This document shows positions 1-64,000 of a stretch of DNA of 64,000 nt, one piece after another (position 1 is the stretch's first letter; the number at the start of each line of letters is the position of its first letter). The position numbers were made by a program, and so were the translations under genes. The DNA comes from an uncultured Pseudomonadota bacterium (lineage in GTDB: Bacteria > Myxococcota_A > Bradymonadia > Bradymonadales > GCA-2716585), in NCBI GenBank assembly GCA_937123825.1, contig CAKZKQ010000402.1, positions 922 through 64,921 of the forward strand, written 5' to 3'. Below the pieces are notes generated by a model. The model searched no databases, was not told where the DNA came from, and was given only the letters and a program-made list of their open reading frames with translations.

Positions 1-3000
1 GCTGCTCAACCGCTCCAACACCTACATCCAGGCCAGCGGCCTGGGCTTCGCCTCGGCCACCGGCCCCGGCGCGGGTCGCACGCGCAACAGCGGCAACCAG
101 TCCGGCACCGGCGGCGCTGGCGGCGGCGCTGGTCAGCGCTCGGCCAACGACACCTACGTGGCCCCCTACTACGGCGACCTGCTCCAGCCCGCTGAGAAGG
201 GTTCGGGCGGCGGCGCCGGCACCGGCCGCGCTGGCGGCGCTGGCGGCGGCAGCATCGCGCTGACGGTCAGCCGCGAGTTCAAGAACCTGGGCAACGTCTA
301 CGCCAACGGCAACACCGGCGGCTACGGCGGCTACCGCAACTACTACGGCGGCGGCGGCGGCGGCGGTGGCTCCATCTACATCGACGCCAACCAGCTCACC
401 GGCACCGGCTACTACTACGCCCGCGGCGGCCAGGGCGGCGGCGGTCACAGCTCCTACCGCGGCGGCGGCGGCGGCGGCGGTCGCATCCTGCTGGCCTTCA
501 ACAGCGATGAAGGCCTGACGACCAAAAACCGCCTCTACGTCGAGGGCGGCTCGGGTTACCTCGGCCAGCGCGGCGGCTACGGCACCGCGGCCTACTTCAA
601 CAAAGAGGAGAACCACCTCTACCCGAACATGTCCTGGCGCTGGGAGACGGCCAACATGCCGTACAACCTGCGCAACCTGACGCCCTACAACTCCACGCTC
701 ATGACCACCGAGGGCCCCTCGGTCCCGATCAACGTCCAGGAGACCTGTCACCTGCTCTCGAGCGTCAACTGGGACTCCCAGGCCAGCGACCTGCAACTGT
801 CTTGCGGCGCGCTGACCATGGACAGCGGCTCGCGGATCGAGTCCGGCACCCGCACGGCGACCATCACCACCACCGGCAACGTCATCCTCAACGGCTCGGC
901 CTTCATCCGCGCCCGCGTGCTGGCGCTGCTGGGCTCGGGTGACATCACCCTCAAGAGCTCCGCCAAGCTCTACGGCAACGTCAACCTGGCGGGCAACAGC
1001 CTCACGCTGGAGACCACCAGCACCCAGATCATCGCCGACGGCTACGGCTACGGCGCCGGTCAGGGTGAGGGCGCCGGTCACCACAACAACAGCGGCAACC
1101 GCTCCGGTTCGGGCGGCTCCCACGGTGGCCTCGGCAACGCTGGCTACGCCCAGGGCAACGTCCGGCCCATCTACGGCAACATCGAGGCTCCCGAGGCCCC
1201 TGGCTCTGGCGGCGGTAACGGCTCTGGCCGTGCTGGCGGCGCTGGCGGCGGCACCGTGCGCATCAACATGACCAACCAGATCTCGCTCAACGGCTACATC
1301 TACGCCCGCGGTGCCAACGGCGCCGCTGGTGGCTACCGCAACTACTACGGCGGCGGCGGCGGCGCGGGCGGCTCGGTCTTCCTCGAAACCAACAACTTCA
1401 TCGGCACCGGCCAGATCTACGTCAACGGCGGCACCGGTGGCGGCGGTCACAACTCCTACCGCGGCGGCGGCGGCGGCGGCGGCCGCGTGGCGACCTGCGT
1501 GCTGCTGGCTGGCTTCAACGGCCGCGTCCACCTCAACGGTGGCTACGGCTACCTGGCCCGCTACGCCCAGCCCGGCACCTTCTACAACAACTGTACCCCG
1601 GTCCTGCCCGAGGCGGCCACGGTCATCACCACCGGCCTGCAGACCCCCTCGGCGGGCGTCTTCGGTCCCGAGACCAGCGAAATCACTGTCGCGCAGTTCC
1701 AGGTCCGTGAGATCACCAACCGCAACCCGGTCACCATCCGCTCGATCCGCATCGACGCGGCGGGCTCGGCCGACGACGCGGCGCTCATCCGCGAGGTGCG
1801 CTTCTACCACGACATCAACGGCGACGGTCAGGTCGATGACAACGACGACCTCATCGGCACCGGCGCCTACCAGGCCGACAACGGCAACCTGACCTTCAGC
1901 AACCTCTCCATCGACATCGCGGCGGGCACGGCGACCAACTTCCTGGTCGTCTACGACCTCAACGACTTCGACTCGGCCTTCAACAACCGGACCTTCTCGG
2001 CCCAGGTCGCGCTCCAGTCGTCCTTCGACATCGTCAAGCAGGGCTCCAACAACCCCGTGCCGCTCTACGGCGCGCCGGCCAACGGACCCAGCCACCGCCT
2101 CTACGAGACGCCTCCCCCGTACGTGACCTACCTCACCCCGCAGACCGTCTCGCAGGGTGTGGAGAACTTCATCACGCTCTACGGCAACTACTTCAACGAG
2201 GCCAGCAAAGTTGAACTGAGCGACGCCAACGGCACCGACCTGACCATCGTGAGCATCTACCGCAGCGGCACCCGCATGGGCATCCGCGTCCCGGCCGATG
2301 CCCCCACCGGTCGCTACCACGTCCGGGTGACCACCCCGTACGGCACCAACACCACCAGCCGCTACCAGTTGCAGATCCAAGCGTCCTGCAACACCGGCTT
2401 CCAGGGTGTGTGCGCCGCAGGCATCGACCGTGGCAACGGCTGTGAGCCGCGCTACATCCCCGAGCAGCTCAACGAAGTCTGCGGCAACGGCGTCGATGAA
2501 GACTGCAACGGCGAAGATCTCGACTGCCGCCTGGTGGACGCTGACGGCGACGGGTTCACCCCCGCCGACGGCGACTGCAACGACAACAACCGCAACATCT
2601 TCCCCCGCGACGGTCTGGGCTGCTCAGCGGCCCGCGACGACCTCCTGATCGACGGCGTCCCCCGGGCCGTCTCGGTCTACTCGCCGGTCGAAGACGGCGG
2701 CGACACCGCCTGGACCAACGACGCCTCGGCGACCTGGTACCAAGCCGCCGCCGACACCCTGGTGGACTCCTCGGCCGTCTTCACCGAAGAGGGCGACTAC
2801 GCCGAAGTCCCCGACTCCATCCTCCTGCAGCCCTTTGGCGACACCATCACCGTGGGCGCCTGGGCCCGGATGGACAACATCCCCACCACCGGCAACCACG
2901 TGGTCTTCGCCAAGGGCCCCTCGGGCGGCGAAACCTACATGGTTTACTGGGATGCGGTGCACCGCTGCTGGGTCGGCGTCATTCAGACGACCGCTGGCCG

Positions 3001-6000
3001 CTTTGTGGTCCGCGCCCAGCGCAACCTCACCGCCCGCGCCTGGGTCAACGTCTCGCTTGTCTACAACGGCACCCAGCTCATCCTCTACCTCGACGGCGTG
3101 GCGGCTGGCTCGGTGGCCTGCAACGGCAACCTGGTCCACACCACCAGCGTCATGCGCGTTGGCGGTGGTCACGCTGGCTACCGCACCTGGATCGGCCGGA
3201 TTGACGAGGTCCTGCTCTTTGGCCGCGTGGTCACCCAGACCGACCTGGCCGACATGTGCCGCCTCAACCGCCTGCACCAGCGCAAGAACTGGGGCAACCA
3301 GGGTCCGGTGGTGCGCTTCAGCTACGACTTTGGCCCTTACGAGCACACCCAGCGCATCGGCGGCACCTTCCGCGGCCGCACGCGCATCACGGGCCGCTCC
3401 TCGATGGCCAACTTCCCCACCTTCTGCTCCATCGTCGGCACCAGCACCGGCTTTGACATCTGGGATGAGCCCTCGGGCAAACTCTGGGCCCGGTTCTGGA
3501 CCAACGGCCGCATCCCCAACTCCGGCGTCCGCCTGGAGTCGGTGGACTACGTCTCGGCCGCCTACGGCCGCATCTACCTGGGCAGCCACACCGGCGCCGG
3601 CGGCATGATGGTGCTGGACTTCCAGCGCGACACCATCGAGCACTGGACCACCGCTGGCATCTCGACCTACAGCGGCGGCATCGGCGTGGCCAACCGCGGC
3701 TTCGGCTACGGCGCCATCAACGGCAACGGCCTGCGCCTGCCCAACAACATCATCCGCAGCGTCAAGGGCTGGACCCGCAACGGCGACACCCCCTACGTCG
3801 GCGTCACCTGTGACGACGGTGTCTGGGTTGTCCGCGGCACCTCCGCCCCCTACATCGCCGCCGCCTACCTGCCCCAGTACGACACCGTCAACACCGGGGT
3901 GGCCAACACCTATCGGCTGTGGCGCGGCGGCTCGGTCTGGCCGGTCGGCGACGACATCTACTTCCGGATGTACAACGTGGACAACCGCTCCTGGGACATC
4001 GTCGCAGGCACGACCTACGTCTACAACAACATCGACGTGAACACGCCGCTGGCGACCGTGGCGCGCACGATGATGCCCTCGACCTGCCACACCGTGTACG
4101 GCACCCGCGCTCAGGGCGCGCCCTGGGGTCAGTACACCACCGCCGAGGTCAACTGGGGCGGCTCGGTCAACGACTTCGTCATCATCCCTGGCGGCAGTAA
4201 GAACCCCAACGCTCAGGGCGGCGACGACCACCGTCTGGCCTGCGCCACCCCCGGCGGCATCGTCCTCATCGACCAGGTCGATTCCCAGGGCGACAACGCG
4301 CCTTCCTTCATCACCCTGCGCGGTGAGGGCAACGGCGTGAACACCGACACCGAGAAGTTTGTCCTCCACGGCGACGTGGACGACTGCCGGGCCATCGGCC
4401 TGCGCGGCAACGAGCTCTTTGTCGGCACCCAGGGCGCTGGCGTCACTCGCCTGACCTTCGACCAGGGCGGCGACTTCGACCAGCTCGAGTTCTACACCAC
4501 CAACTCCGGTGTGGCGCTGCCGAGCAACAACATCACCGCCGTGTCCTGCGGCAAAAACGCCCTCATCGCCACCGACGACGGCGTGGCCAGCATCCGCTTC
4601 CCCGAGCCCGGCCCCTGTGACACGGGTCTGGCCGGCGCCTGCGGTGTGGGCCGTGAGTATCTGGTCGGCAACGAGATCGCCTGCGTGCAGACGGTCTTCC
4701 CCACCGGCGAGATCTGCAACAACATCGATGACAACTGCAACGGCACCGATGACGAGCACCCCGAGGCGGGCAGCATCTGCGACCGCCAGGAGCCCTTCAT
4801 CGAGCCCGCCGAGGCCCTCACCGTCAACTCGGCCGATTGCGACGGCGCGCTGGTGGTCCTGCCGACCCCCACCGTGCACGACAACACCGACCCCGAGCCG
4901 GCGCTGACCAACAACGCCCCCGGCCGCTTCCCGTTTGGCAACACCACCGTCATCTGGGAGGCCGAGGACAAAGACGGCAACACCAGCACCATGACCCAGA
5001 CCGTCACCGTGACCTTCGACGGTCAACCCGAGGTCAACGCGCTGGCCGACGTCTCCACCGAAGCCACCAGCCCCCTGGGCACGCTGGCTGACCTGGGCTC
5101 GCCCACCGGCACCATCTGCGTGCCCGGCGGCGTGACCTTCTCCAACGACGCGCCGGCCCGCTTCCCCGTTGGGGTCACCAGCGTGACCTGGACGGCGCGC
5201 GGTCAGCAGGGTCGTCCGGTGACCTTCACCCAGGACGTCACCATCACCGACACCACCCCGCCCTCCATCGAGGTGGGTGATGACCTCATCGTGGACACCC
5301 AGGGCGATGTGATCTTCCGCGCCCCGGTCCTGAGCGACAACGGCACCCCGTCCAACCAGATCACGGTGACCAACAACGCTCCCGATGAGTTCCCGACCCA
5401 GGAGTTCGTCACCGTGACCTTCACGGCGCGCGACAGCGCGGGCAACACCGCCACCGACACCCTGCGGGTCTTTGTCCGCTTCGCCACGCTGCCTCCCCCG
5501 GTCCTGACCATCACCGGTCCCGAGTCGCGCTGGCTCAACCCCCCGGTGACCATGGACGCCACCATCAGCGACACCTCCTGCACCGAGGACCCGATCGCCG
5601 AGGTCAACTCCAACGACCTGGAGGCGGACGTGACCAAAGATGGCAACATCTGGCGCGTGCAGACCGGTCGCGTCTCCGATGGCATCCACGAACTGACCCT
5701 GACGGCCACCTCGGGCTGCTCGGGCAAGACCGCCACCGCCACGCGCCTCTTTGGTGTGGACTCCGGCGGCCAGCAGATCATCTTCAGCGGGATCCCCACC
5801 CGCGACGTGGATGAAAACGACCGCACCACCTGGCCTGCGGTCTCCAACAAGGGCGTCATCGCCGCCAACGCGCTGCTGCGCGACGACCTCAGTGGCATCG
5901 CCTCCTTCCGGGCCGAGCTGATCAACATGGACAATGTTGAGCAGACCTTCACCCTCAAGGAGCAGGTCTTTGAGCAGCGCAGCGGCCAGCCCGCCACCGG

Positions 6001-7468
6001 CACCAAGGTCGCCTCGACCAACTTCTGCGGTCACGAAGAGTGCTGCACCGAAGACGGTCGCCTGAACCTGGCTGCCCTGGAGGGCATCAACTGGCAACTG
6101 CGCCTCATCATGGTCGATGTGGCCGGCAACGAGCTGGAGAACTTCTACTACTTCCGCTCGCTGGGTCTGCGCGAGGCCATCATCGCCTGGGCCGACTCCA
6201 TCGCCGCCACCGACTCCGACTCGGATCAGGCCAGCGACCTGCTTGACCGCGCCCGCATCAAACTGCTTGACTCGGTCAAGGGCTACGACAACGACATCTA
6301 CGGCATCATCTGGATCGGGGTCGAGGACGCCTTCAGCCTGGTTCGTCAGGCTCAGATCTTCGACAACAGCCTGGACTTCTCCCTGGAGGCCGACCTGGTG
6401 GCGCTGCTCGGCGCCGACTTCATGGAGGACGTGCTGGTTCGCGTGCGCAACCAGTCCCAGCCTGACGACTCCTTCGATGAGGCCGCTGGCTTCATCAACC
6501 GCTCGCGCGCCGAGCGTCAGGGCGGCTCCCCCTCGGATGCCTTCCTGGCCCTGGCCAACAGCAACTTCTGGATTGAAGAAGGCCGGATCGACGTCGAAAT
6601 CACCCAGGAGACCCGCGACAAGTTCCAGCGCTCCTACGATGTCATGGAGATTGTCCTGCAGCAGATGCAGGACTACATCGATGCCGAAGACCAACTGCCC
6701 GCACGGGACAGCGTCATCGCCATCCGCGAGGAGCTGGTCCTCTTCCAGGAGTACCAGAACACCATCGTGACCTTTAACGACATCACGCCCAGCGACCTGG
6801 AGCACATGGTGGAGTTGATGCGCTTGACCGACACCGCCGAGGCACTCAAAGACGCCGAGGACAACACGGTGTGGGTGCGCAACTGGCAGTGGTCGCTCAG
6901 CCAGATGGTCTGGGTCTACACCAACCGCGCCACCAACAACGCCTCGACCTTCCTGGGCATCTTCAACCCGCTGATCCAGCAGGCCCGCGCCCGTCTGGCT
7001 CAGGTGGACGTCTTCCGCGAAGACAAGGCCGCCGACGACTTCATGAGCTACCTCATCGAGTCCCGCTGCTTTGTCATCGGGGTCTACAACTTCACCTACT
7101 CCGACCAGCAGGTCGACGTGCCCACCTCGTGCTGCGACCTGATGCGCGAGCTCGAAGGCTACGAGCCCCGCATCCAGGTGCCTGACTTCTGCGCCGAGCC
7201 GGTCACCATCAACATCGAGCTGGACTTCGACCAGCGCGATGTGACCATCAACGTCGGCGAGACGGTGCGTTGGATCAACCGCGGCGGCATCCGCCACACG
7301 GTGACCAGCGGCGAGCCGGGCGAAATCACCCGCTCCCCGCTCGACAGTGGTCCCCTGCGCGGCGGCACGGTCTACATCCACACCTTCACGGAGCCCGGCA
7401 CCTACGTCTACTTCTCGGAGGCCGACCCCGAAGGCACCCAGGGCGCCCGCATCATCGTGCGCCCCTGA
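1..7468 (+). CDS. Giant adhesin-like Gly-rich beta-helix repeat protein, 5'-partial (over 2,480 aa). Carries a LamG/concanavalin-like domain, HYR/Ig-like modules, two MopE-type Cys-rich motifs and a C-terminal cupredoxin-fold domain that lacks Cu ligands
   Basis: The frame is open from position 2 with no stop, so the gene starts upstream of the window; the listed ORF 158..7468 is the same frame. Repeated YRNYYGGGGGGGG / GGHxSYRGGGGGGGR units. CGNGVDEDCNGEDLDC...DGDC and CNNIDDNCNGTDDEH motifs. LamG-like block NHVVFAKGPSGGETYMVYWD...LYLDGV. C-terminal VTINVGETVRWINRGGIRHTVTS...GTYVYFSEADPEG resembles a plastocyanin/pseudoazurin fold, but Ser and Asp sit where the Cys and His ligands should be. 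Uniform high GC3. Confidence 0.75.
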   Translation, partial: LLNRSNTYIQASGLGFASATGPGAGRTRNSGNQSGTGGAGGGAGQRSANDTYVAPYYGDLLQPAEKGSGGGAGTGRAGGAGGGSIALTVSREFKNLGNVYANGNTGGYGGYRNYYGGGGGGGGSIYIDANQLTGTGYYYARGGQGGGGHSSYRGGGGGGGRILLAFNSDEGLTTKNRLYVEGGSGYLGQRGGYGTAAYFNKEENHLYPNMSWRWETANMPYNLRNLTPYNSTLMTTEGPSVPINVQETCHLLSSVNWDSQASDLQLSCGALTMDSGSRIESGTRTATITTTGNVILNGSAFIRARVLALLGSGDITLKSSAKLYGNVNLAGNSLTLETTSTQIIADGYGYGAGQGEGAGHHNNSGNRSGSGGSHGGLGNAGYAQGNVRPIYGNIEAPEAPGSGGGNGSGRAGGAGGGTVRINMTNQISLNGYIYARGANGAAGGYRNYYGGGGGAGGSVFLETNNFIGTGQIYVNGGTGGGGHNSYRGGGGGGGRVATCVLLAGFNGRVHLNGGYGYLARYAQPGTFYNNCTPVLPEAATVITTGLQTPSAGVFGPETSEITVAQFQVREITNRNPVTIRSIRIDAAGSADDAALIREVRFYHDINGDGQVDDNDDLIGTGAYQADNGNLTFSNLSIDIAAGTATNFLVVYDLNDFDSAFNNRTFSAQVALQSSFDIVKQGSNNPVPLYGAPANGPSHRLYETPPPYVTYLTPQTVSQGVENFITLYGNYFNEASKVELSDANGTDLTIVSIYRSGTRMGIRVPADAPTGRYHVRVTTPYGTNTTSRYQLQIQASCNTGFQGVCAAGIDRGNGCEPRYIPEQLNEVCGNGVDEDCNGEDLDCRLVDADGDGFTPADGDCNDNNRNIFPRDGLGCSAARDDLLIDGVPRAVSVYSPVEDGGDTAWTNDASATWYQAAADTLVDSSAVFTEEGDYAEVPDSILLQPFGDTITVGAWARMDNIPTTGNHVVFAKGPSGGETYMVYWDAVHRCWVGVIQTTAGRFVVRAQRNLTARAWVNVSLVYNGTQLILYLDGVAAGSVACNGNLVHTTSVMRVGGGHAGYRTWIGRIDEVLLFGRVVTQTDLADMCRLNRLHQRKNWGNQGPVVRFSYDFGPYEHTQRIGGTFRGRTRITGRSSMANFPTFCSIVGTSTGFDIWDEPSGKLWARFWTNGRIPNSGVRLESVDYVSAAYGRIYLGSHTGAGGMMVLDFQRDTIEHWTTAGISTYSGGIGVANRGFGYGAINGNGLRLPNNIIRSVKGWTRNGDTPYVGVTCDDGVWVVRGTSAPYIAAAYLPQYDTVNTGVANTYRLWRGGSVWPVGDDIYFRMYNVDNRSWDIVAGTTYVYNNIDVNTPLATVARTMMPSTCHTVYGTRAQGAPWGQYTTAEVNWGGSVNDFVIIPGGSKNPNAQGGDDHRLACATPGGIVLIDQVDSQGDNAPSFITLRGEGNGVNTDTEKFVLHGDVDDCRAIGLRGNELFVGTQGAGVTRLTFDQGGDFDQLEFYTTNSGVALPSNNITAVSCGKNALIATDDGVASIRFPEPGPCDTGLAGACGVGREYLVGNEIACVQTVFPTGEICNNIDDNCNGTDDEHPEAGSICDRQEPFIEPAEALTVNSADCDGALVVLPTPTVHDNTDPEPALTNNAPGRFPFGNTTVIWEAEDKDGNTSTMTQTVTVTFDGQPEVNALADVSTEATSPLGTLADLGSPTGTICVPGGVTFSNDAPARFPVGVTSVTWTARGQQGRPVTFTQDVTITDTTPPSIEVGDDLIVDTQGDVIFRAPVLSDNGTPSNQITVTNNAPDEFPTQEFVTVTFTARDSAGNTATDTLRVFVRFATLPPPVLTITGPESRWLNPPVTMDATISDTSCTEDPIAEVNSNDLEADVTKDGNIWRVQTGRVSDGIHELTLTATSGCSGKTATATRLFGVDSGGQQIIFSGIPTRDVDENDRTTWPAVSNKGVIAANALLRDDLSGIASFRAELINMDNVEQTFTLKEQVFEQRSGQPATGTKVASTNFCGHEECCTEDGRLNLAALEGINWQLRLIMVDVAGNELENFYYFRSLGLREAIIAWADSIAATDSDSDQASDLLDRARIKLLDSVKGYDNDIYGIIWIGVEDAFSLVRQAQIFDNSLDFSLEADLVALLGADFMEDVLVRVRNQSQPDDSFDEAAGFINRSRAERQGGSPSDAFLALANSNFWIEEGRIDVEITQETRDKFQRSYDVMEIVLQQMQDYIDAEDQLPARDSVIAIREELVLFQEYQNTIVTFNDITPSDLEHMVELMRLTDTAEALKDAEDNTVWVRNWQWSLSQMVWVYTNRATNNASTFLGIFNPLIQQARARLAQVDVFREDKAADDFMSYLIESRCFVIGVYNFTYSDQQVDVPTSCCDLMRELEGYEPRIQVPDFCAEPVTINIELDFDQRDVTINVGETVRWINRGGIRHTVTSGEPGEITRSPLDSGPLRGGTVYIHTFTEPGTYVYFSEADPEGTQGARIIVRP

Positions 7469-7516
7469 CCCAGGGTGATAAAGACCGGCCCTGAATGCCG
7501 GTCGAACGCTCCTCAG

Positions 7517-7556
7517 AAAGCCACTGGCCATCTAGACCAGTGGCTTTTGTATTTCT
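7517..7556 (+). terminator. Rho-independent-type terminator hairpin after the giant gene
   Basis: aaagccactgg / ccagtggcttt form an 11-bp perfect stem with loop ccatctaga, followed by tgtatttcttg (T-rich), 50 nt after the stop at 7468. Confidence 0.45.
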
Positions 7557-7650
7557 TGCCTTCCATGCTGCCACAACTGGCACAGCCAGGACCGGATGAT
7601 TACACCAAGTCACCCTGGATGCAGACAGTCCCTGATGACGCGAGGTTGCC

Positions 7651-10215
7651 GTGAACTCCAACAAACCAGCCCCCCTGCCCTCCCCACTGGAGGCTGCCCG
7701 CGCGTTGCTGGCCACCGGCGACCTGGATTCGCTTGACGACAAGACCGCCTGGCAGGCGCTGCACGCGCGCGCCCAGCGCGCTCTGGTGCGCCAGAACCGG
7801 GGTCGGAGGCCTTTTGCCGAACCCCACCGGGCGTTGGCGCTCTGGGGCATCTGCTTGCCACAGGCTGGCGGTCCGGACGTGGGGCACCTGTCGTTGCTCA
7901 GCGCCACACTGGGCGCGCTGGACTTTCAAGGGTTGCAGCAGCACAGCGCCAACCTGCTGGCGGTGATCGGCGCGGCGGTGCGCCACAGCGACGCCCTGGA
8001 GCGGATGCTGGTCGAGCGCACCTTTGAGCTGCTGCGCACCCAAGAGGCCGATGCCCGAGGGATGGTCCTTGATGGGGCGCTGGGGTTGTTGCGCCCGGCG
8101 CTGCTGGAGCGATCGCAGGTGGCGCTGGACAACCTCTGGGACAAACACCATGACGCCGCGCTGCTGAGCGCCTCGGTGGTGGACGACGCGCTGGGCATCA
8201 TGACCATGCTCCAGCGCCACAGCGCGCCTCCAAGCCAGCGCTGCAACGACTGGATGCGGCGCCTTGGACAGGACGCACAGCGAGACTATCCCCGGGCGGC
8301 GCTGGGGCAGCTCATCCCATGGCTTGAAGCGACAGACCGCGAGGCGCTCCTGGTCGACTTTGCCCAGGCGCTGCTGCCCTTCCTCTACCTCCACCCCACC
8401 CGGGCGGTGCTCAGCGCCTGCATGCGCTCTTTGCGCAGTCCCCAGGATCAAGCTCGCGCGGCGCTGGTGCTGGTCAACCTCCAGGCTGCAGGGTGGCACA
8501 CCTTCCTGAAGCTGCTGCGCGACGCCCCCACCTCGTGGCGCCAGCTTGGCTGGTCCTTTTGCGCCCTCCACCCCGACTCTCCGACCGCCGCGTACTGCCT
8601 GGAGATGATGGCGGTGGGCGACGAAGAAGACCGCCACCTGGCCAGCCAGACGCTGGCCATGATGCCTGCGGCGCTGGTGAGCACTGCCCAGCTCTGGGCG
8701 CTGTTGGAGGACGAACGGCTGGAGGTGCGCGCCGCAGCGGTGACCGTGCTCGAGGCGTGGGCCACAGAGGCGCCGTGGAGCAAGGTGGCGTTGGATGCGC
8801 TGGGCAAAGAGCGGGATCCGGGTCTGGAAGCACGGCTGGCGGCGCTGTGTGAAGACCCAACCGAGCGTTTTTTGCAGGCCTGGGCCGGGTTTGAGTCGTG
8901 GCTTCAGCAAGGCACACAGGAGCCTTCTTTGCAGCACATCTGGCGCCAAGCGTTGGCACAAATGGAGGCTGCGCCGGTGACCAGCACCAGCGTGCGCCGT
9001 GGGTGGTTGGAAGCGCTGCGGGAGCATCGACTTCAACCGGCGGCGTGGGCTGCCACAGTGGCGCTGGCGCTGCGGTCGGCCCAGCACGCCCCCCACCTGC
9101 TTGGTGCGCTCCATCGCACGCTGGGAACCGCGACGCTGCCGTGCATCGAGGTGGTGTTGACCCCAAAGACGCACGAGCTTGCAGGTTCGGCCTCGGTCTA
9201 CCACTGGTACTATGCCCATGGCGGCCAGCGCTTGCAGACCCACCTGTGGGCGCTGGCGCACGATCTGGCGCCTTTGCAGGAGCGGGCCGCAGCGGCACTC
9301 TCAGAGCAAGGCCCCGAGGTCATCCCGCACGTGTTGCCCTTGCTGGAGTCTCCCCAAATCCACGGGCGCACAGCGGCGGCGTGGTGCCTGGAGCTGCTGG
9401 CACAGCCGTCCCTCTTGCCCATCTTGCACGCCGCGTTGGACCAAGAGACCAGCGCGCGGGTCAGCACCGCGCTCCAAGGGGCGTTGGAGGCCTGCACCCC
9501 AGACGACCCACATCCCGCCAGCGTCATCCCGACGGACACCAACACGGCGCTGGCCAGCTTGCGCAGCGTCTTGCACAGTCCGGCCACCAAGGCGTCCTGG
9601 GTGCATCTGTGCGGGCTGGTGGACTTGATGCGCGCTCGGGGGGATCTGGACATTGCGCTGGACTACATCCACGCCCACAACCCCGAGCGCTGGCCTGCGT
9701 CGTTGAGGGTCAGGCCGTGGGGTTGGGGGGTCTTGCCGGACCTGGCAGAGCTGGCCGCCGAGCCTGCGGCCATGGACTGGACCCCCTTTCACACGCTCGA
9801 AGGCCCCCAGGGCAAGGCCTTTCTGGCCGCAGGAGCCGATCGAAACATCCCGCACGAGGCGGTGACCCTCTTTGCAGAGGCGGTGGAGCGGTGTTGGGTC
9901 TGGTGTCGTCAACATCGGGCGCCCAGAGCGCGCTTGTCGGTCAACGTCCGGTGGACCCATCCCCATGGGCAGACCAGCGCGCTGCGGCTCTGGCGAGGGT
10001 TCGGGGTGCAACTGACTCACCTTGCGTCGTCGGCCGATGGGCCGCGACCGGCGCATGTGGCGGCGGCTTATCTGGACATCGCCTCAGAGCCCAGGCTGCG
10101 CCGCGCCTTTGTGTTGCGCGGGCACCGGGACCAGACGCTGCGGGATCCTTCGCGGCGTCTGGACCTGAAGGCGCTCATCCTAGAGCCGCTCTCTGCGCCA
10201 TCAAGCATTTCTTGA
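7651..10215 (+). CDS. HEAT/ARM-like alpha-helical repeat protein (854 aa), function unknown
   Basis: GTG start with GAGG 7 nt upstream. Leu/Ala-rich with repeated E-x-V-R-x-A-A units (e.g. LEDERLEVRAAAVTVLEAW, LESPQIHGRTAAAWCLELL). Overlapping ORFs in other frames look like high-GC artefacts. Confidence 0.5.
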   Translation: MNSNKPAPLPSPLEAARALLATGDLDSLDDKTAWQALHARAQRALVRQNRGRRPFAEPHRALALWGICLPQAGGPDVGHLSLLSATLGALDFQGLQQHSANLLAVIGAAVRHSDALERMLVERTFELLRTQEADARGMVLDGALGLLRPALLERSQVALDNLWDKHHDAALLSASVVDDALGIMTMLQRHSAPPSQRCNDWMRRLGQDAQRDYPRAALGQLIPWLEATDREALLVDFAQALLPFLYLHPTRAVLSACMRSLRSPQDQARAALVLVNLQAAGWHTFLKLLRDAPTSWRQLGWSFCALHPDSPTAAYCLEMMAVGDEEDRHLASQTLAMMPAALVSTAQLWALLEDERLEVRAAAVTVLEAWATEAPWSKVALDALGKERDPGLEARLAALCEDPTERFLQAWAGFESWLQQGTQEPSLQHIWRQALAQMEAAPVTSTSVRRGWLEALREHRLQPAAWAATVALALRSAQHAPHLLGALHRTLGTATLPCIEVVLTPKTHELAGSASVYHWYYAHGGQRLQTHLWALAHDLAPLQERAAAALSEQGPEVIPHVLPLLESPQIHGRTAAAWCLELLAQPSLLPILHAALDQETSARVSTALQGALEACTPDDPHPASVIPTDTNTALASLRSVLHSPATKASWVHLCGLVDLMRARGDLDIALDYIHAHNPERWPASLRVRPWGWGVLPDLAELAAEPAAMDWTPFHTLEGPQGKAFLAAGADRNIPHEAVTLFAEAVERCWVWCRQHRAPRARLSVNVRWTHPHGQTSALRLWRGFGVQLTHLASSADGPRPAHVAAAYLDIASEPRLRRAFVLRGHRDQTLRDPSRRLDLKALILEPLSAPSSIS

Positions 10216-11041
10216 GGGCTTCGGTGGCGTCATCGCAGCCGCCGGGCTGGTGGACGATGACGTAGCGGGTGGAGGCCAAGCCTTCGAGCGGCACCAGCGC
10301 GACGCCCTTTGGGGCCACGCAGCAACCGTTGACCACCGCCAGACCCAAACCCAAGGCCACAAAGTGCAGCATCAGCGGCCAACCCGAGGCCTCGACCTCC
10401 ACCTTCCAGGGGACCGAGCGGGCCGAGAGGGCCAGTGAGAGTTGTTGGCGAAGGGCGCTGCCGGGAGGTGGCACCACGAGGGGCTGATCGCGCAGCGCCT
10501 CAAGCGTCAGCCTCGGCTCGGTCGCCAAAGGATGCTCGGAGGGCACGGCCAACATGGGCTCGTATCGGGCCAGCGTCGTCACCTCCCAGCGCTCCATGTC
10601 TTCATCGTAGACCGTGACGCCCAACTGCGCGCGGCCCGAGCCCAGCGCATCCAGACAGCGTTGCCGGTCGAGGGTCCACAAGCGCAGCGGCACCTGATGG
10701 GTGGCTCGGAAGCGCTCAATTCCTGCGCCCAGGATATAGAGATAGGCCCCCTGCCCTGCGGCCAGGATGATGGGGGCGCTGCGGCGGCGCTGGTGGAGTT
10801 GGTCCAGAAACTCGTGGCGCCGGGCGACGTCCTGGCGAGCAAAGCGGGCGACCTCAAGCCCTGCGGGGGTGAGGTACAGCGCGCGGCCCTGGCGCGTGTA
10901 GAGCGGTGCGCCGACCGCCTCTGAGAGCCGGGTGACCTGGGCGTGGAGCGCGGGCTGGGACATGTGCATCGCGGCGGCGGCGTGGGTAAAGTTGAGGTGT
11001 TCGGCAAAGACGGCGAAGGCCGCCAACCAGTCGCTGCGCAT
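10175..11041 (-). CDS. LysR-family transcriptional regulator
   Basis: N-terminal HTH FTHAAAAMHMSQPALHAQVTRLSEAVGAPLYTRQGRALYLTPAG. AGAGGA RBS 6 nt upstream of the ATG at 11041. 288 aa, typical LysR substrate-binding fold length. Confidence 0.85.
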   Translation of the reverse strand: MRSDWLAAFAVFAEHLNFTHAAAAMHMSQPALHAQVTRLSEAVGAPLYTRQGRALYLTPAGLEVARFARQDVARRHEFLDQLHQRRRSAPIILAAGQGAYLYILGAGIERFRATHQVPLRLWTLDRQRCLDALGSGRAQLGVTVYDEDMERWEVTTLARYEPMLAVPSEHPLATEPRLTLEALRDQPLVVPPPGSALRQQLSLALSARSVPWKVEVEASGWPLMLHFVALGLGLAVVNGCCVAPKGVALVPLEGLASTRYVIVHQPGGCDDATEALKKCLMAQRAALG

Positions 11042-11080
11042 GGTTGTCCTCTTGGCTTGTCATGGCAAAGGCATCAAAAG

Positions 11081-11099
11081 CTATCTGTTTTACCGATAG
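11081..11099. promoter_or_regulatory. Putative LysR-type binding dyad (T-N11-A) in the divergent LysR / kptA intergenic region
   Basis: CTATCtgttttaccGATAG is a perfect 5-bp inverted repeat with a 9-bp spacer (ATC-N9-GAT). It lies 40 bp upstream of the lysR start, between the divergent genes. Confidence 0.35.
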
Positions 11100-11229
11100 A
11101 CACTCAGAAAATAGAGCTTTTTTTTATAACAAACGGCCCCAAATCAAAAGCGGGCCAGGCAACAACGCGCTGGTCACAGCAAAATCAAGACTTCGGCGCT
11201 GCGTGCGCGGCCCGACCAGACATAGATGA

Positions 11230-11875
11230 GGCCAACGCCATGAACCCGCACAAACTCAAACACAAGAGCAAGAAGCTGTCTTGGTTGCTGCGCCACGGCG
11301 CCAACGAGAGCCGATTGGAGATGGACGAGGCAGGGTGGGTGGAGATCGCCGACGTCCTGCAACAGATGCGCATGACCACCGACGACCTCTACCTTGTCGT
11401 GCGCGAGAACAATAAATCTCGCCTGGAAGTCCAGGGCGACCGCATCCGCGCCTGTCAGGGACACTCGACCGAGGGCACGCCGGTGACGTGTGACGCGCTG
11501 GAGCGCTCCTGGGTTCAGTACAAAGGCGACGCGCCGGTGTGGCACGGCACGTCGCTGGAGGCGCTGGGCTCCATCAAGTCCACCGGCATCAGCGCCCAGC
11601 GCCGCACCCACGTCCACCTCTCAGAGGGGCTCCATAGCCGCACGGGCAAGCGCGCTGGCGTGGCGGTCATGCTGGAAGTCTGCCCGGTCAAAATGCGCGC
11701 GGCGGGGCTGGGCATCTTCCGCAGCCCCAACGGGGTCCTTCTGGCCCGGCGCGTACCCCCGGCGTGCATCACGGGCGCGGTGCCCATGACCCGCAAAGCC
11801 CAGGAGCGGCGCGGCACCATCGCCCGCGCCTTTGCGCTCAAAGGGAAAGACGCAGCGACAGGGTCGAGCCAATGA
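11230..11875 (+). CDS. kptA: RNA 2'-phosphotransferase, Tpt1/KptA family
   Basis: MNPHKLKHKSKKLSWLLRHGANES...GWVEIADV...RIRACQGHSTEG...WHGTSLEALGSIKSTGIS...HVHLSEG matches the KptA hallmarks (LSxxLRH, QGHS, HGT, HVHLS). The longer ORF from 10943 overlaps lysR and is rejected as an extension. Confidence 0.75.
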
Positions 11876-12800
11876 CCGAGAGGTCGTCATGGCCAGGATC
11901 AATGCTGGCCGAGCTGTAGAGCACCCCAATGAGCGCCCAGTGTTGGCTGACGTCCCACTGCAAGCCGCCCCAGGCCGTAAAGACCCCCTCAAGCTTGAAC
12001 ACATCGATGTCGCTCTCGCTCTCGGGGCCACTGCAGTTGAAGTCTTCACAGGTGGTGACCACGGTCTGGCGTCCGATGGTCGAGGGGGTCCATTGGATCA
12101 TCGCGCCGCCCAGCAGATGCAGATCGCCTGCGCCCATCGCCAGCGCCCCCTGGAGGCCAACGTGGGAGGCGATTTTAAAACGATCGCGCTGCGTGCCGGC
12201 GGGGATCAGACTCCCGGTGGTGCTGCCACCAAAGTCGATCCCGTCGTTGGGGTTGGTGTCGGTGATGGTGGTCGTGGTGCTGCCTTTGATGGCGCGCTGG
12301 TAGGGCAAGACCAGCCCCTCAAAACCCGTGTCGATGTCCAACTGCAAGCGATCTTCGTTGATCAACCCGTATCGCACGCCCATGCCAAAGCCCACCACGG
12401 CGTTGGGGTTGCGCCCTTCCAGGTCGACGCCCTTGATGTGCCGTCCCCAGTTGGCGCCGATGTAGCGCGCCGAGGCGCTGATTTGAGCGCGCGGGTGGAT
12501 GCCGACCATCACCGACGCACCCGCCTTGCGCGCAGCGATCTGGTTGCCCGAACGCTTCTCGGACTCATCGGAGGTCTTCAAGATCTCCTCGTAGGTTCCC
12601 TGGATGGCCACCTGATTGCGCTCCAGGCGACGCCCAGCGGGCGCCTGAGGTCCGCCAGCGGGGATGACGGCCTCGGTGAAGACCTCGCGGGTGGTGGTTG
12701 TGGTGGTGGAGATGCAGCCCAGCAGGATGCTGCCCACCACAACCACGGCCTCCAAAATCACAAGCCGCTTCCAGACGTCTTTGGGAATGCGCACGTTCAT
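11838..12800 (-). CDS. Lipoprotein (LLGC lipobox), beta-rich, possibly outer-membrane associated
   Basis: Start MNVRIPKDVWKRLVILEAVVVVGSILLGCIS with GGAGAAGG RBS. Thr-run linker, then a Gly/Thr-rich beta-strand-like body. Confidence 0.55.
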   Translation of the reverse strand: MNVRIPKDVWKRLVILEAVVVVGSILLGCISTTTTTTREVFTEAVIPAGGPQAPAGRRLERNQVAIQGTYEEILKTSDESEKRSGNQIAARKAGASVMVGIHPRAQISASARYIGANWGRHIKGVDLEGRNPNAVVGFGMGVRYGLINEDRLQLDIDTGFEGLVLPYQRAIKGSTTTTITDTNPNDGIDFGGSTTGSLIPAGTQRDRFKIASHVGLQGALAMGAGDLHLLGGAMIQWTPSTIGRQTVVTTCEDFNCSGPESESDIDVFKLEGVFTAWGGLQWDVSQHWALIGVLYSSASIDPGHDDLSVIGSTLSLRLSL

Positions 12801-13191
12801 AACCTTCTCCACCCTCATTGCCATCAGCGCTCCAGAATCCCGCCAGTGGCTCGCCGCGCTGATTCATCAATCACTTTCCTGGTGAATAGCACTCTCTGTG
12901 CCAGCCTTGCAGGATGGCGCGACGTCCCCCTTAACAAAGCCTGCCCACACCGTTGTGGCGGTCTTCACGGCCATAAAAAGGCTCATTTGGCCCACTGGCA
13001 GGCTGCGCCGAGGGGTGGACAGGCCTCTGTCCTGGATCTGGACAACGGCGGCCAACCTCTACCCCTCTGCGCAATCAAAAATCTTTTTTGTGAAACATTG
13101 CGGCGATGCTCCGTCCCAGAAGTGGGGCCAGTGAACAGGGCAAGCCTGCCACCCGATGGGAGATGCAGGCCTTTTTGGAGCACAACACACC

Positions 13192-13794
13192 ATGGAGAAC
13201 ACCAACACTTTGAACGCTCGTCGTACCCCTCTCCACGCGCGCCACAGGCTGTCGATGGCAACACTGGCGCTCCTTGGCGCTCTCTGGATGCTGGCCTCTC
13301 CGGCGAGCGCGCAGGCAAGCGGCTGGATGCTGGCGCTGGACGCTGGGGGAGGATTGGACAATGGGGGTCTGGCGGCGACCTCATCGGGCGAGGCCACCTC
13401 GGTGAGCCTGCGCGCGGGGTACCAGCTGCCGACGCCTGGGCTGAGGATCATTCCGGAGGTCAAGGCCGGGTTGATTCGATTTGGCGAGGATGGTCTGGGC
13501 AACTCGGCCCAGGAGATCCGCAGCATGCGCGCGGGGCTTAAGGTGGGTTTGCCGGGGTTCATCAGCCCGGCGATTTACGGGCATGTGGGTTACGGCAAGC
13601 TGACCGGGGTGGAAGACACCTTCCCCACGATCGCCAGCGGGACGACCTACGACGCGGGGCTGGCGCTCGACTTGACGCTCCTGCCCATGATCAACCTGGG
13701 CATCCACGCCGGGGTCAACGGCATGATCGACGAAAACCGCAGCGAGACCCTGCGCTGGTACGACGCTGGGGCCCACATTGAGGTGATCTTCTGA
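13192..13794 (+). CDS. Small outer-membrane beta-barrel-like protein with signal peptide
   Basis: RR-containing n-region plus MATLALLGALWMLASPASAQA signal peptide. Alternating hydrophobic beta-strands and a C-terminal ...HIEVIF ending in Phe, which is the OMP beta-barrel signature. Confidence 0.55.
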   Translation: MENTNTLNARRTPLHARHRLSMATLALLGALWMLASPASAQASGWMLALDAGGGLDNGGLAATSSGEATSVSLRAGYQLPTPGLRIIPEVKAGLIRFGEDGLGNSAQEIRSMRAGLKVGLPGFISPAIYGHVGYGKLTGVEDTFPTIASGTTYDAGLALDLTLLPMINLGIHAGVNGMIDENRSETLRWYDAGAHIEVIF

Positions 13795-13815
13795 TCGCTT
13801 TGGGGTCTGCGGCGC

Positions 13816-14757
13816 CTACGAACGCAGCAATGTGTACTCATCCATGTCAAAGCGATCGACTTCGGCGCCGTCTGGTCCAAACCAGACCCCTCTCCAACTG
13901 AAGGTCGGCACCTCGCGCTCGTCAAAGGCCACCTCCATGGTCACATTCAGGCGCTCTCCGGCGGCCGCCTGGCGCGGCACCACAGGAAAGAACGACTGAC
14001 GCCAGTGGGTGCTGGGCGCCGACGGCCCGGTGCTCATGGTGACGTTTGGCGCCCAGTCGACATCAAACCACCCGGCCAACCCCGAGACCATCGTGTCGTC
14101 CTCAAAGCGCCAGGAGGCCTCCAGGGTCATCTGCCTGGGGCGCTCAAAGGGATCAAAGTCGGCCACCTGAGCCACTTTGGACTTCAAGAGCGCCTCGTGC
14201 GCGTCCATGACCAGCATCTGGTGGTAGTTGGCCGGGACAAAGACCGACAGGTCCAGCCCCTCCCAGGGCTCCGACCAGAACCGCCGGGGGTCCCAGAAGG
14301 GGCGGCTGTCGATGGGCTGCAAGAAGAGTTGGACCCGGGTCGGGCCGCGCCGCCCGCCAGGCTTGAGCCAGCGGCGCGCAAAGGCGCCCACGGCGTCAAA
14401 CATCGCGTCTGTGAGCCCAAAGTTGCCCAGACACTCCGAAAAGACCACGTCGACCTGCTCGGGAAGCTCCACTTTGGCCACATCTGCCTGAATGAAGACC
14501 ATCTGATCAAGGCCGTTGTCCTGGGCCATTCGACCGGCCCAGTGCACGATCGGGCTGGCGTCGATGGCGTATACGCGCGCCGCGCCCGCCTTCCTGGCCA
14601 ACGCCGCCAGGACACCCGTGCCCGTGCCCAGGTCCGCCACCACGTCTCCGGGGCGGACCAGATCGGCGATCATCGCCTTGAGCGCCTCGGTGCGCGCCTC
14701 ATCCTGCAACATCCACTTGTGATACCCAACCTGAACGCGGTGTCCCTCCGCCGCCAT
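13816..14757 (-). CDS. Protein arginine N-methyltransferase (PRMT)-like class I SAM methyltransferase
   Basis: Motif I VVADLGTGTGVLAALA, post-I VYAIDASP, motif II/double-E region VDVVFSECLGNFGL, LKPGG, and a THW loop (PSAPSTHWRQSFFPV) that is characteristic of PRMTs. AGGAGG RBS 6 nt before the ATG at 14757. Confidence 0.7.
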   Translation of the reverse strand: MAAEGHRVQVGYHKWMLQDEARTEALKAMIADLVRPGDVVADLGTGTGVLAALARKAGAARVYAIDASPIVHWAGRMAQDNGLDQMVFIQADVAKVELPEQVDVVFSECLGNFGLTDAMFDAVGAFARRWLKPGGRRGPTRVQLFLQPIDSRPFWDPRRFWSEPWEGLDLSVFVPANYHQMLVMDAHEALLKSKVAQVADFDPFERPRQMTLEASWRFEDDTMVSGLAGWFDVDWAPNVTMSTGPSAPSTHWRQSFFPVVPRQAAAGERLNVTMEVAFDEREVPTFSWRGVWFGPDGAEVDRFDMDEYTLLRS

Positions 14758-15028
14758 CGCAACCTCCTCTTGTGTATGGCGTCAGGTCCTGTTGAGGTAA
14801 GGGGACCGAGTCCGGTGGTGACGAGAACGAGGCAAAATCGCTTTTGACAACCGAACTCGTGCCGGGGGCACGTGGGAGGGCGTCGGGAGCGATCTTGGCC
14901 GTTGTCGGCCCACCGGCGACGGGAGCTTACGTCAACAGGACCTAATGCTTGCCCAATCGGGCCGATCCTGACCAAAAATGCCCTCTGGGATCAAGCCCGA
15001 TCCCCAAAAAGCGCCAAGCCATAACTTG

Positions 15029-15072
15029 ACAACCTGTCGGGAAACCATTAAAAACCCGACAACCTGTCAGGT
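15029..15072. promoter_or_regulatory. Putative TetR operator: direct and inverted repeats upstream of the tetR gene
   Basis: acaacctgtcggg (15029-15041) and acaacctgtcagg (15059-15071) are direct repeats. TGTCGGG-N13-CCCGACA is an inverted repeat. ACCTG-T-CAGGT is a palindrome, 45 bp upstream of the TetR ATG. Confidence 0.3.
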
Positions 15073-15115
15073 TAAACCAGATCGATTCGGTTTACAGACA
15101 GCAAAGGACACCCCC

Positions 15116-15715
15116 ATGGGTCGCAAACTCGACATCTCCAAACGCGATGAAATCGCCCAACGCGCCGTCACGCTCCTCAAAGAGCGCGGCCCCCACCGCC
15201 TCTCCATGAGCGAGCTTGCCCGGGCGCTGGAGATGAAGCGCTCCACGCTCTACTGGTACTTTGGCAACATGGAGGCCATCTTCGAATGGACGCTGCGCTC
15301 GGTGCTGGAACAACTGGCCCACGCCTCGGCCCAGCGCCTGATCGGCGCCGAGCACCCCATTGACGCCCTCTTCCAGTTTGCCCTGGCGGTGGACGACTTC
15401 TTCAAAGACCGCGCCGACACGCTGGTCTTCCTCTTTCAGCTCTGGAGCGCCAGCGGCGGCACCGGCCCCGAGCTGGCCGTGGAGATCAGCAGCGAATACT
15501 TCCTGCCGCGCCGCCAGATGGCCATCGCGATGATTGAATCGGGCATCGAGGCGAGCCTGGTGGCCCCCTGCGACCCGGCCGCGCTGGTGCACTTTGTCAG
15601 CGCCTTCATCGACGGCCTGCTGGTCCAGCGCATCGCAGACCCCGAACACCTGCCCGCACTGCACGACTTTCTTTGGAAGCATGTGTTGGAGCCGCTCAAG
15701 CTCCAGCCCACCTAG
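15116..15715 (+). CDS. TetR/AcrR-family transcriptional regulator
   Basis: N-terminal HTH DEIAQRAVTLLKERGPHRLSMSELARALEMKRSTLYWYFGNMEAI. AAAGGA RBS. 199 aa. Confidence 0.8.
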   Translation: MGRKLDISKRDEIAQRAVTLLKERGPHRLSMSELARALEMKRSTLYWYFGNMEAIFEWTLRSVLEQLAHASAQRLIGAEHPIDALFQFALAVDDFFKDRADTLVFLFQLWSASGGTGPELAVEISSEYFLPRRQMAIAMIESGIEASLVAPCDPAALVHFVSAFIDGLLVQRIADPEHLPALHDFLWKHVLEPLKLQPT

Positions 15716-15737
15716 CCCCCACACCCAGGACACCGCC

Positions 15738-17453
15738 ATGACGACCAACAACCACGCCCACCGACGCCCTCACCCCCTCTTTATCGCCCACCTGCGCGGC
15801 ACGCAGGCCCAGATGGGCGCTCAGCACGGCGCCATGACCCGCGCGGCCGGAGGCTGGCAGCAGGTGATGGACTACTACCCGCGCATGCCCGAGATTCTGG
15901 TGGCGGGGGATTCGGCGGTGGGGCGCATGGCGGTGCGCCCTTTGGTGGAGTTGGGCGCGGCGGCGCTGGAGCAGGTTCGCCCCAAAGAACTTCGCGGCCG
16001 CTCGCGGGCCTTTGTGGAGGCGCTGGGGATGCCCGCAGGCCTTTCCCGTCACTACCAGTGCATGGACGTCTTCCAGAACCTGGTCAACCTGGCGGGCCGC
16101 TACCGCCTGGGGCCCTTCGCCAATCGACTCTTGGAGCAGGCCCCGGCGGCGTGCTCGACGCTGGTGACCTGGGGGGCGGCCTCGGACGATGGGACGCTGC
16201 GCCACGCGCGCAACTTTGACTTCCCCGGGGTGGGGATCTGGGAGCGGCTGCCGGCGATCGCCTTCTGCACGCCCGACAAGGGGCTGCGTTACGGCTTTGT
16301 GACCGTGCGCGGCGGCGACATCCCCGCCGTGAGCGCCTTCAACGAGGCGGGTCTGGTGCTGACCACCCACACGCGCTTTCACAGAGACGCCCGCTGGCGC
16401 GGCATGGGGATCGTGGACCTGGGCCACGAGATCATCCGCAACGCCACCACCCTGGCCGAGGCCGAGGCCATCATCCGTCGCCGCCCCATCGCCTCATCCT
16501 GGGGTTTTTGCGTCTCGTCGGCCAAAGAGCGCCGCTCGGTCTGCTTTGAAGTCTGCGGCCCACACGTCCACGTGGTTGAGCCCGGCGCCCAGGAAGACTT
16601 CCTGGCGGTCACCAACCACTACGTGCACCCCGAGATGCAAAAGGGGCAGGTCGTCGTCTCTCCGGCCTTCATGCGCAACACCGTCGGCCGCTACGACTGC
16701 CTGCGCTCGCTGGCCGCCAAGGGCGCCATGGGCACCGCCCAGATGCAGGCGGCGCTGGGCGCCTACATGGACGTCGACAACGGCGTTGAGCGGGCCGCCG
16801 GAGGCGTGGTGGCGCAGGTCCTCTCGGTCCACAGCGTCGTCATCGAGCCCGAAAACCAGCGCCTGTGCATGTCGCTCGGCCCAGTGCCCACCGGCAACGG
16901 CCCCTGGGCCACGATCGACTGGGACTGGCGCGACGAGCCGGGCTTCACCATCGAGCGCTTTGATGACCAACTCGACAAGATGCCCACCTACCACAGCCCC
17001 CGCTACGGCCAGGGAGAGGCCGCCGAGGCAATGGCGTTCTTTGTGGAGGCTGCGGCGATCTCAGGGCGCGCGGGCGATCCAGACGCCGCCGACGCGGCGC
17101 TGAACAAGGCCGTGGCGCTGGACCCAACCGAGGCGACCTACCGCCTGATGGCGGGCGGCTCGCGGCTGCGGGCAAACGACCCCCACGGGGCGCTGGAACA
17201 CTTTTACAAGGGGCTGGAGCACGAAAAGGGACCGTTCTACCGGGGCCAGCTGCTGCTCTGGGCCACGCGGGCGGCCAACGCAGCGGCCGATGAAGTGGTG
17301 GCCAGCAACCTGCGCCGCGAGTTGATGGCGCTCGATCACCCGCTGCTGGCCGAACACAAGCACCAGGCAAGCCGGGAAGCCCGGGCGCCGCTGAGCGCCT
17401 CGGCGCTGACCCGCACCCGGCTCAACTACCACCTGGGCGATCTGAACCTCTGA
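15738..17453 (+). CDS. C45-family / Ntn-hydrolase-like peptidase (acyl-CoA:6-APA acyltransferase-like) with C-terminal TPR repeats
   Basis: Ntn signature AAC-S-TLVTWGAASDDGTLRHARNFDFPG (nucleophile Cys followed by S/T, then RNFD). Likely co-transcribed with tetR (22-bp gap). The C-terminal about 150 aa are TPR-like. Confidence 0.6.
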   Translation: MTTNNHAHRRPHPLFIAHLRGTQAQMGAQHGAMTRAAGGWQQVMDYYPRMPEILVAGDSAVGRMAVRPLVELGAAALEQVRPKELRGRSRAFVEALGMPAGLSRHYQCMDVFQNLVNLAGRYRLGPFANRLLEQAPAACSTLVTWGAASDDGTLRHARNFDFPGVGIWERLPAIAFCTPDKGLRYGFVTVRGGDIPAVSAFNEAGLVLTTHTRFHRDARWRGMGIVDLGHEIIRNATTLAEAEAIIRRRPIASSWGFCVSSAKERRSVCFEVCGPHVHVVEPGAQEDFLAVTNHYVHPEMQKGQVVVSPAFMRNTVGRYDCLRSLAAKGAMGTAQMQAALGAYMDVDNGVERAAGGVVAQVLSVHSVVIEPENQRLCMSLGPVPTGNGPWATIDWDWRDEPGFTIERFDDQLDKMPTYHSPRYGQGEAAEAMAFFVEAAAISGRAGDPDAADAALNKAVALDPTEATYRLMAGGSRLRANDPHGALEHFYKGLEHEKGPFYRGQLLLWATRAANAAADEVVASNLRRELMALDHPLLAEHKHQASREARAPLSASALTRTRLNYHLGDLNL

Positions 17454-17467
17454 AATGAGGCAGGACG

Positions 17468-18034
17468 TCAACGGGCATGGGCGGCGGCTTTGGCGGTGGT
17501 CTTGGCCAAGGTCTCCTCGCGCGCAGGCAAGGTCATATACCCCTCACTTGTCCCCACAACCTCCCCATCAAACATGGGGCTCGGCTTGCGCTCGCCCAAC
17601 CGCGCCATAAACGCCAGGATGGCCAGCATGGCGTAGAGCATCGAGATCAAAATCCCCCCAGGGCCGCCATCGGAAAAGACCCAGATGACGCTCCCCAACC
17701 CCAACAGCGCGTGGTAGAGGGTCGTTGAGGCCCAGTGCAGACGCGCCCAGCGGGGCTTCTCAGAGCGACCACTGAAGCCCAGGTAGCTGAGGTTGCCCCA
17801 CAAGAGGCTCAGCCCCCAACCCACCAGACCCAGCAAGCCCAGGCCCACCGGGATGCCTTCCAAGCCATTGGTCATGGCTGCCATGCCAAAAAAGATGCCG
17901 ATGAGGGCAAACGGCAGCCCCAGCACGCCCGTGATCGAAAAGACGCTGGCGGCGACAATGCCCCAACGCCCGCTGCGACGACCTCTATAGCTCCAGGGGA
18001 CATCCCACCCAGTGGGAGTGATTGACTTGGTCAT
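17468..18034 (-). CDS. Small integral membrane protein (about 4 TM helices), unknown function
   Basis: GGAGGG RBS 5 nt upstream of the MTKSIT start. Hydrophobic segments IVAASVFSITGVLGLPFALIGIFFGMAA, GLGLLGLVGWGLSLLWG, LLGLGSVIWVF, ILISMLYAMLAILAF. Confidence 0.55.
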   Translation of the reverse strand: MTKSITPTGWDVPWSYRGRRSGRWGIVAASVFSITGVLGLPFALIGIFFGMAAMTNGLEGIPVGLGLLGLVGWGLSLLWGNLSYLGFSGRSEKPRWARLHWASTTLYHALLGLGSVIWVFSDGGPGGILISMLYAMLAILAFMARLGERKPSPMFDGEVVGTSEGYMTLPAREETLAKTTAKAAAHAR

Positions 18035-18328
18035 GGTGGCCCTCCTTGGATGCCGCGCCTGTCCACACACCATGCAGACGCGCGACACGCTGGGCGCTGA
18101 GCTTCAGGGCGATGAAAACCCCCAACACACAACGCCGGTCTCAGACCAGAGGATGCACAACATGCGGTGAAAAGCGCAAACGCCCCATCACCTCGCTTCT
18201 GCTTCCCTGGACTTTGAGTTGTTCATGACGGCGTGAACAACTTCAACATGCCACACATTTAATGCCGCCAGCGACGATGCGCAAGGTGTATTCGTGACAG
18301 TGCACGACACTTTTACACGCACCGACCC

Positions 18329-19471
18329 TCAGCGCAGCTCGGCGGCCCCATCAGGCCCAAAACACCACGCGCGTCCGTCGTTCAAAGGCACCACCAAAGA
18401 CACCTCGCCCTCACCACCGACCGTCTCCCAGGACACCTGCCCCTCGGTCCGAGTCCGCACCACACCGCCTGTCCCACACGCCCACAACCATCGATCGTCG
18501 GGCGAAAAGGCCAAACACGCCCCGCTGTCCTGTGACCAACCATTGTCGGGCGCCTTGATCTGCGCTCCCCTCTTGGCCCCTGCCAGCGCCCAAAGACCCA
18601 CAACGCCCTTCTCACCGTCCACAAAGGCCACCATGGTCCGGCCCATATGCACCGCCACAACCCGCTCCATCAGCGTCGGCAAACCCATCGCCTCCATCTG
18701 CCAGATCAGGTACACCAACGCATCGTCCTCATACTGGGCCGTCAACAAGGTGTCCCCCGCACCAAAACGACCCATCACCAACCCCTCAGGACCCAACAAC
18801 CCCCCTGGCGCCAACTGGACTTGCTCAAAATCCACCTCCCAGAGCCGCCCACCGGCATCCAGAACATGAAAAATCGGCCCCGAAGCGTGGATCTTCACCG
18901 CCAAAGGCATGTCCGCCTCCAAAGACACGCTCTTGACCGCCGCCGCCCCCTTTTCCTTGAGGTCGATCACATACACCGTCCCAAAATCGCCCTGAACCAC
19001 CACAAAGCGCCCATCAGGGCTGAAGTGCACGTTGGTGTCTCCCTCGATGTAAAGCACCGGATACGACGCCACCAAAGCCCCCGAGGCCACCTCCACCACA
19101 TGGACCGCGTTCATAGAGTCGGCCACCGCCATCATCGACCCATCGGAGGCAAACCCGACCCCAGTGGGCGAAATGGACTCCTCTGGATCCCACCCACCGC
19201 GCAAATCCCACTTCAAGCGGCCCGCCGTGTTGTCCCAAACCCTCAAATCGCTCCTGGCGTCCATGTCGGCGTAACCCCAACTGACCGTCCAACGCCCATC
19301 GGGAGACACCGCCCCCTCATAGGCGTAAAACGACCACCCCTCAGGCGCCCGCTGCGCACCCTCGGGCACCACAGACACCGCCTTGGGCACCGCATCCACC
19401 ACAGGCTTCACCGGCTGCGACCCACAACCCCACACCCACACCGCCACCAAACCCAGCCACAACCACCGCAT
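18329..19471 (-). CDS. Secreted protein or lipoprotein with WD40-like beta-propeller repeats
   Basis: MRWLWLGLVAVWVWGCGSQP signal peptide with a Cys. Repeated beta-propeller blades (DGRWTVSWGYAD..., SPDGRFVVVQGDFGTVYVIDL, FSPDDRWLWACGTGGVV). The start is chosen at the internal Met for the signal peptide. Confidence 0.55.
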   Translation of the reverse strand: MRWLWLGLVAVWVWGCGSQPVKPVVDAVPKAVSVVPEGAQRAPEGWSFYAYEGAVSPDGRWTVSWGYADMDARSDLRVWDNTAGRLKWDLRGGWDPEESISPTGVGFASDGSMMAVADSMNAVHVVEVASGALVASYPVLYIEGDTNVHFSPDGRFVVVQGDFGTVYVIDLKEKGAAAVKSVSLEADMPLAVKIHASGPIFHVLDAGGRLWEVDFEQVQLAPGGLLGPEGLVMGRFGAGDTLLTAQYEDDALVYLIWQMEAMGLPTLMERVVAVHMGRTMVAFVDGEKGVVGLWALAGAKRGAQIKAPDNGWSQDSGACLAFSPDDRWLWACGTGGVVRTRTEGQVSWETVGGEGEVSLVVPLNDGRAWCFGPDGAAELR

Positions 19472-19538
19472 CACCAACCCTCCACACACCAACACCCGTT
19501 CCTTGCCCGGCCACACCCAACCCACAGGGCCCGCAAAC

Positions 19539-20798
19539 CTATCGCTCCTCCAAACGGAACGAACCATCCTTCAAAAAGAAGAGCACCTTGCCGTTCTTCA
19601 ACACACGGAACCGGCTCACATCCTCCCCACACTCCCCACGCGACACCGCCTTCCACCCATCCTTCTCATGGGCGCTATACAAACCATTGGGACCGCACAT
19701 CCACACCCCCAAAGGCTCATGCGAGAAATGGATCCGGCTCAATCCCAAATTGGGCCTCTTACCCGCTGCCGCAAAGTCAACCACAAACCTTTCCCTATCG
19801 TCTTTCCAATTCCACAACTCCAGCTTATCGCCCTCATTCGACACCAGCCAATCACGATAAAATGTCTCATTAGAATATCTCAGCCCCAACGCTCTCCAAG
19901 TCCCATTCACCAAGTTAAAAACAGAGTACTCTCCAAAAGCGTATTTATCCTCAGTCCGCTGGAAAAAAACAATATGCCCATCATGAAAAGAATATCCCCT
20001 TTTGCCTCCATCAACGCCATAGCACTTTTCAAAATTCAATTCAGCTGCATCAGACACACAGACTTCACCATCACGAACACCCAAAACAGAACCATCCGAA
20101 GCATAGATCAGCTTTAGAAAACCACCGTTAACACCTTTCAAATTTTCAACAACAAGCTCCTCTTCACGAAGACAAACATGCTCAAATCGCCTCGCGAATG
20201 GACTGCTCATAACCACACAATTTTCTTTAGGAGATTGCCGAAAAAATGCAGACAAACCAATCTCGGACTCAAAAACATGAATCAATTTTCCGCTGGATGA
20301 TTCAAAGACACATATTTTACCGTTGTGGTCATACACAAAGATAAACTTACCACTGCCATCTACCCCCACTCCTACAGGCTGTATATTGTGCAACTTCTCA
20401 TTAAGTACACACAAATCAAAAATCACGCTTCCATCTTTAAGGCTCCACAACTTCAAGTGATTTGGATTTCGCTCAGATGAAGACGCATATGTCAGCATCC
20501 ACTTACCACCAGGCTCATAAAACTTTCCAAAATGCGATAGGACTGGATCACCATTGCTGCACAACTTTGCTTTCGAATTATCTATGGGATTTCTCAAGTT
20601 CATTGCCAGACCAGCAATCCCTCCTCTTTTCTTTTTTTTGTACTCACTCAGCGTTTGAGCATCTGAGGCTTTAACTCTTGGCTCATCTTTGGACTCAGCC
20701 TTCACAGGGGTAGGATCGCTTGCCCCCAACGTTGGCAGCGGTGCGCCGCACCCCAACAGAAAGAGACAAGCACCCAACACACACCACATCGCCTTCAT
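19539..20798 (-). CDS. Lipoprotein with beta-propeller-like repeats, encoded in a low-GC island
   Basis: MKAMWCVLGACLFLLGCGAPLP lipobox with GGGAGAAA RBS. The body is rich in K/N/F/Y, with codon use and GC (about 48-50%) very different from the flanking genes at about 70%. Confidence 0.55.
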   Translation of the reverse strand: MKAMWCVLGACLFLLGCGAPLPTLGASDPTPVKAESKDEPRVKASDAQTLSEYKKKKRGGIAGLAMNLRNPIDNSKAKLCSNGDPVLSHFGKFYEPGGKWMLTYASSSERNPNHLKLWSLKDGSVIFDLCVLNEKLHNIQPVGVGVDGSGKFIFVYDHNGKICVFESSSGKLIHVFESEIGLSAFFRQSPKENCVVMSSPFARRFEHVCLREEELVVENLKGVNGGFLKLIYASDGSVLGVRDGEVCVSDAAELNFEKCYGVDGGKRGYSFHDGHIVFFQRTEDKYAFGEYSVFNLVNGTWRALGLRYSNETFYRDWLVSNEGDKLELWNWKDDRERFVVDFAAAGKRPNLGLSRIHFSHEPLGVWMCGPNGLYSAHEKDGWKAVSRGECGEDVSRFRVLKNGKVLFFLKDGSFRLEER

Positions 20799-21109
20799 AC
20801 AATTTCTCCCTTCAATCACATCCAACCCGGCCACAAGAGCCCGGAAGACAGTGGTTCCAACGGTATCCTTACTGAAAAACTGCGCCATTGAGGCTCCAAC
20901 AATCGCACAAAACCATTGGTAATAGAAGCACAGAACTGCTGAAGTGGCTCGCAGAGTGCAAAAGCCACCCGAACAAGCTCCCTCGACGCGAGAGAGCCCC
21001 GAAGGGGTGATGAGTAAGATGGAAAATATGGGGGAACGGTGGGGTGCCGCTGCGCTTAAGACGTGGAGCCAGATGATGCCAAACGACAAGCTAAAGGCTT
21101 GGTTTGGTC

Positions 21110-21985
21110 TCAGACACCCATGGGGTGCCAGGCAGTCTTGACCTCGATGAAGGGCAGGATCCGGTAGGGGCTTTGGGTGGCGTCGGTGCGCCAGACGGCG
21201 GCCTCGGGGTCGGCGTAGTGCTTGACGCGCTTGACGCTGGAGGCGGCGCCCAGATCGAGCTTGGTGCGATCCTCGGTCGAGGTGCCGTAGCTGGCGATGC
21301 CGTCAATGTCCATGTGGGCCGCGACGTGGCCAATAAGCTCTTCGCGCAGACCCGTCAGGATGTTGACCACGCCACCGGGCAAATCGCTTGTGGCCAGCAC
21401 CTCGCCGAGTTCAACGGCAAGCTGGGGCGCGGGGCCGTCGACCACCAAAACGGCGGTGTTGCCAGAGACGATCACCGGCGCGATGGCCGACACAAGGCCC
21501 AACACCGGGGCTTGCCGGGGGGCCAGGATGGTGACGACGCCGGTGGGCTCGGGGAACGAGAAGTTGAAGTGCGGCGACGAGACCGGGTTGGTGGCGCTAA
21601 AGAGCTGGGTGAACTTGTCGGACCAGCCCGCGTACCAGATCAAGCGGTCGATGGCGGCGTCCAGCTCGGCAGCGGCCTCAGAGCGGCTGTAGCCCACGAC
21701 GGACACGAGGCGGTCTTCGAGGCCGCCACGGCGCGCCTCAAGCATCTCGGCCATGCGGTAAAGGATCTGGCCCCGGTTGAAGGCCGTGCGGCCGGACCAA
21801 CCCCCAAAGGCTTTGCGGGCGGCGACCACGGCGTTGCGAAGGTCTTTGCGCGAGGCGCGGCAGATGTCGGCCACAAAATCCCCCTGATGGTCGCGGACCT
21901 TGAGGTATCGGCCACTTTCGGTGCGCGGGAAGTGACCGCCGATGTAGAGCTTGTAGGTCTTCCAGACAGACAGGCGTTGGGTCAT
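21110..21985 (-). CDS. Truncated aldehyde-dehydrogenase-like protein (N-terminal / NAD-binding half only, no catalytic Cys)
   Basis: Aligns to ALDH from the N-terminus (YIGG..., WSDKF, GGVVNILTG, GHVAAHMDIDGIASYGTS) but stops before the ELGGK / catalytic-Cys region. Its ATG lies 1 nt after the TGA of the upstream ALDH (tgaGatg), i.e. translational coupling. Confidence 0.6.
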   Translation of the reverse strand: MTQRLSVWKTYKLYIGGHFPRTESGRYLKVRDHQGDFVADICRASRKDLRNAVVAARKAFGGWSGRTAFNRGQILYRMAEMLEARRGGLEDRLVSVVGYSRSEAAAELDAAIDRLIWYAGWSDKFTQLFSATNPVSSPHFNFSFPEPTGVVTILAPRQAPVLGLVSAIAPVIVSGNTAVLVVDGPAPQLAVELGEVLATSDLPGGVVNILTGLREELIGHVAAHMDIDGIASYGTSTEDRTKLDLGAASSVKRVKHYADPEAAVWRTDATQSPYRILPFIEVKTAWHPMGV

Positions 21986-21986
21986 C

Positions 21987-23444
21987 TCACTCCACCTCCA
22001 GGTAGGGCAGCAGGCCGTGCAGGCCGCCTTCGCGCCCAAAACCGCTCTCTTTGTAACCGCCAAAGGGGCTGCTGGGGTCGAACTTGTTGTAGGTGTTGCC
22101 CCAGATGACGCCAGCGCGGATCGCTCCGGCGACCTTGAAGAGCTTGGAGCCCTTGTCGGTCCAGATGCCCGCCGACAACCCGTATTCGGAGTTGTTGGCC
22201 TTGGCGATGGCTTCGGCAGGGGTGCGGAAGGTCAGGACCGAGAGCACCGGCCCGAAGATCTCCTCCTGGGCGATGCGGTGGGCCTGGGTGACGCCGGTGA
22301 AGACCGTGGGGCGGAAGAAGAAGCCCTTGCCCGGCAGGTTGCACTCGGGCTGGAAGCAGGTCGCTCCCTCGGTCTCTCCCGCCTGGACCAACTCGGTGAT
22401 CTTGTTGAGCTGCTCGCGGGAGTTGATGGCGCCGATGTCGGTGTTCTTATCGAGCGGGTCGCCGACGCGCAGCGTGGACATGCGGTGCTTGAGGCGACGG
22501 ACGACCTCATCGTGGATGGACTCCTGCACCAGGAGGCGGCTGCCTGCGCAGCAGACGTGGCCCTGGTTGAAGAAGATGCCGTTGACGATGCCTTCGATGG
22601 CCTGATCCAGCGGGGCGTCATCAAAGATGATGTTGGCGCCCTTGCCGCCAAGCTCCAAGGTCAGACGCTTGCCGGTCCCGGCCAGGGAGCGCTGGATGAT
22701 CTTGCCGACCTCGGTCGAGCCGGTGAAGGCGATCTTGTCGGTGCCGGGGTGATCGACGATGGCGGCGCCGGTGGCCCCCGCGCCGTTGACGATGTTGACC
22801 ACGCCGGGGGGCAAACCCGCGTCCTGAATGATCTCGGCCAGCTTCATGGCCGTCAGCGGGGTCGTCTCGGCGGGTTTGATGACGATGGTGTTGCCGCACG
22901 CCAGCGCCGGGGCGATCTTCCAGGCCGCCATCAGCAGCGGGAAGTTCCACGGGATGATCTGGCCTGCGACGCCGACGGGACGAGGACGCGCGCCGGGGAA
23001 CGCAAACTCCAGCTTGTCGGCCCAACCGGCGTAGTAGAAGAAGTGCGCGGCGACCAGGGGGATGTCCACGTCGCGGCTTTCACGGATGGGCTTGCCGCCG
23101 TCCATCGATTCGATGACGGCCAGTTCGCGGGCGCGCTCCTGAATGAGGCGCGCGATGCGGAAGATGTACTTGGCGCGCTCGCTGGCAGGCATCGACCCCC
23201 AGGGACCTTCGAGGGCGGCGCGGGCGGCCTTGACGGCGCGATCGACCATGGCCTCATCGGCGCTGTGGATCTGCGCCAGCGTCTCTTCGGTGGCGGGGTT
23301 GATGGTCTCAAACGGCTGGCCCTCTTCGACGAACTGGCCGTTGATAAAGTGCCCATATTGGGCTTTGAGCTCGATGTGGTTGGTGGACTCGGGTGCGGGA
23401 GCATAATCCCACAGGTCCCCAAAGAGCAGGTCTCGGGCGGTCAC
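21987..23444 (-). CDS. NAD(P)-dependent aldehyde dehydrogenase
   Basis: Full-length 485 aa with [26 protein letters not shown] and the catalytic [13 protein letters not shown]. Confidence 0.9.
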
Positions 23445-23534
23445 AGCCTCCCCCTTTTATGTCATCGAGGCTTTGCGCATGCGGCGCACGCACAAGCCTG
23501 TCGTTGAATGTTTCCAGGTCCGCGTCGACATGCC

Positions 23535-24437
23535 TCAGGACATGCTGAAGTAGCGGTCGGACTGGTAGGCGCCGGTGCGCTGCTTCTGGATCTGCATCAG
23601 CACATCATTGAGCAGCGAGGACGCCCCAAAGCGGAACCACTCACCGTTGAGCCACTCGTCCCCCAGGGTCTCTTTGACCATGGCGAGGTAGCGCAGGGCG
23701 AGCTTGGAGGTGCGGATGCCGCCAGCGGGCTTCATGCCGACCTTGTGGCCGGTCTTGAGCCAGTGTTCGCGGATGGCTTCGAGCATCACCAGGGTGACGG
23801 GCATGCTGGCCGCGGGGCTGATCTTGCCGGTCGAGGTCTTGATGAAGTGCGCCCCAGCGTCCATCGCGATCTGGCTGGCCAGGCGCACATTGTCAAAGGT
23901 CTCCAGCTCGCCCACTTCCAGGATAACCTTCAGGTGGGCCGGGCCGCAGGCTTCGACGGTGGCCGCGACCTCGTCGTAGACCTTGGCGTACTCCCCGCTG
24001 AGGAAGTCGCGGCGGCTGATGACCATGTCGATCTCATCGGCCCCGACCTCGACGGTGCGGCGGACTTCATCCAGGCGCTCTTCGAGCGTGGCCTGTCCGC
24101 TGGGAAAGTAGGTCGCCACAGCGGCGATGTTGACCGAGGAGCCCTTAAGGACCTCCTTGGCCACCGGCACCAGCGGCGGATAGACGCACACGGCCGCCAC
24201 CGGCGGGCAGGGCGTGTTTCCAAGCGGGTGCAGCGCCTTTTGGCACAGGCTGCGCACTTTGCCCGGTGTGTCTTTGCCCTCCAGGGTGGTCAGATCCATC
24301 ATCTTGATGATCAACTCCAACCCTTCGAGCTTCGATCCTTTCTTGATGCTCCGCTTGCCAAAGCGGGCGGCGCGCTCTTGGGCCCCGATCTGATCGATCG
24401 AAGGCAGGCGCGGTGGTACGTATGAGGAACGCCCCAT
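23535..24437 (-). CDS. deoC: Deoxyribose-phosphate aldolase, long (DERA-like) form
   Basis: MMDLTTLEGKDTPGKV, VAAVCVYPPLV, FPSGQATLEERLDEV, ADEIDMVI, Schiff-base region AHFIKTSTGK, and KPAGGIRT. GGAGGG RBS before the MGRSS start. Confidence 0.75.
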   Translation of the reverse strand: MGRSSYVPPRLPSIDQIGAQERAARFGKRSIKKGSKLEGLELIIKMMDLTTLEGKDTPGKVRSLCQKALHPLGNTPCPPVAAVCVYPPLVPVAKEVLKGSSVNIAAVATYFPSGQATLEERLDEVRRTVEVGADEIDMVISRRDFLSGEYAKVYDEVAATVEACGPAHLKVILEVGELETFDNVRLASQIAMDAGAHFIKTSTGKISPAASMPVTLVMLEAIREHWLKTGHKVGMKPAGGIRTSKLALRYLAMVKETLGDEWLNGEWFRFGASSLLNDVLMQIQKQRTGAYQSDRYFSMS

Positions 24438-24613
24438 CAAACCCTCCAGAACGTTGCGAATGATTCGTACAGCCACAAACGAACGCATCAAAACACCTTG
24501 GTCCTCGCCAGTCAACGCCGTCACGGCGCTCAGGGCATGGAAAGGGTGGTTCTCTGACCAAGATGAAGCCGGAAGCGGTCACTTCCGGCGCTGATTCCTC
24601 GATTTTGGCACTT

Positions 24614-25996
24614 TCAGGCCACGCCAGGGGCGCGCAGGGCGCCGGGTTGCAGGTGCGGAGAGGCCCGGAGGATTTTGATCACGGCCTCGGTGCGGGTGGT
24701 GGTGCTGGTGTTGATGTGAAGCTGCGTCAATGACGCCAGCCAGGGCAGCCAGGCCAGGACCTTGGCGTCCTTGGGGTAGAGGCCAACCCCCCGCAGATCG
24801 AGGACTTTCAGCTCTGGCAGGTGCTCGGGGAAGCACTCAAGGAGGACATCGAGCCCCTGGGCCAGGTTGTTGTAACCGATGCTGAGACATTGGAGGCCGC
24901 GCAGTGTGCCGGAGCGCAGCAGGCGACGCAGCAGCGACGGGGTGAGGTTGGTGTGGCGCAGCCCCAGCGCCTGGAGCTGAAGCGGGGCCAGCAGGTCGGC
25001 GTCCAGGGTCGTGTTGTCGCTCTGCGGATTGCGGGAGAGGTCGAGGCTTTTGAGCCCGGCGGGCAAGCGCTCAAGGTTGTCAAAGGGCACATTAAGCATG
25101 TTGAGGCTCAGGTGCTCCAGGCGGTCCATGTTGGGGTGATGGCACACGGTCAGGGCGCCTTCGACGTTGCACTGGGCGTTGGAGATGTCCAGGTGGGTCA
25201 ACGCAGGCAGGCCATCGTGGGCGGCAAGCTCGCGGACGAACTTGGGCGAGATGGAGCGGCTTGGCAGATAGAGCGCGCGGACGTTGTTCAGGTGTGGGCA
25301 GGCCAGGATGTGGCGCGCCACCCGGGTGCTGACCTTGACCTTGTGAAACCCCAGGACCCGAATGGCCGCAAAGCGCGGGTCAAACTCCCCCTGCATCAAG
25401 CGCTTTTGCCACTGCAAGGGCATGGCGCGCGGATCGAGGCCCTCGACGCTGGTCAAATCCAGGTGAAAACGGTGGAAGTGCTCGTTCTCTGGGTAGCTGT
25501 GGTTGTTGGGGTTGGTCTGGGACAGCGCCGTGTGAAAGCCTGCAAACTTGCCCTGCCAGCGCTGGGCGCTGCCTTCGATGTAGTCCAGCGCCACCTCCAG
25601 GTTTTGGGGCTTGCATTGGTCCAGGACTTTGCAGACCTTGAACCACTGGGCCGACGACGGCGGTGCGTGCAAAAGCTGGCGCAGTTGGGTCAGGGTCTTG
25701 TTGGGGGCCTCGGTTTTGACGGCTTTGTGGACCGTGGCGGTTTCGTCCTCACCCAGCGTCTGACCCGCCAACAAGCGCTCAAGCTGGGTTTCGTCGATGA
25801 CGCGCACGTTCAAACCCCGCGCCTGACCCAAGGCGGAGCTTGGTGAGGCTCCCGTGATCAAAAAGTCGATCTTGGTCGTGACGGTCGAGCAGACCTTGAT
25901 GCCCAAACCCCGCAGCCTGCGCTCCAGACCGCGGCGCGAGCCAGATTTGAAGCGCCCGGTCACGACCACCCTCATGCCCTTGAGATCTTGGCTCAT
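24614..25996 (-). CDS. BRCT-domain + leucine-rich-repeat (RNI-like LRR) protein
   Basis: N-terminal MRVVVTGRFKSGSRRGLERRLRGLGIKVCSTVTTKIDFLITGASPSSALGQARGLNVRVIDETQLERLL is a DNA-ligase-type BRCT fold. The C-terminal half consists of LxxLxLxxN LRRs (LKSLDLSRNPQ..., LQALGLRHTNL..., LKVLDLRGVGL). Its ATG overlaps the kinase stop (ATGA). Confidence 0.7.
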   Translation of the reverse strand: MSQDLKGMRVVVTGRFKSGSRRGLERRLRGLGIKVCSTVTTKIDFLITGASPSSALGQARGLNVRVIDETQLERLLAGQTLGEDETATVHKAVKTEAPNKTLTQLRQLLHAPPSSAQWFKVCKVLDQCKPQNLEVALDYIEGSAQRWQGKFAGFHTALSQTNPNNHSYPENEHFHRFHLDLTSVEGLDPRAMPLQWQKRLMQGEFDPRFAAIRVLGFHKVKVSTRVARHILACPHLNNVRALYLPSRSISPKFVRELAAHDGLPALTHLDISNAQCNVEGALTVCHHPNMDRLEHLSLNMLNVPFDNLERLPAGLKSLDLSRNPQSDNTTLDADLLAPLQLQALGLRHTNLTPSLLRRLLRSGTLRGLQCLSIGYNNLAQGLDVLLECFPEHLPELKVLDLRGVGLYPKDAKVLAWLPWLASLTQLHINTSTTTRTEAVIKILRASPHLQPGALRAPGVA

Positions 25997-28900
25997 TGCG
26001 CCTCCAGCTGCGCTTCCAACCGTGCCCGCAGCGCGTTGATCTCCCGGCGATCCGGGTGGTCGTCTCCAAGACGCGCCAGTGCCTGGGGCGCCAGCGCCTT
26101 CAGGGTGCGCAGGGCGCGGGTGTGATCTTGCGCCAGGACATGGACCTGGGCCAGATCGAGCGCGCTGCGCAGCACTTCGGGGTGATCGCTGCCCAAACGC
26201 CGCCGCCGGGTGTCCAGAATCATGGGGGCCAGCGCCGCCGCCTCTTCAAGCCTTTGGGCCGCCATCAGCCCCCGCAAACGCTGACGCTGGCTCCAGAGCG
26301 TCTCGGGATGGTCCGAACCCAGCCAGCGACCACGCCCTTCGACCACCTGGCGGTGCAGTGCGTTGGCCTCGTCCAGTTGGCCTTGCGCCTGAAGCGTCGA
26401 GGCCAGGTTGTTGGCCACCCGCAGCCAGATGGGGTGGTCCAACCCAAAGACCTCTCTGGCCACCTCCAGGGATTGGCGCCCAAGGGCCTCGGCCTGCGCC
26501 AAATGACCAGACGCGCGCAGCGCCGAGGCCAGCATCACGCCCCCCTCCAGGGTCTGCGCGTCTTTGGGGCCCAGCGCCTCCAGGCGCGCCGCATAGACCT
26601 CCTGACGCAGCGCCAGCGCGCGCCCCAACTCCCCCCTGTCCTTGAGCGCCACGCTGAGCTGCTCCATGCTGCAGAGCGTCTGCGGATGGTGTGCCCCCAA
26701 TGTCCGGCGCCGCACCTCCAGCACGCGCCCGTGCAGCCGCTCGGCCCCCTGGTGGTTGCCCTTGAACCACAGCGCCACGGCCAACCCAAAGAGCGCCTCC
26801 AGGGTCAGCGCAGACTCGGAACCGCCCACTTCCCGCGCCAAGACCACCGCCTTGCGCAGCACATCGGCGGCCGCCTCAAAGCGCCCCTGAACCCGGTGCA
26901 GCTCCCCCAGATGGAGCGCCAACCGCACCAGGCGTTCGGATGGCTCGGAACCACCTTGTTCCAGTAATGCGGACGCGTGCGGGACGCTCTCGGCCAGACG
27001 CGCCCAACGATATGGGTGATGTCCATCCTTGTCGGACTCAAGGGCGTCCAAGAGCGCCTCCAGCGCTGCGCGCCGCCCTTGCCCGTCCACGTCCTGCCCT
27101 CTGAGAAAGTCGGCCACCACACGGTGCATCACCCCCAGAAAGGCCCCAGGAGAGCGCGTCAGGATGTTGTGCGCCACCAGGAGGCTGGCGGTTCCCGTGT
27201 CGGCCAGCGCCATCACCAGCGTCCTGGGCAGCGGCGCGGGAGCCATGTGCGCCAGCGCGCAGGCCAGCGACTGGGCTTTGGGCGTCAGCCGCCCAAAGCT
27301 CAGCAAGAGCGTCTCGGTGACGCCCGGCAACGCGGTGGCTCCAAGCTGCGGAGAAAGCGCCCGATGCCGCGCATCGAGCACCTGGGTCACCCCCTCTTGC
27401 CCCGCCTCCACCAACGACACCAACTCCCCCGCCCCAAGCTCACCGAGCACCAGCGAGCGGTTGAGCAGCTCCAACGCCAGCGGCAGCCCATCGACCCAGT
27501 CCACCACCTGCTGGGCCTCTTGCCTGGACCAGCCGCTGTCTTCAAACCCTGTCGCCAGCAGCGCCGCGCCGTCATCCTGCCCCAAAGGCGGCACCTGGAG
27601 GTTGATGACGGCCATCTCTGGGCGACGCATCCGCGAGGTCAACAAAACCGGCACCTGCCCCAACGCCGGACACCAATGCAGCAACGGTTGGCCTTGCTGA
27701 CCCGAGTCCGGCACAGGGAGGTTGTCGACCACCCAGAGCACCTCGGTGGCCCTGGGCAAACGCAGCAGCGCGCGCCGCAAGAGGTCGTCCAGCGACTGCG
27801 GCCTCTCAAGCAGCGCCGCCAGCGGCGGAGCGGCCGGCTCAAGGTGGCGCAAGATGTGGTGGAGGCTCTCATCGCGCCGCGTCGGGTCCGAGGCGTCCAC
27901 CCAGAAGACCCCGCCGGGAAAGCGGTTCAAGTGGCGCCAGGCAAACTCGATGGCCAGGCGAGTTTTGCCCATGCCGCCGTTGGCCGTCAGCGCGACTTGT
28001 CGGGGCTGGCCGTCGCGTTTGGGGGCATCGAGCAGATGTTCGCGCAGCGTCTCCATCAAACCGCCGCGGCCCACAAAACGCCCTCCGAGCGACGGCGAGA
28101 GCGGCGTGTGTGCGATCAGCCCCCCGCCGGGCATTGTCCACGCCACCGCGTCGGTCGCCAGAGCGTCGTGCACGGGGTCTTGGGTGATGGCCGACGCCTC
28201 AAAAGTGTCAAAGGTCAGCACAGAGGGGTGTGAACCGCGCCCGACGGCCCGCTCCAGCGCGCCCAGCATCGCCGCAGCGTCGGGATAACGGCCGTTGGGG
28301 TCGGTGCTGATGGCGGCGGAGATGACCGGCCACAGGGCGCTGGCGCGCACCTGCGCGGCGATCTTGAGTTCTCCTCGGATGTGCACCAACGCACAAGACC
28401 ACCACCCCTGCCCTTCGACCACGGGCTGGGCGGTGATCAACTCGGCCATGATGAGGCCCATTTGATAGACGTCGATGGCGGGAGAGACGAGTTGGTGCTC
28501 CAGATACTCGGGGGCCATGTAGAGGGGCGTGCCGATGGACTGGCCGGGCTGCGTCATCCGCGTGGGGGCGCGGCCTTCGCGCAGCACCTCGCGGCGCACG
28601 TGGGCCACTCCAAAATCGACCAGCTTCAGGCGCTCGCCGCGCTGACCGGGCTTGTGCACAAAGAGGTTGGAGGGTTTGAGATCCTTGTGCACCACGCCCT
28701 GGCGGTGGGCCTGGGCAAGGCCTTCAAGGCAGGGCGCCATCAGGGCGGCGATGCGCTGGGCAGACATCGGGCCACGCAGATCCAGTTCGTCGCCCAGGTC
28801 ATGGCCGTCGAGCAGCTCCATGACGATGTAGGGCAACTGGTCCTGGTGGATCCCGAAGTCGTGGATGACGACCACGTTGGGGTGCTGGAGCCGGGCGGCG

Positions 28901-29103
28901 GCGGTGGCCTCTTGAAAGAAGCGCGCCTGGAGTTGGGGGTCGGCGTCCTGGGTCAGGAGCATCTTCAACGCCACCGCGCGGCCCACGCTCAACTGCGTGG
29001 CGCGGTAGACCACCCCAAAGCCGCCCTGCCCCAACATCCCCTCAAGACGATAGGCCCCGTCGATGATGTCTCCGGGCTGTGGCAACGCGTCCGACACGCT
29101 CAC
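25993..29103 (-). CDS. Ser/Thr protein kinase fused to a STAND (NB-ARC-like) NTPase and C-terminal TPR repeats
   Basis: Kinase subdomains GQGGFGVVYRA, ALK, HKDLKPSN, DFG, APE. P-loop VALTANGGMGKTRLAIEFAW. C-terminal kinesin-light-chain-type TPRs (LGxDHPxTL...). The GTG start overlaps the amidohydrolase stop (GTGA). Confidence 0.85.
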   Translation of the reverse strand: MSVSDALPQPGDIIDGAYRLEGMLGQGGFGVVYRATQLSVGRAVALKMLLTQDADPQLQARFFQEATAAARLQHPNVVVIHDFGIHQDQLPYIVMELLDGHDLGDELDLRGPMSAQRIAALMAPCLEGLAQAHRQGVVHKDLKPSNLFVHKPGQRGERLKLVDFGVAHVRREVLREGRAPTRMTQPGQSIGTPLYMAPEYLEHQLVSPAIDVYQMGLIMAELITAQPVVEGQGWWSCALVHIRGELKIAAQVRASALWPVISAAISTDPNGRYPDAAAMLGALERAVGRGSHPSVLTFDTFEASAITQDPVHDALATDAVAWTMPGGGLIAHTPLSPSLGGRFVGRGGLMETLREHLLDAPKRDGQPRQVALTANGGMGKTRLAIEFAWRHLNRFPGGVFWVDASDPTRRDESLHHILRHLEPAAPPLAALLERPQSLDDLLRRALLRLPRATEVLWVVDNLPVPDSGQQGQPLLHWCPALGQVPVLLTSRMRRPEMAVINLQVPPLGQDDGAALLATGFEDSGWSRQEAQQVVDWVDGLPLALELLNRSLVLGELGAGELVSLVEAGQEGVTQVLDARHRALSPQLGATALPGVTETLLLSFGRLTPKAQSLACALAHMAPAPLPRTLVMALADTGTASLLVAHNILTRSPGAFLGVMHRVVADFLRGQDVDGQGRRAALEALLDALESDKDGHHPYRWARLAESVPHASALLEQGGSEPSERLVRLALHLGELHRVQGRFEAAADVLRKAVVLAREVGGSESALTLEALFGLAVALWFKGNHQGAERLHGRVLEVRRRTLGAHHPQTLCSMEQLSVALKDRGELGRALALRQEVYAARLEALGPKDAQTLEGGVMLASALRASGHLAQAEALGRQSLEVAREVFGLDHPIWLRVANNLASTLQAQGQLDEANALHRQVVEGRGRWLGSDHPETLWSQRQRLRGLMAAQRLEEAAALAPMILDTRRRRLGSDHPEVLRSALDLAQVHVLAQDHTRALRTLKALAPQALARLGDDHPDRREINALRARLEAQLEAQ

Positions 29104-30176
29104 CCCTCCTGGACCGAAGGCTCAAAACGGTAGAAACGGGCGGCGTTGTCGGCAAAGAGCGCCGGGAGATGGTCGGGGGCAAGCTCCCGGGCCAGCAGCT
29201 CGTAAGCGCCGTAGAGCACGTGGAAGGGCATCGAGACCCGGTCGACCGGAAAATTGGAGGCAAACATGGCGCGCTGGGGGCCAAAGACCTCCAGCGCGTG
29301 GCTGACCAACGGCATGAAGTCCTCGGCGACCTGCTGGGCGGTCGGCGCATAAGGGCGCAGGTGGTACCCCCAGCCAAGCACGGGCATGGCCAGCCCCGAG
29401 ATCTTGACCACCACGTTGGGACACTGGGCAAGCTCGGCCAAGTCGCGTCGCCATGTCTCAAGGGTGCGCTGACGGTCGGCGTCGGTGGCCCCAGCGCTGG
29501 CAAATGGGCCGCCGTAGGCCACCGGCGTGCCCAGGTGGCAGAGCACAATGGGGACTTGCGGGAAGGCCTTGGCCAACTCCGTCACCTGGGGCAGTTGGTG
29601 GTGGTAGCACCAGGCGTCAAACGAGAGCCCTCGGGCCGCCAGTTCCTCAAAACCCTGCCTGAAGGCGCGGGAACGGCTCAGTTCCGGGTCCGGGGCAAAA
29701 CTGTGGATGCGCTTGTCGGTGTGGCTGGCCAACATGTGCCGAATGCCCCGAAAGCGCGCGCTGGCCGCCTGGTGCGCCGCCAGGACCGCATCGACCTCAG
29801 ACCCCAGTGACATGTCCGCGTGGCCCACGATCGCCGCCGGGGGCCGCTCCAGGCCGTCGAGCCACGCCGTCTCCCCCACTGGCCCCATCGGACCCTTGCC
29901 CTGCCAGCCTGCCTGGACGTGGACCACGTCGGTGACCTTGTGGGCAAGGTGTGAGGCGTCGGCGGCGTGCTCGGGCGGCAGATAGTCCGACACCACGTCC
30001 ATCGACGCCCCAAAGAAGAGCACCAGATCCTTGGGAAAGGCGGTCTTGAGGACCCGGCGCAAGAGCCATTGGTTCCAACCAAAGAGCTTGACCACCACGG
30101 AAGTCTTGCGCGGGGTGCCCAGTTGGTCCCACAGGTGGATGTGGGGATCGATGATGCGCAGCGGCTCCTGGCCCAT
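29100..30176 (-). CDS. Amidohydrolase-2 family (TIM-barrel metal-dependent hydrolase)
   Basis: N-terminal LRIIDPHIHLWD metal-binding HxH motif, with conserved His/Asp spacing through the barrel. GAGGAG RBS before the MGQEPL start. First gene of the three-gene operon. Confidence 0.7.
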   Translation of the reverse strand: MGQEPLRIIDPHIHLWDQLGTPRKTSVVVKLFGWNQWLLRRVLKTAFPKDLVLFFGASMDVVSDYLPPEHAADASHLAHKVTDVVHVQAGWQGKGPMGPVGETAWLDGLERPPAAIVGHADMSLGSEVDAVLAAHQAASARFRGIRHMLASHTDKRIHSFAPDPELSRSRAFRQGFEELAARGLSFDAWCYHHQLPQVTELAKAFPQVPIVLCHLGTPVAYGGPFASAGATDADRQRTLETWRRDLAELAQCPNVVVKISGLAMPVLGWGYHLRPYAPTAQQVAEDFMPLVSHALEVFGPQRAMFASNFPVDRVSMPFHVLYGAYELLARELAPDHLPALFADNAARFYRFEPSVQEG

Positions 30177-30402
30177 AACGTCTCCTCGGTCGGTTTCTTT
30201 AGACATAGCACCCCATCCACGGCCAGCGGTCAACTCTGGCAAGGCTGGATCTTGTCACGGGCCAGGGCACCACGACAACACAAAACCACCACAGCGCCAA
30301 TGAAGGGCAGGCCAGCGACCTGCAGGTTGGTTTCACCAGGATCAACATCAGATTTTCAAGTCGGCGGCAGCCTGAAACACTCTTGACACTCCGTTAGCGT
30401 CG

Positions 30403-31512
30403 TTGCACCTTGGTTCCCGACACGTTTTACATCATCGCCTTTTCAAGTCGGGGTGCGCGCCCTTGGATGCTCAGAAGAGTACAGCCTCCAGCGAGTTTGA
30501 CCTTTACCTGGCCCAGTGCAGGGATCTTGTCATTGAAGAGATCAAAGACATCGTCCCCGCCGACGAGCGCTACGGTCCGGTGCTCTATGATTTGATGCTC
30601 GAGTACCCGCTGCGCAGAGCCAAGGGCTTTCGCCCGGCGCTGTGCATGGCCACCTGCCGGGCGCTCGGCGGGCATCTGGAGCAGACGCTGCGCACGGCGG
30701 CGGTGCTGGAGATGTACCACAACGCCTTTTTGATCCACGACGACGTGGAGGACGGCTCGCTTAAGCGCCGCGGCGGCCCGACTCTGCACCAGACCTACGG
30801 GGTGCCCATCGCGGTCAACGTCGGCGACGCGATGCTGGCGCTCTCGCTCCAGCCGCTGCTGGACAATATGGCGCTGCTGGGGCTGGGCAAGGCGCTGCGG
30901 ATCTTGCAAATGGTGGCCGAGATGGCCCGCCAGTCGGCCGAAGGCCAGGCGCTGGAGCTTTTCTGGATCCGCCAGGGCCGCTGGGGCCTTGAAGACGACG
31001 ATTACCGCCACCTGGTCCACAAAAAGACCGGCTGGTACACCTTTGTCGCCCCCATCCTCATCGGCGCCATCATCGCCGGGGTCGAAGACGAGCGCCAGGA
31101 GACGCTGCGCCAACTCTGCTGGGACCTAGGGATCGCCTTCCAGATCACCGACGACGTGCTCAACCTGGTGGCCAACGAAAACGCCTACGGCAAAGAGATC
31201 AACGGCGATCTGTGGGAAGGCAAGCACACCCTGATCCTCATGCACGCCATGCGCCAGGCCACCGACGCACAACGCGCCCAGCACGGGGCCACCCTGCGCA
31301 AAGCGCGCCACGAAAAAACCCCGCAAGAGGTCGCCGACCTGCGCGCGCTCATCGACGACAAAGGCTCCATTGGCTACGCGCAAGAAATCGCCGCCGCCCA
31401 CGCCAAGGCCGCCGCCGAGCACCTGCGCGCCACCGCCGACTGGATGCCGCCGTCGATCCACCGCGCCTTCATCCAGGAGTTGGTCCAGCGCGTCACCTCG
31501 CGCCTTGCTTGA
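30403..31512 (+). CDS. Polyprenyl diphosphate synthase (GGPP/FPP synthase family)
   Basis: First DDxxD motif FLIHDDVEDGSLKRRG and second motif FQITDDVLNL, with the KT/GKxxxDLxEGK region. The start is uncertain (TTG at 30403 or an internal site); no in-frame ATG lies near the N-terminus. Confidence 0.75.
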   Translation: MHLGSRHVLHHRLFKSGCAPLDAQKSTASSEFDLYLAQCRDLVIEEIKDIVPADERYGPVLYDLMLEYPLRRAKGFRPALCMATCRALGGHLEQTLRTAAVLEMYHNAFLIHDDVEDGSLKRRGGPTLHQTYGVPIAVNVGDAMLALSLQPLLDNMALLGLGKALRILQMVAEMARQSAEGQALELFWIRQGRWGLEDDDYRHLVHKKTGWYTFVAPILIGAIIAGVEDERQETLRQLCWDLGIAFQITDDVLNLVANENAYGKEINGDLWEGKHTLILMHAMRQATDAQRAQHGATLRKARHEKTPQEVADLRALIDDKGSIGYAQEIAAAHAKAAAEHLRATADWMPPSIHRAFIQELVQRVTSRLA

Positions 31513-31523
31513 GGCCCCGTCCC

Positions 31524-32441
31524 ATGAGCCAAAAAGAAACCATCACCTACGAACTCTACCGCAGCGCCGCGCGACGCCAGGCGGCGCTCCTGCTCAAAGG
31601 AATCCACCACATGAACCACCAATACCCCTGGCCCCACGGCCACTACCCCGGTCAGTACCCCGGCCAATGCCAGCCGCCCAGCGGCGCCGACATGCTCTAC
31701 CAACTCCACCGGGTCCACTTCTACATCCAAAACGAGCTTGCCAAGCTCCTGATGGGCGGCGTGCCCTACTGCCCACCGCAGCCCACACCGCCCGGCTGCG
31801 CACCACCCTGCCCCCCGCCCGCCAACCCCTGCCCTCCGCCCCAGGATCACTGCAGCCCGCCCCACAAACCCCACAAGGGCAGCTTCTGCGTGCACCCCGA
31901 GGTCTGGCTCAAACCGGACCCCAAAGACCCCTGCAAGGCCTGGGGCACCTTTGTGATCGAAAACCGCCGCAACGCCCACATGCGCGCCGACGTCTCGCTC
32001 TCGGCCTTTGAACCCGACGCCGTCCTGGTCACATCCATGGACGCGCGCTGGCAAATCACCCCCACCAGCAACGCCCGCACAGGCAACAGCCTGCAATCGG
32101 GCCAGGGCACCAGCATCCCCATCCCCCCGTGCAGCAGCGCCACCGTCACCTTCAGCATCGACTACAAAGACATCTTCCAGCGCGCCGGTGACTACACCGC
32201 CACCATCCACGTCGCCTCCGAAGGCAAAACGCGCCACTTTGACGTCAAGCTCAAGGTCGACCGCAAATGCCTCTGCGGCCCCAAAGGCACCGCCCCCGAC
32301 AAAGACTGCGCACCCCAAAACAGCCTCGAAGACCGACTCGGCAATCTGGAAGCAAATATGGCGAAGATACTCGCCCTGCTCGACAAGCAAAACGCCTCCG
32401 CTGAAGAAGAGGCCGCCCCAACCCCGACCATCGAGGAGTAA
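31524..32441 (+). CDS. Hypothetical Cys/Pro-rich protein with C-terminal coiled coil
   Basis: MSQKETITYELYRS...CPPQPTPPGCAPPCPPPANPCPPPQDHCSPPHKPHKGSFCVHPEVW...LEDRLGNLEANMAKILALLDK. High GC3. The upstream in-frame extension overlapping the synthase is rejected. Confidence 0.45.
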   Translation: MSQKETITYELYRSAARRQAALLLKGIHHMNHQYPWPHGHYPGQYPGQCQPPSGADMLYQLHRVHFYIQNELAKLLMGGVPYCPPQPTPPGCAPPCPPPANPCPPPQDHCSPPHKPHKGSFCVHPEVWLKPDPKDPCKAWGTFVIENRRNAHMRADVSLSAFEPDAVLVTSMDARWQITPTSNARTGNSLQSGQGTSIPIPPCSSATVTFSIDYKDIFQRAGDYTATIHVASEGKTRHFDVKLKVDRKCLCGPKGTAPDKDCAPQNSLEDRLGNLEANMAKILALLDKQNASAEEEAAPTPTIEE

Positions 32442-32447
32442 GGCCCC

Positions 32448-32903
32448 ATGTCCAACCTCATCCCGCGTCTGGTCTTTGACGAGGACGATCCGCAAGAGGC
32501 CAACGACAGCCCCGAGACACAGCGCGCCCAGGACGAAGCGCAGGTGGGTCAGGCCATCGAGCAGGCCCAGCGCATGCTCATCACCCACCCCATCGCCGCC
32601 CAGGCCATCTTTCGGGCCTTCGTGGCCGAGGGGCGACGCCACGCCCAGACCCCGCAGGGCGCCGCACTCAAGGCCCAGATCGAAGACTCCGAGCTGGTCC
32701 GGCGCGGGCGCGTGGTGTGGGAAGGGGTGACCTTCAACATGCTCGAAGAGGCCCAGCACGCCACCACCTTCCTGCCCTCGGCGCTGCTCGATGCGCTGGT
32801 GGCCGCCACCGCACACGTCGACGTCGATCAACTCCTTGAGCGCCACGCCAACCCCTGGAACCGCCACCATGACCCAACCAAAGCTGATCCATCGTCACGG
32901 TGA
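32448..32903 (+). CDS. Hypothetical protein (151 aa)
   Basis: GGAGTAAGG RBS 5 nt before the ATG. Coding-like GC3. No recognisable domain. Confidence 0.4.
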   Translation: MSNLIPRLVFDEDDPQEANDSPETQRAQDEAQVGQAIEQAQRMLITHPIAAQAIFRAFVAEGRRHAQTPQGAALKAQIEDSELVRRGRVVWEGVTFNMLEEAQHATTFLPSALLDALVAATAHVDVDQLLERHANPWNRHHDPTKADPSSR

Positions 32904-33177
32904 GGCCTTCAACGACCGCAACCACTTCCTCTTTGTGGCCCTGGGCGCCCACGCCATCAACGAGCGCCTCCAGACATTGCTGGACGGCTGCGCGCGGCTT
33001 AAATCGGCCACACCGACCGATCCCGAGCACGACGTGGTCTACTTCCTGCTCGGCCTGTCTGCCTTTGCCAATCAGGCCATGGACCACCTGGACGGCGCTC
33101 GCCAGTCGCCGCGCCAGCAAGACCCCATGGCCTTGACCGGCGACTCTGAGTTGACTGGCCGCCAGATGCTGGAGTGA
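32868..33177 (+). CDS. Hypothetical small protein (103 aa)
   Basis: MTQPKLIHRHGEAFNDRNHFLFVALGAHAINERL... Coding-like codon usage. Overlaps the previous ORF by 36 nt, so one of the two may be mis-called. Confidence 0.3.
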
Positions 33178-33181
33178 GCCT

Positions 33182-34222
33182 GTGGACCTGATCTCGGATG
33201 CCATCGTGCGCGCCGACTACTTTCGGCGCTCCCCCTTTGCCCACGGCGGTCGCGGCGGCCACAAAGAGTGGCTGCATTTCTGTGTGCACGGCCCCCAGGT
33301 GGCCGCCCTGATCAACTTCAGTGTCGTCGATGAGCGCCGCCACCACGGCCCGGTGCCCTGGCAAGAGGCCATGCGCCTGACCGTCCTGACCCACGACGGC
33401 CAGTGGGACGGCGACGTGGAGGTCTTTGACGCCCACGAGGTCCACCTGCCGGGCGGCAAAATCCACGCCCGCTACGGCCCCAACAGCCTGCGCTTCATCG
33501 ACGGGGCCTACCACATCCACGTCGAGATGCAGGACCGCCCCATCACCATGGACTTGCGCCTGCGGCCGCTGAGCATGCCGGGCCGCGCGCCCAACCTGAC
33601 CCGCGAAGACGGGCCGCCGATCCACTGGGTCGTGGTGCCGCGCCTGGAGGCCCACGGGACCATCACCATCGACGGCCGCGTCCATGAGCTGCACTGCGCG
33701 CCCGCCTACCACGATCACAACTGGGGGCACTGGTGCTGGGGCGATGATTTTGCCTGGGAGTGGGGTTTTGGACAGGACGAAGACCCGCAAAACCCCTGGA
33801 ACATGGTCTTTGTGCGGCTGACCAACCGCGCCCGCACGCGGATCATGGCTCAGGCCTTCTCGATCTGGAAGCACGGCCGCCAGATGCGCACCTTCCGGGA
33901 GCAGGAAGTGACCATCTTCCACGAAGGCAAGCACCTGCGCCCTGGGAGCGTCACCAAGATCCCTCGGGTCATGGGTTTGATCGCCCCGGCGCTGCCCACC
34001 GACGTCCCCCATTACCAAAACATCGTCGGCCACAGCGGTCAGGACCGGGTCACGTGCCGGTTTGAAGGCCACGACGTCAGCCAGGTCATCATCCCCAACG
34101 ACAACGACTTCGGCGTCACCATCATCAACGAGGTCAGCGGCGAGCTGTCCATGGAGGGTCAGATCGGCGGTGAGCCCATCAAAATGGCCGGGAGGGCGGT
34201 CTTTGAATTTCTGGGAGCATAG
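33182..34222 (+). CDS. CrtC/AttH-like (hydroxyneurosporene-synthase / lipocalin-like hydratase family) protein
   Basis: 346 aa. HWVVVPRLEAHGTITIDGRVHELHCAPAYHDHNWGHW resembles the aW-DHeW core of the CrtC/AttH family. GGAG RBS before the GTG start. Assignment is from memory of the family motif and is unverified. Confidence 0.5.
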   Translation: MDLISDAIVRADYFRRSPFAHGGRGGHKEWLHFCVHGPQVAALINFSVVDERRHHGPVPWQEAMRLTVLTHDGQWDGDVEVFDAHEVHLPGGKIHARYGPNSLRFIDGAYHIHVEMQDRPITMDLRLRPLSMPGRAPNLTREDGPPIHWVVVPRLEAHGTITIDGRVHELHCAPAYHDHNWGHWCWGDDFAWEWGFGQDEDPQNPWNMVFVRLTNRARTRIMAQAFSIWKHGRQMRTFREQEVTIFHEGKHLRPGSVTKIPRVMGLIAPALPTDVPHYQNIVGHSGQDRVTCRFEGHDVSQVIIPNDNDFGVTIINEVSGELSMEGQIGGEPIKMAGRAVFEFLGA

Positions 34223-34337
34223 CGCCAGCGGCGCCCAAAGAAACCCGGCCACCGGGGATGATTGCCATGACTTCCGGTCATTTTTGAAGCGCTCGCTGCG
34301 CCTGCTGTGGGAGCAGCACCCGCCGTCCTACCAACAA

Positions 34338-34700
34338 ATGGCCCTGGCGCTGGCAGGCAAGCGCGTCTTGATCGAGATCGACCACGAGGCCATCGCGCTG
34401 CGATTTGCCGACGGCACCGTCTACACCGAGGACCCACACGGTCACTTTGATGTCGAGGCGCGCACCAGCAAAGCCGTCATCCTGGGTCTGGTTGATGGCC
34501 AACACACGCTGATGAGCACGGTGCTTGAAGATCTCTTCTTTTTGCGCGGCGCGATGCCCGAGCTGCTGGCCTTTCACGAGGGGCTGACATTCTACCTCCA
34601 GGGCGCCGTGCGCGCGCCGTCATTTCCGGGGCTCTTGCGCCGCTTTCGGGCGCTGGAGCCGTCCCAGACCACCCCAACAACGCACACACAGGTGCGCTGA
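34338..34700 (+). CDS. SCP2-like small protein (sterol/lipid carrier fold)
   Basis: KRVLIEIDHEAIALRFADGTVYTED...AVILGLVDGQHTLMSTVLEDLFFLRGAMPELLAFHEGL fits the SCP2 alternating pattern. The upstream part of the listed ORF from 34062 is S/T/R-rich and non-coding-like. Confidence 0.4.
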   Translation: MALALAGKRVLIEIDHEAIALRFADGTVYTEDPHGHFDVEARTSKAVILGLVDGQHTLMSTVLEDLFFLRGAMPELLAFHEGLTFYLQGAVRAPSFPGLLRRFRALEPSQTTPTTHTQVR

Positions 34701-34720
34701 CCACACCAGGAGCCCACACC

Positions 34721-37700
34721 ATGGCCCACCAGGGAAAGAAAAAGCGGGTGGCGGTCTTTGGCGCCGGGGTCACCGGGCTGACCGTCGCACATGAGCTGGT
34801 CGAACGCGGCTTTGAAGTCCACGTCTACGAAAAAGACCGCGTCATCGGCGGCATGGCCGCCACCCAATACAGTACCCACCCAACCCACGGCTGCGAGCCG
34901 GTCGAGTGCGAGCCATGCCAGGACAAGCACCCTTGTCCGACACACACCATGACGCGCGTCGCGCGCGCTGGTCGCCCCTTGCAGGTCCTGGCCTTCTCGA
35001 CCCCGGAAGAAGCCGGCACGACGCGCAAACCCCACGCCGCCGAGGCCAGCACGCTCCTGGTCGGTGGCAGCGTCGGGATCAGCGTCTGGCGCGTGGACAC
35101 CGGGCGGCGCGTGGCCACCTTTGGCGACCGTGAAGAGATCACCGCTGTGGCCATCGACACCAACGAGCGGTGGATCGCCACCGGCGATCAACGCGGCCAC
35201 GTCAAAATCTGGGACCTGAAGAAGCGCAAGCGCGTCGCCTGCCACAGACCCGAAGGGAACCCTGGGCAGGTCCACAGCGTCGGAATCGCCTTTGACGCCG
35301 ACATCCAAACCATCACCGCCGTGGCCACCTACAGCCAGTGCGAGGTGACCCTTGAGGTCAACCTCCTGGCCATGGTGGACGGCACAGGCTGCGAGCCATC
35401 CCAGGTCCCCGTGGCCCACTGGCAACCCCCTCAGTGCGCCCAGGTTGGCACCGCCTTCGCCTATAAAGACCAAACCTTTGAACTCTGCCCAAAAGACGAC
35501 GACCCAGCGCTTCCTCGCCGCACCTTCGAGATCCCCGAGCTGCCTGACGCCGTCGCCTTCATGGACGTCGCCCCGGATGGACGATTTGTGGCCTTTGGTG
35601 ACCAAGAGGGACACGTCATGGTGGCGCAGATCGACGGGGATGACCTTCGGATTCACCAAGGACCGCTGGAAACCAGTTTGGAGTTGCGCAGCGTCCATCT
35701 CCTTGGCGGCAACAAAGTGGTGCTGCTGCGCTACCAAAGTGGGCTGCTGGAGTGGCGCGACTTTGATGATCTCTCGGTGGTCCTGCAGAGCCGCGACTTG
35801 AGCATCACATCACTCTTCGAAGACTTCCGTCTGCAGCCTGCGTTGATGGACTCAGCGCTCTCGGAAGACGATCGACTCTATGCCGCCGGTTACAGCGACG
35901 GTTCAGTGGCGCTCTGGTCTGTGGAGGGCGAGCAGATCTGGCTCAAGCCGGTGGGAGAAGACAGCGTCCAGCCGCGCGCGCTCCCTGGCATACAAGCGCA
36001 ACAAACCGAGCAAGACACCCTCTTGCTCAGGACGGGGATGGAAGCGGCGTACCACTTCGTGGGCGTCTCCAGCCAGGAGGACAGGCTGCTCTCTGTGATT
36101 TTTGCCACCGATCGACAGGGGCAACTGAACATGCAGGCCAGAGTCTGGGAGGTCAGCACAGGCACACACCAGGCCGAGTTCTCCAACACACTGACCGAAC
36201 TGCTGGCCGAAAACCTCAGCGAGCTGCCATCTTCGTTTGAGCGTGTCAAACTCTCGCTCAGCGGTCGCAGTGGCTCGTTGACCATCGACATGATGTTGCT
36301 CGGAAACGAAAAGTTCCAGCGCCAAACCATTGGGCTGGCCGCAAAAACACGCGCCCAAACCCAGCAACGCCCCGTATTCCAAAACGCCGCCGCGCGACAA
36401 AGCGATTGTGATCCATGCAAGCTCTTGGAGGACCCGTGCCTCCAGACCACAGCGTTGGTGGCCATGGACGACGGCACCACGCTTGTGGGCAGGGTCGACG
36501 GGAGCGTTCGTTGGAGTTTGGGGTCCATGGACGCCCCAACGCTCCCACATGGCACCGTCACCGCCGTCGACGCCATCGCGCACACGCAAAACGGACGCGA
36601 TCTGGTGCAGGTCGCCCTGGGACACGAAGACGGCACGCTCTTGTGGTTGACCTACGAGAAACTCACCAACACACTCAGCGGCAGCGCTCCCCCCAGGCTG
36701 GCCTTGCGCGCTGAGCGCCCCCATCGCCTCCATGATGGCCCCATCACCGCGTTGACCATCATCCGCAACCCCAGCGACTCAAGAAACCCAGTGTATGGCA
36801 TCGTGACGGGAGGCCAGGACAGGCGACTGCGCGGCTTGGATCTGGTCAACAACGCAGCCTTTTCGCTGGCCAGCAACCACGAAGGGCCCATCACCAGCAT
36901 CGTCTACCGCAAGATCCCCATGGTGGCGGCCCGCTCACTGAGCTTCGGCGCGCTCAACTGGCGCTCCTCGTACGAGGTCGCCGTCGGCTCCAGAGACATC
37001 ATCGACCGCGACAACACGGTCAAGCTCTGGGACTTGAGCGACGGCATGGAGATCCTCACCTACGAGCCGCACCCGTGGAAGCCGCTGCCGGGCGAGCACG
37101 GCTTTCGGTTCTTTCCGGCCTTCTACCGGCATGTCTTTGACACCATGGAGCGCACGCGCTTGCGAGCCGACCGCCACCGCACCCAGGCCGACAACATGGT
37201 GGCCACCACCAACCAGGGCATCGCCCTCCAGGACGGCCTGCTCTCCTTTGAGTTCGTGCGCAAGCGCGAACCCTCCGTCGAGGCCACCATCCGCACCGTG
37301 CACCAGGCCATGGCGGGGCTCGGCTACACCTACGGCGACATCGAGCGCTTCAAGGTCAAGACCCTCCAGTTCATGACTGCCTGCTCGGCCAGACGCCAAA
37401 CCTACGAGGAGATCTCCTGGTGGGATTTTGTCGAGGCCGAGCGCTTCAGCCCCCAAACCCAGCAGGCCCTCAACACCGTCCCCAGAGTCCTGGTTGCCAT
37501 GGACGCCATACGCGGCGACGCCCTGACTCAGGGCCTGGTCATGCTCCAACTCTTGATGGACCAGGGCAGCGACGGAGAACACACCGACCGGGTCCTCAAC
37601 GGCCCCTCCTCAGAGGCCTGGTTCAACCACTGGCAGGACTACCTCGAAGACCGAGGCGTGCACTTTCACCTCAACACCGCCATCGAGACCCTCCTGCTCG

Positions 37701-38941
37701 ACAGCAGCCGGGGCGACATCAAAGGGGCCATGGTCCGCCCCCAGCCGCTCATCCCCCAATGCTGCCAGGACCCCAGACCGGCGCACATGGTCCAGGCCGA
37801 CTTCTTTGTCCTGGCCATCCCCATGCGGGCCGCCCAGGCGCTCGTCCGCCGCCTGATCCGTGACCATCAACACCATTGGAGCCCCCCGGCAGGCGGCGAC
37901 CTTGACCAACTCTACCGCTACAACGTGCCCAACTCCGAAGCCTGGATGAGCGGCATCCAATACTACCTGCGCAACGACGTCCCCATCGTCCGTGGCGGTC
38001 ACATCTACTACCCCGACTCGCCGTGGGGCCTCTCATCCGTCTCCCAGGCTCAGTTCTGGGACCGCCAACTGGAGTTGACCTACGGGGTCCGCGGGGTGGT
38101 CTCGGTGGTGGTCGGCGACTGGGAAAAACCGGTGCCGCTCAACCCTCCAGGCGCCGCCACAAAGTGGTGGCATCACAGTCAGGTCCCCGGCAAGACCGCC
38201 CGGCAGTGCACGCCCGATGAGCTGGCCCGCGAGGTCTGGCGTCAGATCAACCTCTCCGCCAACGGCCAGGACCTCATCGAGCGGCGCGAGGTTCGAGGCC
38301 GCACCGACCTGCCCGAACCCCTCTACTACCACCTGGACGACGACCTGAACTTTGACGGCCCGCTGATTGAGACCCGGCGGCGTTACCTCATCTCGCCGGT
38401 TGGCCAGTGGAAGCACCGCCCGGGGCGCCTCAACGCCACAGAAGGCTACGAGCTTCAGACCCACAACCTGGTCCTGGCGGGCAACTTCATGAAGACGTTT
38501 ACGCGACTGACCACCATGGAGTCGGCCAACGAGTCGGGCCGCCACGCCGCCAACGCCATCCTCTCATCGCCCAGGGCGTGTTTTGACGGGGAGCGCTGCG
38601 CGATCTACCCGCTTGAGCGCTGGGAGCCCGCAGACGCCATCGCCGCCAAACGGCTCGACAAGCTCCTCTTTGACGCAGGCCTGCCCCACATGTTCGACAT
38701 CCTGAGACTGATGGACGTTGTCGACACCTGGACCCCCGACCACCCGCGCATGACGTTGACGCGCTTTGCCAACAAACACGCCATGCCACCGACCTTGCGG
38801 AGCCTCTTGTTGCGCTACGCCGAGCGGATCGACGCCTTTTACCGCGAGGTCGAGCTGCGACCGCGCGATGGAGACCTCACCGACCACGCCTCGGCGCTCA
38901 TCTCGCTCATCAACCGCTTTTTGCCGCTGGGTTCAGGCTGA
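34721..38941 (+). CDS. FAD-dependent desaturase / amine-oxidase (PDS/CrtI/HpnE-like) with a WD40 beta-propeller region of roughly 900 aa inserted after the dinucleotide-binding motif
   Basis: N-terminal VAVFGAGVTGLTVAHELVERGFEVHVYEKDRVIGGMAA (Rossmann GxGxxG). WD40 blocks (GHVKIWDL, DGSVALWSV, DNTVKLWDLSDG). Then EHGFRFFPAFY (compare EHGLHIFFGAY of PDS/ZDS), and C-terminal ESANESGRHAANAIL. AGGAG RBS. Confidence 0.85.
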   Translation: MAHQGKKKRVAVFGAGVTGLTVAHELVERGFEVHVYEKDRVIGGMAATQYSTHPTHGCEPVECEPCQDKHPCPTHTMTRVARAGRPLQVLAFSTPEEAGTTRKPHAAEASTLLVGGSVGISVWRVDTGRRVATFGDREEITAVAIDTNERWIATGDQRGHVKIWDLKKRKRVACHRPEGNPGQVHSVGIAFDADIQTITAVATYSQCEVTLEVNLLAMVDGTGCEPSQVPVAHWQPPQCAQVGTAFAYKDQTFELCPKDDDPALPRRTFEIPELPDAVAFMDVAPDGRFVAFGDQEGHVMVAQIDGDDLRIHQGPLETSLELRSVHLLGGNKVVLLRYQSGLLEWRDFDDLSVVLQSRDLSITSLFEDFRLQPALMDSALSEDDRLYAAGYSDGSVALWSVEGEQIWLKPVGEDSVQPRALPGIQAQQTEQDTLLLRTGMEAAYHFVGVSSQEDRLLSVIFATDRQGQLNMQARVWEVSTGTHQAEFSNTLTELLAENLSELPSSFERVKLSLSGRSGSLTIDMMLLGNEKFQRQTIGLAAKTRAQTQQRPVFQNAAARQSDCDPCKLLEDPCLQTTALVAMDDGTTLVGRVDGSVRWSLGSMDAPTLPHGTVTAVDAIAHTQNGRDLVQVALGHEDGTLLWLTYEKLTNTLSGSAPPRLALRAERPHRLHDGPITALTIIRNPSDSRNPVYGIVTGGQDRRLRGLDLVNNAAFSLASNHEGPITSIVYRKIPMVAARSLSFGALNWRSSYEVAVGSRDIIDRDNTVKLWDLSDGMEILTYEPHPWKPLPGEHGFRFFPAFYRHVFDTMERTRLRADRHRTQADNMVATTNQGIALQDGLLSFEFVRKREPSVEATIRTVHQAMAGLGYTYGDIERFKVKTLQFMTACSARRQTYEEISWWDFVEAERFSPQTQQALNTVPRVLVAMDAIRGDALTQGLVMLQLLMDQGSDGEHTDRVLNGPSSEAWFNHWQDYLEDRGVHFHLNTAIETLLLDSSRGDIKGAMVRPQPLIPQCCQDPRPAHMVQADFFVLAIPMRAAQALVRRLIRDHQHHWSPPAGGDLDQLYRYNVPNSEAWMSGIQYYLRNDVPIVRGGHIYYPDSPWGLSSVSQAQFWDRQLELTYGVRGVVSVVVGDWEKPVPLNPPGAATKWWHHSQVPGKTARQCTPDELAREVWRQINLSANGQDLIERREVRGRTDLPEPLYYHLDDDLNFDGPLIETRRRYLISPVGQWKHRPGRLNATEGYELQTHNLVLAGNFMKTFTRLTTMESANESGRHAANAILSSPRACFDGERCAIYPLERWEPADAIAAKRLDKLLFDAGLPHMFDILRLMDVVDTWTPDHPRMTLTRFANKHAMPPTLRSLLLRYAERIDAFYREVELRPRDGDLTDHASALISLINRFLPLGSG

Positions 38942-41900
38942 GTCGCCGTCGTAAAGCGGCATAAAGACCGCCGCCATCTTGTCGGGCGCGGCGATCTCCT
39001 GCTGGCGCATCCAGGTTCGGGCCTGCGCCGCCATCTCGCGCCCTGCCCCATCGCCTTGGAGTTGACCCAACCACAAACGCCCCGAGGCCGCGTGCAGGTG
39101 CATGTCCAGGGCCTCAAAACCCTCAATGGCCTCGCGCAGACAGGATTGTGTGGCCTGGAGGTCACCGCCCAGACACTGCACCGAGGCTTCGAGCGCCGCC
39201 CCCAACGGCATGGACCAGTCGCTGGGCTCTTTGCGCAGGCGCGCGGCCGCTCGACGCGCAGCACGCGTCATCGACGCACGGCTCTTGGACTCAGCGTGGG
39301 CAACAGCAGCGCAAAGGCGGCCGTGGAGTTCGATCAGTTCGGCGCGCGGGCTCTCCAACTGCATGAAACCCGCGCGGCGCAGCTTTGGCATCCTGCTTTG
39401 ACACAACTCCAGCGCTTGCGGCGCCGAACCACGCACATAGAGTGATGCCTGGGCCACAGCGAGCAGGTGTAGGTAGTGGGCGAGACTGGTGTCTTTGAGC
39501 GTCCAGCGCTCTAGGGCCTGATTGGCTTGGTCCAGGGCTTTTTGGGGCTCGTCGCTGGCCAACCAGATGGCGTTGGGCACTCCCAGCGGCAAGCCCAGTT
39601 CGGTCATCAGGTCGCCGCGTTCTCTGGCGTCGTTGAGCAAACCGGGCATGCGCCGGGCCACGTCTCCAAGGCGGCCCTGACGAGTGAGGGTCGCGTTGAT
39701 GAAGCTCTCACAACTGGCGATCTCCCAGGAGACCCCGTGGCACTCTTTGCGGAAGGTGTCGATGGCCTTTTGCACAAAGGCTTCGCTGCGCGTCCACTGG
39801 GTCCACATGTAGGCCACCGTGCCTGTGGCCATGTCTGTCCAGGCCCGGTCGTAGGGCTTGCCAGTTTGGGCGGCCAGCGTCCGGGCCTGCTCCAACAGCG
39901 CCTCGGCTTTGTCCTTGCGCGCGCCGCTGCCCTGGGTGGCCAGGAAGTGGGCCTCAAAGGCCAGCCCGCGCACCAACCTTGAGGGCTCCCCCAGATCGAG
40001 CGCCTCGCGCAGGTGCAAGACCGCCAGCGCGTGACCAAGCAAGGGGTCGATGGTGGAAAAGCTTGAAGAAGCGCTCCAGCAGGCGTCCAGACGTGCCAGT
40101 TTATCGGGCTCAACCGCCTCAACCTGACGCAACTCGTACTTCAAACCACGGACCTTGAGGCGCGTGCGTTGGTAGAGCACCGCCGCCAGGGTCGAGGCAG
40201 CGCTGGACGGCATCGAAATGCCCACCGCAGCGAGCGCCTGACGCATCAATCTGGCACCGCGCTCCACATGACCGGCGCGCAAATACTGCTCGGCGGCGCG
40301 CCCCACCAGCCCCTGACGCCAACCCTCGGCTCCGTCCGGGGCGCACTCCAGTGCTTCTTCATACATCTTGGCCGCCTCAAACCCTCGTCCGGCCGACGCC
40401 AACACATCTCCAAGCGCCTCAAGCAGTTCATGACGGGGGGCTGGCAACGTTTCAAAGGCCAAAGCCCGGCGATAAAAGGCCGCCGCTTGCTCAAAGGCCA
40501 ACGTCGCGCGGGCCTTGGTGGCGGCCTTCAGCGCCCATCCAGCAGCCTTCTGGAGGTTTCCGCAAGCCTCAAAATGGTGCAAGAGCGCGTGGGGCTCGGT
40601 GTCGGGCCGATCCACCAACGCCATCGCCAGTTGCGTGTGCCTGGAGACCGTATTTGTGTGGGGCGAGTGGCGTGCAAGCGCCTCACCTATCTTGTCGTGG
40701 TAGACATGCAGGCGCTCTTGTGGGCCTTGACCGCTGGTGCGCAGCAAGGAGAGCTTGCGCAGCCGCCCCACATCAAGCATGTCGATCAAACCATCCTGGC
40801 CAAAGCCCTTGAGGACGTCGCGCGGCAAGGGCTGGACGGCAAAGGCCACCAGCTCCATCAGCGCACGCGCGCTGGGCCCCAAACACGCCAGCCGGTCGAG
40901 GATGAGCGCGTCAAGAGAGTGGTCGGCTGGGCGCTCATCGGCCACCGAGGACACCCCAAGGGCCCGGTTCTGGACCAACTCGCGGATCCAGAACGGGCTG
41001 CCCTCGGCCTCCATCAAGAGCGTCTGGAGATCTTGATGGGCGTCGAGCTTGAGCGCCTCAAAGAGGTTTCGGGCAAGCTGCACGCTCAACTCGGCGGGCA
41101 GCGGCTCCAACTCAAGCTCCAGACAACGCGCCGGTGGCAGAACCGGCGAGGGGGGATCCAAGAGCGCCTGGAGCATGGCGCTTTGCTGGCGGTCTTCGCT
41201 GCGAAAAGACAAGAGCCACAGACAAGACAGCGCCGAGCCCGGCAAAAAGAGCTCGCGCATGATCCGCGCGCTGTCCATGTCCCCCCATTGGAGGTCGTCG
41301 ATCCACAAAATCAGGCGCCGCTGCGCGCACACGCACGCCATCAAGCGGCGCAGCGCCGTGGCCGCCCGACGCTGAAGGTCTTGTGGACGCTGAGACTCAA
41401 GCCATGCCTGTCCATCGAGCGCTTCGAAGGCTGGCACGGTGTCCATCACCGGAAACACACACGTCAGCGCGGCGATCCCTTCGGGCCCCACCGCCTCCAC
41501 CGCGCGCCGGGCCAGCGTTTTTTGCCCCAAAAGCGTCGCCAACCCGTCCAGCACCCCGTCCAGCGCCTTAAAGGGCATCATTTCCTGGGGATGGCAGCGG
41601 CTTCGGAGGATGGTCACGGTGTCGTCACTGCGATGCTGGCGCAAAAATTCGCGCACCAACTCGCTCTTGCCAAGCCCCGAGCGCCCCTGCACGCAGACCA
41701 CCGCCTGCTCACCCTGACGACAGCCCTCAAACGCCTTGGCGAGCACCCCCAACTCGCGCTCGCGGCCCACAAACGGGGCCTGCTGAATGACGGGAAAGAG
41801 GCCCGAGGTCAGACGCGCTGCGCTGCGCGCCAAAGGGGCTTGAAGTGGCCCCAGCGTTTGTTCATCGACCCACCGCAGCACCTCGTCTCTTCCCGCGCGC

Positions 41901-42904
41901 TCATTGGGGTCGATGCGCAGCAAATCCATCACAAGCTGCGCCAACGACTGCGGCAGCTCAGGACAAAGGGTCTGCACCGGCACTGGCTTCATGGTTGAAC
42001 GCGTGAGCATCAACTGCAACGGCGGACCGCTGACGGGCAGCCGCCCGGTCAACGCCTCATAGAGCAGCACCCCCACGCTGAACCAGTCCGACGCCGGCGT
42101 CAGCGCCACCTGCGAGGCCTGCTCTGGGGACATGTAGGCCGGCGTGCCCGCAATGGACTGCCAACGCTCATCGCCCTTGCCCTCGGCGTCGCTGAAAAAC
42201 TCCACCAGACCAAAGTCCAGCACCACCAGGCGCCCCTGGCGATCCACCAGAATGTTGGACGGTTTCAAGTCCCGGTGCAGCCGACCCGCGTCGTGCAACA
42301 CCGACAACCCCGACACAAGCTGGCGCAGGACAGACCCCACGCGCCCCATCAAAGCGTCATCAAACGCCATGGAGGGCCAACTTCCCGCTTGAATGGCACC
42401 GTCGGGCGGCCCAGGCAGGGTTGGCTGCGGCACCCAACCCGGCAAAGGGTAGCGCGCTGTGGACTGGGAACGCTGCTGGCTGTGGGGATCGGCGGTTTCA
42501 TCCAGACCGGACGCACCCGAGTTGTCCACGGTCGTGGCGGTGGTGTCGAGCGCTTCGTCCCCCGCGCTGGTCTGCTCACCGCGCAACCATGAACGAACGT
42601 TAACACCATCAACCAGCTCCATCGTAAAGAACTGATCCCGGCCATCGACCACCAGATCATAAAACTCCAGCAGGTTCCGATGGGTGATGTCCTGGAGCGA
42701 ACGAAACTCCCGCTTGAGCATCTGGGCGCTGGTGGGCTCGCGCCTCAAACGCTTGAGCGCCAACCACTTCGACGTCTCCAGATCATAGACCCTGTAAACC
42801 TCGCCCATGGCCCCGGAACCCAACCTCTGGGCCCGGCTATAACGCTCATCAAAGAGTGACGGCTTCATCCACCTCCGGCTGGTGTCGATGGGTTTGATGA
42901 ACAC
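38933..42904 (-). CDS. Ser/Thr protein kinase fused to an AAA/STAND ATPase and TPR repeats (1323 aa)
   Basis: LGSGAMGEVYRV, ALK, HRDLKPSNILV, DFG, SPEQ. P-loop VVCVQGRSGLGKSELV. Long C-terminal TPR/alpha-solenoid. Convergent 9-bp overlap with the desaturase gene. Confidence 0.85.
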   Translation of the reverse strand: MFIKPIDTSRRWMKPSLFDERYSRAQRLGSGAMGEVYRVYDLETSKWLALKRLRREPTSAQMLKREFRSLQDITHRNLLEFYDLVVDGRDQFFTMELVDGVNVRSWLRGEQTSAGDEALDTTATTVDNSGASGLDETADPHSQQRSQSTARYPLPGWVPQPTLPGPPDGAIQAGSWPSMAFDDALMGRVGSVLRQLVSGLSVLHDAGRLHRDLKPSNILVDRQGRLVVLDFGLVEFFSDAEGKGDERWQSIAGTPAYMSPEQASQVALTPASDWFSVGVLLYEALTGRLPVSGPPLQLMLTRSTMKPVPVQTLCPELPQSLAQLVMDLLRIDPNERAGRDEVLRWVDEQTLGPLQAPLARSAARLTSGLFPVIQQAPFVGRERELGVLAKAFEGCRQGEQAVVCVQGRSGLGKSELVREFLRQHRSDDTVTILRSRCHPQEMMPFKALDGVLDGLATLLGQKTLARRAVEAVGPEGIAALTCVFPVMDTVPAFEALDGQAWLESQRPQDLQRRAATALRRLMACVCAQRRLILWIDDLQWGDMDSARIMRELFLPGSALSCLWLLSFRSEDRQQSAMLQALLDPPSPVLPPARCLELELEPLPAELSVQLARNLFEALKLDAHQDLQTLLMEAEGSPFWIRELVQNRALGVSSVADERPADHSLDALILDRLACLGPSARALMELVAFAVQPLPRDVLKGFGQDGLIDMLDVGRLRKLSLLRTSGQGPQERLHVYHDKIGEALARHSPHTNTVSRHTQLAMALVDRPDTEPHALLHHFEACGNLQKAAGWALKAATKARATLAFEQAAAFYRRALAFETLPAPRHELLEALGDVLASAGRGFEAAKMYEEALECAPDGAEGWRQGLVGRAAEQYLRAGHVERGARLMRQALAAVGISMPSSAASTLAAVLYQRTRLKVRGLKYELRQVEAVEPDKLARLDACWSASSSFSTIDPLLGHALAVLHLREALDLGEPSRLVRGLAFEAHFLATQGSGARKDKAEALLEQARTLAAQTGKPYDRAWTDMATGTVAYMWTQWTRSEAFVQKAIDTFRKECHGVSWEIASCESFINATLTRQGRLGDVARRMPGLLNDARERGDLMTELGLPLGVPNAIWLASDEPQKALDQANQALERWTLKDTSLAHYLHLLAVAQASLYVRGSAPQALELCQSRMPKLRRAGFMQLESPRAELIELHGRLCAAVAHAESKSRASMTRAARRAAARLRKEPSDWSMPLGAALEASVQCLGGDLQATQSCLREAIEGFEALDMHLHAASGRLWLGQLQGDGAGREMAAQARTWMRQQEIAAPDKMAAVFMPLYDGDSA

Positions 42905-43069
42905 GGAATTTACCCTTTAAGCGCCTCGGTGTGAACCCCCCAAAGCCCATCGGCACAAACCACACAACATATAAATACATGATATCAAAAAGATTTTAAG
43001 CCCGATTGTAACGAGAACAAAGCAGCGCAAGAGGACTGCGTGGCGGGCCATTGCTGGGCCAAGAAATGG

Positions 43070-43109
43070 AAAAAGGATGATAAGGTGGTGAGCCTTGATC
43101 ATCCTTTTT
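43070..43109. terminator. Symmetric hairpin with flanking T/A runs (bidirectional terminator-like) in the PP2C / kinase intergenic region
   Basis: aaaaaggatgat / atcatccttttt form a perfect 12-bp stem with a 16-nt loop, inside an AT-rich 600-bp spacer. Confidence 0.3.
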
Positions 43110-43525
43110 CATGTTTTGCCTGGCTCTGTGCGGGGCCTTTGGTGAGGCCAACTTACGCCCGACCCACGAGGGGTCAGACATCGGGCCTGGGCAGACCACC
43201 AACGCACATGGCGCTGATGGGCTCTCCAAGCCCGCGCACAGGCACAGGCGTCAAACGTTAAGGTGAACCCGCACGGGGCCTGGGTGTTCGGGCTCTGACC
43301 TCCTGATTGAGGTCCCTCCGTCTGACACCCACACTCCATAGCGAAGAGCGTGCCATCCCAGATTTTAAGTTGGTTTTTTATGCCGACGCCCGGTTCATCG
43401 GGCTTCAAACGACAATCGGATCTGCACCGGCAATACGCGCAGGCAAGCTATAAACGCCCATTCACACCCCCCACTGTTAACGCAGGTTCACAGTGGCTTT
43501 GGAGGGGTCCCAAAAGGGTCCAAAA

Positions 43526-44803
43526 TCAGCCTCGGAAGCGGGTTTTGAAGTTGGAGAGCTCTTTGTTGAGGTCTTTGACCTCGACGGACAACTCGCGCAT
43601 GCGCCCGGCGACGTTTTGCAGAAAACACCACAGGAGTTTGACGGCCAGAGCGTGCTCTTCACGGACCAGACGGTTGAAGTCGTCGCGGACGATGGTCAGC
43701 AGCGTCACATCGGTGCGGGCCAGGATGCTGGCGCTGCGCGGGTGGTTGTCCAGCAGGGCCAACTCGCCAAAATGCCCGCCTGCGCCGATCGTCGTCAGAT
43801 ACTCCCCCTCAAGGGTGACGTCCACAGAGCCATCCACAACGACATAAAGCTCGTTGCCCGGGGCGCCCTCCTGAATGATGACGGCGCCGCGCGCGTGGCG
43901 CTCGGTGTAGATGATCCGCATCACGCGCAGCAGTTCTTGCTCGGTGAAGGTCTGGAAGAGGAAGAGCTTTTGCAAAAAGCGCAGGCGAGTCTCCAGATCA
44001 ACGCGATCGGGATTGGCGGCGGCCTCTTGCTGGTCGGTGACCTCGACCACGGCCACGGTGATGTTGTCTTCACCGCCGCGCTCGTTGGCCTCTTTGATGA
44101 GCACCTCGACCAACTCGCGCCCATCACCGCAGCCCTTGCTAAACGGCAGCAGCTCCTCGCCCTCGACATAGTTGTGCAGGCCGTCGCTGCACAGGACAAA
44201 GCGGTCGCCGGGCTCGGTTTGCACAAAGAGGGTGTCGATGTCGACGTGCGGCGAGCCGCCAAAAGAGCGCGTCAGGACGTTGGTGAAGGGGAAGTGGGTC
44301 AGGTCTTCCTGGTTGATGAGGCCGTCCTTGAGGAAGCGGTTGGCCAGGGTGTGGTCTTCGGTCAATTGGTAGGTCTGGTCGCCGCGCAAGAGGTAGGCGC
44401 GGCTGTCCCCGGCGTGGGCGATGAAGACGCCCTGCTCGACCATCACGATCACCACCCCCGTGGTGGCCATCCCCTCAAGGTCAGGGTTGTCCTGGGTGGC
44501 GCGGTAGATCGCCAGACCGGTCTGATCCACGATCTGCTCCAGCATGTGCAGGAGATCATCGCGCATCTCACGGTCGCTCTCGATTCGGTAGCGGGCAAAG
44601 GAGTCGGCGGCCGCTCGGATCCGCTGCTCAACCCCCTCGACAAAGAGGCGGCTGGCCACCTCGCCGTGCTTGTTGCCGCCCACGCCGTCGGCCACCACAA
44701 AGAGCCCCACGGGAGGGTGCGGCGGGCACAGGATCTTGAGGTTGTCCTCGTTGTTGCTGCGCTCGCGCCCGATGTCGCTCCTACCGTACGCCTTGATGTA
44801 CAT
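43526..44803 (-). CDS. PP2C-family Ser/Thr phosphatase fused to a C-terminal cyclic-nucleotide-binding domain
   Basis: GRSDIGRERSNNEDN, VADGVGG, FVLCSDGL, DNITV (PP2C). C-terminal FGELALLDNHPRSASILA plus the beta-roll of a cNMP-binding domain. Confidence 0.75.
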   Translation of the reverse strand: MYIKAYGRSDIGRERSNNEDNLKILCPPHPPVGLFVVADGVGGNKHGEVASRLFVEGVEQRIRAAADSFARYRIESDREMRDDLLHMLEQIVDQTGLAIYRATQDNPDLEGMATTGVVIVMVEQGVFIAHAGDSRAYLLRGDQTYQLTEDHTLANRFLKDGLINQEDLTHFPFTNVLTRSFGGSPHVDIDTLFVQTEPGDRFVLCSDGLHNYVEGEELLPFSKGCGDGRELVEVLIKEANERGGEDNITVAVVEVTDQQEAAANPDRVDLETRLRFLQKLFLFQTFTEQELLRVMRIIYTERHARGAVIIQEGAPGNELYVVVDGSVDVTLEGEYLTTIGAGGHFGELALLDNHPRSASILARTDVTLLTIVRDDFNRLVREEHALAVKLLWCFLQNVAGRMRELSVEVKDLNKELSNFKTRFRG

Positions 44804-44960
44804 ATTGCCGCTGAGCCCCAAAGTCTGATCCCAATCCAATCCATCAACGCCCTTTGCAACAATGCACAGGGACGACAAGCTCACCAGATCAGAGTGCCAA
44901 GAACTGATTCACGCTTCAGGTGCAGGTTAACACTGGCGCGCATAGGAAAAAAGACCGCGT

Positions 44961-47027
44961 TCAACGCCGCATAAAGCGCTTGAGGATGCCGTAGAGCCGC
45001 TGGGCCTGCTCGGGCTCCTGGGCCGAGAGATCTTTAAGCTCACGCGGGTCGCGGTCGACGTTGTAGAGCCGCAACGTCTGGCTGGCCGACATGTAAATCA
45101 GCTTCCACGGACCGTCGATGACCCCTTTGCGGTTGTAGCGGCGCTTTTTGGGCTCTTCGACACGCTCGCTAAAGACCGGGCGGCTGGGCAGGCGCTCGCC
45201 AGCGACCAAAGTGGGCCAGAGGCTGATGGGGCGGCCCAAGGCAGGATCCCCCAGACCTGGGTGCTCTTCGAGCGGCAACTGCTCGCCCACGGACGTCAAC
45301 GTCGCAAAGAGATCCAGGAGCATCACCGGCTTGGCGCGCCGCCCCGGCTTGACCCCAGGGGCCTTGACCGTCAAGACCACCTTGATCTGCTCATCAAAGA
45401 GGGCCTGACCGTGGTACTCGTAGCCGTGGTCTCCAAAACTCTCGCCGTGATCCGAGTGGACCACCATGACCACCTCATCCCACACCCCCTGACTTTTGAG
45501 CCCGTCGATCAAGCGTCCGATATGACCGTCGGTCCAAGCCACCTCGGTGCGGTAGCGCTCCCACTTGCTGGTGCCCAGCGAGAGCGCCTCGGTGGGACCG
45601 GCCTCCTGCATCTTGGGGTGCATGTCGTAGGGGTGGTGGGGATCGAGGATGTGCAGCCAGACAAACCACGGCGCCTCCCCCTTGCTGAGCCCCTCAATGC
45701 GCTCCAAGGTGCGATCGACCGCCACGTCCGCCGTCCAACGCACGCCTCGCTTGGCCACACACTCAAAGTTGCCAAAGCCCTGACCGTAGCCAAACTCGGG
45801 CGTCAGGTAGATGTGGCTGGTGACGGCGGCGGTGCTGTAACCGGCCTGCACCATGCGCTCGGCCAGCATGACGTTTTCATCAAAGATCTTGGTGCGCCGC
45901 TCGACCGAACGCGGGATGTGCTGAAAGTACTGGCCCGTCATCATGCTGGAGATCGAGGCCTTGGTTTTGGCCGACTGGGCGTAGGCCCGGTCAAAGACGA
46001 CCGACTGAGCCGCCAGCGCGTCCAACCTGGGCGAAGGGCTGGGGTTGGCCCCGTATGCCCCCAAAACATCGGGCCGCAGCGTGTCGATGGTGACCAACAA
46101 GATGGGGGGCGCGGCGGTGCGCTCTGGGTCGGGCTTGTCGCCCTCAGTGGTGTCTTTGGCCGCTTTGGACGCACGCGCAGCCGCGCGCCCGACGCTGCGC
46201 TGCATCTGCTGGCTGGCCACAGCAAAGACCTCTTTGGACGGGGCGTCTTGACCGTCGCAGTCCTCGTCAATGCCGTTGCCCGCCTTTTCGATGCCCTCGG
46301 GGTGGATCTGCGCGTCGCCGTCGTCACAGTCCCCGCCGCCCATCAGACCGCTGAAACCGTCTCCGTCGCTGTCAAAAGCATTCAGGAGCCATCCACCGAC
46401 GGAGCCGCCCAGCGCCGCGCGCTCCAACACGGCGACGCGCGCGGCGGGAGCCTGTGCCCAACCCAAGACCACCAGGGACATGGACCAGACCATCCCCAAC
46501 AAAACCACCACCGCAGTCCTGCTGAGCCACCAGCGACGACGGCGCAGCGGCCGCGCAGCGTGCAACGCCGGGTGCTTGGGGTGACTCCAGGCCATGATCG
46601 CGGCCCAACACGAGGCCCACAACCCCAGGAGCACAAGCTGCCGGGCCTCCTGGCTCTCGCCAAAAGCGGGAAAGAGCCACATCACACACAGGACCAGCCC
46701 AAAACCCACCACCCCCAGGAGGGTGCCGCGCATCAGCCACCAGCCAAGCCGGAGCCACCGCCCTGGCCAGCGCTGCGCTGCCCAAAGCCCCGTGGCCAGC
46801 ACCGCCCCCATCGCACCCAGCAGCGGCCCCAGCAAGCCCGCCAATGACACCACCACCAACGCCGCATCCCAGGCACTCTCAAGCGACTCGCTGGCCAGCG
46901 CGTGGACCATCAGCGACTCGCCGATTACCACGGGCAACGCCGCCAACAAGCCACTGGCCACGCCGCGCAGCGCCGTCTCTTGCCATCCAAGTGTGTTGTG
47001 GGTCTGAGCAAAGGGAGGTTGTGCCAT
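44961..47027 (-). CDS. Membrane-anchored sulfatase-family (alkaline-phosphatase superfamily) enzyme with a MopE-type Cys-rich motif
   Basis: N-terminal polytopic TM region. GGGDCDDGDAQIHPEGIEKAGNGIDEDCDGQD. Sulfatase core LLVTIDTLRPDVLGAYG...SISSMMTGQY...HDPHHPY. Confidence 0.8.
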   Translation of the reverse strand: MAQPPFAQTHNTLGWQETALRGVASGLLAALPVVIGESLMVHALASESLESAWDAALVVVSLAGLLGPLLGAMGAVLATGLWAAQRWPGRWLRLGWWLMRGTLLGVVGFGLVLCVMWLFPAFGESQEARQLVLLGLWASCWAAIMAWSHPKHPALHAARPLRRRRWWLSRTAVVVLLGMVWSMSLVVLGWAQAPAARVAVLERAALGGSVGGWLLNAFDSDGDGFSGLMGGGDCDDGDAQIHPEGIEKAGNGIDEDCDGQDAPSKEVFAVASQQMQRSVGRAAARASKAAKDTTEGDKPDPERTAAPPILLVTIDTLRPDVLGAYGANPSPSPRLDALAAQSVVFDRAYAQSAKTKASISSMMTGQYFQHIPRSVERRTKIFDENVMLAERMVQAGYSTAAVTSHIYLTPEFGYGQGFGNFECVAKRGVRWTADVAVDRTLERIEGLSKGEAPWFVWLHILDPHHPYDMHPKMQEAGPTEALSLGTSKWERYRTEVAWTDGHIGRLIDGLKSQGVWDEVVMVVHSDHGESFGDHGYEYHGQALFDEQIKVVLTVKAPGVKPGRRAKPVMLLDLFATLTSVGEQLPLEEHPGLGDPALGRPISLWPTLVAGERLPSRPVFSERVEEPKKRRYNRKGVIDGPWKLIYMSASQTLRLYNVDRDPRELKDLSAQEPEQAQRLYGILKRFMRR

Positions 47028-47144
47028 GTCGTCGCTTTGCGCCGCCGGGATCCGGTTCCAGATGCCCTCGGCGCCGTTGGTGGTCAGTCGCTGCAGAGGT
47101 CATCCAGGAGGCGGCCTCATCAAAGAGACCAACGATGAACCGTC

Positions 47145-49142
47145 TCAGGAAGATTCCTGGCGATGGAGTTGAGACAGCGGCCGCGAAACGGGTTGCGAGC
47201 GGCGCGTGTCTTCGGCTTCATCGGGAGGATGAATCATGCGGGCGACCAGGTCCAGCAAATCTTCAAAGCTGCACGGTTTGCGCAGCAGCGCAAAGGCCCC
47301 CGCGGCAAGGCTCGCCTGACGCACTTCATCGTCACTGCGGCCCGACACCACGGCCACGGGCGTCTGAGACCAACGCGCGCTGGCCTTGAGCTTTTTGAGG
47401 GTCTCGATGCTGGTCTCGCGGTGCACGTGGTAGTCGAGCAAGACCGCCGCTGGCGGCGCGTCGAGCCCTTCAAGGCGAGTCCACATCTGCTTGAAGGTCC
47501 CCGCCTCTACGACCTTGTACCCCTCACCCATCAGGATGGAGGAGAAGAGTTCGCGGATGTCCTGATCATCGTCCACGACCAGGACCGTGTTGGACGAGGG
47601 CTCCTGGCGCTTGGCGGCCACGGGGCGAGAGCGAGAAGGGCGGCTGATCTCCTCTTCAACGGCCACGGGCATCCAGACCGAGAAGGCGGTGCCGACGCCC
47701 TCTTCGCTGTTGACCTCGATGAAGCCGCCGTGGAGCCTGACGTAGGAGTCGGTGATGGACAGACCCAGGCCATGGCCGCCGGTGGTGCTCCAACGCTCAA
47801 AAACGCGCTCAAGCTGCTCTTTGGGGATGCCCTGGCCTGTGTCGAGCACCCGCAGCAGCACCCATTCGCCGCTGAGGCGAGACGTGGGCCACTGGCCGGT
47901 GTCGGCCATGGCTTTGGCCTTGAGGGTTTCGAGCCGCTCGGTGATTTGCAGCCGCTCCTGTGCATCGGCCCGGCGCACGGCCACGCGAACCTTGCCGCCC
48001 TTGGGGGTGAACTTGATGGCGTTGCCGATGAGGTTGCTCATGATGCGGTGGAGCTTGAGTGCATCGGCATCGGCCGCCAGACTCTGGTCTTGTTGCTCGT
48101 CGGCGGAGGCGCCAAAACGGGCTTTAAGATCGATGCCCGCCGAGGAGGCCTTGGGCATGAAGAGTTCCACCACGTCCCGACCGAGCTGCATCAGGTCCAG
48201 GCGCTCGGACTTGAGCACCAGCTTGCGCTGCTCTTCCTGGCTGACGGCCAGCAGATTGTCGATCATCTCCAGCAACCGGTTGAGGTTGCGGTGCATGGTC
48301 TCCAGCCCACGGAGCTGGCGCGCTTCGACCTCTCCAAGGTTGCCGGTCATCATCAACTCGACGTAACCCAGGATCGATTGCAGGGGCGTGCGCAGGTCAT
48401 GGCTGATGTTGGCCAGCGTCTCGCTGCGGAAGCGGTCGGCCTCTTGGAGCCGGGTGTTGGCCTCGGTGACGCTCTCGGCCACGTTGATTTGTTGGGTCAA
48501 CTCTTTGCGGACCCGCGTGAGTTCTTCGGACTCGACGGGCGCCGAGCGGGCCACAGTATGCAAAAAGACGCGGCCATCGACCTGAGCCTGACGCACATAA
48601 ACGTCGCGGGAATCGACCCGGAACGATGCCGTGCCTGATTCCATCGCGATGTCCAAACCTTTGACGAGCTTCTGAGCGCTTTGGTTCAACTGTCCAAGCT
48701 CGCGGACATCCTGGCCAGCGCTTCCGCCGCCCTGCCAAAAGTGCTCCCGGAACTGTTTGTTGGACAGGAGCACCTGGAGGGTGTCATCGACAAGGAGGAT
48801 GGCGTCTCGGTCTGCGTCGGTCAGCACCTTGCTCAGGTGCTCCCAGATGGCTGCTTGCTGAATGTCTTCTTGGTGTTGTTGGGCGGCAGCGGCGACGGGC
48901 TCGGGGGCTTGAATCGCGGGCGGCGCGGCGGCGACAGGTTCGGGCAGCGCTTCAGGGCGGCGACTCCAAAGCTCGACCAGCCCACCGGCCCCCAAAAAGA
49001 GCCCCACCAATGCCCCCAATCCCAGTTGGAGCCCGTAAGGGTGGGCCAGCGCGCCTCCAGTGTACGTCAAGAGCAGCGCCCCGCACACACCTGCCATGAC
49101 AAACAGGGTTGCAATCAAGACTGATAAGACTGCTACGCGCAC
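47145..49142 (-). CDS. Hybrid sensor histidine kinase / response regulator
   Basis: N-terminal TM. HisKA H-box ANISHDLRTPL. HATPase_c (N, G1, G2 boxes: GNAIKFT, DTGQGI, GLGLSI). C-terminal receiver VLVVDDDQDIRELF...LLDYHV. Confidence 0.85.
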   Translation of the reverse strand: MRVAVLSVLIATLFVMAGVCGALLLTYTGGALAHPYGLQLGLGALVGLFLGAGGLVELWSRRPEALPEPVAAAPPAIQAPEPVAAAAQQHQEDIQQAAIWEHLSKVLTDADRDAILLVDDTLQVLLSNKQFREHFWQGGGSAGQDVRELGQLNQSAQKLVKGLDIAMESGTASFRVDSRDVYVRQAQVDGRVFLHTVARSAPVESEELTRVRKELTQQINVAESVTEANTRLQEADRFRSETLANISHDLRTPLQSILGYVELMMTGNLGEVEARQLRGLETMHRNLNRLLEMIDNLLAVSQEEQRKLVLKSERLDLMQLGRDVVELFMPKASSAGIDLKARFGASADEQQDQSLAADADALKLHRIMSNLIGNAIKFTPKGGKVRVAVRRADAQERLQITERLETLKAKAMADTGQWPTSRLSGEWVLLRVLDTGQGIPKEQLERVFERWSTTGGHGLGLSITDSYVRLHGGFIEVNSEEGVGTAFSVWMPVAVEEEISRPSRSRPVAAKRQEPSSNTVLVVDDDQDIRELFSSILMGEGYKVVEAGTFKQMWTRLEGLDAPPAAVLLDYHVHRETSIETLKKLKASARWSQTPVAVVSGRSDDEVRQASLAAGAFALLRKPCSFEDLLDLVARMIHPPDEAEDTRRSQPVSRPLSQLHRQESS

Positions 49143-49417
49143 GCTTTCACCCCAAACAGGAGGCTCGATTTGGCGCCGACCTTGTGGTTCGCGCCGATCG
49201 CCGTTGCAGATTTCAGATGCAGTGCCTCAAAACGTCCGGGCAGTGCAGGTGCCTTTCACACCCTCGCACAATCCCCTTCATCAACACACATCTTCTTTGC
49301 TGCACCCCCTCCCTTTCGTCCTGCACATCTGTTTGATTACACGTTTTGAGGCCCTGGGCAACCCAACCAAACAGCTACAACATACTTATACACCTATACT
49401 ATACAAAACATCAACTC

Positions 49418-49431
49418 TTGAATTGTATAAT
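49418..49431 (+). promoter_or_regulatory. Candidate -10-like element (TGTATAATT) in the AT-rich divergent intergenic region
   Basis: ttgaattgtataatta lies within the only AT-rich stretch (about 49380-49440) between the histidine kinase start and the TGase-like gene start. The -35 is not convincing. Confidence 0.2.
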
Positions 49432-49618
49432 TATCGGCTGCTGGGGAACCTCGACACGCTTCGGATTGTCCTAGGGGGTGGCCGGTGTTAGGCTCTCGGG
49501 CTGCCCAGGCGTCTGGGAGTGGCCCTTGCGAGTCGTGCTGGAGGGGCTCAACCCACCAGTTCCAAGCACGCAGACACCGCCCGACCTGGTCGCGCCGACC
49601 CTTTAAGATGGAGCACTG

Positions 49619-52600
49619 ATGAACGCCCAGAATACTCCACCGCCTCAACGATTGATGCCACACCAAGATCACCGGGCATCGCGAACCGCGGCAGCGGCGA
49701 TCGCATTTTTGCTGATGATCCACGGCGTGACCGCTTGGGGCCAGGACCCAGCCGGTGCGAGGGCAGAGACTCTGGCCTCAGAGATCGCCGCTGCGCGCGG
49801 CGACATTCGGGCGCTCGGTGCCATGATCGATCTGCGCGACGCGCTGGAGCACACCGGCCTCAAAGACGCCCAAAAGGCGATGGAGGCGCTGGGCAAACCC
49901 AACAAACTCCACCCTTCGGTCAGGCCCATGGTGGCCGTTGAGCAGGCTCGCCTTAAGCTGCAACGCGCCGACCGTGCTGGCGCCGGTCAGTTGCTGGACC
50001 AGGCCGGGTTTGTGCGCCACTGGCAAATCATTGGCCCCTTTGCCAACGACGGCATGTCAGGCATGGACACCCCCTACGGTCCAGAAGACGGGGTGGACCT
50101 GGGCAAAGTCGCGCGCGGACGCAGCGGCGATGTCTCCTGGCAGCCCATGACCGATCGCGACTTGCTGGGCACCGTGGACGCGCAGACCCTCATCCGCCCC
50201 GTGGAGGGCTCGGTGGTCTACGCCGCCACCACCCTCACCACCGCGCGGGCCCAGAAGGCCTCTCTGACTCTGGCCGCCACCTGCGCCTACAAATTGTGGC
50301 ACAACGGCGCCCTGATCGCCGCCGTGGACGAGCCCCTGGGCGGAGAGTTTGACCGGGACGTTTACGGCTTGTCGCTGAGCAAGGGCGAGAACCTGATCGT
50401 GCTCAAAATGGGCAACGAGACCGGTCCAATGACGTTTGGCCTTCGGTTGACGGACACGCGCGGCGCTGCGCTGAGCAATGCAAAAGTCCAGACCGACACC
50501 CAGCGCATGCGCGCAGGCACGGTGCTGGGCACCACGTTGCCCGACAAACCCACCGGCCAGCCCGCGCCGCTTGAGCTTTACACCCAATGGGCCAAGGGAC
50601 AGACCAAAGACCCCCAGGCGCAGGCGTTGGCGCTGGCCCGGGCCGCGCGTCTGGCCCGCTTTTATCGGCCCGAAGACCCCAAAGACCCCGCTCGCGCGCT
50701 GCTTAAGAGCGCCACCGCGCTGGCCAGGACGCCCGCCGTCATGCTCTCAGCCAGCGCCACCCATCCCCAACAGTGGCTGCGCCGCGAGGCCATCGAGGCC
50801 GCCGCCAAGGCCACCCCCGATGACCCCTGGATCGCCTTCAACCGCGCCCGCATCGCCTACAACTCCGCTGGCGACGCCCACTACACCGACGCCTGGCGCT
50901 CCATCGACGCGCTGGTCACCAAAACCCCGCGCTTTGCCGCCGCCTGGGCCATGAAGATCAACATGATGGTCCAAGAGGGGCTGACCCAGAGCGCTTTGGC
51001 GACCGCCCTTAAAGCTCAAAGCGCGCACCCAGACCACCCTGGCCTCCTGGCCGCGGCCAACAACGCCGCCATCGCCGCCATCGCCCCCGACAAGCAGGCC
51101 GAGCTGTGCGCGCTTCAGCTCAAGAGCGACGCCACCAACATCGGCATCTACAGCCCGTGCCTCTCGGTCCACCTCCAGCGCGGAGACCAAAAGGGCGCCA
51201 TGGCCCTGGTCGAGCAGGCCATGGTCGTGCGCCGCGACATCACCGGCTTCTACATCCTCAAATCCAGCGCGCACCGCGCCATGGGCGACCTGGAGGCCGC
51301 CGAAAAGGCCCTGGCGACGCTCACAGCGCTGGTCCCCGGCGACGCCTCCTACTGGCAACAGCTTGGCGTCATCCGTCAGGAGCGCGGCGACGACCCCGGC
51401 GCCCTGGTCGCGCTGCGGCAAGCCCTCAAGCTCGACCCCCGCAACGCCCCCCTTAAAGATTACCTCGACCAGCTTGCGCCGCGCGAACCCACGCTCGAAG
51501 AACGCTGGGTCGTGGACCTGTCCGAAGCCATGGGTCAGCCCGATCCGGCCTTTGCCAAGGACAAGGACGTCATCTATCTGGTCGATCAGAAGGTCACCCG
51601 GGTCTACCCCAACGGCCTGACCTCCTACCTGGTTCAAAAGGCCTGGCAGGTCCTGACCGAGCCCGGCACCAACCGCATGCGCTCCTTTGCCATCCCCTAC
51701 ACCCCAGGTGAAGAGGCCGTCGAGATCATCAAGGCCCGCGTCACGCGCCCCGATGGCACCACCCGCGACACCTACGAACTCTTTGAGCAATCCCTCTCCG
51801 AGCCCTGGTACAACCTCTACTACGACTACCGGGCCCTGGTGCTCTACTTTGCCGATCTGGCCCCCGGCGACACCGTCGAGGTCCAATACCGCATCAACCA
51901 GACCTCGGATCAGAACATCCTGGGCGACTACTTTGGCGACCTTTGGTTCTTCCAGGACGAAGACCCCAGGGCTCTGGCCCGCTATGTCCTCATCTCGCCC
52001 CAGAACCTCAAGATCCAGGCCCGCGACCCCTCGTTGAAACACGACATACAAACCGAGGAGATCGAATGGGAGGGCCAGAAGCTGACCGCCCGGACCTGGG
52101 CCATCGGCGACGTCCCAACTGTGGAGAGCGAGGCCCAACAACCCGGCTACGCCGAGATCGCCGACTACCTCCACCTGTCCACCTACGCCACCTGGGATCA
52201 GGTCGCTGACTGGTACTGGGACCTGGTCAAAGACCAACTGGTGGTCGATGACGACATTCGGCGCATCGTGGCCGAGGAGACCAAGGGCATGACCGACCGC
52301 CGCGCCAAGGTTTCGGCGCTGCACAACTACGTGGTTAAGAACACCCGCTACGTCGGCCTGGAGTTTGGCATCCACGGCTACAAGCCCTACCGCACCACCC
52401 TCTGTCTGCAGCGACGCTTTGGGGACTGCAAGGACAAAGCCTCGCTCATCAAGGTCATGCTGGGCGCCGCCGGGATTGAGGCCAACATCGTCCTCATCCG
52501 CACGCGCCGCAACGGCGCCATCGACACCAACCCGCCCAGCCTCCAGATCTTTGACCACGCCATCGCCTACGTGCCCGAGTTTGACCTCTTCCTCGACGGC

Positions 52601-53359
52601 ACCGCCGAGTACTCTGGCACCGGCGAGCTCCCCTTTGGAGATCAGGGCGCCAGCGTCCTGATCGTCAAAGACGGCGGCAAATTCACCTTTGGACAGACCC
52701 CAATCTTGCCCGCCGCCCACAACTCCATTTTGTCCACATGGCAGGTCGACATGACCGCCGCCGAGCCCCAGGTCGATGTCAGCCTGACGGTCACCGGGGA
52801 CTTTGCAGCCGGATACCGCAACAGCTACGGCACCGTCGAGCGTCAGAAAGAGGACTTTGGACAGGCGCTGGCTGGCTCGATCGTCGGCGCTGGGCTGACC
52901 CACGTGCAGTTCTCGGACTTGACCCAGCTTGAAGCCCCCGTGCGTGTCTCCTACCGCTTTGAAGGCGGGCAGGTGGTCTCCAAAGAGGGCAAAAAACTGC
53001 GCTTCTACCCCATGATGCGGCCCTCCAAGGCCGCCCAGAACATGGCCCCATGGCCCACGCGTGAGCAGGTCCTTGAGCTTGGCCCTCCCAACGTCCGCCA
53101 GGAGACCTACGTGGTGCGCTTGCCCAAAGGCGCCGCCCCCAAGGCGCTGCCTGAAAACCAGGAGTTGACCTCGGCATTTGGCCGCTTCAGCCTCACCGTC
53201 GAGCAACGCGACGAAGCCACCGGCCCTGTGCTGGAGATGCGCGTGACCATCCAAATCGACGCCCACCGGGTCTCCCCAGAGGATTACCCGGCGCTGCGCC
53301 AATGGCTTGGTCAAATCGACCGCGTTTTGTCCACCAGCGTCGTCTACGAACGCCCCTGA
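49619..53359 (+). CDS. Secreted TPR + DUF3857 + transglutaminase-like cysteine-protease-fold protein
   Basis: Signal-like N-terminus. TPRs. Transglutaminase-like core RFGDCKDKASLIKVMLGAAGIEANIVLIRTR with the catalytic Cys present. Confidence 0.8.
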   Translation: MNAQNTPPPQRLMPHQDHRASRTAAAAIAFLLMIHGVTAWGQDPAGARAETLASEIAAARGDIRALGAMIDLRDALEHTGLKDAQKAMEALGKPNKLHPSVRPMVAVEQARLKLQRADRAGAGQLLDQAGFVRHWQIIGPFANDGMSGMDTPYGPEDGVDLGKVARGRSGDVSWQPMTDRDLLGTVDAQTLIRPVEGSVVYAATTLTTARAQKASLTLAATCAYKLWHNGALIAAVDEPLGGEFDRDVYGLSLSKGENLIVLKMGNETGPMTFGLRLTDTRGAALSNAKVQTDTQRMRAGTVLGTTLPDKPTGQPAPLELYTQWAKGQTKDPQAQALALARAARLARFYRPEDPKDPARALLKSATALARTPAVMLSASATHPQQWLRREAIEAAAKATPDDPWIAFNRARIAYNSAGDAHYTDAWRSIDALVTKTPRFAAAWAMKINMMVQEGLTQSALATALKAQSAHPDHPGLLAAANNAAIAAIAPDKQAELCALQLKSDATNIGIYSPCLSVHLQRGDQKGAMALVEQAMVVRRDITGFYILKSSAHRAMGDLEAAEKALATLTALVPGDASYWQQLGVIRQERGDDPGALVALRQALKLDPRNAPLKDYLDQLAPREPTLEERWVVDLSEAMGQPDPAFAKDKDVIYLVDQKVTRVYPNGLTSYLVQKAWQVLTEPGTNRMRSFAIPYTPGEEAVEIIKARVTRPDGTTRDTYELFEQSLSEPWYNLYYDYRALVLYFADLAPGDTVEVQYRINQTSDQNILGDYFGDLWFFQDEDPRALARYVLISPQNLKIQARDPSLKHDIQTEEIEWEGQKLTARTWAIGDVPTVESEAQQPGYAEIADYLHLSTYATWDQVADWYWDLVKDQLVVDDDIRRIVAEETKGMTDRRAKVSALHNYVVKNTRYVGLEFGIHGYKPYRTTLCLQRRFGDCKDKASLIKVMLGAAGIEANIVLIRTRRNGAIDTNPPSLQIFDHAIAYVPEFDLFLDGTAEYSGTGELPFGDQGASVLIVKDGGKFTFGQTPILPAAHNSILSTWQVDMTAAEPQVDVSLTVTGDFAAGYRNSYGTVERQKEDFGQALAGSIVGAGLTHVQFSDLTQLEAPVRVSYRFEGGQVVSKEGKKLRFYPMMRPSKAAQNMAPWPTREQVLELGPPNVRQETYVVRLPKGAAPKALPENQELTSAFGRFSLTVEQRDEATGPVLEMRVTIQIDAHRVSPEDYPALRQWLGQIDRVLSTSVVYERP

Positions 53360-53380
53360 ACACGCCCAGGAGGCATGACG

Positions 53381-56300
53381 ATGAACCCCAAACAAGCCCC
53401 AAACCCACGCATCCACCGGAGCTTTGTGCCCATGGCTCGCCCCATACTGCCTGCGTTGTTGACCCTGACCGTGCTCCTGCTCGCGGCCTGCGGCGGACCC
53501 CAGAAGAAACCGCTCGGCCCACCGACCTTTGGGCCGGACCTGCGCCAGAGCCCCGCGCCGGGCACCACGGCCGCAGCCTGGAAGCAGTGGCTCACCCAGG
53601 GCGACGCCATGGCAGCCAGCGACGACTTTGAGTCGCTGGGCGATGACCCGCTGGCCCGCTTTGGACTGGCCGAGATCCACCTTCACCAGGGCCGCTACAG
53701 CCAAGCCGCCGCCGCCCATGCCGACCTCATCGGCGACCACCCGGGTTCAAAGCTGGCCCACTACAGCGCCCTGCGCCTGCACCAACTGCGACGGGCCGCT
53801 GCCGGCTGGCCCGACGCCGCCTCCAAAGCGCTGACCAGCGTCCAGGGCCAGCCCCTGGCAACGTCCACTCGCGCCTATATGGGACTGGTGGCCCTGGAGA
53901 CGGCCCACAGAATCTTCCTTCAAAGCGATCAAGCCGCCCCCTTTGACGGCACCGCCCAGGGACTGGTCGACCAGTGGCGCCTTGCGGGTCCGCTCTCGCT
54001 CTACCCCTTTTACGACCACGACACCGCCTACCCCGACACCATCGAAGACCAGCCCGCGCTGCCCGAATCGGTCACGGTGGACGGCTTTGAGCGTCAATCG
54101 CGCACGGTCCGCTTTGAGACCCCCGACCAGGGCCTGCCGCTGAGCCACCAGGGCATCTTCTACCTGGAGAGTTGGGTGACGCTGGACAAGGCGCGCTCCG
54201 TTCTGGCCCAGTTGAAGACCTCGACGGGCATCAAAGTGTGGATCGACGACGCGCTGATCTTTGAAAACAACCTGCTGCGCGACGGTTATCCCGCCCACCG
54301 CGCCGGAGCACCGCTGGAGTTGGGCGCTGGGACCTACCGGATCCGCGTGCGTCTGGTGGTTGAGCGCGGCGACGAGACCTTTCAACTGCTGCTGACCCCC
54401 GCCGACGGCGCACCGCTGGCGCTCAAAGCCAGCCCGACCGCCCCCGACGACCGCGCCGCTGGCAAGATGACCACCACCGCCAAGCTGCCCACCAAGGGCT
54501 ACTTTGGCAGCGAAAAACCGCTCCAGGACCACCCCTTTGTCCTGTGGATGACCGCCGTGGCCGCCCACGAGCGCCATGACCCCCACCTGGCGCGCCGCGC
54601 GCTGGACCGGCTCGACGCGCTGGCCCCGGATTTCCCGCCCGCGCTAGTCACGAGGGGACTGATGGAGCGCGACGACACCAGCAACAGCGCCCTGCGACGG
54701 CGCGATGTGGCGCTGGAGGCCTTTGCCACCGCCGCCACGCTCGACCCCACCGCAGGCATGGCCGCGCTGCAGGTGACCGACATGCTTCTGGGCGCCGGTC
54801 AGAGCGACGAGGCCGAGCCCTTTATGGCCATGGCGCTGGACAACGCCCCGCAAGAGCCCACCGTCCTGGCCACCCACTACGACCTCTTGCTGAACAAGGG
54901 TTGGTCGGTGGCGGCGGCCAAGACGCTCAAGCGAGCGCTGGAGATCGACCCCGGGGACTGCTCGCTGGTGGCCGCCCAGTGGGGACGCTGGTCGGAGCTG
55001 GACCAGTGGCCCACGCCCCAGAGCCTGCCCGAGGCGGCGGCGCGCTGCGACATCTCCCAGGAAAACCTGGCGCTGAACCACGATCTGCCGCGCGGCGATC
55101 TGGCCGCCGCCATCGCCCGTTATGAGCGCCTGGTCGCTCGCCAGCCAAGCGGCCTCTCCATGATGCTCACGCTGGCCACGCTCTACCAACGCGACGGGCG
55201 CGACAAAGAGGCTCAGGCCACTTTTGAGCGCCTCTTGAAGGCCACCGGAGGCTCTGCGGACGCGCTGGCGCTGCATTTTGACGCTCTGATGGCCTCCAAA
55301 GGCCCCAAAGAGGCCAGCAAAATGCTTGAAGGCTGGGTCGAGCAGCACCCCGGCAGCTATGGGCTGCGCCGCCTCAACGCGCTGGCCAGCGGCACAAACG
55401 TCCTTGAGGACCTGCGCATCGACGGACAGGCGGTCATCAAGGAGTACCTCAAGGACCCCAAATTCACCGACACCAGCGGCGTCTACCTGTTGGACTACGC
55501 CGCCGTGCGGATCTACCCCGACGGCTCCAACCTGACCGTCACCCACAACATCATCCGGGTGAACAACAAGGAGGGGATCGACAACTTCGGCGAGGTGGAG
55601 CTGCCCCAGGACGCGCTGCTCTTGCAGATTCGTACGGTGAAGCCGGACGGGCGAGTGCTGGAGCCGGAGTTTATTGCGGGCAAACCGAGCATTTCGATGC
55701 CGAACCTGGCCGAGGGCGACTTCATTGAGTACGAGTACCTGCAGGGCAGCTCGGGCAACGAGGCCCGCAAAGGGGCTTATGGCGGGGTGCGCTTCTTCTT
55801 CAACATCTTTGACGCCCCGCTGCTGCGCAGCGAATACATCATCGACGCCCCCAAGTCCTGGCAGGACGTGCACGTGGACTACCGCCAGGACGCACCCAAG
55901 GCGCTGATCACCGAGCGCGGCCAGTGGCGCCGCTGGCGCTTTTTGACCGTCGAAGGCCCCCAGGCCCGCAGCGAACCCGCCTCGGTGCCCAACGTGGAGG
56001 TCCTGCCCTCCATCCGCCTGTCCCACAAACTCCAGTGGGCCGACGCCCACCGCCTCTACCGCGACAGGGTCCTCTCGGGGGCTCGCCCCGATGGGCGCCT
56101 GAAGGCCGTGGCGGCCCAGCTCAAACGGGAACACAAGTCACCGGCGGCCCGCGCCAAAGCGGCCTTCAAGTACGTCCTGGCCAACATCGACGATGACGGC
56201 TCGGGCCTCTTCTCGGCCACCGCGTCCCAGGTCCTCTCGGGTGGCCGAGGCGACCGGATGATCGTGCTGCGGGCGCTGCTGAACCTGCTGGACATCCCCA

Positions 56301-64000: not shown

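What the first reader, a model, noticed from the sequence alone, without database searches (positions are those of the whole stretch)
30403..38941. Candidate terpenoid/carotenoid-type cluster with unusual accessory genes
Co-directional plus-strand genes: polyprenyl diphosphate synthase (two DDxxD motifs), a Cys/Pro-rich protein with PPCPPP runs and a coiled-coil tail, two small overlapping ORFs, a CrtC/AttH-like hydratase-fold protein (AYHDHNWGHW), an SCP2-like lipid-carrier domain protein, and the WD40-split desaturase. From established knowledge, a polyprenyl synthase plus a PDS/CrtI-type desaturase plus a CrtC-type hydratase is the logic of carotenoid or squalene-derived pathways. No phytoene/squalene synthase (CrtB/HpnD) is seen in the window, and the accessory genes are atypical, so the product, if any, is unclear.
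Basis: partly seen in the sequence, partly recalled or inferred. Interest (0 to 1): 0.6.

Follow-up and report, generated by a model that had tools for sequence, protein, structure and literature searches.

The report
Conserved uncharacterised isoprenoid operon with STAND partner
The seven genes are a real operon, kept together in hundreds of bacterial species from several phyla, that most likely makes or remodels a C20-type isoprenoid lipid, but it is not a recognisable carotenoid cluster, its product is unknown, and it sits next to a large signalling ATPase.

Summary
Seven tightly packed plus-strand genes (30403-38941) form a real operon. The same gene order recurs in 81 non-redundant loci from Myxococcota, Binatia, Chloroflexota, Thermoanaerobaculia and many Mycobacterium species.

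- **G1** is a Thermus-type GGPP synthase (motifs DDVED and DDVLN, not two DDxxD).
- **G6** is an SCP2-fold protein, and natural G5-G6 fusions exist.
- **G3 and G4** are conserved small proteins without known relatives. **G2** is an accessory.

No squalene/phytoene synthase is found in the window or in any related locus. The convergent kinase-AAA16 STAND gene (38933-42904) is orthologous across 32 loci. Mycobacteria have an AAA16-GAF-cyclase instead, and some G7-less loci have CHAT-nSTAND-WD40 or caspase proteins.

Best reading: an undescribed isoprenoid lipid pathway (prenyl synthase, desaturase-type flavoenzyme, hydratase/cyclase-type barrel, lipid carrier) coupled to STAND signalling. The carotenoid label is only partly supported.

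The parts
30403..31512 (+). G1: trans-isoprenyl diphosphate synthase, Thermus-type GGPP synthase-like. The start is TTG 30403 or, more likely, TTG 30463 (349 aa). FARM motif DDVED at 30739-30753; second motif DDVLN at 31150-31164.
   Evidence: Pfam polyprenyl_synt 206 bits. Best PDB match is 1WMW, a GGPP synthase, E 1.6e-47, which has the same DDVLN. All NCBIfam matches are below their equivalog cut-offs. The signature YHNAFLIHDD[VI]ED is conserved in about 70 loci.
31524..32441 (+). G2: accessory Cys/Pro-rich protein, made of an N-terminal helix, a Cys/Pro linker, a predicted beta-sandwich and a coiled-coil tail.
   Evidence: GC3 0.74. Matches an HMM built from the positional G2 genes of about 35 other loci, E 6e-13. 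Absent in Mycobacterium and Cystobacterineae-type loci. Two further paralogues lie upstream in Chloroflexota-type loci. The only Pfam hit is a sub-threshold WxLIP_HBD match.
32448..32903 (+). G3: conserved ~130-150 aa helical protein of unknown function, with the motif HPxAAQAxFxALVAEGRRFAxTPEGA.
   Evidence: Found by tblastn in 81 of 81 loci. 489 homologues, none given a functional name by its source and none hitting Pfam, with no domain fusions among the best 120. No credible PDB or Pfam match.
32869..33177 (+). G4: conserved ~95-105 aa protein with two LLGL-type helices, a Pro/Ala-rich linker and a conserved C-terminal tail (usually LRxLLR; MLE in the window). Overlaps the end of G3.
   Evidence: Positional candidates in 75 loci, 60 of them with the C-terminal motif. 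Start ATG 32869. No Pfam or NCBIfam hit.
33182..34222 (+). G5: AttH/CrtC/tocopherol-cyclase-fold double beta-barrel enzyme. Invariant A-Y-H-D-H-N-W-G at aa 175-182 (33704-33727) and HKEWxHF at aa 27-33.
34203..34700 (+). G6: SCP2-fold lipid-carrier protein. Probable start is TTG 34203 behind GGGAGG, overlapping the end of G5.
   Evidence: PF02036 at 16 bits, below the cut-off of 21.3. 14 of 30 family members hit SCP2, 7 hit Alkyl_sulf_C and 2 hit SCP_3 (E 1e-5). Ten of the 13 profile-vs-PDB hits (E up to 10), including the top seven, are SCP2-fold chains, led by UbiJ at E 0.05. Natural G5-G6 fusion proteins exist.
34721..34870 (+). G7, N-terminal FAD-binding Rossmann beta-alpha-beta (GAGVTG at aa 14-19).
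   Evidence: Pfam NAD_binding_8, Amino_oxidase and DAO on aa 9-51. NCBIfam HpnE, ZDS and CrtD models match only this segment and are far below their cut-offs.
34871..37075 (+). G7, inserted WD40-type beta-propeller region of about 735 aa, between the first Rossmann unit and the GEHGFRFFP motif.
   Evidence: Pfam WD40 and beta-propeller hits at aa 103-412. Eight W[DSER] blade-end motifs. The insert is shared only with the closest relatives, L001/L008, at 27% identity versus 57% in the core. The same site holds an OmpA-like domain or nothing in other homologues.
37076..38941 (+). G7, PDS-like flavoenzyme core (GEHGFRFFP at aa 791; C-terminal FAD motif TTMESANESG at aa 1264).
38933..42904 (-). 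K1: Ser/Thr kinase + AAA_16 STAND NTPase + ~620 aa helical/TPR C-terminal region. Convergent with G7 and overlaps it by 9 nt. A co-conserved partner of the operon.
   Evidence: Pfam Pkinase, AAA_16 and TPR_12. The C-terminal 620 aa aligns at 23-46% identity (at least 28% in 30 of the 32), over most or all of its length, with the protein at the same convergent position in 32 other loci. The upstream kinase at 25993-29103 has no such orthologues.

Best explanation
This is a dedicated, vertically maintained operon for making or remodelling a soluble-carrier-bound isoprenoid lipid.

**Proposed steps**
1. G1, a Thermus-type short-chain prenyl diphosphate synthase, supplies an all-trans C20 chain (possibly C15-C25). 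This is inferred from homology and from F at position -4 and A at -5 before the first Asp-rich motif.
2. G7, an FAD enzyme with a plant-PDS-like fold, dehydrogenates the chain, or otherwise redox-isomerises it. This is inferred from fold.
3. G5, an AttH/CrtC/tocopherol-cyclase-fold barrel with an invariant Tyr-His-Asp-His-Asn-Trp-Gly strand, protonates an isoprene C=C. The resulting tertiary cation is quenched with water (giving a tertiary alcohol) or with an internal nucleophile (giving a ring). This is inferred from fold and precedents.
4. G6, an SCP2-fold protein, holds the hydrophobic intermediate and hands it to G5. Physical coupling is shown by natural G5-G6 fusions.
5. G3 and G4, and G2 where present, are non-catalytic scaffold or regulatory subunits (inferred only).

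The neighbouring STAND NTPase K1 either controls the pathway or senses its product.

**Shown:** gene reality, operon conservation, folds, the fusion, and STAND co-conservation.
**Inferred:** substrate, order of steps, product, and the role of K1.

The minimal ancestral core is G1+G3+G4+G5+G6. G7, G2 and the type of STAND partner vary between lineages.
For: **Operon conservation.** The same order is seen in metagenomic, Sorangium and Binatia contigs. Among 81 non-redundant loci, G1 is present in 73 of 77 assessable, G3 in 81/81, G6 in 67/77 and G7 in 62/69. Pairwise-identity matrices of the five proteins correlate at r 0.63-0.83 over 52 loci.

**G1.** Pfam 206 bits. E 1.6e-47 to GGPP synthase 1WMW, with the same DDVLN. 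An invariant cluster-specific signature.

**Precedent for the enzyme pair.** A desaturase plus an AttH-like hydratase act together on isoprenoid chains in the archaeal Ted/Hgs system (bioRxiv 10.1101/2025.10.20.683597, read).

**G6.** SCP2-fold signals across the family. Five independent G5-G6 fusion clusters.

**K1.** Orthologous in 32 loci. An AAA16-TPR-GAF-cyclase sits at a fixed upstream position in all mycobacterial loci.
Against: - No enzyme activity or product is known for any member. Every homologue that carries a source name is called hypothetical, or has only a generic or evidently spurious automatic label.
- G5 and G7 are assigned by fold only. This fold also houses Diels-Alderases and a phosphate lyase, so hydration is not assured.
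- The G7 model is of a homologue 37% identical to the window's core, not of the window protein itself.
- Three conserved proteins (G2, G3, G4) have no assignable role.
- A C20 chain alone is an unusual substrate for a PDS-type enzyme, and no acceptor or condensing enzyme is seen.
- Some loci lack G7, so desaturation cannot be essential to the core chemistry.
- STAND and kinase genes are very abundant in myxobacteria, so part of the neighbourhood signal outside the K1 orthologues could be coincidence.
Confidence: 0.5

Rival explanations
1. One reading: a tailoring cluster of a carotenoid or squalene-derived pathway. G7 acts as a CrtD/PDS-like desaturase and G5 as a CrtC-like 1,2-hydratase on a C30/C40 polyene. 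The head-to-head synthase (CrtB or HpnCD) is encoded elsewhere in the genome.
For: G7's best structural match is phytoene desaturase. G5 has the CrtC/AttH fold and a Y-x-D motif. GGPP synthase is the usual first gene of carotenoid clusters. Many hosts (myxobacteria, pigmented mycobacteria) are carotenogenic, from general knowledge.
Against: No SQS_PSY gene in the window. No PROSITE SQS/PSY signature in 86 loci of up to 10 kb flank on each side, across several phyla. No CrtC, CrtD, CrtI or HpnE profile reaches its cut-off. The cluster also occurs in Binatia, Anaerolineae and Thermoanaerobaculia, and in a G7-less form. G3, G4, the SCP2 protein and the STAND partner are foreign to known carotenoid clusters.
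Confidence: 0.15
2. A prenylated quinol/chromanol-type pathway. G5 works as a tocopherol-cyclase-like ring-closing enzyme on a geranylgeranylated aromatic head group, carried by a UbiJ-like SCP2 protein (with G4 as a UbiK-like small helical partner). G7 acts as an oxidoreductase on the side chain.
For: The only sequence-level hits of the G5 family are to Tocopherol_cycl (18 of 26 members, best E 0.0025), at the conserved active-site strand. The best PDB profile hit of G6 is UbiJ. The small helical G4 next to an SCP2 protein recalls UbiJ-UbiK (general knowledge, not tested).
Against: All these hits are below curated cut-offs. No UbiA-type aromatic prenyltransferase, methyltransferase or ring-forming gene is conserved in any locus.
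Confidence: 0.1
3. G5 is itself a non-canonical terpene synthase. Using the AttH barrel, it ionises or eliminates the diphosphate of G1's product, as the related 25-phosphosteroid lyase eliminates phosphate. This would yield a hydrocarbon or tertiary alcohol that G7 then modifies. It would explain the G7-less core of G1+G5+G6.
Against: There is no metal-binding or diphosphate-binding motif evidence. The G5 model was not inspected at residue level. Most characterised members of the fold act on C=C bonds, not on phosphate esters.
Confidence: 0.1
4. The operon is not metabolic housekeeping but the output or signal-generating arm of a STAND-based conflict or programmed-cell-death system of multicellular-type bacteria. 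Activation of the STAND protein would switch on production of a membrane-active or messenger isoprenoid.
For: The core is flanked by STAND or caspase-type proteins with interchangeable effector domains: kinase-AAA16-TPR (32 orthologues), AAA16-TPR-GAF-cyclase in Mycobacterium, CHAT-nSTAND1-WD40 in second Sorangium copies, and a caspase-DUF7379 protein in L031. Sensor-type domains (WD40, OmpA-like) are inserted in G7. Several genomes carry two copies of the operon. The insert evolves fast (27% versus 57% identity).
Against: No operon-specific PADLOC match for G1-G7; the only hits are a generic desaturase model on G7's Rossmann segment and one weak repeat model, and K1 matches only generic kinase-domain models. 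The operon is not mentioned in the conflict-system surveys read. Synteny is stable and identity matrices track each other as for ordinary chromosomal operons. Chloroflexota-type loci have no STAND gene within 10 kb. No mobile-element context is seen.
Confidence: 0.15

Closest known systems
CrtD/CrtC steps of acyclic carotenoid (spirilloxanthin) biosynthesis
   Same: An amine-oxidase-superfamily FAD desaturase is paired with a cofactor-free AttH/CrtC-fold hydratase acting on the end of an isoprenoid chain. A GGPP synthase gene is in the same cluster. A Tyr-x-Asp acid motif lies on a barrel strand.
   Different: No phytoene synthase in or near any locus. G5 fails the CrtC Pfam model. G7 fails the CrtD and CrtI equivalog models and is structurally nearer to plant PDS than to CrtI. 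This cluster has extra conserved G3, G4 and SCP2 genes and a STAND partner.
Archaeal Ted/Hgs pair (tetraether desaturase plus AttH-like hydroxy-GDGT synthase)
   Same: The genes for a chain desaturase and an AttH-like hydratase are adjacent or overlapping. The hydratase turns the new isoprenoid double bond into a tertiary alcohol (bioRxiv 10.1101/2025.10.20.683597).
   Different: Ted is a B12-radical-SAM enzyme, not a flavoprotein. The substrates there are membrane tetraethers. There is no prenyl synthase, SCP2 or STAND gene. Sequence relationship of Hgs to G5 was not tested.
HpnC/HpnD/HpnE three-step squalene route
   Same: G7's N-terminus scores best against the HpnE model, and HpnE belongs to the PDS-like branch. 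The pathway uses a hydroxylated isoprenoid intermediate.
   Different: The HpnE score is 45.9 against a cut-off of 283, and covers only 40 residues. HpnC/HpnD (SQS_PSY fold) are absent.
Tocopherol cyclase (VTE1, PF14249) and DUF2804
   Same: These are the only sequence-level relatives detectable for the G5 family, matching at the conserved active-site strand. They also use protonation-initiated chemistry on a prenyl double bond (general knowledge).
   Different: Scores are below the gathering threshold (15.2 vs 26.6 bits). No aromatic prenyltransferase is present in the cluster.
UbiJ (with UbiK) SCP2 lipid-carrier module of the ubiquinone metabolon
   Same: An SCP2-fold protein presents a polyprenyl intermediate to soluble enzymes. 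UbiJ is the top PDB profile hit for G6.
   Different: E is only 0.05. No Ubi enzymes are present. Here the carrier is fused in some species to an AttH-fold enzyme.
Thermus thermophilus GGPP synthase (PDB 1WMW)
   Same: High similarity over 260 residues, E 1.6e-47. The same DDxED first motif and the same DDVLN second motif.
   Different: G1 has a distinct invariant pre-motif sequence, YHNAFLIH, where Thermus has FQNWVLVH. It is locked into this operon. Its product chain length is untested.

Membership tests
trans-isoprenyl diphosphate synthase (PF00348) | Pfam score above the gathering cut-off | tested here: met
   206.2 bits against a cut-off of 27.
trans-isoprenyl diphosphate synthase (PF00348) | Two Asp-rich motifs: DDx2-4D and DDxxD | tested here: met
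   The first motif is DDVED. The second is DDVLN, with the third Asp replaced by Asn, exactly as in the active Thermus GGPP synthase 1WMW.
GGPP synthase equivalogs (NCBIfam NF041003, NF045685 CrtE, NF041169 encapsulin cargo) | Score above the curated equivalog cut-off | tested here: not met
   Best scores are 178, 170 and 163 bits against cut-offs of 450-500. The product chain length is therefore inferred, not assigned.
Carotenoid 1,2-hydratase CrtC / AttH (PF07143, PF17186) | Profile match to the CrtC_N or Lipocalin_9 models | tested here: not met
   No hit for the window protein at E up to 10, none for the 26 aligned family members at E up to 5, and none by family profile against PDB sequences.
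Carotenoid 1,2-hydratase CrtC / AttH (PF07143, PF17186) | Double beta-barrel AttH fold | tested here: met
Carotenoid 1,2-hydratase CrtC / AttH (PF07143, PF17186) | Catalytic His-x-Trp ... Tyr-x-Asp residues (PMC4717167) | tested here: inconclusive
   Invariant Y176-H-D178 and W149, with H148 in the majority, at similar spacing. No residue-level structural superposition could be made.
Carotenoid or squalene biosynthetic cluster | A head-to-head prenyl synthase (SQS_PSY: CrtB, CrtM or HpnCD) in the cluster | tested here: not met
   No such Pfam hit in the ORFs scanned; a few window ORFs, including the 2436-aa one at 158-7468, were not scanned by Pfam but are covered by the signature scan. PROSITE PS01044 and PS01045 are absent from the whole window and all 86 loci. 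The rest of the genome could not be searched.
Tocopherol cyclase (PF14249) | Pfam score above the gathering cut-off | tested here: not met
   15.2 bits against 26.6. There are weak hits in 18 of 26 members, best E 0.0025.
SCP2 sterol/lipid carrier fold (PF02036 clan) | Profile match to SCP2-clan models | tested here: inconclusive
   The window protein scores 16 bits against 21.3. Of 30 relatives, 14 hit SCP2, 7 hit Alkyl_sulf_C and 2 hit SCP_3 (E 1e-5). Ten of the 13 profile-vs-PDB hits, including the top seven, are SCP2-fold chains, but the best E is 0.05. No structure was predicted.
PDS/ZDS/HpnE-type FAD desaturases (amine oxidase superfamily, PF01593) | N-terminal GxGxxG FAD motif and a Pfam Amino_oxidase match | tested here: met
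   GAGVTG at aa 14-19. Amino_oxidase scores 32.6 bits against 19.8, though mainly from the N-terminal 34 residues; the C-terminal part scores 16.8 bits.
PDS/ZDS/HpnE-type FAD desaturases (amine oxidase superfamily, PF01593) | PDS-like three-domain fold | tested here: met
PDS/ZDS/HpnE-type FAD desaturases (amine oxidase superfamily, PF01593) | Equivalog-level match to HpnE, ZDS, CrtD or CrtI | tested here: not met
   HpnE 45.9 against 283, ZDS 32.8 against 622, CrtD 24.4 against 550. All cover the Rossmann segment only.
Known anti-phage defence systems (PADLOC-DB 2.0) | A match of operon proteins to defence-system models | tested here: not met
   G1-G6 have no hit. G7 has only a generic desaturase hit on its Rossmann segment plus one weak repeat model. 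K1 has only generic kinase-domain hits.

The most novel reading that the evidence does not exclude
An isoprenoid-based signalling or effector system. The invariant core is a GGPP-type synthase, the G3/G4 proteins, an AttH-fold enzyme acting as a non-canonical terpene-forming catalyst, and an SCP2 carrier. It would produce a lipid messenger or membrane-active lipid whose synthesis is triggered by, or which is read by, an interchangeable STAND-type partner: kinase, cyclase, CHAT protease or caspase. The WD40 or OmpA-like inserts in the flavoenzyme would serve as sensor or docking domains. This would be a lipid counterpart of nucleotide-based immune and cell-death signalling in multicellular-type bacteria.
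Probability: 0.15. Interest if true: 0.9.

Novelty: new variant of a known kind. Interest (0 to 1): 0.68.

Why it matters
The operon is present in at least 534 species-level genomes, including many environmental and opportunistic Mycobacterium species, Sorangium and other myxobacteria, Binatia and Chloroflexota. Yet every component is annotated as hypothetical or generically.

It combines recognisable terpenoid chemistry (prenyl synthase, PDS-fold flavoenzyme, AttH-fold barrel, SCP2 carrier) with three proteins of no known family and a co-evolving STAND signalling ATPase. Working out its product would add a new bacterial isoprenoid lipid class or signal. It would assign function to several large orphan families: the G5 family alone has 805 clusters at 50% identity. 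It could also reveal how STAND kinases and cyclases are wired to lipid metabolism.

The cluster is directly testable by heterologous expression and lipidomics in tractable hosts such as Corallococcus, Myxococcus and Mycolicibacterium.

Tried and rejected
- **Exact-sequence look-ups.** Looking up the window's G7 and G3 to name the source organism found no usable record. A cluster look-up only showed that the window is an unnamed 64.9-kb contig held by NCBI, ENA and Logan.
- **Sequence searches against PDB.** G5 as a single sequence and as a profile gave nothing relevant. The G7 profile matched only the Rossmann segment. The G3 profile gave only spurious vinculin hits.
- **Plasmids.** A tblastn of G5 against the plasmid collection found no match.
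- **Defence models.** The PADLOC scan gave nothing specific.
- **Encapsulin idea.** G1's best NCBIfam hit is a family-2 encapsulin cargo model. I tested whether the conserved 258-aa mycobacterial upstream protein is an encapsulin shell. It has no Pfam hit and no BLASTP similarity to a recalled M. tuberculosis Cfp29 sequence. I rejected the idea for lack of support.
- **Promoter and terminator scan.** Uninformative in this GC-rich DNA.
- **Literature.** Searches for the gene combination, DUF2804, AttH with terpene cyclase, and STAND conflict-system papers found no description of this operon.
- **AFDB fold search.** The library was unavailable.
- **Flanking genes.** Flanks in the Chloroflexota and M. 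aurum loci (sugar kinase, ABC permeases, cutinases, EamA) are unrelated and not conserved.
- **G3 fusions.** Longer G3 homologues turned out to have N-terminal extensions, not fusions.

Full report
**1. Observation**

The window is about 65% GC, and real genes show GC3 of 0.74-0.9. Between 30403 and 38941 there are seven co-directional plus-strand genes, separated by 4-20 nt or overlapping:
- G1, 30403 (or 30463) to 31512
- G2, 31524-32441
- G3, 32448-32903
- G4, 32869-33177
- G5, 33182-34222
- G6, about 34203-34700
- G7, 34721-38941

A 1323-aa gene on the minus strand (K1, 38933-42904) converges on G7 and overlaps it by 9 nt. Upstream lie a divergent Amidohydro_2 gene and a second kinase.

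**2. What each gene is**

*G1* is a bona fide trans-prenyl diphosphate synthase (Pfam 206 bits). Its nearest solved relative is the Thermus GGPP synthase 1WMW (E 1.6e-47). DDVLN is also the motif of the active Thermus enzyme. No NCBIfam equivalog cut-off is reached.

At sequence level the only faint relatives are tocopherol cyclase and DUF2804. They match at the invariant AYHDHNWG strand in 18 and 17 of 26 members. The invariant Tyr176-x-Asp178 parallels the Tyr266-x-Asp268 pair that is essential in CrtC (PMC4717167).

*G6* scores just below the SCP2 cut-off. Across 30 family members, 14 hit SCP2, 7 hit the SCP2-like Alkyl_sulf_C domain and 2 hit SCP_3. Ten of the 13 profile-versus-PDB hits, including the top seven, are SCP2-fold proteins, led by UbiJ.

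*G3 and G4* are small proteins with strongly conserved motifs and no detectable relatives.

*G2* is a real gene but variable. It matches an HMM of the positional G2 genes of other loci (E 6e-13). It is missing from about half of the loci.

**3. Conservation**

G5 has 674 database homologues at 90% clustering and 805 clusters at 50% identity.

Three look-ups immediately showed the same seven-gene order in a metagenomic relative (70% identity), in Sorangium So ce542 and in a Binatia MAG. The last two have no WD40 insert in G7.

A scan of one genome per species found at least 534 loci. The 80 best were fetched. They come from Myxococcota (Sorangium, Nannocystis, Corallococcus, Myxococcus, Archangium, Vitiosangium, Labilithrix), Binatia, Chloroflexota, Thermoanaerobaculia, Acidimicrobiia and many Mycobacterium or Mycolicibacterium species.

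Among 81 non-redundant loci:
- G3 is present in 81 of 81
- G1 in 73 of 77 assessable
- G6 in 67 of 77
- G7 in 62 of 69

A G4-like ORF lies between G3 and G5 in 75 loci. Pairwise-identity matrices of G1, G3, G5, G6 and G7 correlate at r 0.63-0.83. G1 carries an invariant cluster-specific signature, YHNAFLIHDD[VI]ED. Five independent representative clusters are natural G5-G6 fusion proteins, which is direct evidence that the barrel and the SCP2 domain work together.

**4. The wider neighbourhood**

Clustering all ORFs of the loci showed one further recurrent family, a large AAA_16 STAND protein, in 53 loci. K1's 620-aa C-terminal region aligns at 23-46% identity, over most or all of its length, with the protein at the same convergent position in 32 loci of Myxococcota and Binatia. 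The window's other kinase, at 25993-29103, has no such orthologues.

In every mycobacterial locus the partner is instead an upstream AAA16-TPR-GAF-adenylate/guanylate cyclase protein.

The G7-less loci vary. Two Sorangium loci carry a CHAT-nSTAND1-WD40 protein in G7's place. One proteobacterial locus carries a caspase-DUF7379 protein. Chloroflexota and Thermoanaerobaculia loci have no STAND gene nearby but have three extra upstream genes, two of which are G2 paralogues.

The insertion site in G7 holds the WD40 block only in the window's closest relatives. It holds an OmpA-like domain, above Pfam's cut-off, in the mycobacterial type, and nothing in forms of 540-630 aa.

**5. What it is not**

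No SQS/PSY-type synthase or terpene cyclase is encoded in the window ORFs scanned. The PROSITE squalene/phytoene synthase signatures are absent from the window and from all 86 loci, 1.5 Mb in total.

No defence-system model matches specifically. The literature held here does not describe the operon.

**6. Most likely mechanism**

G1 supplies a short all-trans prenyl diphosphate, probably C20. G7 performs PDS-like flavin redox chemistry on the chain. G5 performs proton-initiated hydration or cyclisation of an isoprene double bond. G6 carries the lipid. G3, G4 and G2 are structural or regulatory. K1 regulates the pathway or reads its output.

A desaturase paired with an AttH-type hydratase has precedents in CrtD/CrtC and in the archaeal Ted/Hgs pair. 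I put this at about 0.5.

The rivals are:
- a carotenoid or squalene tailoring cluster (0.15)
- a prenylquinol/chromanol pathway (0.1)
- G5 as a non-canonical terpene synthase acting directly on the diphosphate (0.1)
- a STAND-linked conflict or cell-death effector or signal (0.15)

The last two overlap with the main reading rather than exclude it.

**7. Novelty and verdict**

The chemistry resembles known isoprenoid desaturase and hydratase pathways, so I file it as a new variant of a known kind. However, the system as a whole appears undescribed: the conserved core of five genes, three orphan protein families, the fused barrel-carrier forms, the insertion hot spot in the flavoenzyme and the interchangeable STAND partner. 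It is also widespread.

Its carotenoid interpretation is only partly supported. Interest 0.68.

Noticed in passing
window 59679-62204 (-): An 841-aa protein with Major Vault Protein shoulder and Vault_3 repeat domains (E 1.6e-22 and 1.6e-9). It is a bacterial homologue of the eukaryotic vault shell protein.
   Followed up: no
window 43526-44884 (-): A PP2C phosphatase fused to a cyclic-nucleotide-binding domain, just beyond K1. It is possibly part of the same signalling neighbourhood.
   Followed up: no
window 18329-21089 (-): Two adjacent, similar beta-propeller-looking proteins with hydrophobic N-termini (412 and 516 aa). They lie in a lower-GC stretch (0.55-0.59) with strong negative GC skew, which may be a foreign island.
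   Followed up: no
window 34871-37075; homologues P0129, P0135, L074: The loop after the first Rossmann unit of the G7 family is an insertion hot spot. It holds about 735 aa of WD40 here, an OmpA-like (peptidoglycan-binding type) domain in the mycobacterial type, other long inserts without Pfam hits in L034, L050 and L065, and nothing in forms of 540-630 aa, including haloarchaeal homologues.
   Followed up: partly
L033+L052, L004-type+L038-type, L009+L025, L071+L075, L040+L074: Several genomes carry two diverged copies of the whole operon. In Sorangium the two copies have different partner proteins: a kinase-STAND in one and CHAT-nSTAND1-WD40 in the other.
   Followed up: partly
window 33150-33185; G4 in about 60 loci: G4 ends in a conserved tail, usually LRxLLR, immediately before G5's start and often overlapping it as ATGA. 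It could be a docking peptide. It could also be partly a constraint from the ribosome-binding site and start overlap of G5.
   Followed up: partly
L026, L028, L053, L069 (upstream of G1): Chloroflexota and Thermoanaerobaculia variants lack G7 and a STAND gene. They have three extra conserved upstream genes without Pfam hits. Two of these are G2 paralogues, one with dense Cys clusters (CDCECDCDGDGGCDRC...) that echo the Cys/Pro runs of the window's G2.
   Followed up: partly
L068 7330-8106 and 10 other mycobacterial loci: A conserved 258-aa protein without Pfam hits lies between the AAA16-GAF-cyclase gene and G1 in Mycobacterium. The encapsulin-shell idea was tested and not supported.
   Followed up: partly
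window 158-7468 (+): A 2436-aa ORF with very high GC3 (0.92). It was not examined.
   Followed up: no
window 25993-29103 (-): A second Ser/Thr kinase-AAA16-TPR protein lies upstream of the operon. It has no orthologue at related loci, so it is probably not part of the system.
   Followed up: yes

What the first reader, a model, noticed from the sequence alone, without database searches (positions are those of the whole stretch)
34721..38941. Carotenoid-desaturase/amine-oxidase family flavoenzyme split by a WD40 beta-propeller insertion of roughly 900 aa
The N-terminal 50 aa form a textbook FAD-binding Rossmann motif (VAVFGAGVTGLTVAHELVERGFEVHVYEKDRVIGG). The C-terminal 450 aa or so carry the PDS/ZDS/CrtI/HpnE-type signature EHGFRFFPAFY and the terminal GRHAANAIL. 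Between them lie multiple WD40 repeats (GHVKIWDL, DGSVALWSV, DNTVKLWDL), giving a 1406-aa protein. Inserting a WD40 propeller into a flavin desaturase is an architecture I do not recognise. It would tether a protein-interaction platform to a lipid or terpenoid oxidoreductase, or it is a remarkable gene fusion.
Basis: partly seen in the sequence, partly recalled or inferred. Interest (0 to 1): 0.7.

Follow-up and report, generated by a model that had tools for sequence, protein, structure and literature searches.

The report
Flavoenzyme split by WD40-like insert
A real, conserved bacterial gene encodes a phytoene-desaturase-like flavin enzyme whose FAD domain is interrupted, at a surface loop that hosts different inserted modules in its relatives, by a roughly 730-residue beta-rich WD40-like module; it sits in a conserved, uncharacterised isoprenoid-type operon.

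Summary

Only one WD40 repeat passes Pfam's threshold, with four partial signatures. The AlphaFold model of the insert is poor (pLDDT 37), so a tandem WD40-like propeller is likely but not shown.

It is not an artefact. A 1386-aa ortholog (41% identical; core 62%, insert 31%, collinear) occurs on 9 contigs, at least four from separate assemblies, in the same operon.

The family has more than 2100 members, mostly in Myxococcota-like bacteria. All vary at this one loop: no insert, an OmpA-like domain (the most common), 320-420-aa modules, or this one.

The operon is polyprenyl diphosphate synthase, three unknown proteins, a tocopherol-cyclase/CrtC-like protein, an SCP2-like protein and the flavoenzyme, with a convergent Ser/Thr kinase downstream.

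Most likely it is an isoprenoid redox enzyme carrying a swappable docking module. I rate it a new variant of a known kind, of moderate interest.

The parts
34708..34712 (+). Shine-Dalgarno-like AGGAG, 8 nt upstream of the ATG
   Evidence: Sequence read.
34721..34876 (+). aa 1-52: N-terminal half of the FAD domain, i.e. the Rossmann beta-alpha-beta (GAGVTG, E37, GG43-44), up to GGMAATQYST
   Evidence: NAD_binding_8 3.8e-9 and Amino_oxidase profile positions 2-35. Strand 9-13, helix 17-28 and strand 32-37 in the AF2 model, with pLDDT 96-98 for residues 11-40.
34877..37078 (+). aa 53-786: the inserted module of about 730 aa, beta-rich and WD40-like
   Evidence: Absent from 35 minimal family members, and placed at the common insertion point. 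Collinear with the ortholog P0145 over aa 59-732 of the insert (E 3e-27; 31% identity). The AF2 secondary structure has about 45 strands and 4 short helices, but the model has low confidence.
34889..34936 (+). aa 57-72: Cys-rich linker (GCEPVECEPCQDKHPC) at the N-terminal junction. Three Cys are conserved in the ortholog.
   Evidence: Alignment A4: invariant G5, C6, P8, C11, P13 and C14 in insert numbering.
35099..35218 (+). aa 127-166: the one canonical WD40 repeat (ends ...GHVKIWDL)
   Evidence: Pfam WD40 40.1 bits against a cut-off of 27. A home-made WD40 repeat HMM scores it 50.8 bits, E 7e-18. Nearly all similarity to generic WD40 proteins maps to aa 105-195.
37004..37078 (+). aa 762-786: last WD-like strand and C-terminal junction (DRDNTVKLWDLSDGMEILTYEPHPW), highly conserved in the ortholog
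37079..38620 (+). aa 787-1300: the rest of the flavoenzyme. It runs from LPGEHGFRFFPAFY through the substrate domain to the C-terminal FAD motif TTMESANESGRHAANAIL.
   Evidence: About 40% identity to insertion-less relatives, with all 52 invariant family residues kept. Best matches are PDS 5MOG. 62% identical to P0145.
38621..38941 (+). aa 1301-1406 plus the stop codon: C-terminal helical tail, shared by the family and not matched to PDS
   Evidence: Helices 574-668 of the spliced model at lower pLDDT. The family consensus extends through it. 40% identical to P0145.
30403..31512 (+). First operon gene: short-chain polyprenyl diphosphate synthase (369 aa)
   Evidence: Pfam polyprenyl_synt 6e-61. 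The NCBIfam GGPP/IdsA-type models score 163-178 bits, all below their cut-offs. Conserved in the same position in L001, L002, L005, L006, L063 and L085.
31524..32441 (+). u1: 305-aa protein with a Cys/Pro/His-rich low-complexity stretch and a beta-rich C-terminal part. Function unknown.
   Evidence: No Pfam or PDB match. 36% identical to the L085 counterpart.
32448..32903 (+). u2: small conserved protein of unknown function, with no Pfam, NCBIfam or PDB match
   Evidence: Conserved in 7 loci. No PDB match.
32791..33177 (+). u3: small conserved protein of unknown function. The true start is probably the internal ATG near 32869.
33182..34222 (+). u4: 346-aa tocopherol-cyclase / CrtC(AttH)-like protein with an invariant YHDHNxG motif. 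In P0010 it is fused to the N-terminus of the flavoenzyme.
   Evidence: Pfam Tocopherol_cycl hits 7 of 8 family members below threshold (best 2.9e-4). The profile's best PDB hit is the CrtC-domain protein 7A0Q (E 0.012). Fusion shown by tblastn.
34062..34700 (+). u5: SCP2-like small protein. The conserved part starts near 34260. The ORF overlaps u4 in another frame.
   Evidence: Pfam SCP2 hits 3 of 6 members (best 1.5e-4). Conserved directly upstream of the flavoenzyme in L005, L006, L012, L063 and L085.
38933..42904 (-). Convergent Ser/Thr kinase with an AAA_16 domain (1323 aa). Its 3' end overlaps the flavoenzyme gene's 3' end by 9 nt.
   Evidence: Pkinase 3.5e-42 and AAA_16 3e-18. The same convergent neighbour is present in L001, L004, L006, L017, L025, L028, L032, L082 and L085. 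A large kinase lies directly upstream in 12 further loci.

Best explanation
One real gene encodes an FAD-dependent oxidoreductase of a large, uncharacterised family whose nearest characterised relatives are plant/cyanobacterial-type phytoene desaturase and HpnE.

Shown:
- The FAD domain is assembled from aa 1-52 and aa 787 onward.
- The two pieces are separated by a roughly 730-aa module inserted into the loop that follows the GG motif, between GGMA.TQ and LPGEHGFRFFP.
- This loop is a family-wide slot. Relatives have no insert, an OmpA-like domain, or unrelated modules of 320-420 aa there.
- The catalytic core keeps every residue that is invariant in the family.

Inferred:
- The insert is a strongly diverged tandem WD40-type beta-propeller. 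Its two ends return to the same loop.
- It leaves catalysis intact and serves as a docking or localisation platform that ties the enzyme to partners. Candidates are the other operon products, or the Ser/Thr kinase/AAA_16 protein encoded next to it.
- The enzyme acts on an isoprenoid chain (desaturation, saturation or isomerisation). The substrate would derive from the polyprenyl diphosphate made by the first operon gene, together with the tocopherol-cyclase/CrtC-like protein and the SCP2-like lipid carrier.
For: Split core:
- Pfam Amino_oxidase covers profile positions 2-261 only when the insert is removed.
- The joined core is about 40% identical to 43 insertion-less homologs and keeps all 52 invariant columns.
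- AF2 of the joined core gives pTM 0.86.

Insertion slot:
- The distance from GxGxxG to GEHGFRFFP is 55 aa or less in 35 proteins, 56-100 aa in 10, 170-300 aa in 74 (55 of these with an OmpA-like motif), 301-450 aa in 6, and 777 aa here.
- The flanking anchors are identical in all of them.

Reality and conservation:
- Ortholog P0145 is collinear over the whole insert.
- It lies on 9 contigs plus an identical ORF on a metagenome contig.
- The operon is the same.
- The off-frame stop density (26-30 per 1406 codons) makes 734 open codons by chance about 1e-7.

WD40 nature:
- One repeat passes threshold and four are partial.
- 8961 WD40-type proteins hit at E<=1e-3.
- The predicted secondary structure is nearly all beta.
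- The Foldseek top 50 are double-propeller WD40 proteins.

Isoprenoid context:
- The same gene order recurs in 8 loci: window, L001, L002/L003, L005, L006, L012 (partial), L063 and L085.
- A polyprenyl synthase lies within the fetched flank (10 kb at most) in 15 of 84 family loci.
- u4 is fused to the flavoenzyme in P0010.
- u4 is tocopherol-cyclase/CrtC-like and u5 is SCP2-like.

Kinase link: a large Ser/Thr kinase is adjacent in 20 of 84 loci, in two different arrangements.
Against: - The propeller fold is not demonstrated. The AF2 model of the insert has pLDDT 37 and pTM 0.29. The Foldseek matches have TM-scores of only 0.10-0.19.
- Only aa 105-195 resemble WD40 proteins at significant levels.
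- The insert is the least conserved protein segment of the locus apart from u1: 31% identity against 62% for the core. This fits weak constraint.
- No partner, substrate or product is known.
- The assignments of u4 and u5 rest on hits below threshold.
- No phytoene or squalene synthase and no prenyltransferase is present in the window, so the pathway is incomplete as read.
- Kinase adjacency could be shared ancestry of gene order within Myxococcota.
Confidence: 0.6

Rival explanations
1. The propeller is a gate or substrate filter over the active site, not a docking platform. This is how prolyl oligopeptidase-family enzymes work: a beta-propeller inserted between the two parts of the catalytic domain covers the active site.
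For: The overall layout is the same: a short N-terminal piece of the catalytic domain, then the propeller, then the rest of the domain (the oligopeptidase layout is from established knowledge). The insert is retained over a long divergence.
Against: The insertion point is the loop directly after the GG motif of the FAD-binding Rossmann element. Relatives carry no insert, an OmpA-like domain or unrelated modules there, which is hard to reconcile with a conserved gating role. The insert evolves twice as fast as the core. The geometry could not be tested because no full-length model could be built.
Confidence: 0.12
2. The insert is a tolerated, largely functionless expansion of a permissive surface loop: a decaying WD40 segment kept only because it does not harm the enzyme.
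For: Only one blade is canonical. Identity to the ortholog is 31% against 62% for the core. GC3 is slightly lower than in the core. The loop clearly tolerates anything from 0 to 730 aa.
Against: Both lineages keep 700-730 codons open and collinear, with conserved blocks such as GGSVGxSxWRxDTG, IDGDD, GHEDGT, EGPIT and LWDLxDxxExxxYEPHPW. A neutral 2.2-kb segment would be expected to acquire stops (about 2% per codon in the other frames) or to be deleted.
Confidence: 0.15
3. The enzyme is not an isoprenoid enzyme. It is an amine or amino-acid oxidase, or another flavoprotein, and the neighbouring polyprenyl synthase is coincidental.
For: Pfam names the family Amino_oxidase. The next-best structural matches are amine, amino-acid and nicotine oxidases. 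No named desaturase model passes its cut-off.
Against: PDS is clearly the best hit by three methods. The top NCBIfam hits are HpnE, ZDS and CrtD. A polyprenyl synthase is present in 15 of 84 loci in two different operon types. The flavoenzyme is fused to a tocopherol-cyclase/CrtC-like protein. The gene just upstream is SCP2-like.
Confidence: 0.1
4. Assembly or annotation artefact: a frameshift or chimera joins a WD40 gene to a flavoenzyme gene. Alternatively, the insert is an intein or a mobile element.
For: The exact protein is known from only 2 contigs. The insert has no close homolog in the word-indexed search.
Against: Both flavoenzyme halves flank the insert in one frame. Ortholog P0145 has the same architecture on 9 contigs, at least four from separate assemblies. 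The junctions fall exactly at the family's insertion slot. There are no Hint or endonuclease domains. The junctions lack intein residues: they read YST|HPTHGC and EPHPW|KPLPGEHG.
Confidence: 0.02

Closest known systems
Plant/cyanobacterial-type phytoene desaturase PDS (rice PDS, PDB 5MOG)
   Different: Only 14-16% identical. The PDS equivalog model is far below its cut-off (36.6 against 569 bits for the minimal homolog P0037; not among the 25 best hits shown for the window protein). There is no phytoene synthase in the operon. This protein has a 110-aa helical tail and about 46 extra core residues. PDS has a short hairpin where this protein has 730 aa.
Hydroxysqualene dehydroxylase HpnE (TIGR03467)
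   Same: Top-scoring NCBIfam model for this protein (45.9 bits) and for the minimal family member P0037 (86.7 bits, 3 stretches). It is also an FAD enzyme that does redox chemistry on an isoprenoid.
   Different: The cut-off of 283 bits is not met. No HpnC/HpnD (SQS_PSY) genes are nearby.
OmpA-insert and other insert-bearing members of the same family (e.g. P0030, P0090, P0018)
   Same: Same core at 34-41% identity, same insertion point, and in several cases the same operon and the same convergent kinase.
   Different: Their inserts are 115-350 aa and unrelated in sequence. They are OmpA-like PF00691, or unassigned. The insert of P0018, the closest relative after the ortholog P0145, shows only a non-significant hint in the first blade (E 0.09).
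LSD1/KDM1A amine-oxidase domain with the inserted Tower domain
   Different: The Tower is a coiled coil of about 100 aa inserted at a different place in the fold, in a eukaryotic chromatin enzyme. This is a functional analogy only.
Prolyl oligopeptidase / DPP-IV family (beta-propeller inserted within the catalytic domain)
   Same: The layout is a short N-terminal catalytic segment, then a propeller, then the rest of the catalytic domain (established knowledge).
   Different: It has an alpha/beta-hydrolase fold, not a flavoenzyme fold, and a single non-WD40 propeller that gates the active site. No homology.
CrtC/CrtD pair of acyclic carotenoid tailoring, and tocopherol cyclase
   Same: An AttH/CrtC/tocopherol-cyclase-like protein (u4) is paired with, and in P0010 fused to, a CrtD/PDS-like flavoenzyme next to a polyprenyl synthase.
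   Different: All matches are below the curated thresholds. CrtB and CrtI are absent. The product is unknown.

Membership tests
Flavin amine-oxidase superfamily (Pfam PF01593 Amino_oxidase, two-dinucleotide-binding-domain flavoproteins) | N-terminal beta-alpha-beta with GxGxxG and an acidic residue at the end of strand 2 | tested here: met
   GAGVTG at aa 14-19 and E37. NAD_binding_8 scores 3.8e-9. The AF2 model has strand-helix-strand at pLDDT 96-98.
Flavin amine-oxidase superfamily (Pfam PF01593 Amino_oxidase, two-dinucleotide-binding-domain flavoproteins) | Score above the Pfam gathering threshold, with coverage of both the FAD and the substrate domain | tested here: met
   32.6 bits against 19.8 for the native protein, covering the N-terminus only. 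46.5 bits over profile positions 2-261 for the joined core. The C-terminal stretch matches positions 337-443 at 17.2 bits.
Flavin amine-oxidase superfamily (Pfam PF01593 Amino_oxidase, two-dinucleotide-binding-domain flavoproteins) | C-terminal FAD-contacting motif before the last helix | tested here: met
   TTMESANESGRHAANAIL aligns to LASMEGAVLSGKLCAQSV of PDS. It is invariant or nearly invariant in the family.
Flavin amine-oxidase superfamily (Pfam PF01593 Amino_oxidase, two-dinucleotide-binding-domain flavoproteins) | Bound FAD and redox activity | not testable with these tools
   Requires purified protein.
Named isoprenoid desaturases/oxidoreductases (PDS TIGR02731, ZDS TIGR02732, CrtD TIGR02733/NF045637, CrtI family TIGR02734, HpnE TIGR03467) | Score at or above the curated equivalog cut-off | tested here: not met
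   HpnE 45.9 against 283. ZDS 32.8 against 622. CrtD 24.4 against 550. For the minimal homolog P0037: HpnE 86.7, PDS 36.6 against 569, crtI_fam 29.2 against 238.
Named isoprenoid desaturases/oxidoreductases (PDS TIGR02731, ZDS TIGR02732, CrtD TIGR02733/NF045637, CrtI family TIGR02734, HpnE TIGR03467) | Genomic association with a phytoene or squalene synthase (SQS_PSY) | tested here: not met
   No SQS_PSY hit in any scanned ORF of the window or in the called genes of L001, L002, L004 and L085.
Named isoprenoid desaturases/oxidoreductases (PDS TIGR02731, ZDS TIGR02732, CrtD TIGR02733/NF045637, CrtI family TIGR02734, HpnE TIGR03467) | PDS-type fold as the closest solved structure | tested here: met
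WD40 repeat beta-propeller | At least one repeat above the Pfam WD40 gathering threshold | tested here: met
   aa 130-165, 40.1 bits against 27. 50.8 bits with a repeat HMM built from 84 repeats.
WD40 repeat beta-propeller | Six to eight blades per propeller closing into a ring | tested here: inconclusive
   Only four further partial signatures were found, at aa 179-194, 283-300, 379-400 and 762-772. Internal repeats are weak (P 0.005-0.06). The AF2 model is all-beta but has pLDDT 37. The Foldseek top hits are double propellers at TM 0.10-0.19.
Family 2 encapsulin system with polyprenyl transferase cargo | An encapsulin (HK97-fold, Linocin_M18-like) shell gene in the operon | tested here: not met
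   tblastn of the shell-like protein of L053 against the window finds nothing. No Linocin_M18 hit in the scanned ORFs. A shell-like gene is present only in a different operon type of the family.
Family 2 encapsulin system with polyprenyl transferase cargo | Polyprenyl synthase scoring above the NF041169 cut-off | tested here: not met
   178.4 bits against 450.
Intein / mobile insertion | Hint or homing-endonuclease domains, and Cys/Ser ... His-Asn-Cys/Ser/Thr junction residues | tested here: not met
   No such Pfam hits. The junction sequences were read.

The most novel reading that the evidence does not exclude
The flavoenzyme family uses one surface loop as a plug-in socket for targeting modules: OmpA-like, unknown alpha/beta modules, and propellers. 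In this lineage the socket holds a tandem WD40-type propeller. That propeller would physically couple a new isoprenoid-lipid pathway (polyprenyl synthase, tocopherol-cyclase/CrtC-like protein, SCP2 carrier, PDS-like oxidoreductase, three unknown proteins) to the adjacent Ser/Thr kinase/AAA_16 signalling protein. On this reading the locus makes, or senses, a lipid signal under kinase control, an arrangement with no described precedent in bacteria.
Probability: 0.12. Interest if true: 0.8.

Novelty: new variant of a known kind. Interest (0 to 1): 0.55.

Why it matters
The finding does three things.

First, it gives a clean natural example of large-domain insertion into a flavoenzyme. A 730-aa module sits in the FAD domain of an otherwise intact enzyme, at a loop that evolution has reused for unrelated modules. 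That loop is a candidate permissive site for engineering PDS-like enzymes, and a handle on how such enzymes are localised.

Second, it flags a large family (more than 2100 proteins, mainly Myxococcota but also Streptomyces, Paenibacillus, Bacteroidota and haloarchaea) that automatic annotation calls '15-cis-phytoene desaturase' or 'OmpA family protein'. It passes no curated model for either.

Third, it defines a conserved seven-gene operon with three proteins of entirely unknown kind. That operon is a concrete target for discovering a new bacterial terpenoid.

Tried and rejected
- Word-indexed homolog searches with the full protein and with the insert found no ortholog. Only the exhaustive HMMER search found P0145.
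- A look-up of the window protein's own contig failed: the protein is not on record. The cluster look-ups gave no names or accessions.
- AF2 of the insert with a 2-sequence alignment gave an unusable model (pLDDT 37). Its Foldseek matches are reported only as local-pattern evidence.
- The metagenome scan with insert-derived patterns returned only the already known ortholog (L088 is identical to P0145) plus generic WD40 genes.
- P0018's shorter insert could not be shown to be homologous (E 0.09; phmmer E 0.33).
- Profiles of u1 and u2 found nothing in the PDB. The u5 profile found nothing there either.
- The encapsulin idea was tested for this window and rejected.
- The AFDB fold library was unavailable.
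- Literature searches for a described family, for WD40 insertion in flavoproteins, or for this operon found nothing relevant.
- No paralogous WD40 donor was found in the window.
- The lower GC3 of the insert was considered as a sign of foreign origin. I rejected that, because the ortholog shows the same small dip.

Full report
**1. The observation**

The window holds a single open frame at 34721..38941 (+) of 1406 codons, starting at ATG. An AGGAG sequence lies 8 nt upstream of the start.

Codon-position GC keeps the coding pattern along the whole frame, with GC3 between 0.71 and 0.93. The two other frames carry 26 and 30 stops, and the window has no ambiguous bases.

The sizes need correcting:
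- N-terminal enzyme piece: aa 1-52.
- Insert: about aa 53-786, roughly 730 aa rather than 900.
- C-terminal piece: aa 787-1406, roughly 620 aa rather than 450.

**2. The two flanks are one enzyme**

On the native protein, Pfam Amino_oxidase matches only aa 18-51. When 1-52 is joined to 785-1406, the match extends over profile positions 2-261 (4e-12). The C-terminal piece alone matches positions 337-443.

The joined sequence aligns at about 40% identity with 43 relatives that have no insert. It carries all 52 residues that are invariant in that alignment. AlphaFold2 folds it with pTM 0.86 and mean pLDDT 80. Confidence dips only around the artificial junction.

The nearest solved structure is rice phytoene desaturase 5MOG by three methods:
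- Sequence profile: 5e-13, with three collinear stretches that include the C-terminal FAD motif.
- Foldseek: 1e-17, TM 0.75 on the target.

The best NCBIfam models are HpnE, ZDS and CrtD, but all fall far below their cut-offs. The core is therefore a PDS/HpnE-like flavoenzyme that belongs to no named equivalog. Public annotations of relatives such as '15-cis-phytoene desaturase' or 'OmpA family protein' are not supported by the curated models.

**3. The insertion site is a family-wide slot**

The C-terminal piece finds more than 2100 relatives. The genome scan places them mainly in Myxococcota MAGs and isolates: Kofleriaceae, Polyangiaceae and Labilithrix. They also occur in Streptomyces, Paenibacillus, Bacteroidota and haloarchaea.

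I measured the distance from GxGxxG to GEHGFRFFP in 126 of these proteins:

| Distance | Proteins | Note |
|---|---|---|
| 55 aa or less | 35 | minimal form |
| 56-100 aa | 10 | |
| 170-300 aa | 74 | 55 carry an OmpA-like motif, and many have PF00691 |
| 301-450 aa | 6 | |
| 777 aa | 1 | this protein |

The anchors on both sides are the same in all of them: GG[MK]A.TQ on the left and LPGEHG[FY]RFFP on the right. From my own recollection of PDS sequences, this is the short hairpin between GGK and ETGLHIFFGAY. I did not verify that mapping on coordinates.

**4. What the insert is**

Only one WD40 repeat is canonical: aa 127-166, at 40 bits against Pfam's 27. It scores 51 bits with a repeat HMM that I built from 84 repeats of the WD40 hits. 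That HMM also finds partial signatures at aa 179-194, 283-300, 379-400 and 762-772.

Nearly all similarity to generic WD40 proteins maps to aa 105-195. Profile self-comparison shows weak internal repeats spread across the insert. The exhaustive HMMER search gave 8961 hits at E<=1e-3. Apart from the query itself and P0145, the listed hits match the query region carrying the canonical repeat in many short stretches, as multi-repeat WD40 proteins do.

AlphaFold2 on the insert, with only two sequences in the alignment, failed: pLDDT 37 and pTM 0.29. Its secondary structure is almost all beta, with about 45 strands. Foldseek with this poor model returns only tandem double-propeller WD40 proteins in the top 50, at E 1e-14 to 1e-10. 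These are UTP/PWP2 proteins of the SSU processome, EML-like axonemal proteins, Apaf-1 and IFT-A. The TM-scores are only 0.10-0.19, so this shows local pattern, not global fold.

My reading is a strongly diverged tandem WD40-type propeller with about 0.7 confidence in the fold. The number of blades is unknown.

A Cys-rich linker (aa 57-72) at the N junction has three Cys conserved in the ortholog. There is no transmembrane segment.

**5. It is real and conserved**

The exhaustive search found P0145, a 1386-aa protein that matches insert residues 59-732 in one collinear stretch (E 3e-27). BLASTP over the full length gives 41% identity. By region:

| Region | Identity |
|---|---|
| N piece | 62% |
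| Insert | 31% |
| Core | 62% |
| Tail | 40% |

P0145 lies on 9 contigs, with ENA and Logan samples among the places shown. An identical ORF sits on a further metagenome contig. Its gene order is the same: polyprenyl synthase, 326 aa, 218 aa, 106 aa, 363 aa, 157 aa, the flavoenzyme, then a convergent kinase.

This rules out a chimera or frameshift. With about 2% stops per codon in the other frames, 734 open codons by chance is about 1e-7. The insert is therefore at least selected to be translated.

An intein or a mobile element is excluded by the junction residues and the lack of the relevant domains.

**6. Context**

The genes upstream on the same strand are tightly packed, with gaps of 4-20 nt or overlaps:

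| Gene | Coordinates | Assignment | Evidence |
|---|---|---|---|
| polyprenyl synthase | 30403-31512 | short-chain polyprenyl diphosphate synthase | 6e-61, |
| u1 | 31524-32441 | Cys/Pro/His-rich, beta-rich C-terminal part, unknown | |
| u2 | 32448-32903 | small protein, unknown | |
| u3 | 32791-33177 | small protein, unknown | |
| u4 | 33182-34222 | tocopherol-cyclase/CrtC-like | |
| u5 | conserved part from about 34260 to 34700 | SCP2-like | |

For u4, Pfam Tocopherol_cycl hits 7 of 8 family members below threshold. The profile's best PDB hit is the CrtC-domain protein 7A0Q at E 0.012. The YHDHNxG motif is invariant. For u5, Pfam SCP2 hits 3 of 6 members, with a best E of 1.5e-4.

The same order recurs in L001, L002/L003, L005, L006, L012 (partial), L063 and L085. 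In P0010 the u4-like protein is fused to the N-terminus of the flavoenzyme, which ties the two together functionally.

A polyprenyl synthase lies within the fetched flank (10 kb at most) in 15 of 84 family loci, including a second operon type. The window has no phytoene or squalene synthase and no encapsulin shell gene.

Downstream, a 1323-aa Ser/Thr kinase with an AAA_16 domain converges on the flavoenzyme gene and overlaps it by 9 nt. A large kinase sits directly next to the flavoenzyme in 20 of 84 loci, in two arrangements: 8 convergent downstream and 12 upstream on the same strand. It is also adjacent in L085.

**7. Mechanism**

Shown:
- A complete PDS-like FAD enzyme is interrupted at a permissive loop.
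- The loop carries alternative modules in relatives.
- The gene belongs to a conserved operon with a polyprenyl synthase.

Inferred:
- The enzyme does redox chemistry on an isoprenoid chain. The chain would be supplied by the synthase, handled by the SCP2-like carrier and modified by the cyclase/hydratase-like protein.
- The inserted propeller does not take part in catalysis. It docks the enzyme to partners or to a location. The fact that unrelated modules can be swapped into the slot argues for this reading and against an active-site gate.

The higher rate of change of the insert fits a peripheral scaffold, but it also fits weak constraint. I therefore keep 'tolerated expansion' as a serious rival.

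**8. Comparison and verdict**

The closest known relatives are PDS (fold and best hit) and HpnE (best curated model, cut-off not met). Functional analogies are LSD1, whose amine-oxidase domain is interrupted by the CoREST-binding Tower, and prolyl oligopeptidases, whose catalytic domain is interrupted by a propeller. Both analogies rest on established knowledge, not on tests made here.

I found no paper describing this family, the insertion slot or the operon.

I rate it a new variant of a known kind. The flavoenzyme fold, WD40 repeats and domain insertion are all familiar, but the combination, the swappable slot and the operon are not described. Interest is moderate (0.55). The finding is solid and specific and opens a testable pathway, but the function and the propeller fold remain inferred.

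Noticed in passing
window 59679..62204 (-): An 841-aa ORF hits Pfam MVP_shoulder (1.6e-22) and the Vault_3 repeat (1.6e-9), so it is a bacterial homolog of the eukaryotic major vault protein.
   Followed up: no
L053 7606-8517 and 9072-9965; also L041, L055, L059, L062, L065, L069, L076, L083: In a second operon type of the same flavoenzyme family, the gene is preceded by a Linocin_M18/encapsulin-like shell protein and a DUF3237 protein and followed by a polyprenyl synthase. This may be an encapsulin-associated terpenoid system outside Actinobacteria. The window has no shell gene.
   Followed up: partly
window 38933..42904 (-) and 20 of 84 family loci: A large Ser/Thr kinase with an AAA_16 domain lies directly next to the flavoenzyme gene in two different arrangements: convergent downstream in 8 loci, and upstream on the same strand in 12. 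This may be a functional link or shared myxobacterial gene order.
   Followed up: partly
window 33182..34222 and 34062..34700; L001 8730-9989; L004 10001-13480: u4 (tocopherol-cyclase/CrtC-like) and u5 (SCP2-like) overlap in different frames here. In L001 they are called as one 419-aa ORF. In P0010 a u4-like domain is fused to the N-terminus of the flavoenzyme.
   Followed up: partly
window 31524..32441 (u1) and 34889..34936 (insert linker): u1 has a Cys/Pro/His-rich low-complexity stretch (CPPPQPTPPGCAPPCPPPANPCPPP; His- and CPPP-rich in the L085 ortholog). The N-terminal linker of the insert has a conserved Cys cluster (CEPVECEPC). This may be metal binding or disulfides; it is unexplained.
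   Followed up: no
window 34877..37078: GC3 of the insert (0.79) is lower than that of the enzyme core (0.87). The ortholog shows a smaller dip (0.93 against 0.96). This reads as weaker codon constraint rather than foreign origin.
   Followed up: yes
window 18001..20000, ORF 18329..19567 (-): The region has unusual composition: GC 0.59 against 0.65, and GC skew -0.36. The 412-aa ORF has a weak beta-propeller (THOC3) hit at 9e-6. It is not similar to the insert.
   Followed up: no
window 13816..14757 (-) and 10943..11875 (+): There are two eukaryote-like genes: a PRMT-type arginine methyltransferase with the PRMT_C oligomerisation subdomain, and a Tpt1/KptA RNA 2'-phosphotransferase. The window also has the vault protein homolog, MopE motifs and several large kinases. 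Together these point to a Myxococcota-like genome.
   Followed up: no
P0018 / L005 10001-12775: The closest relative after the ortholog P0145 (core 41% identical) has a 324-aa insert at the same site, with W/G-rich beta-like repeats. Only a non-significant hint links it to the first blade of this insert (E 0.09). It may be a shorter or older propeller.
   Followed up: partly
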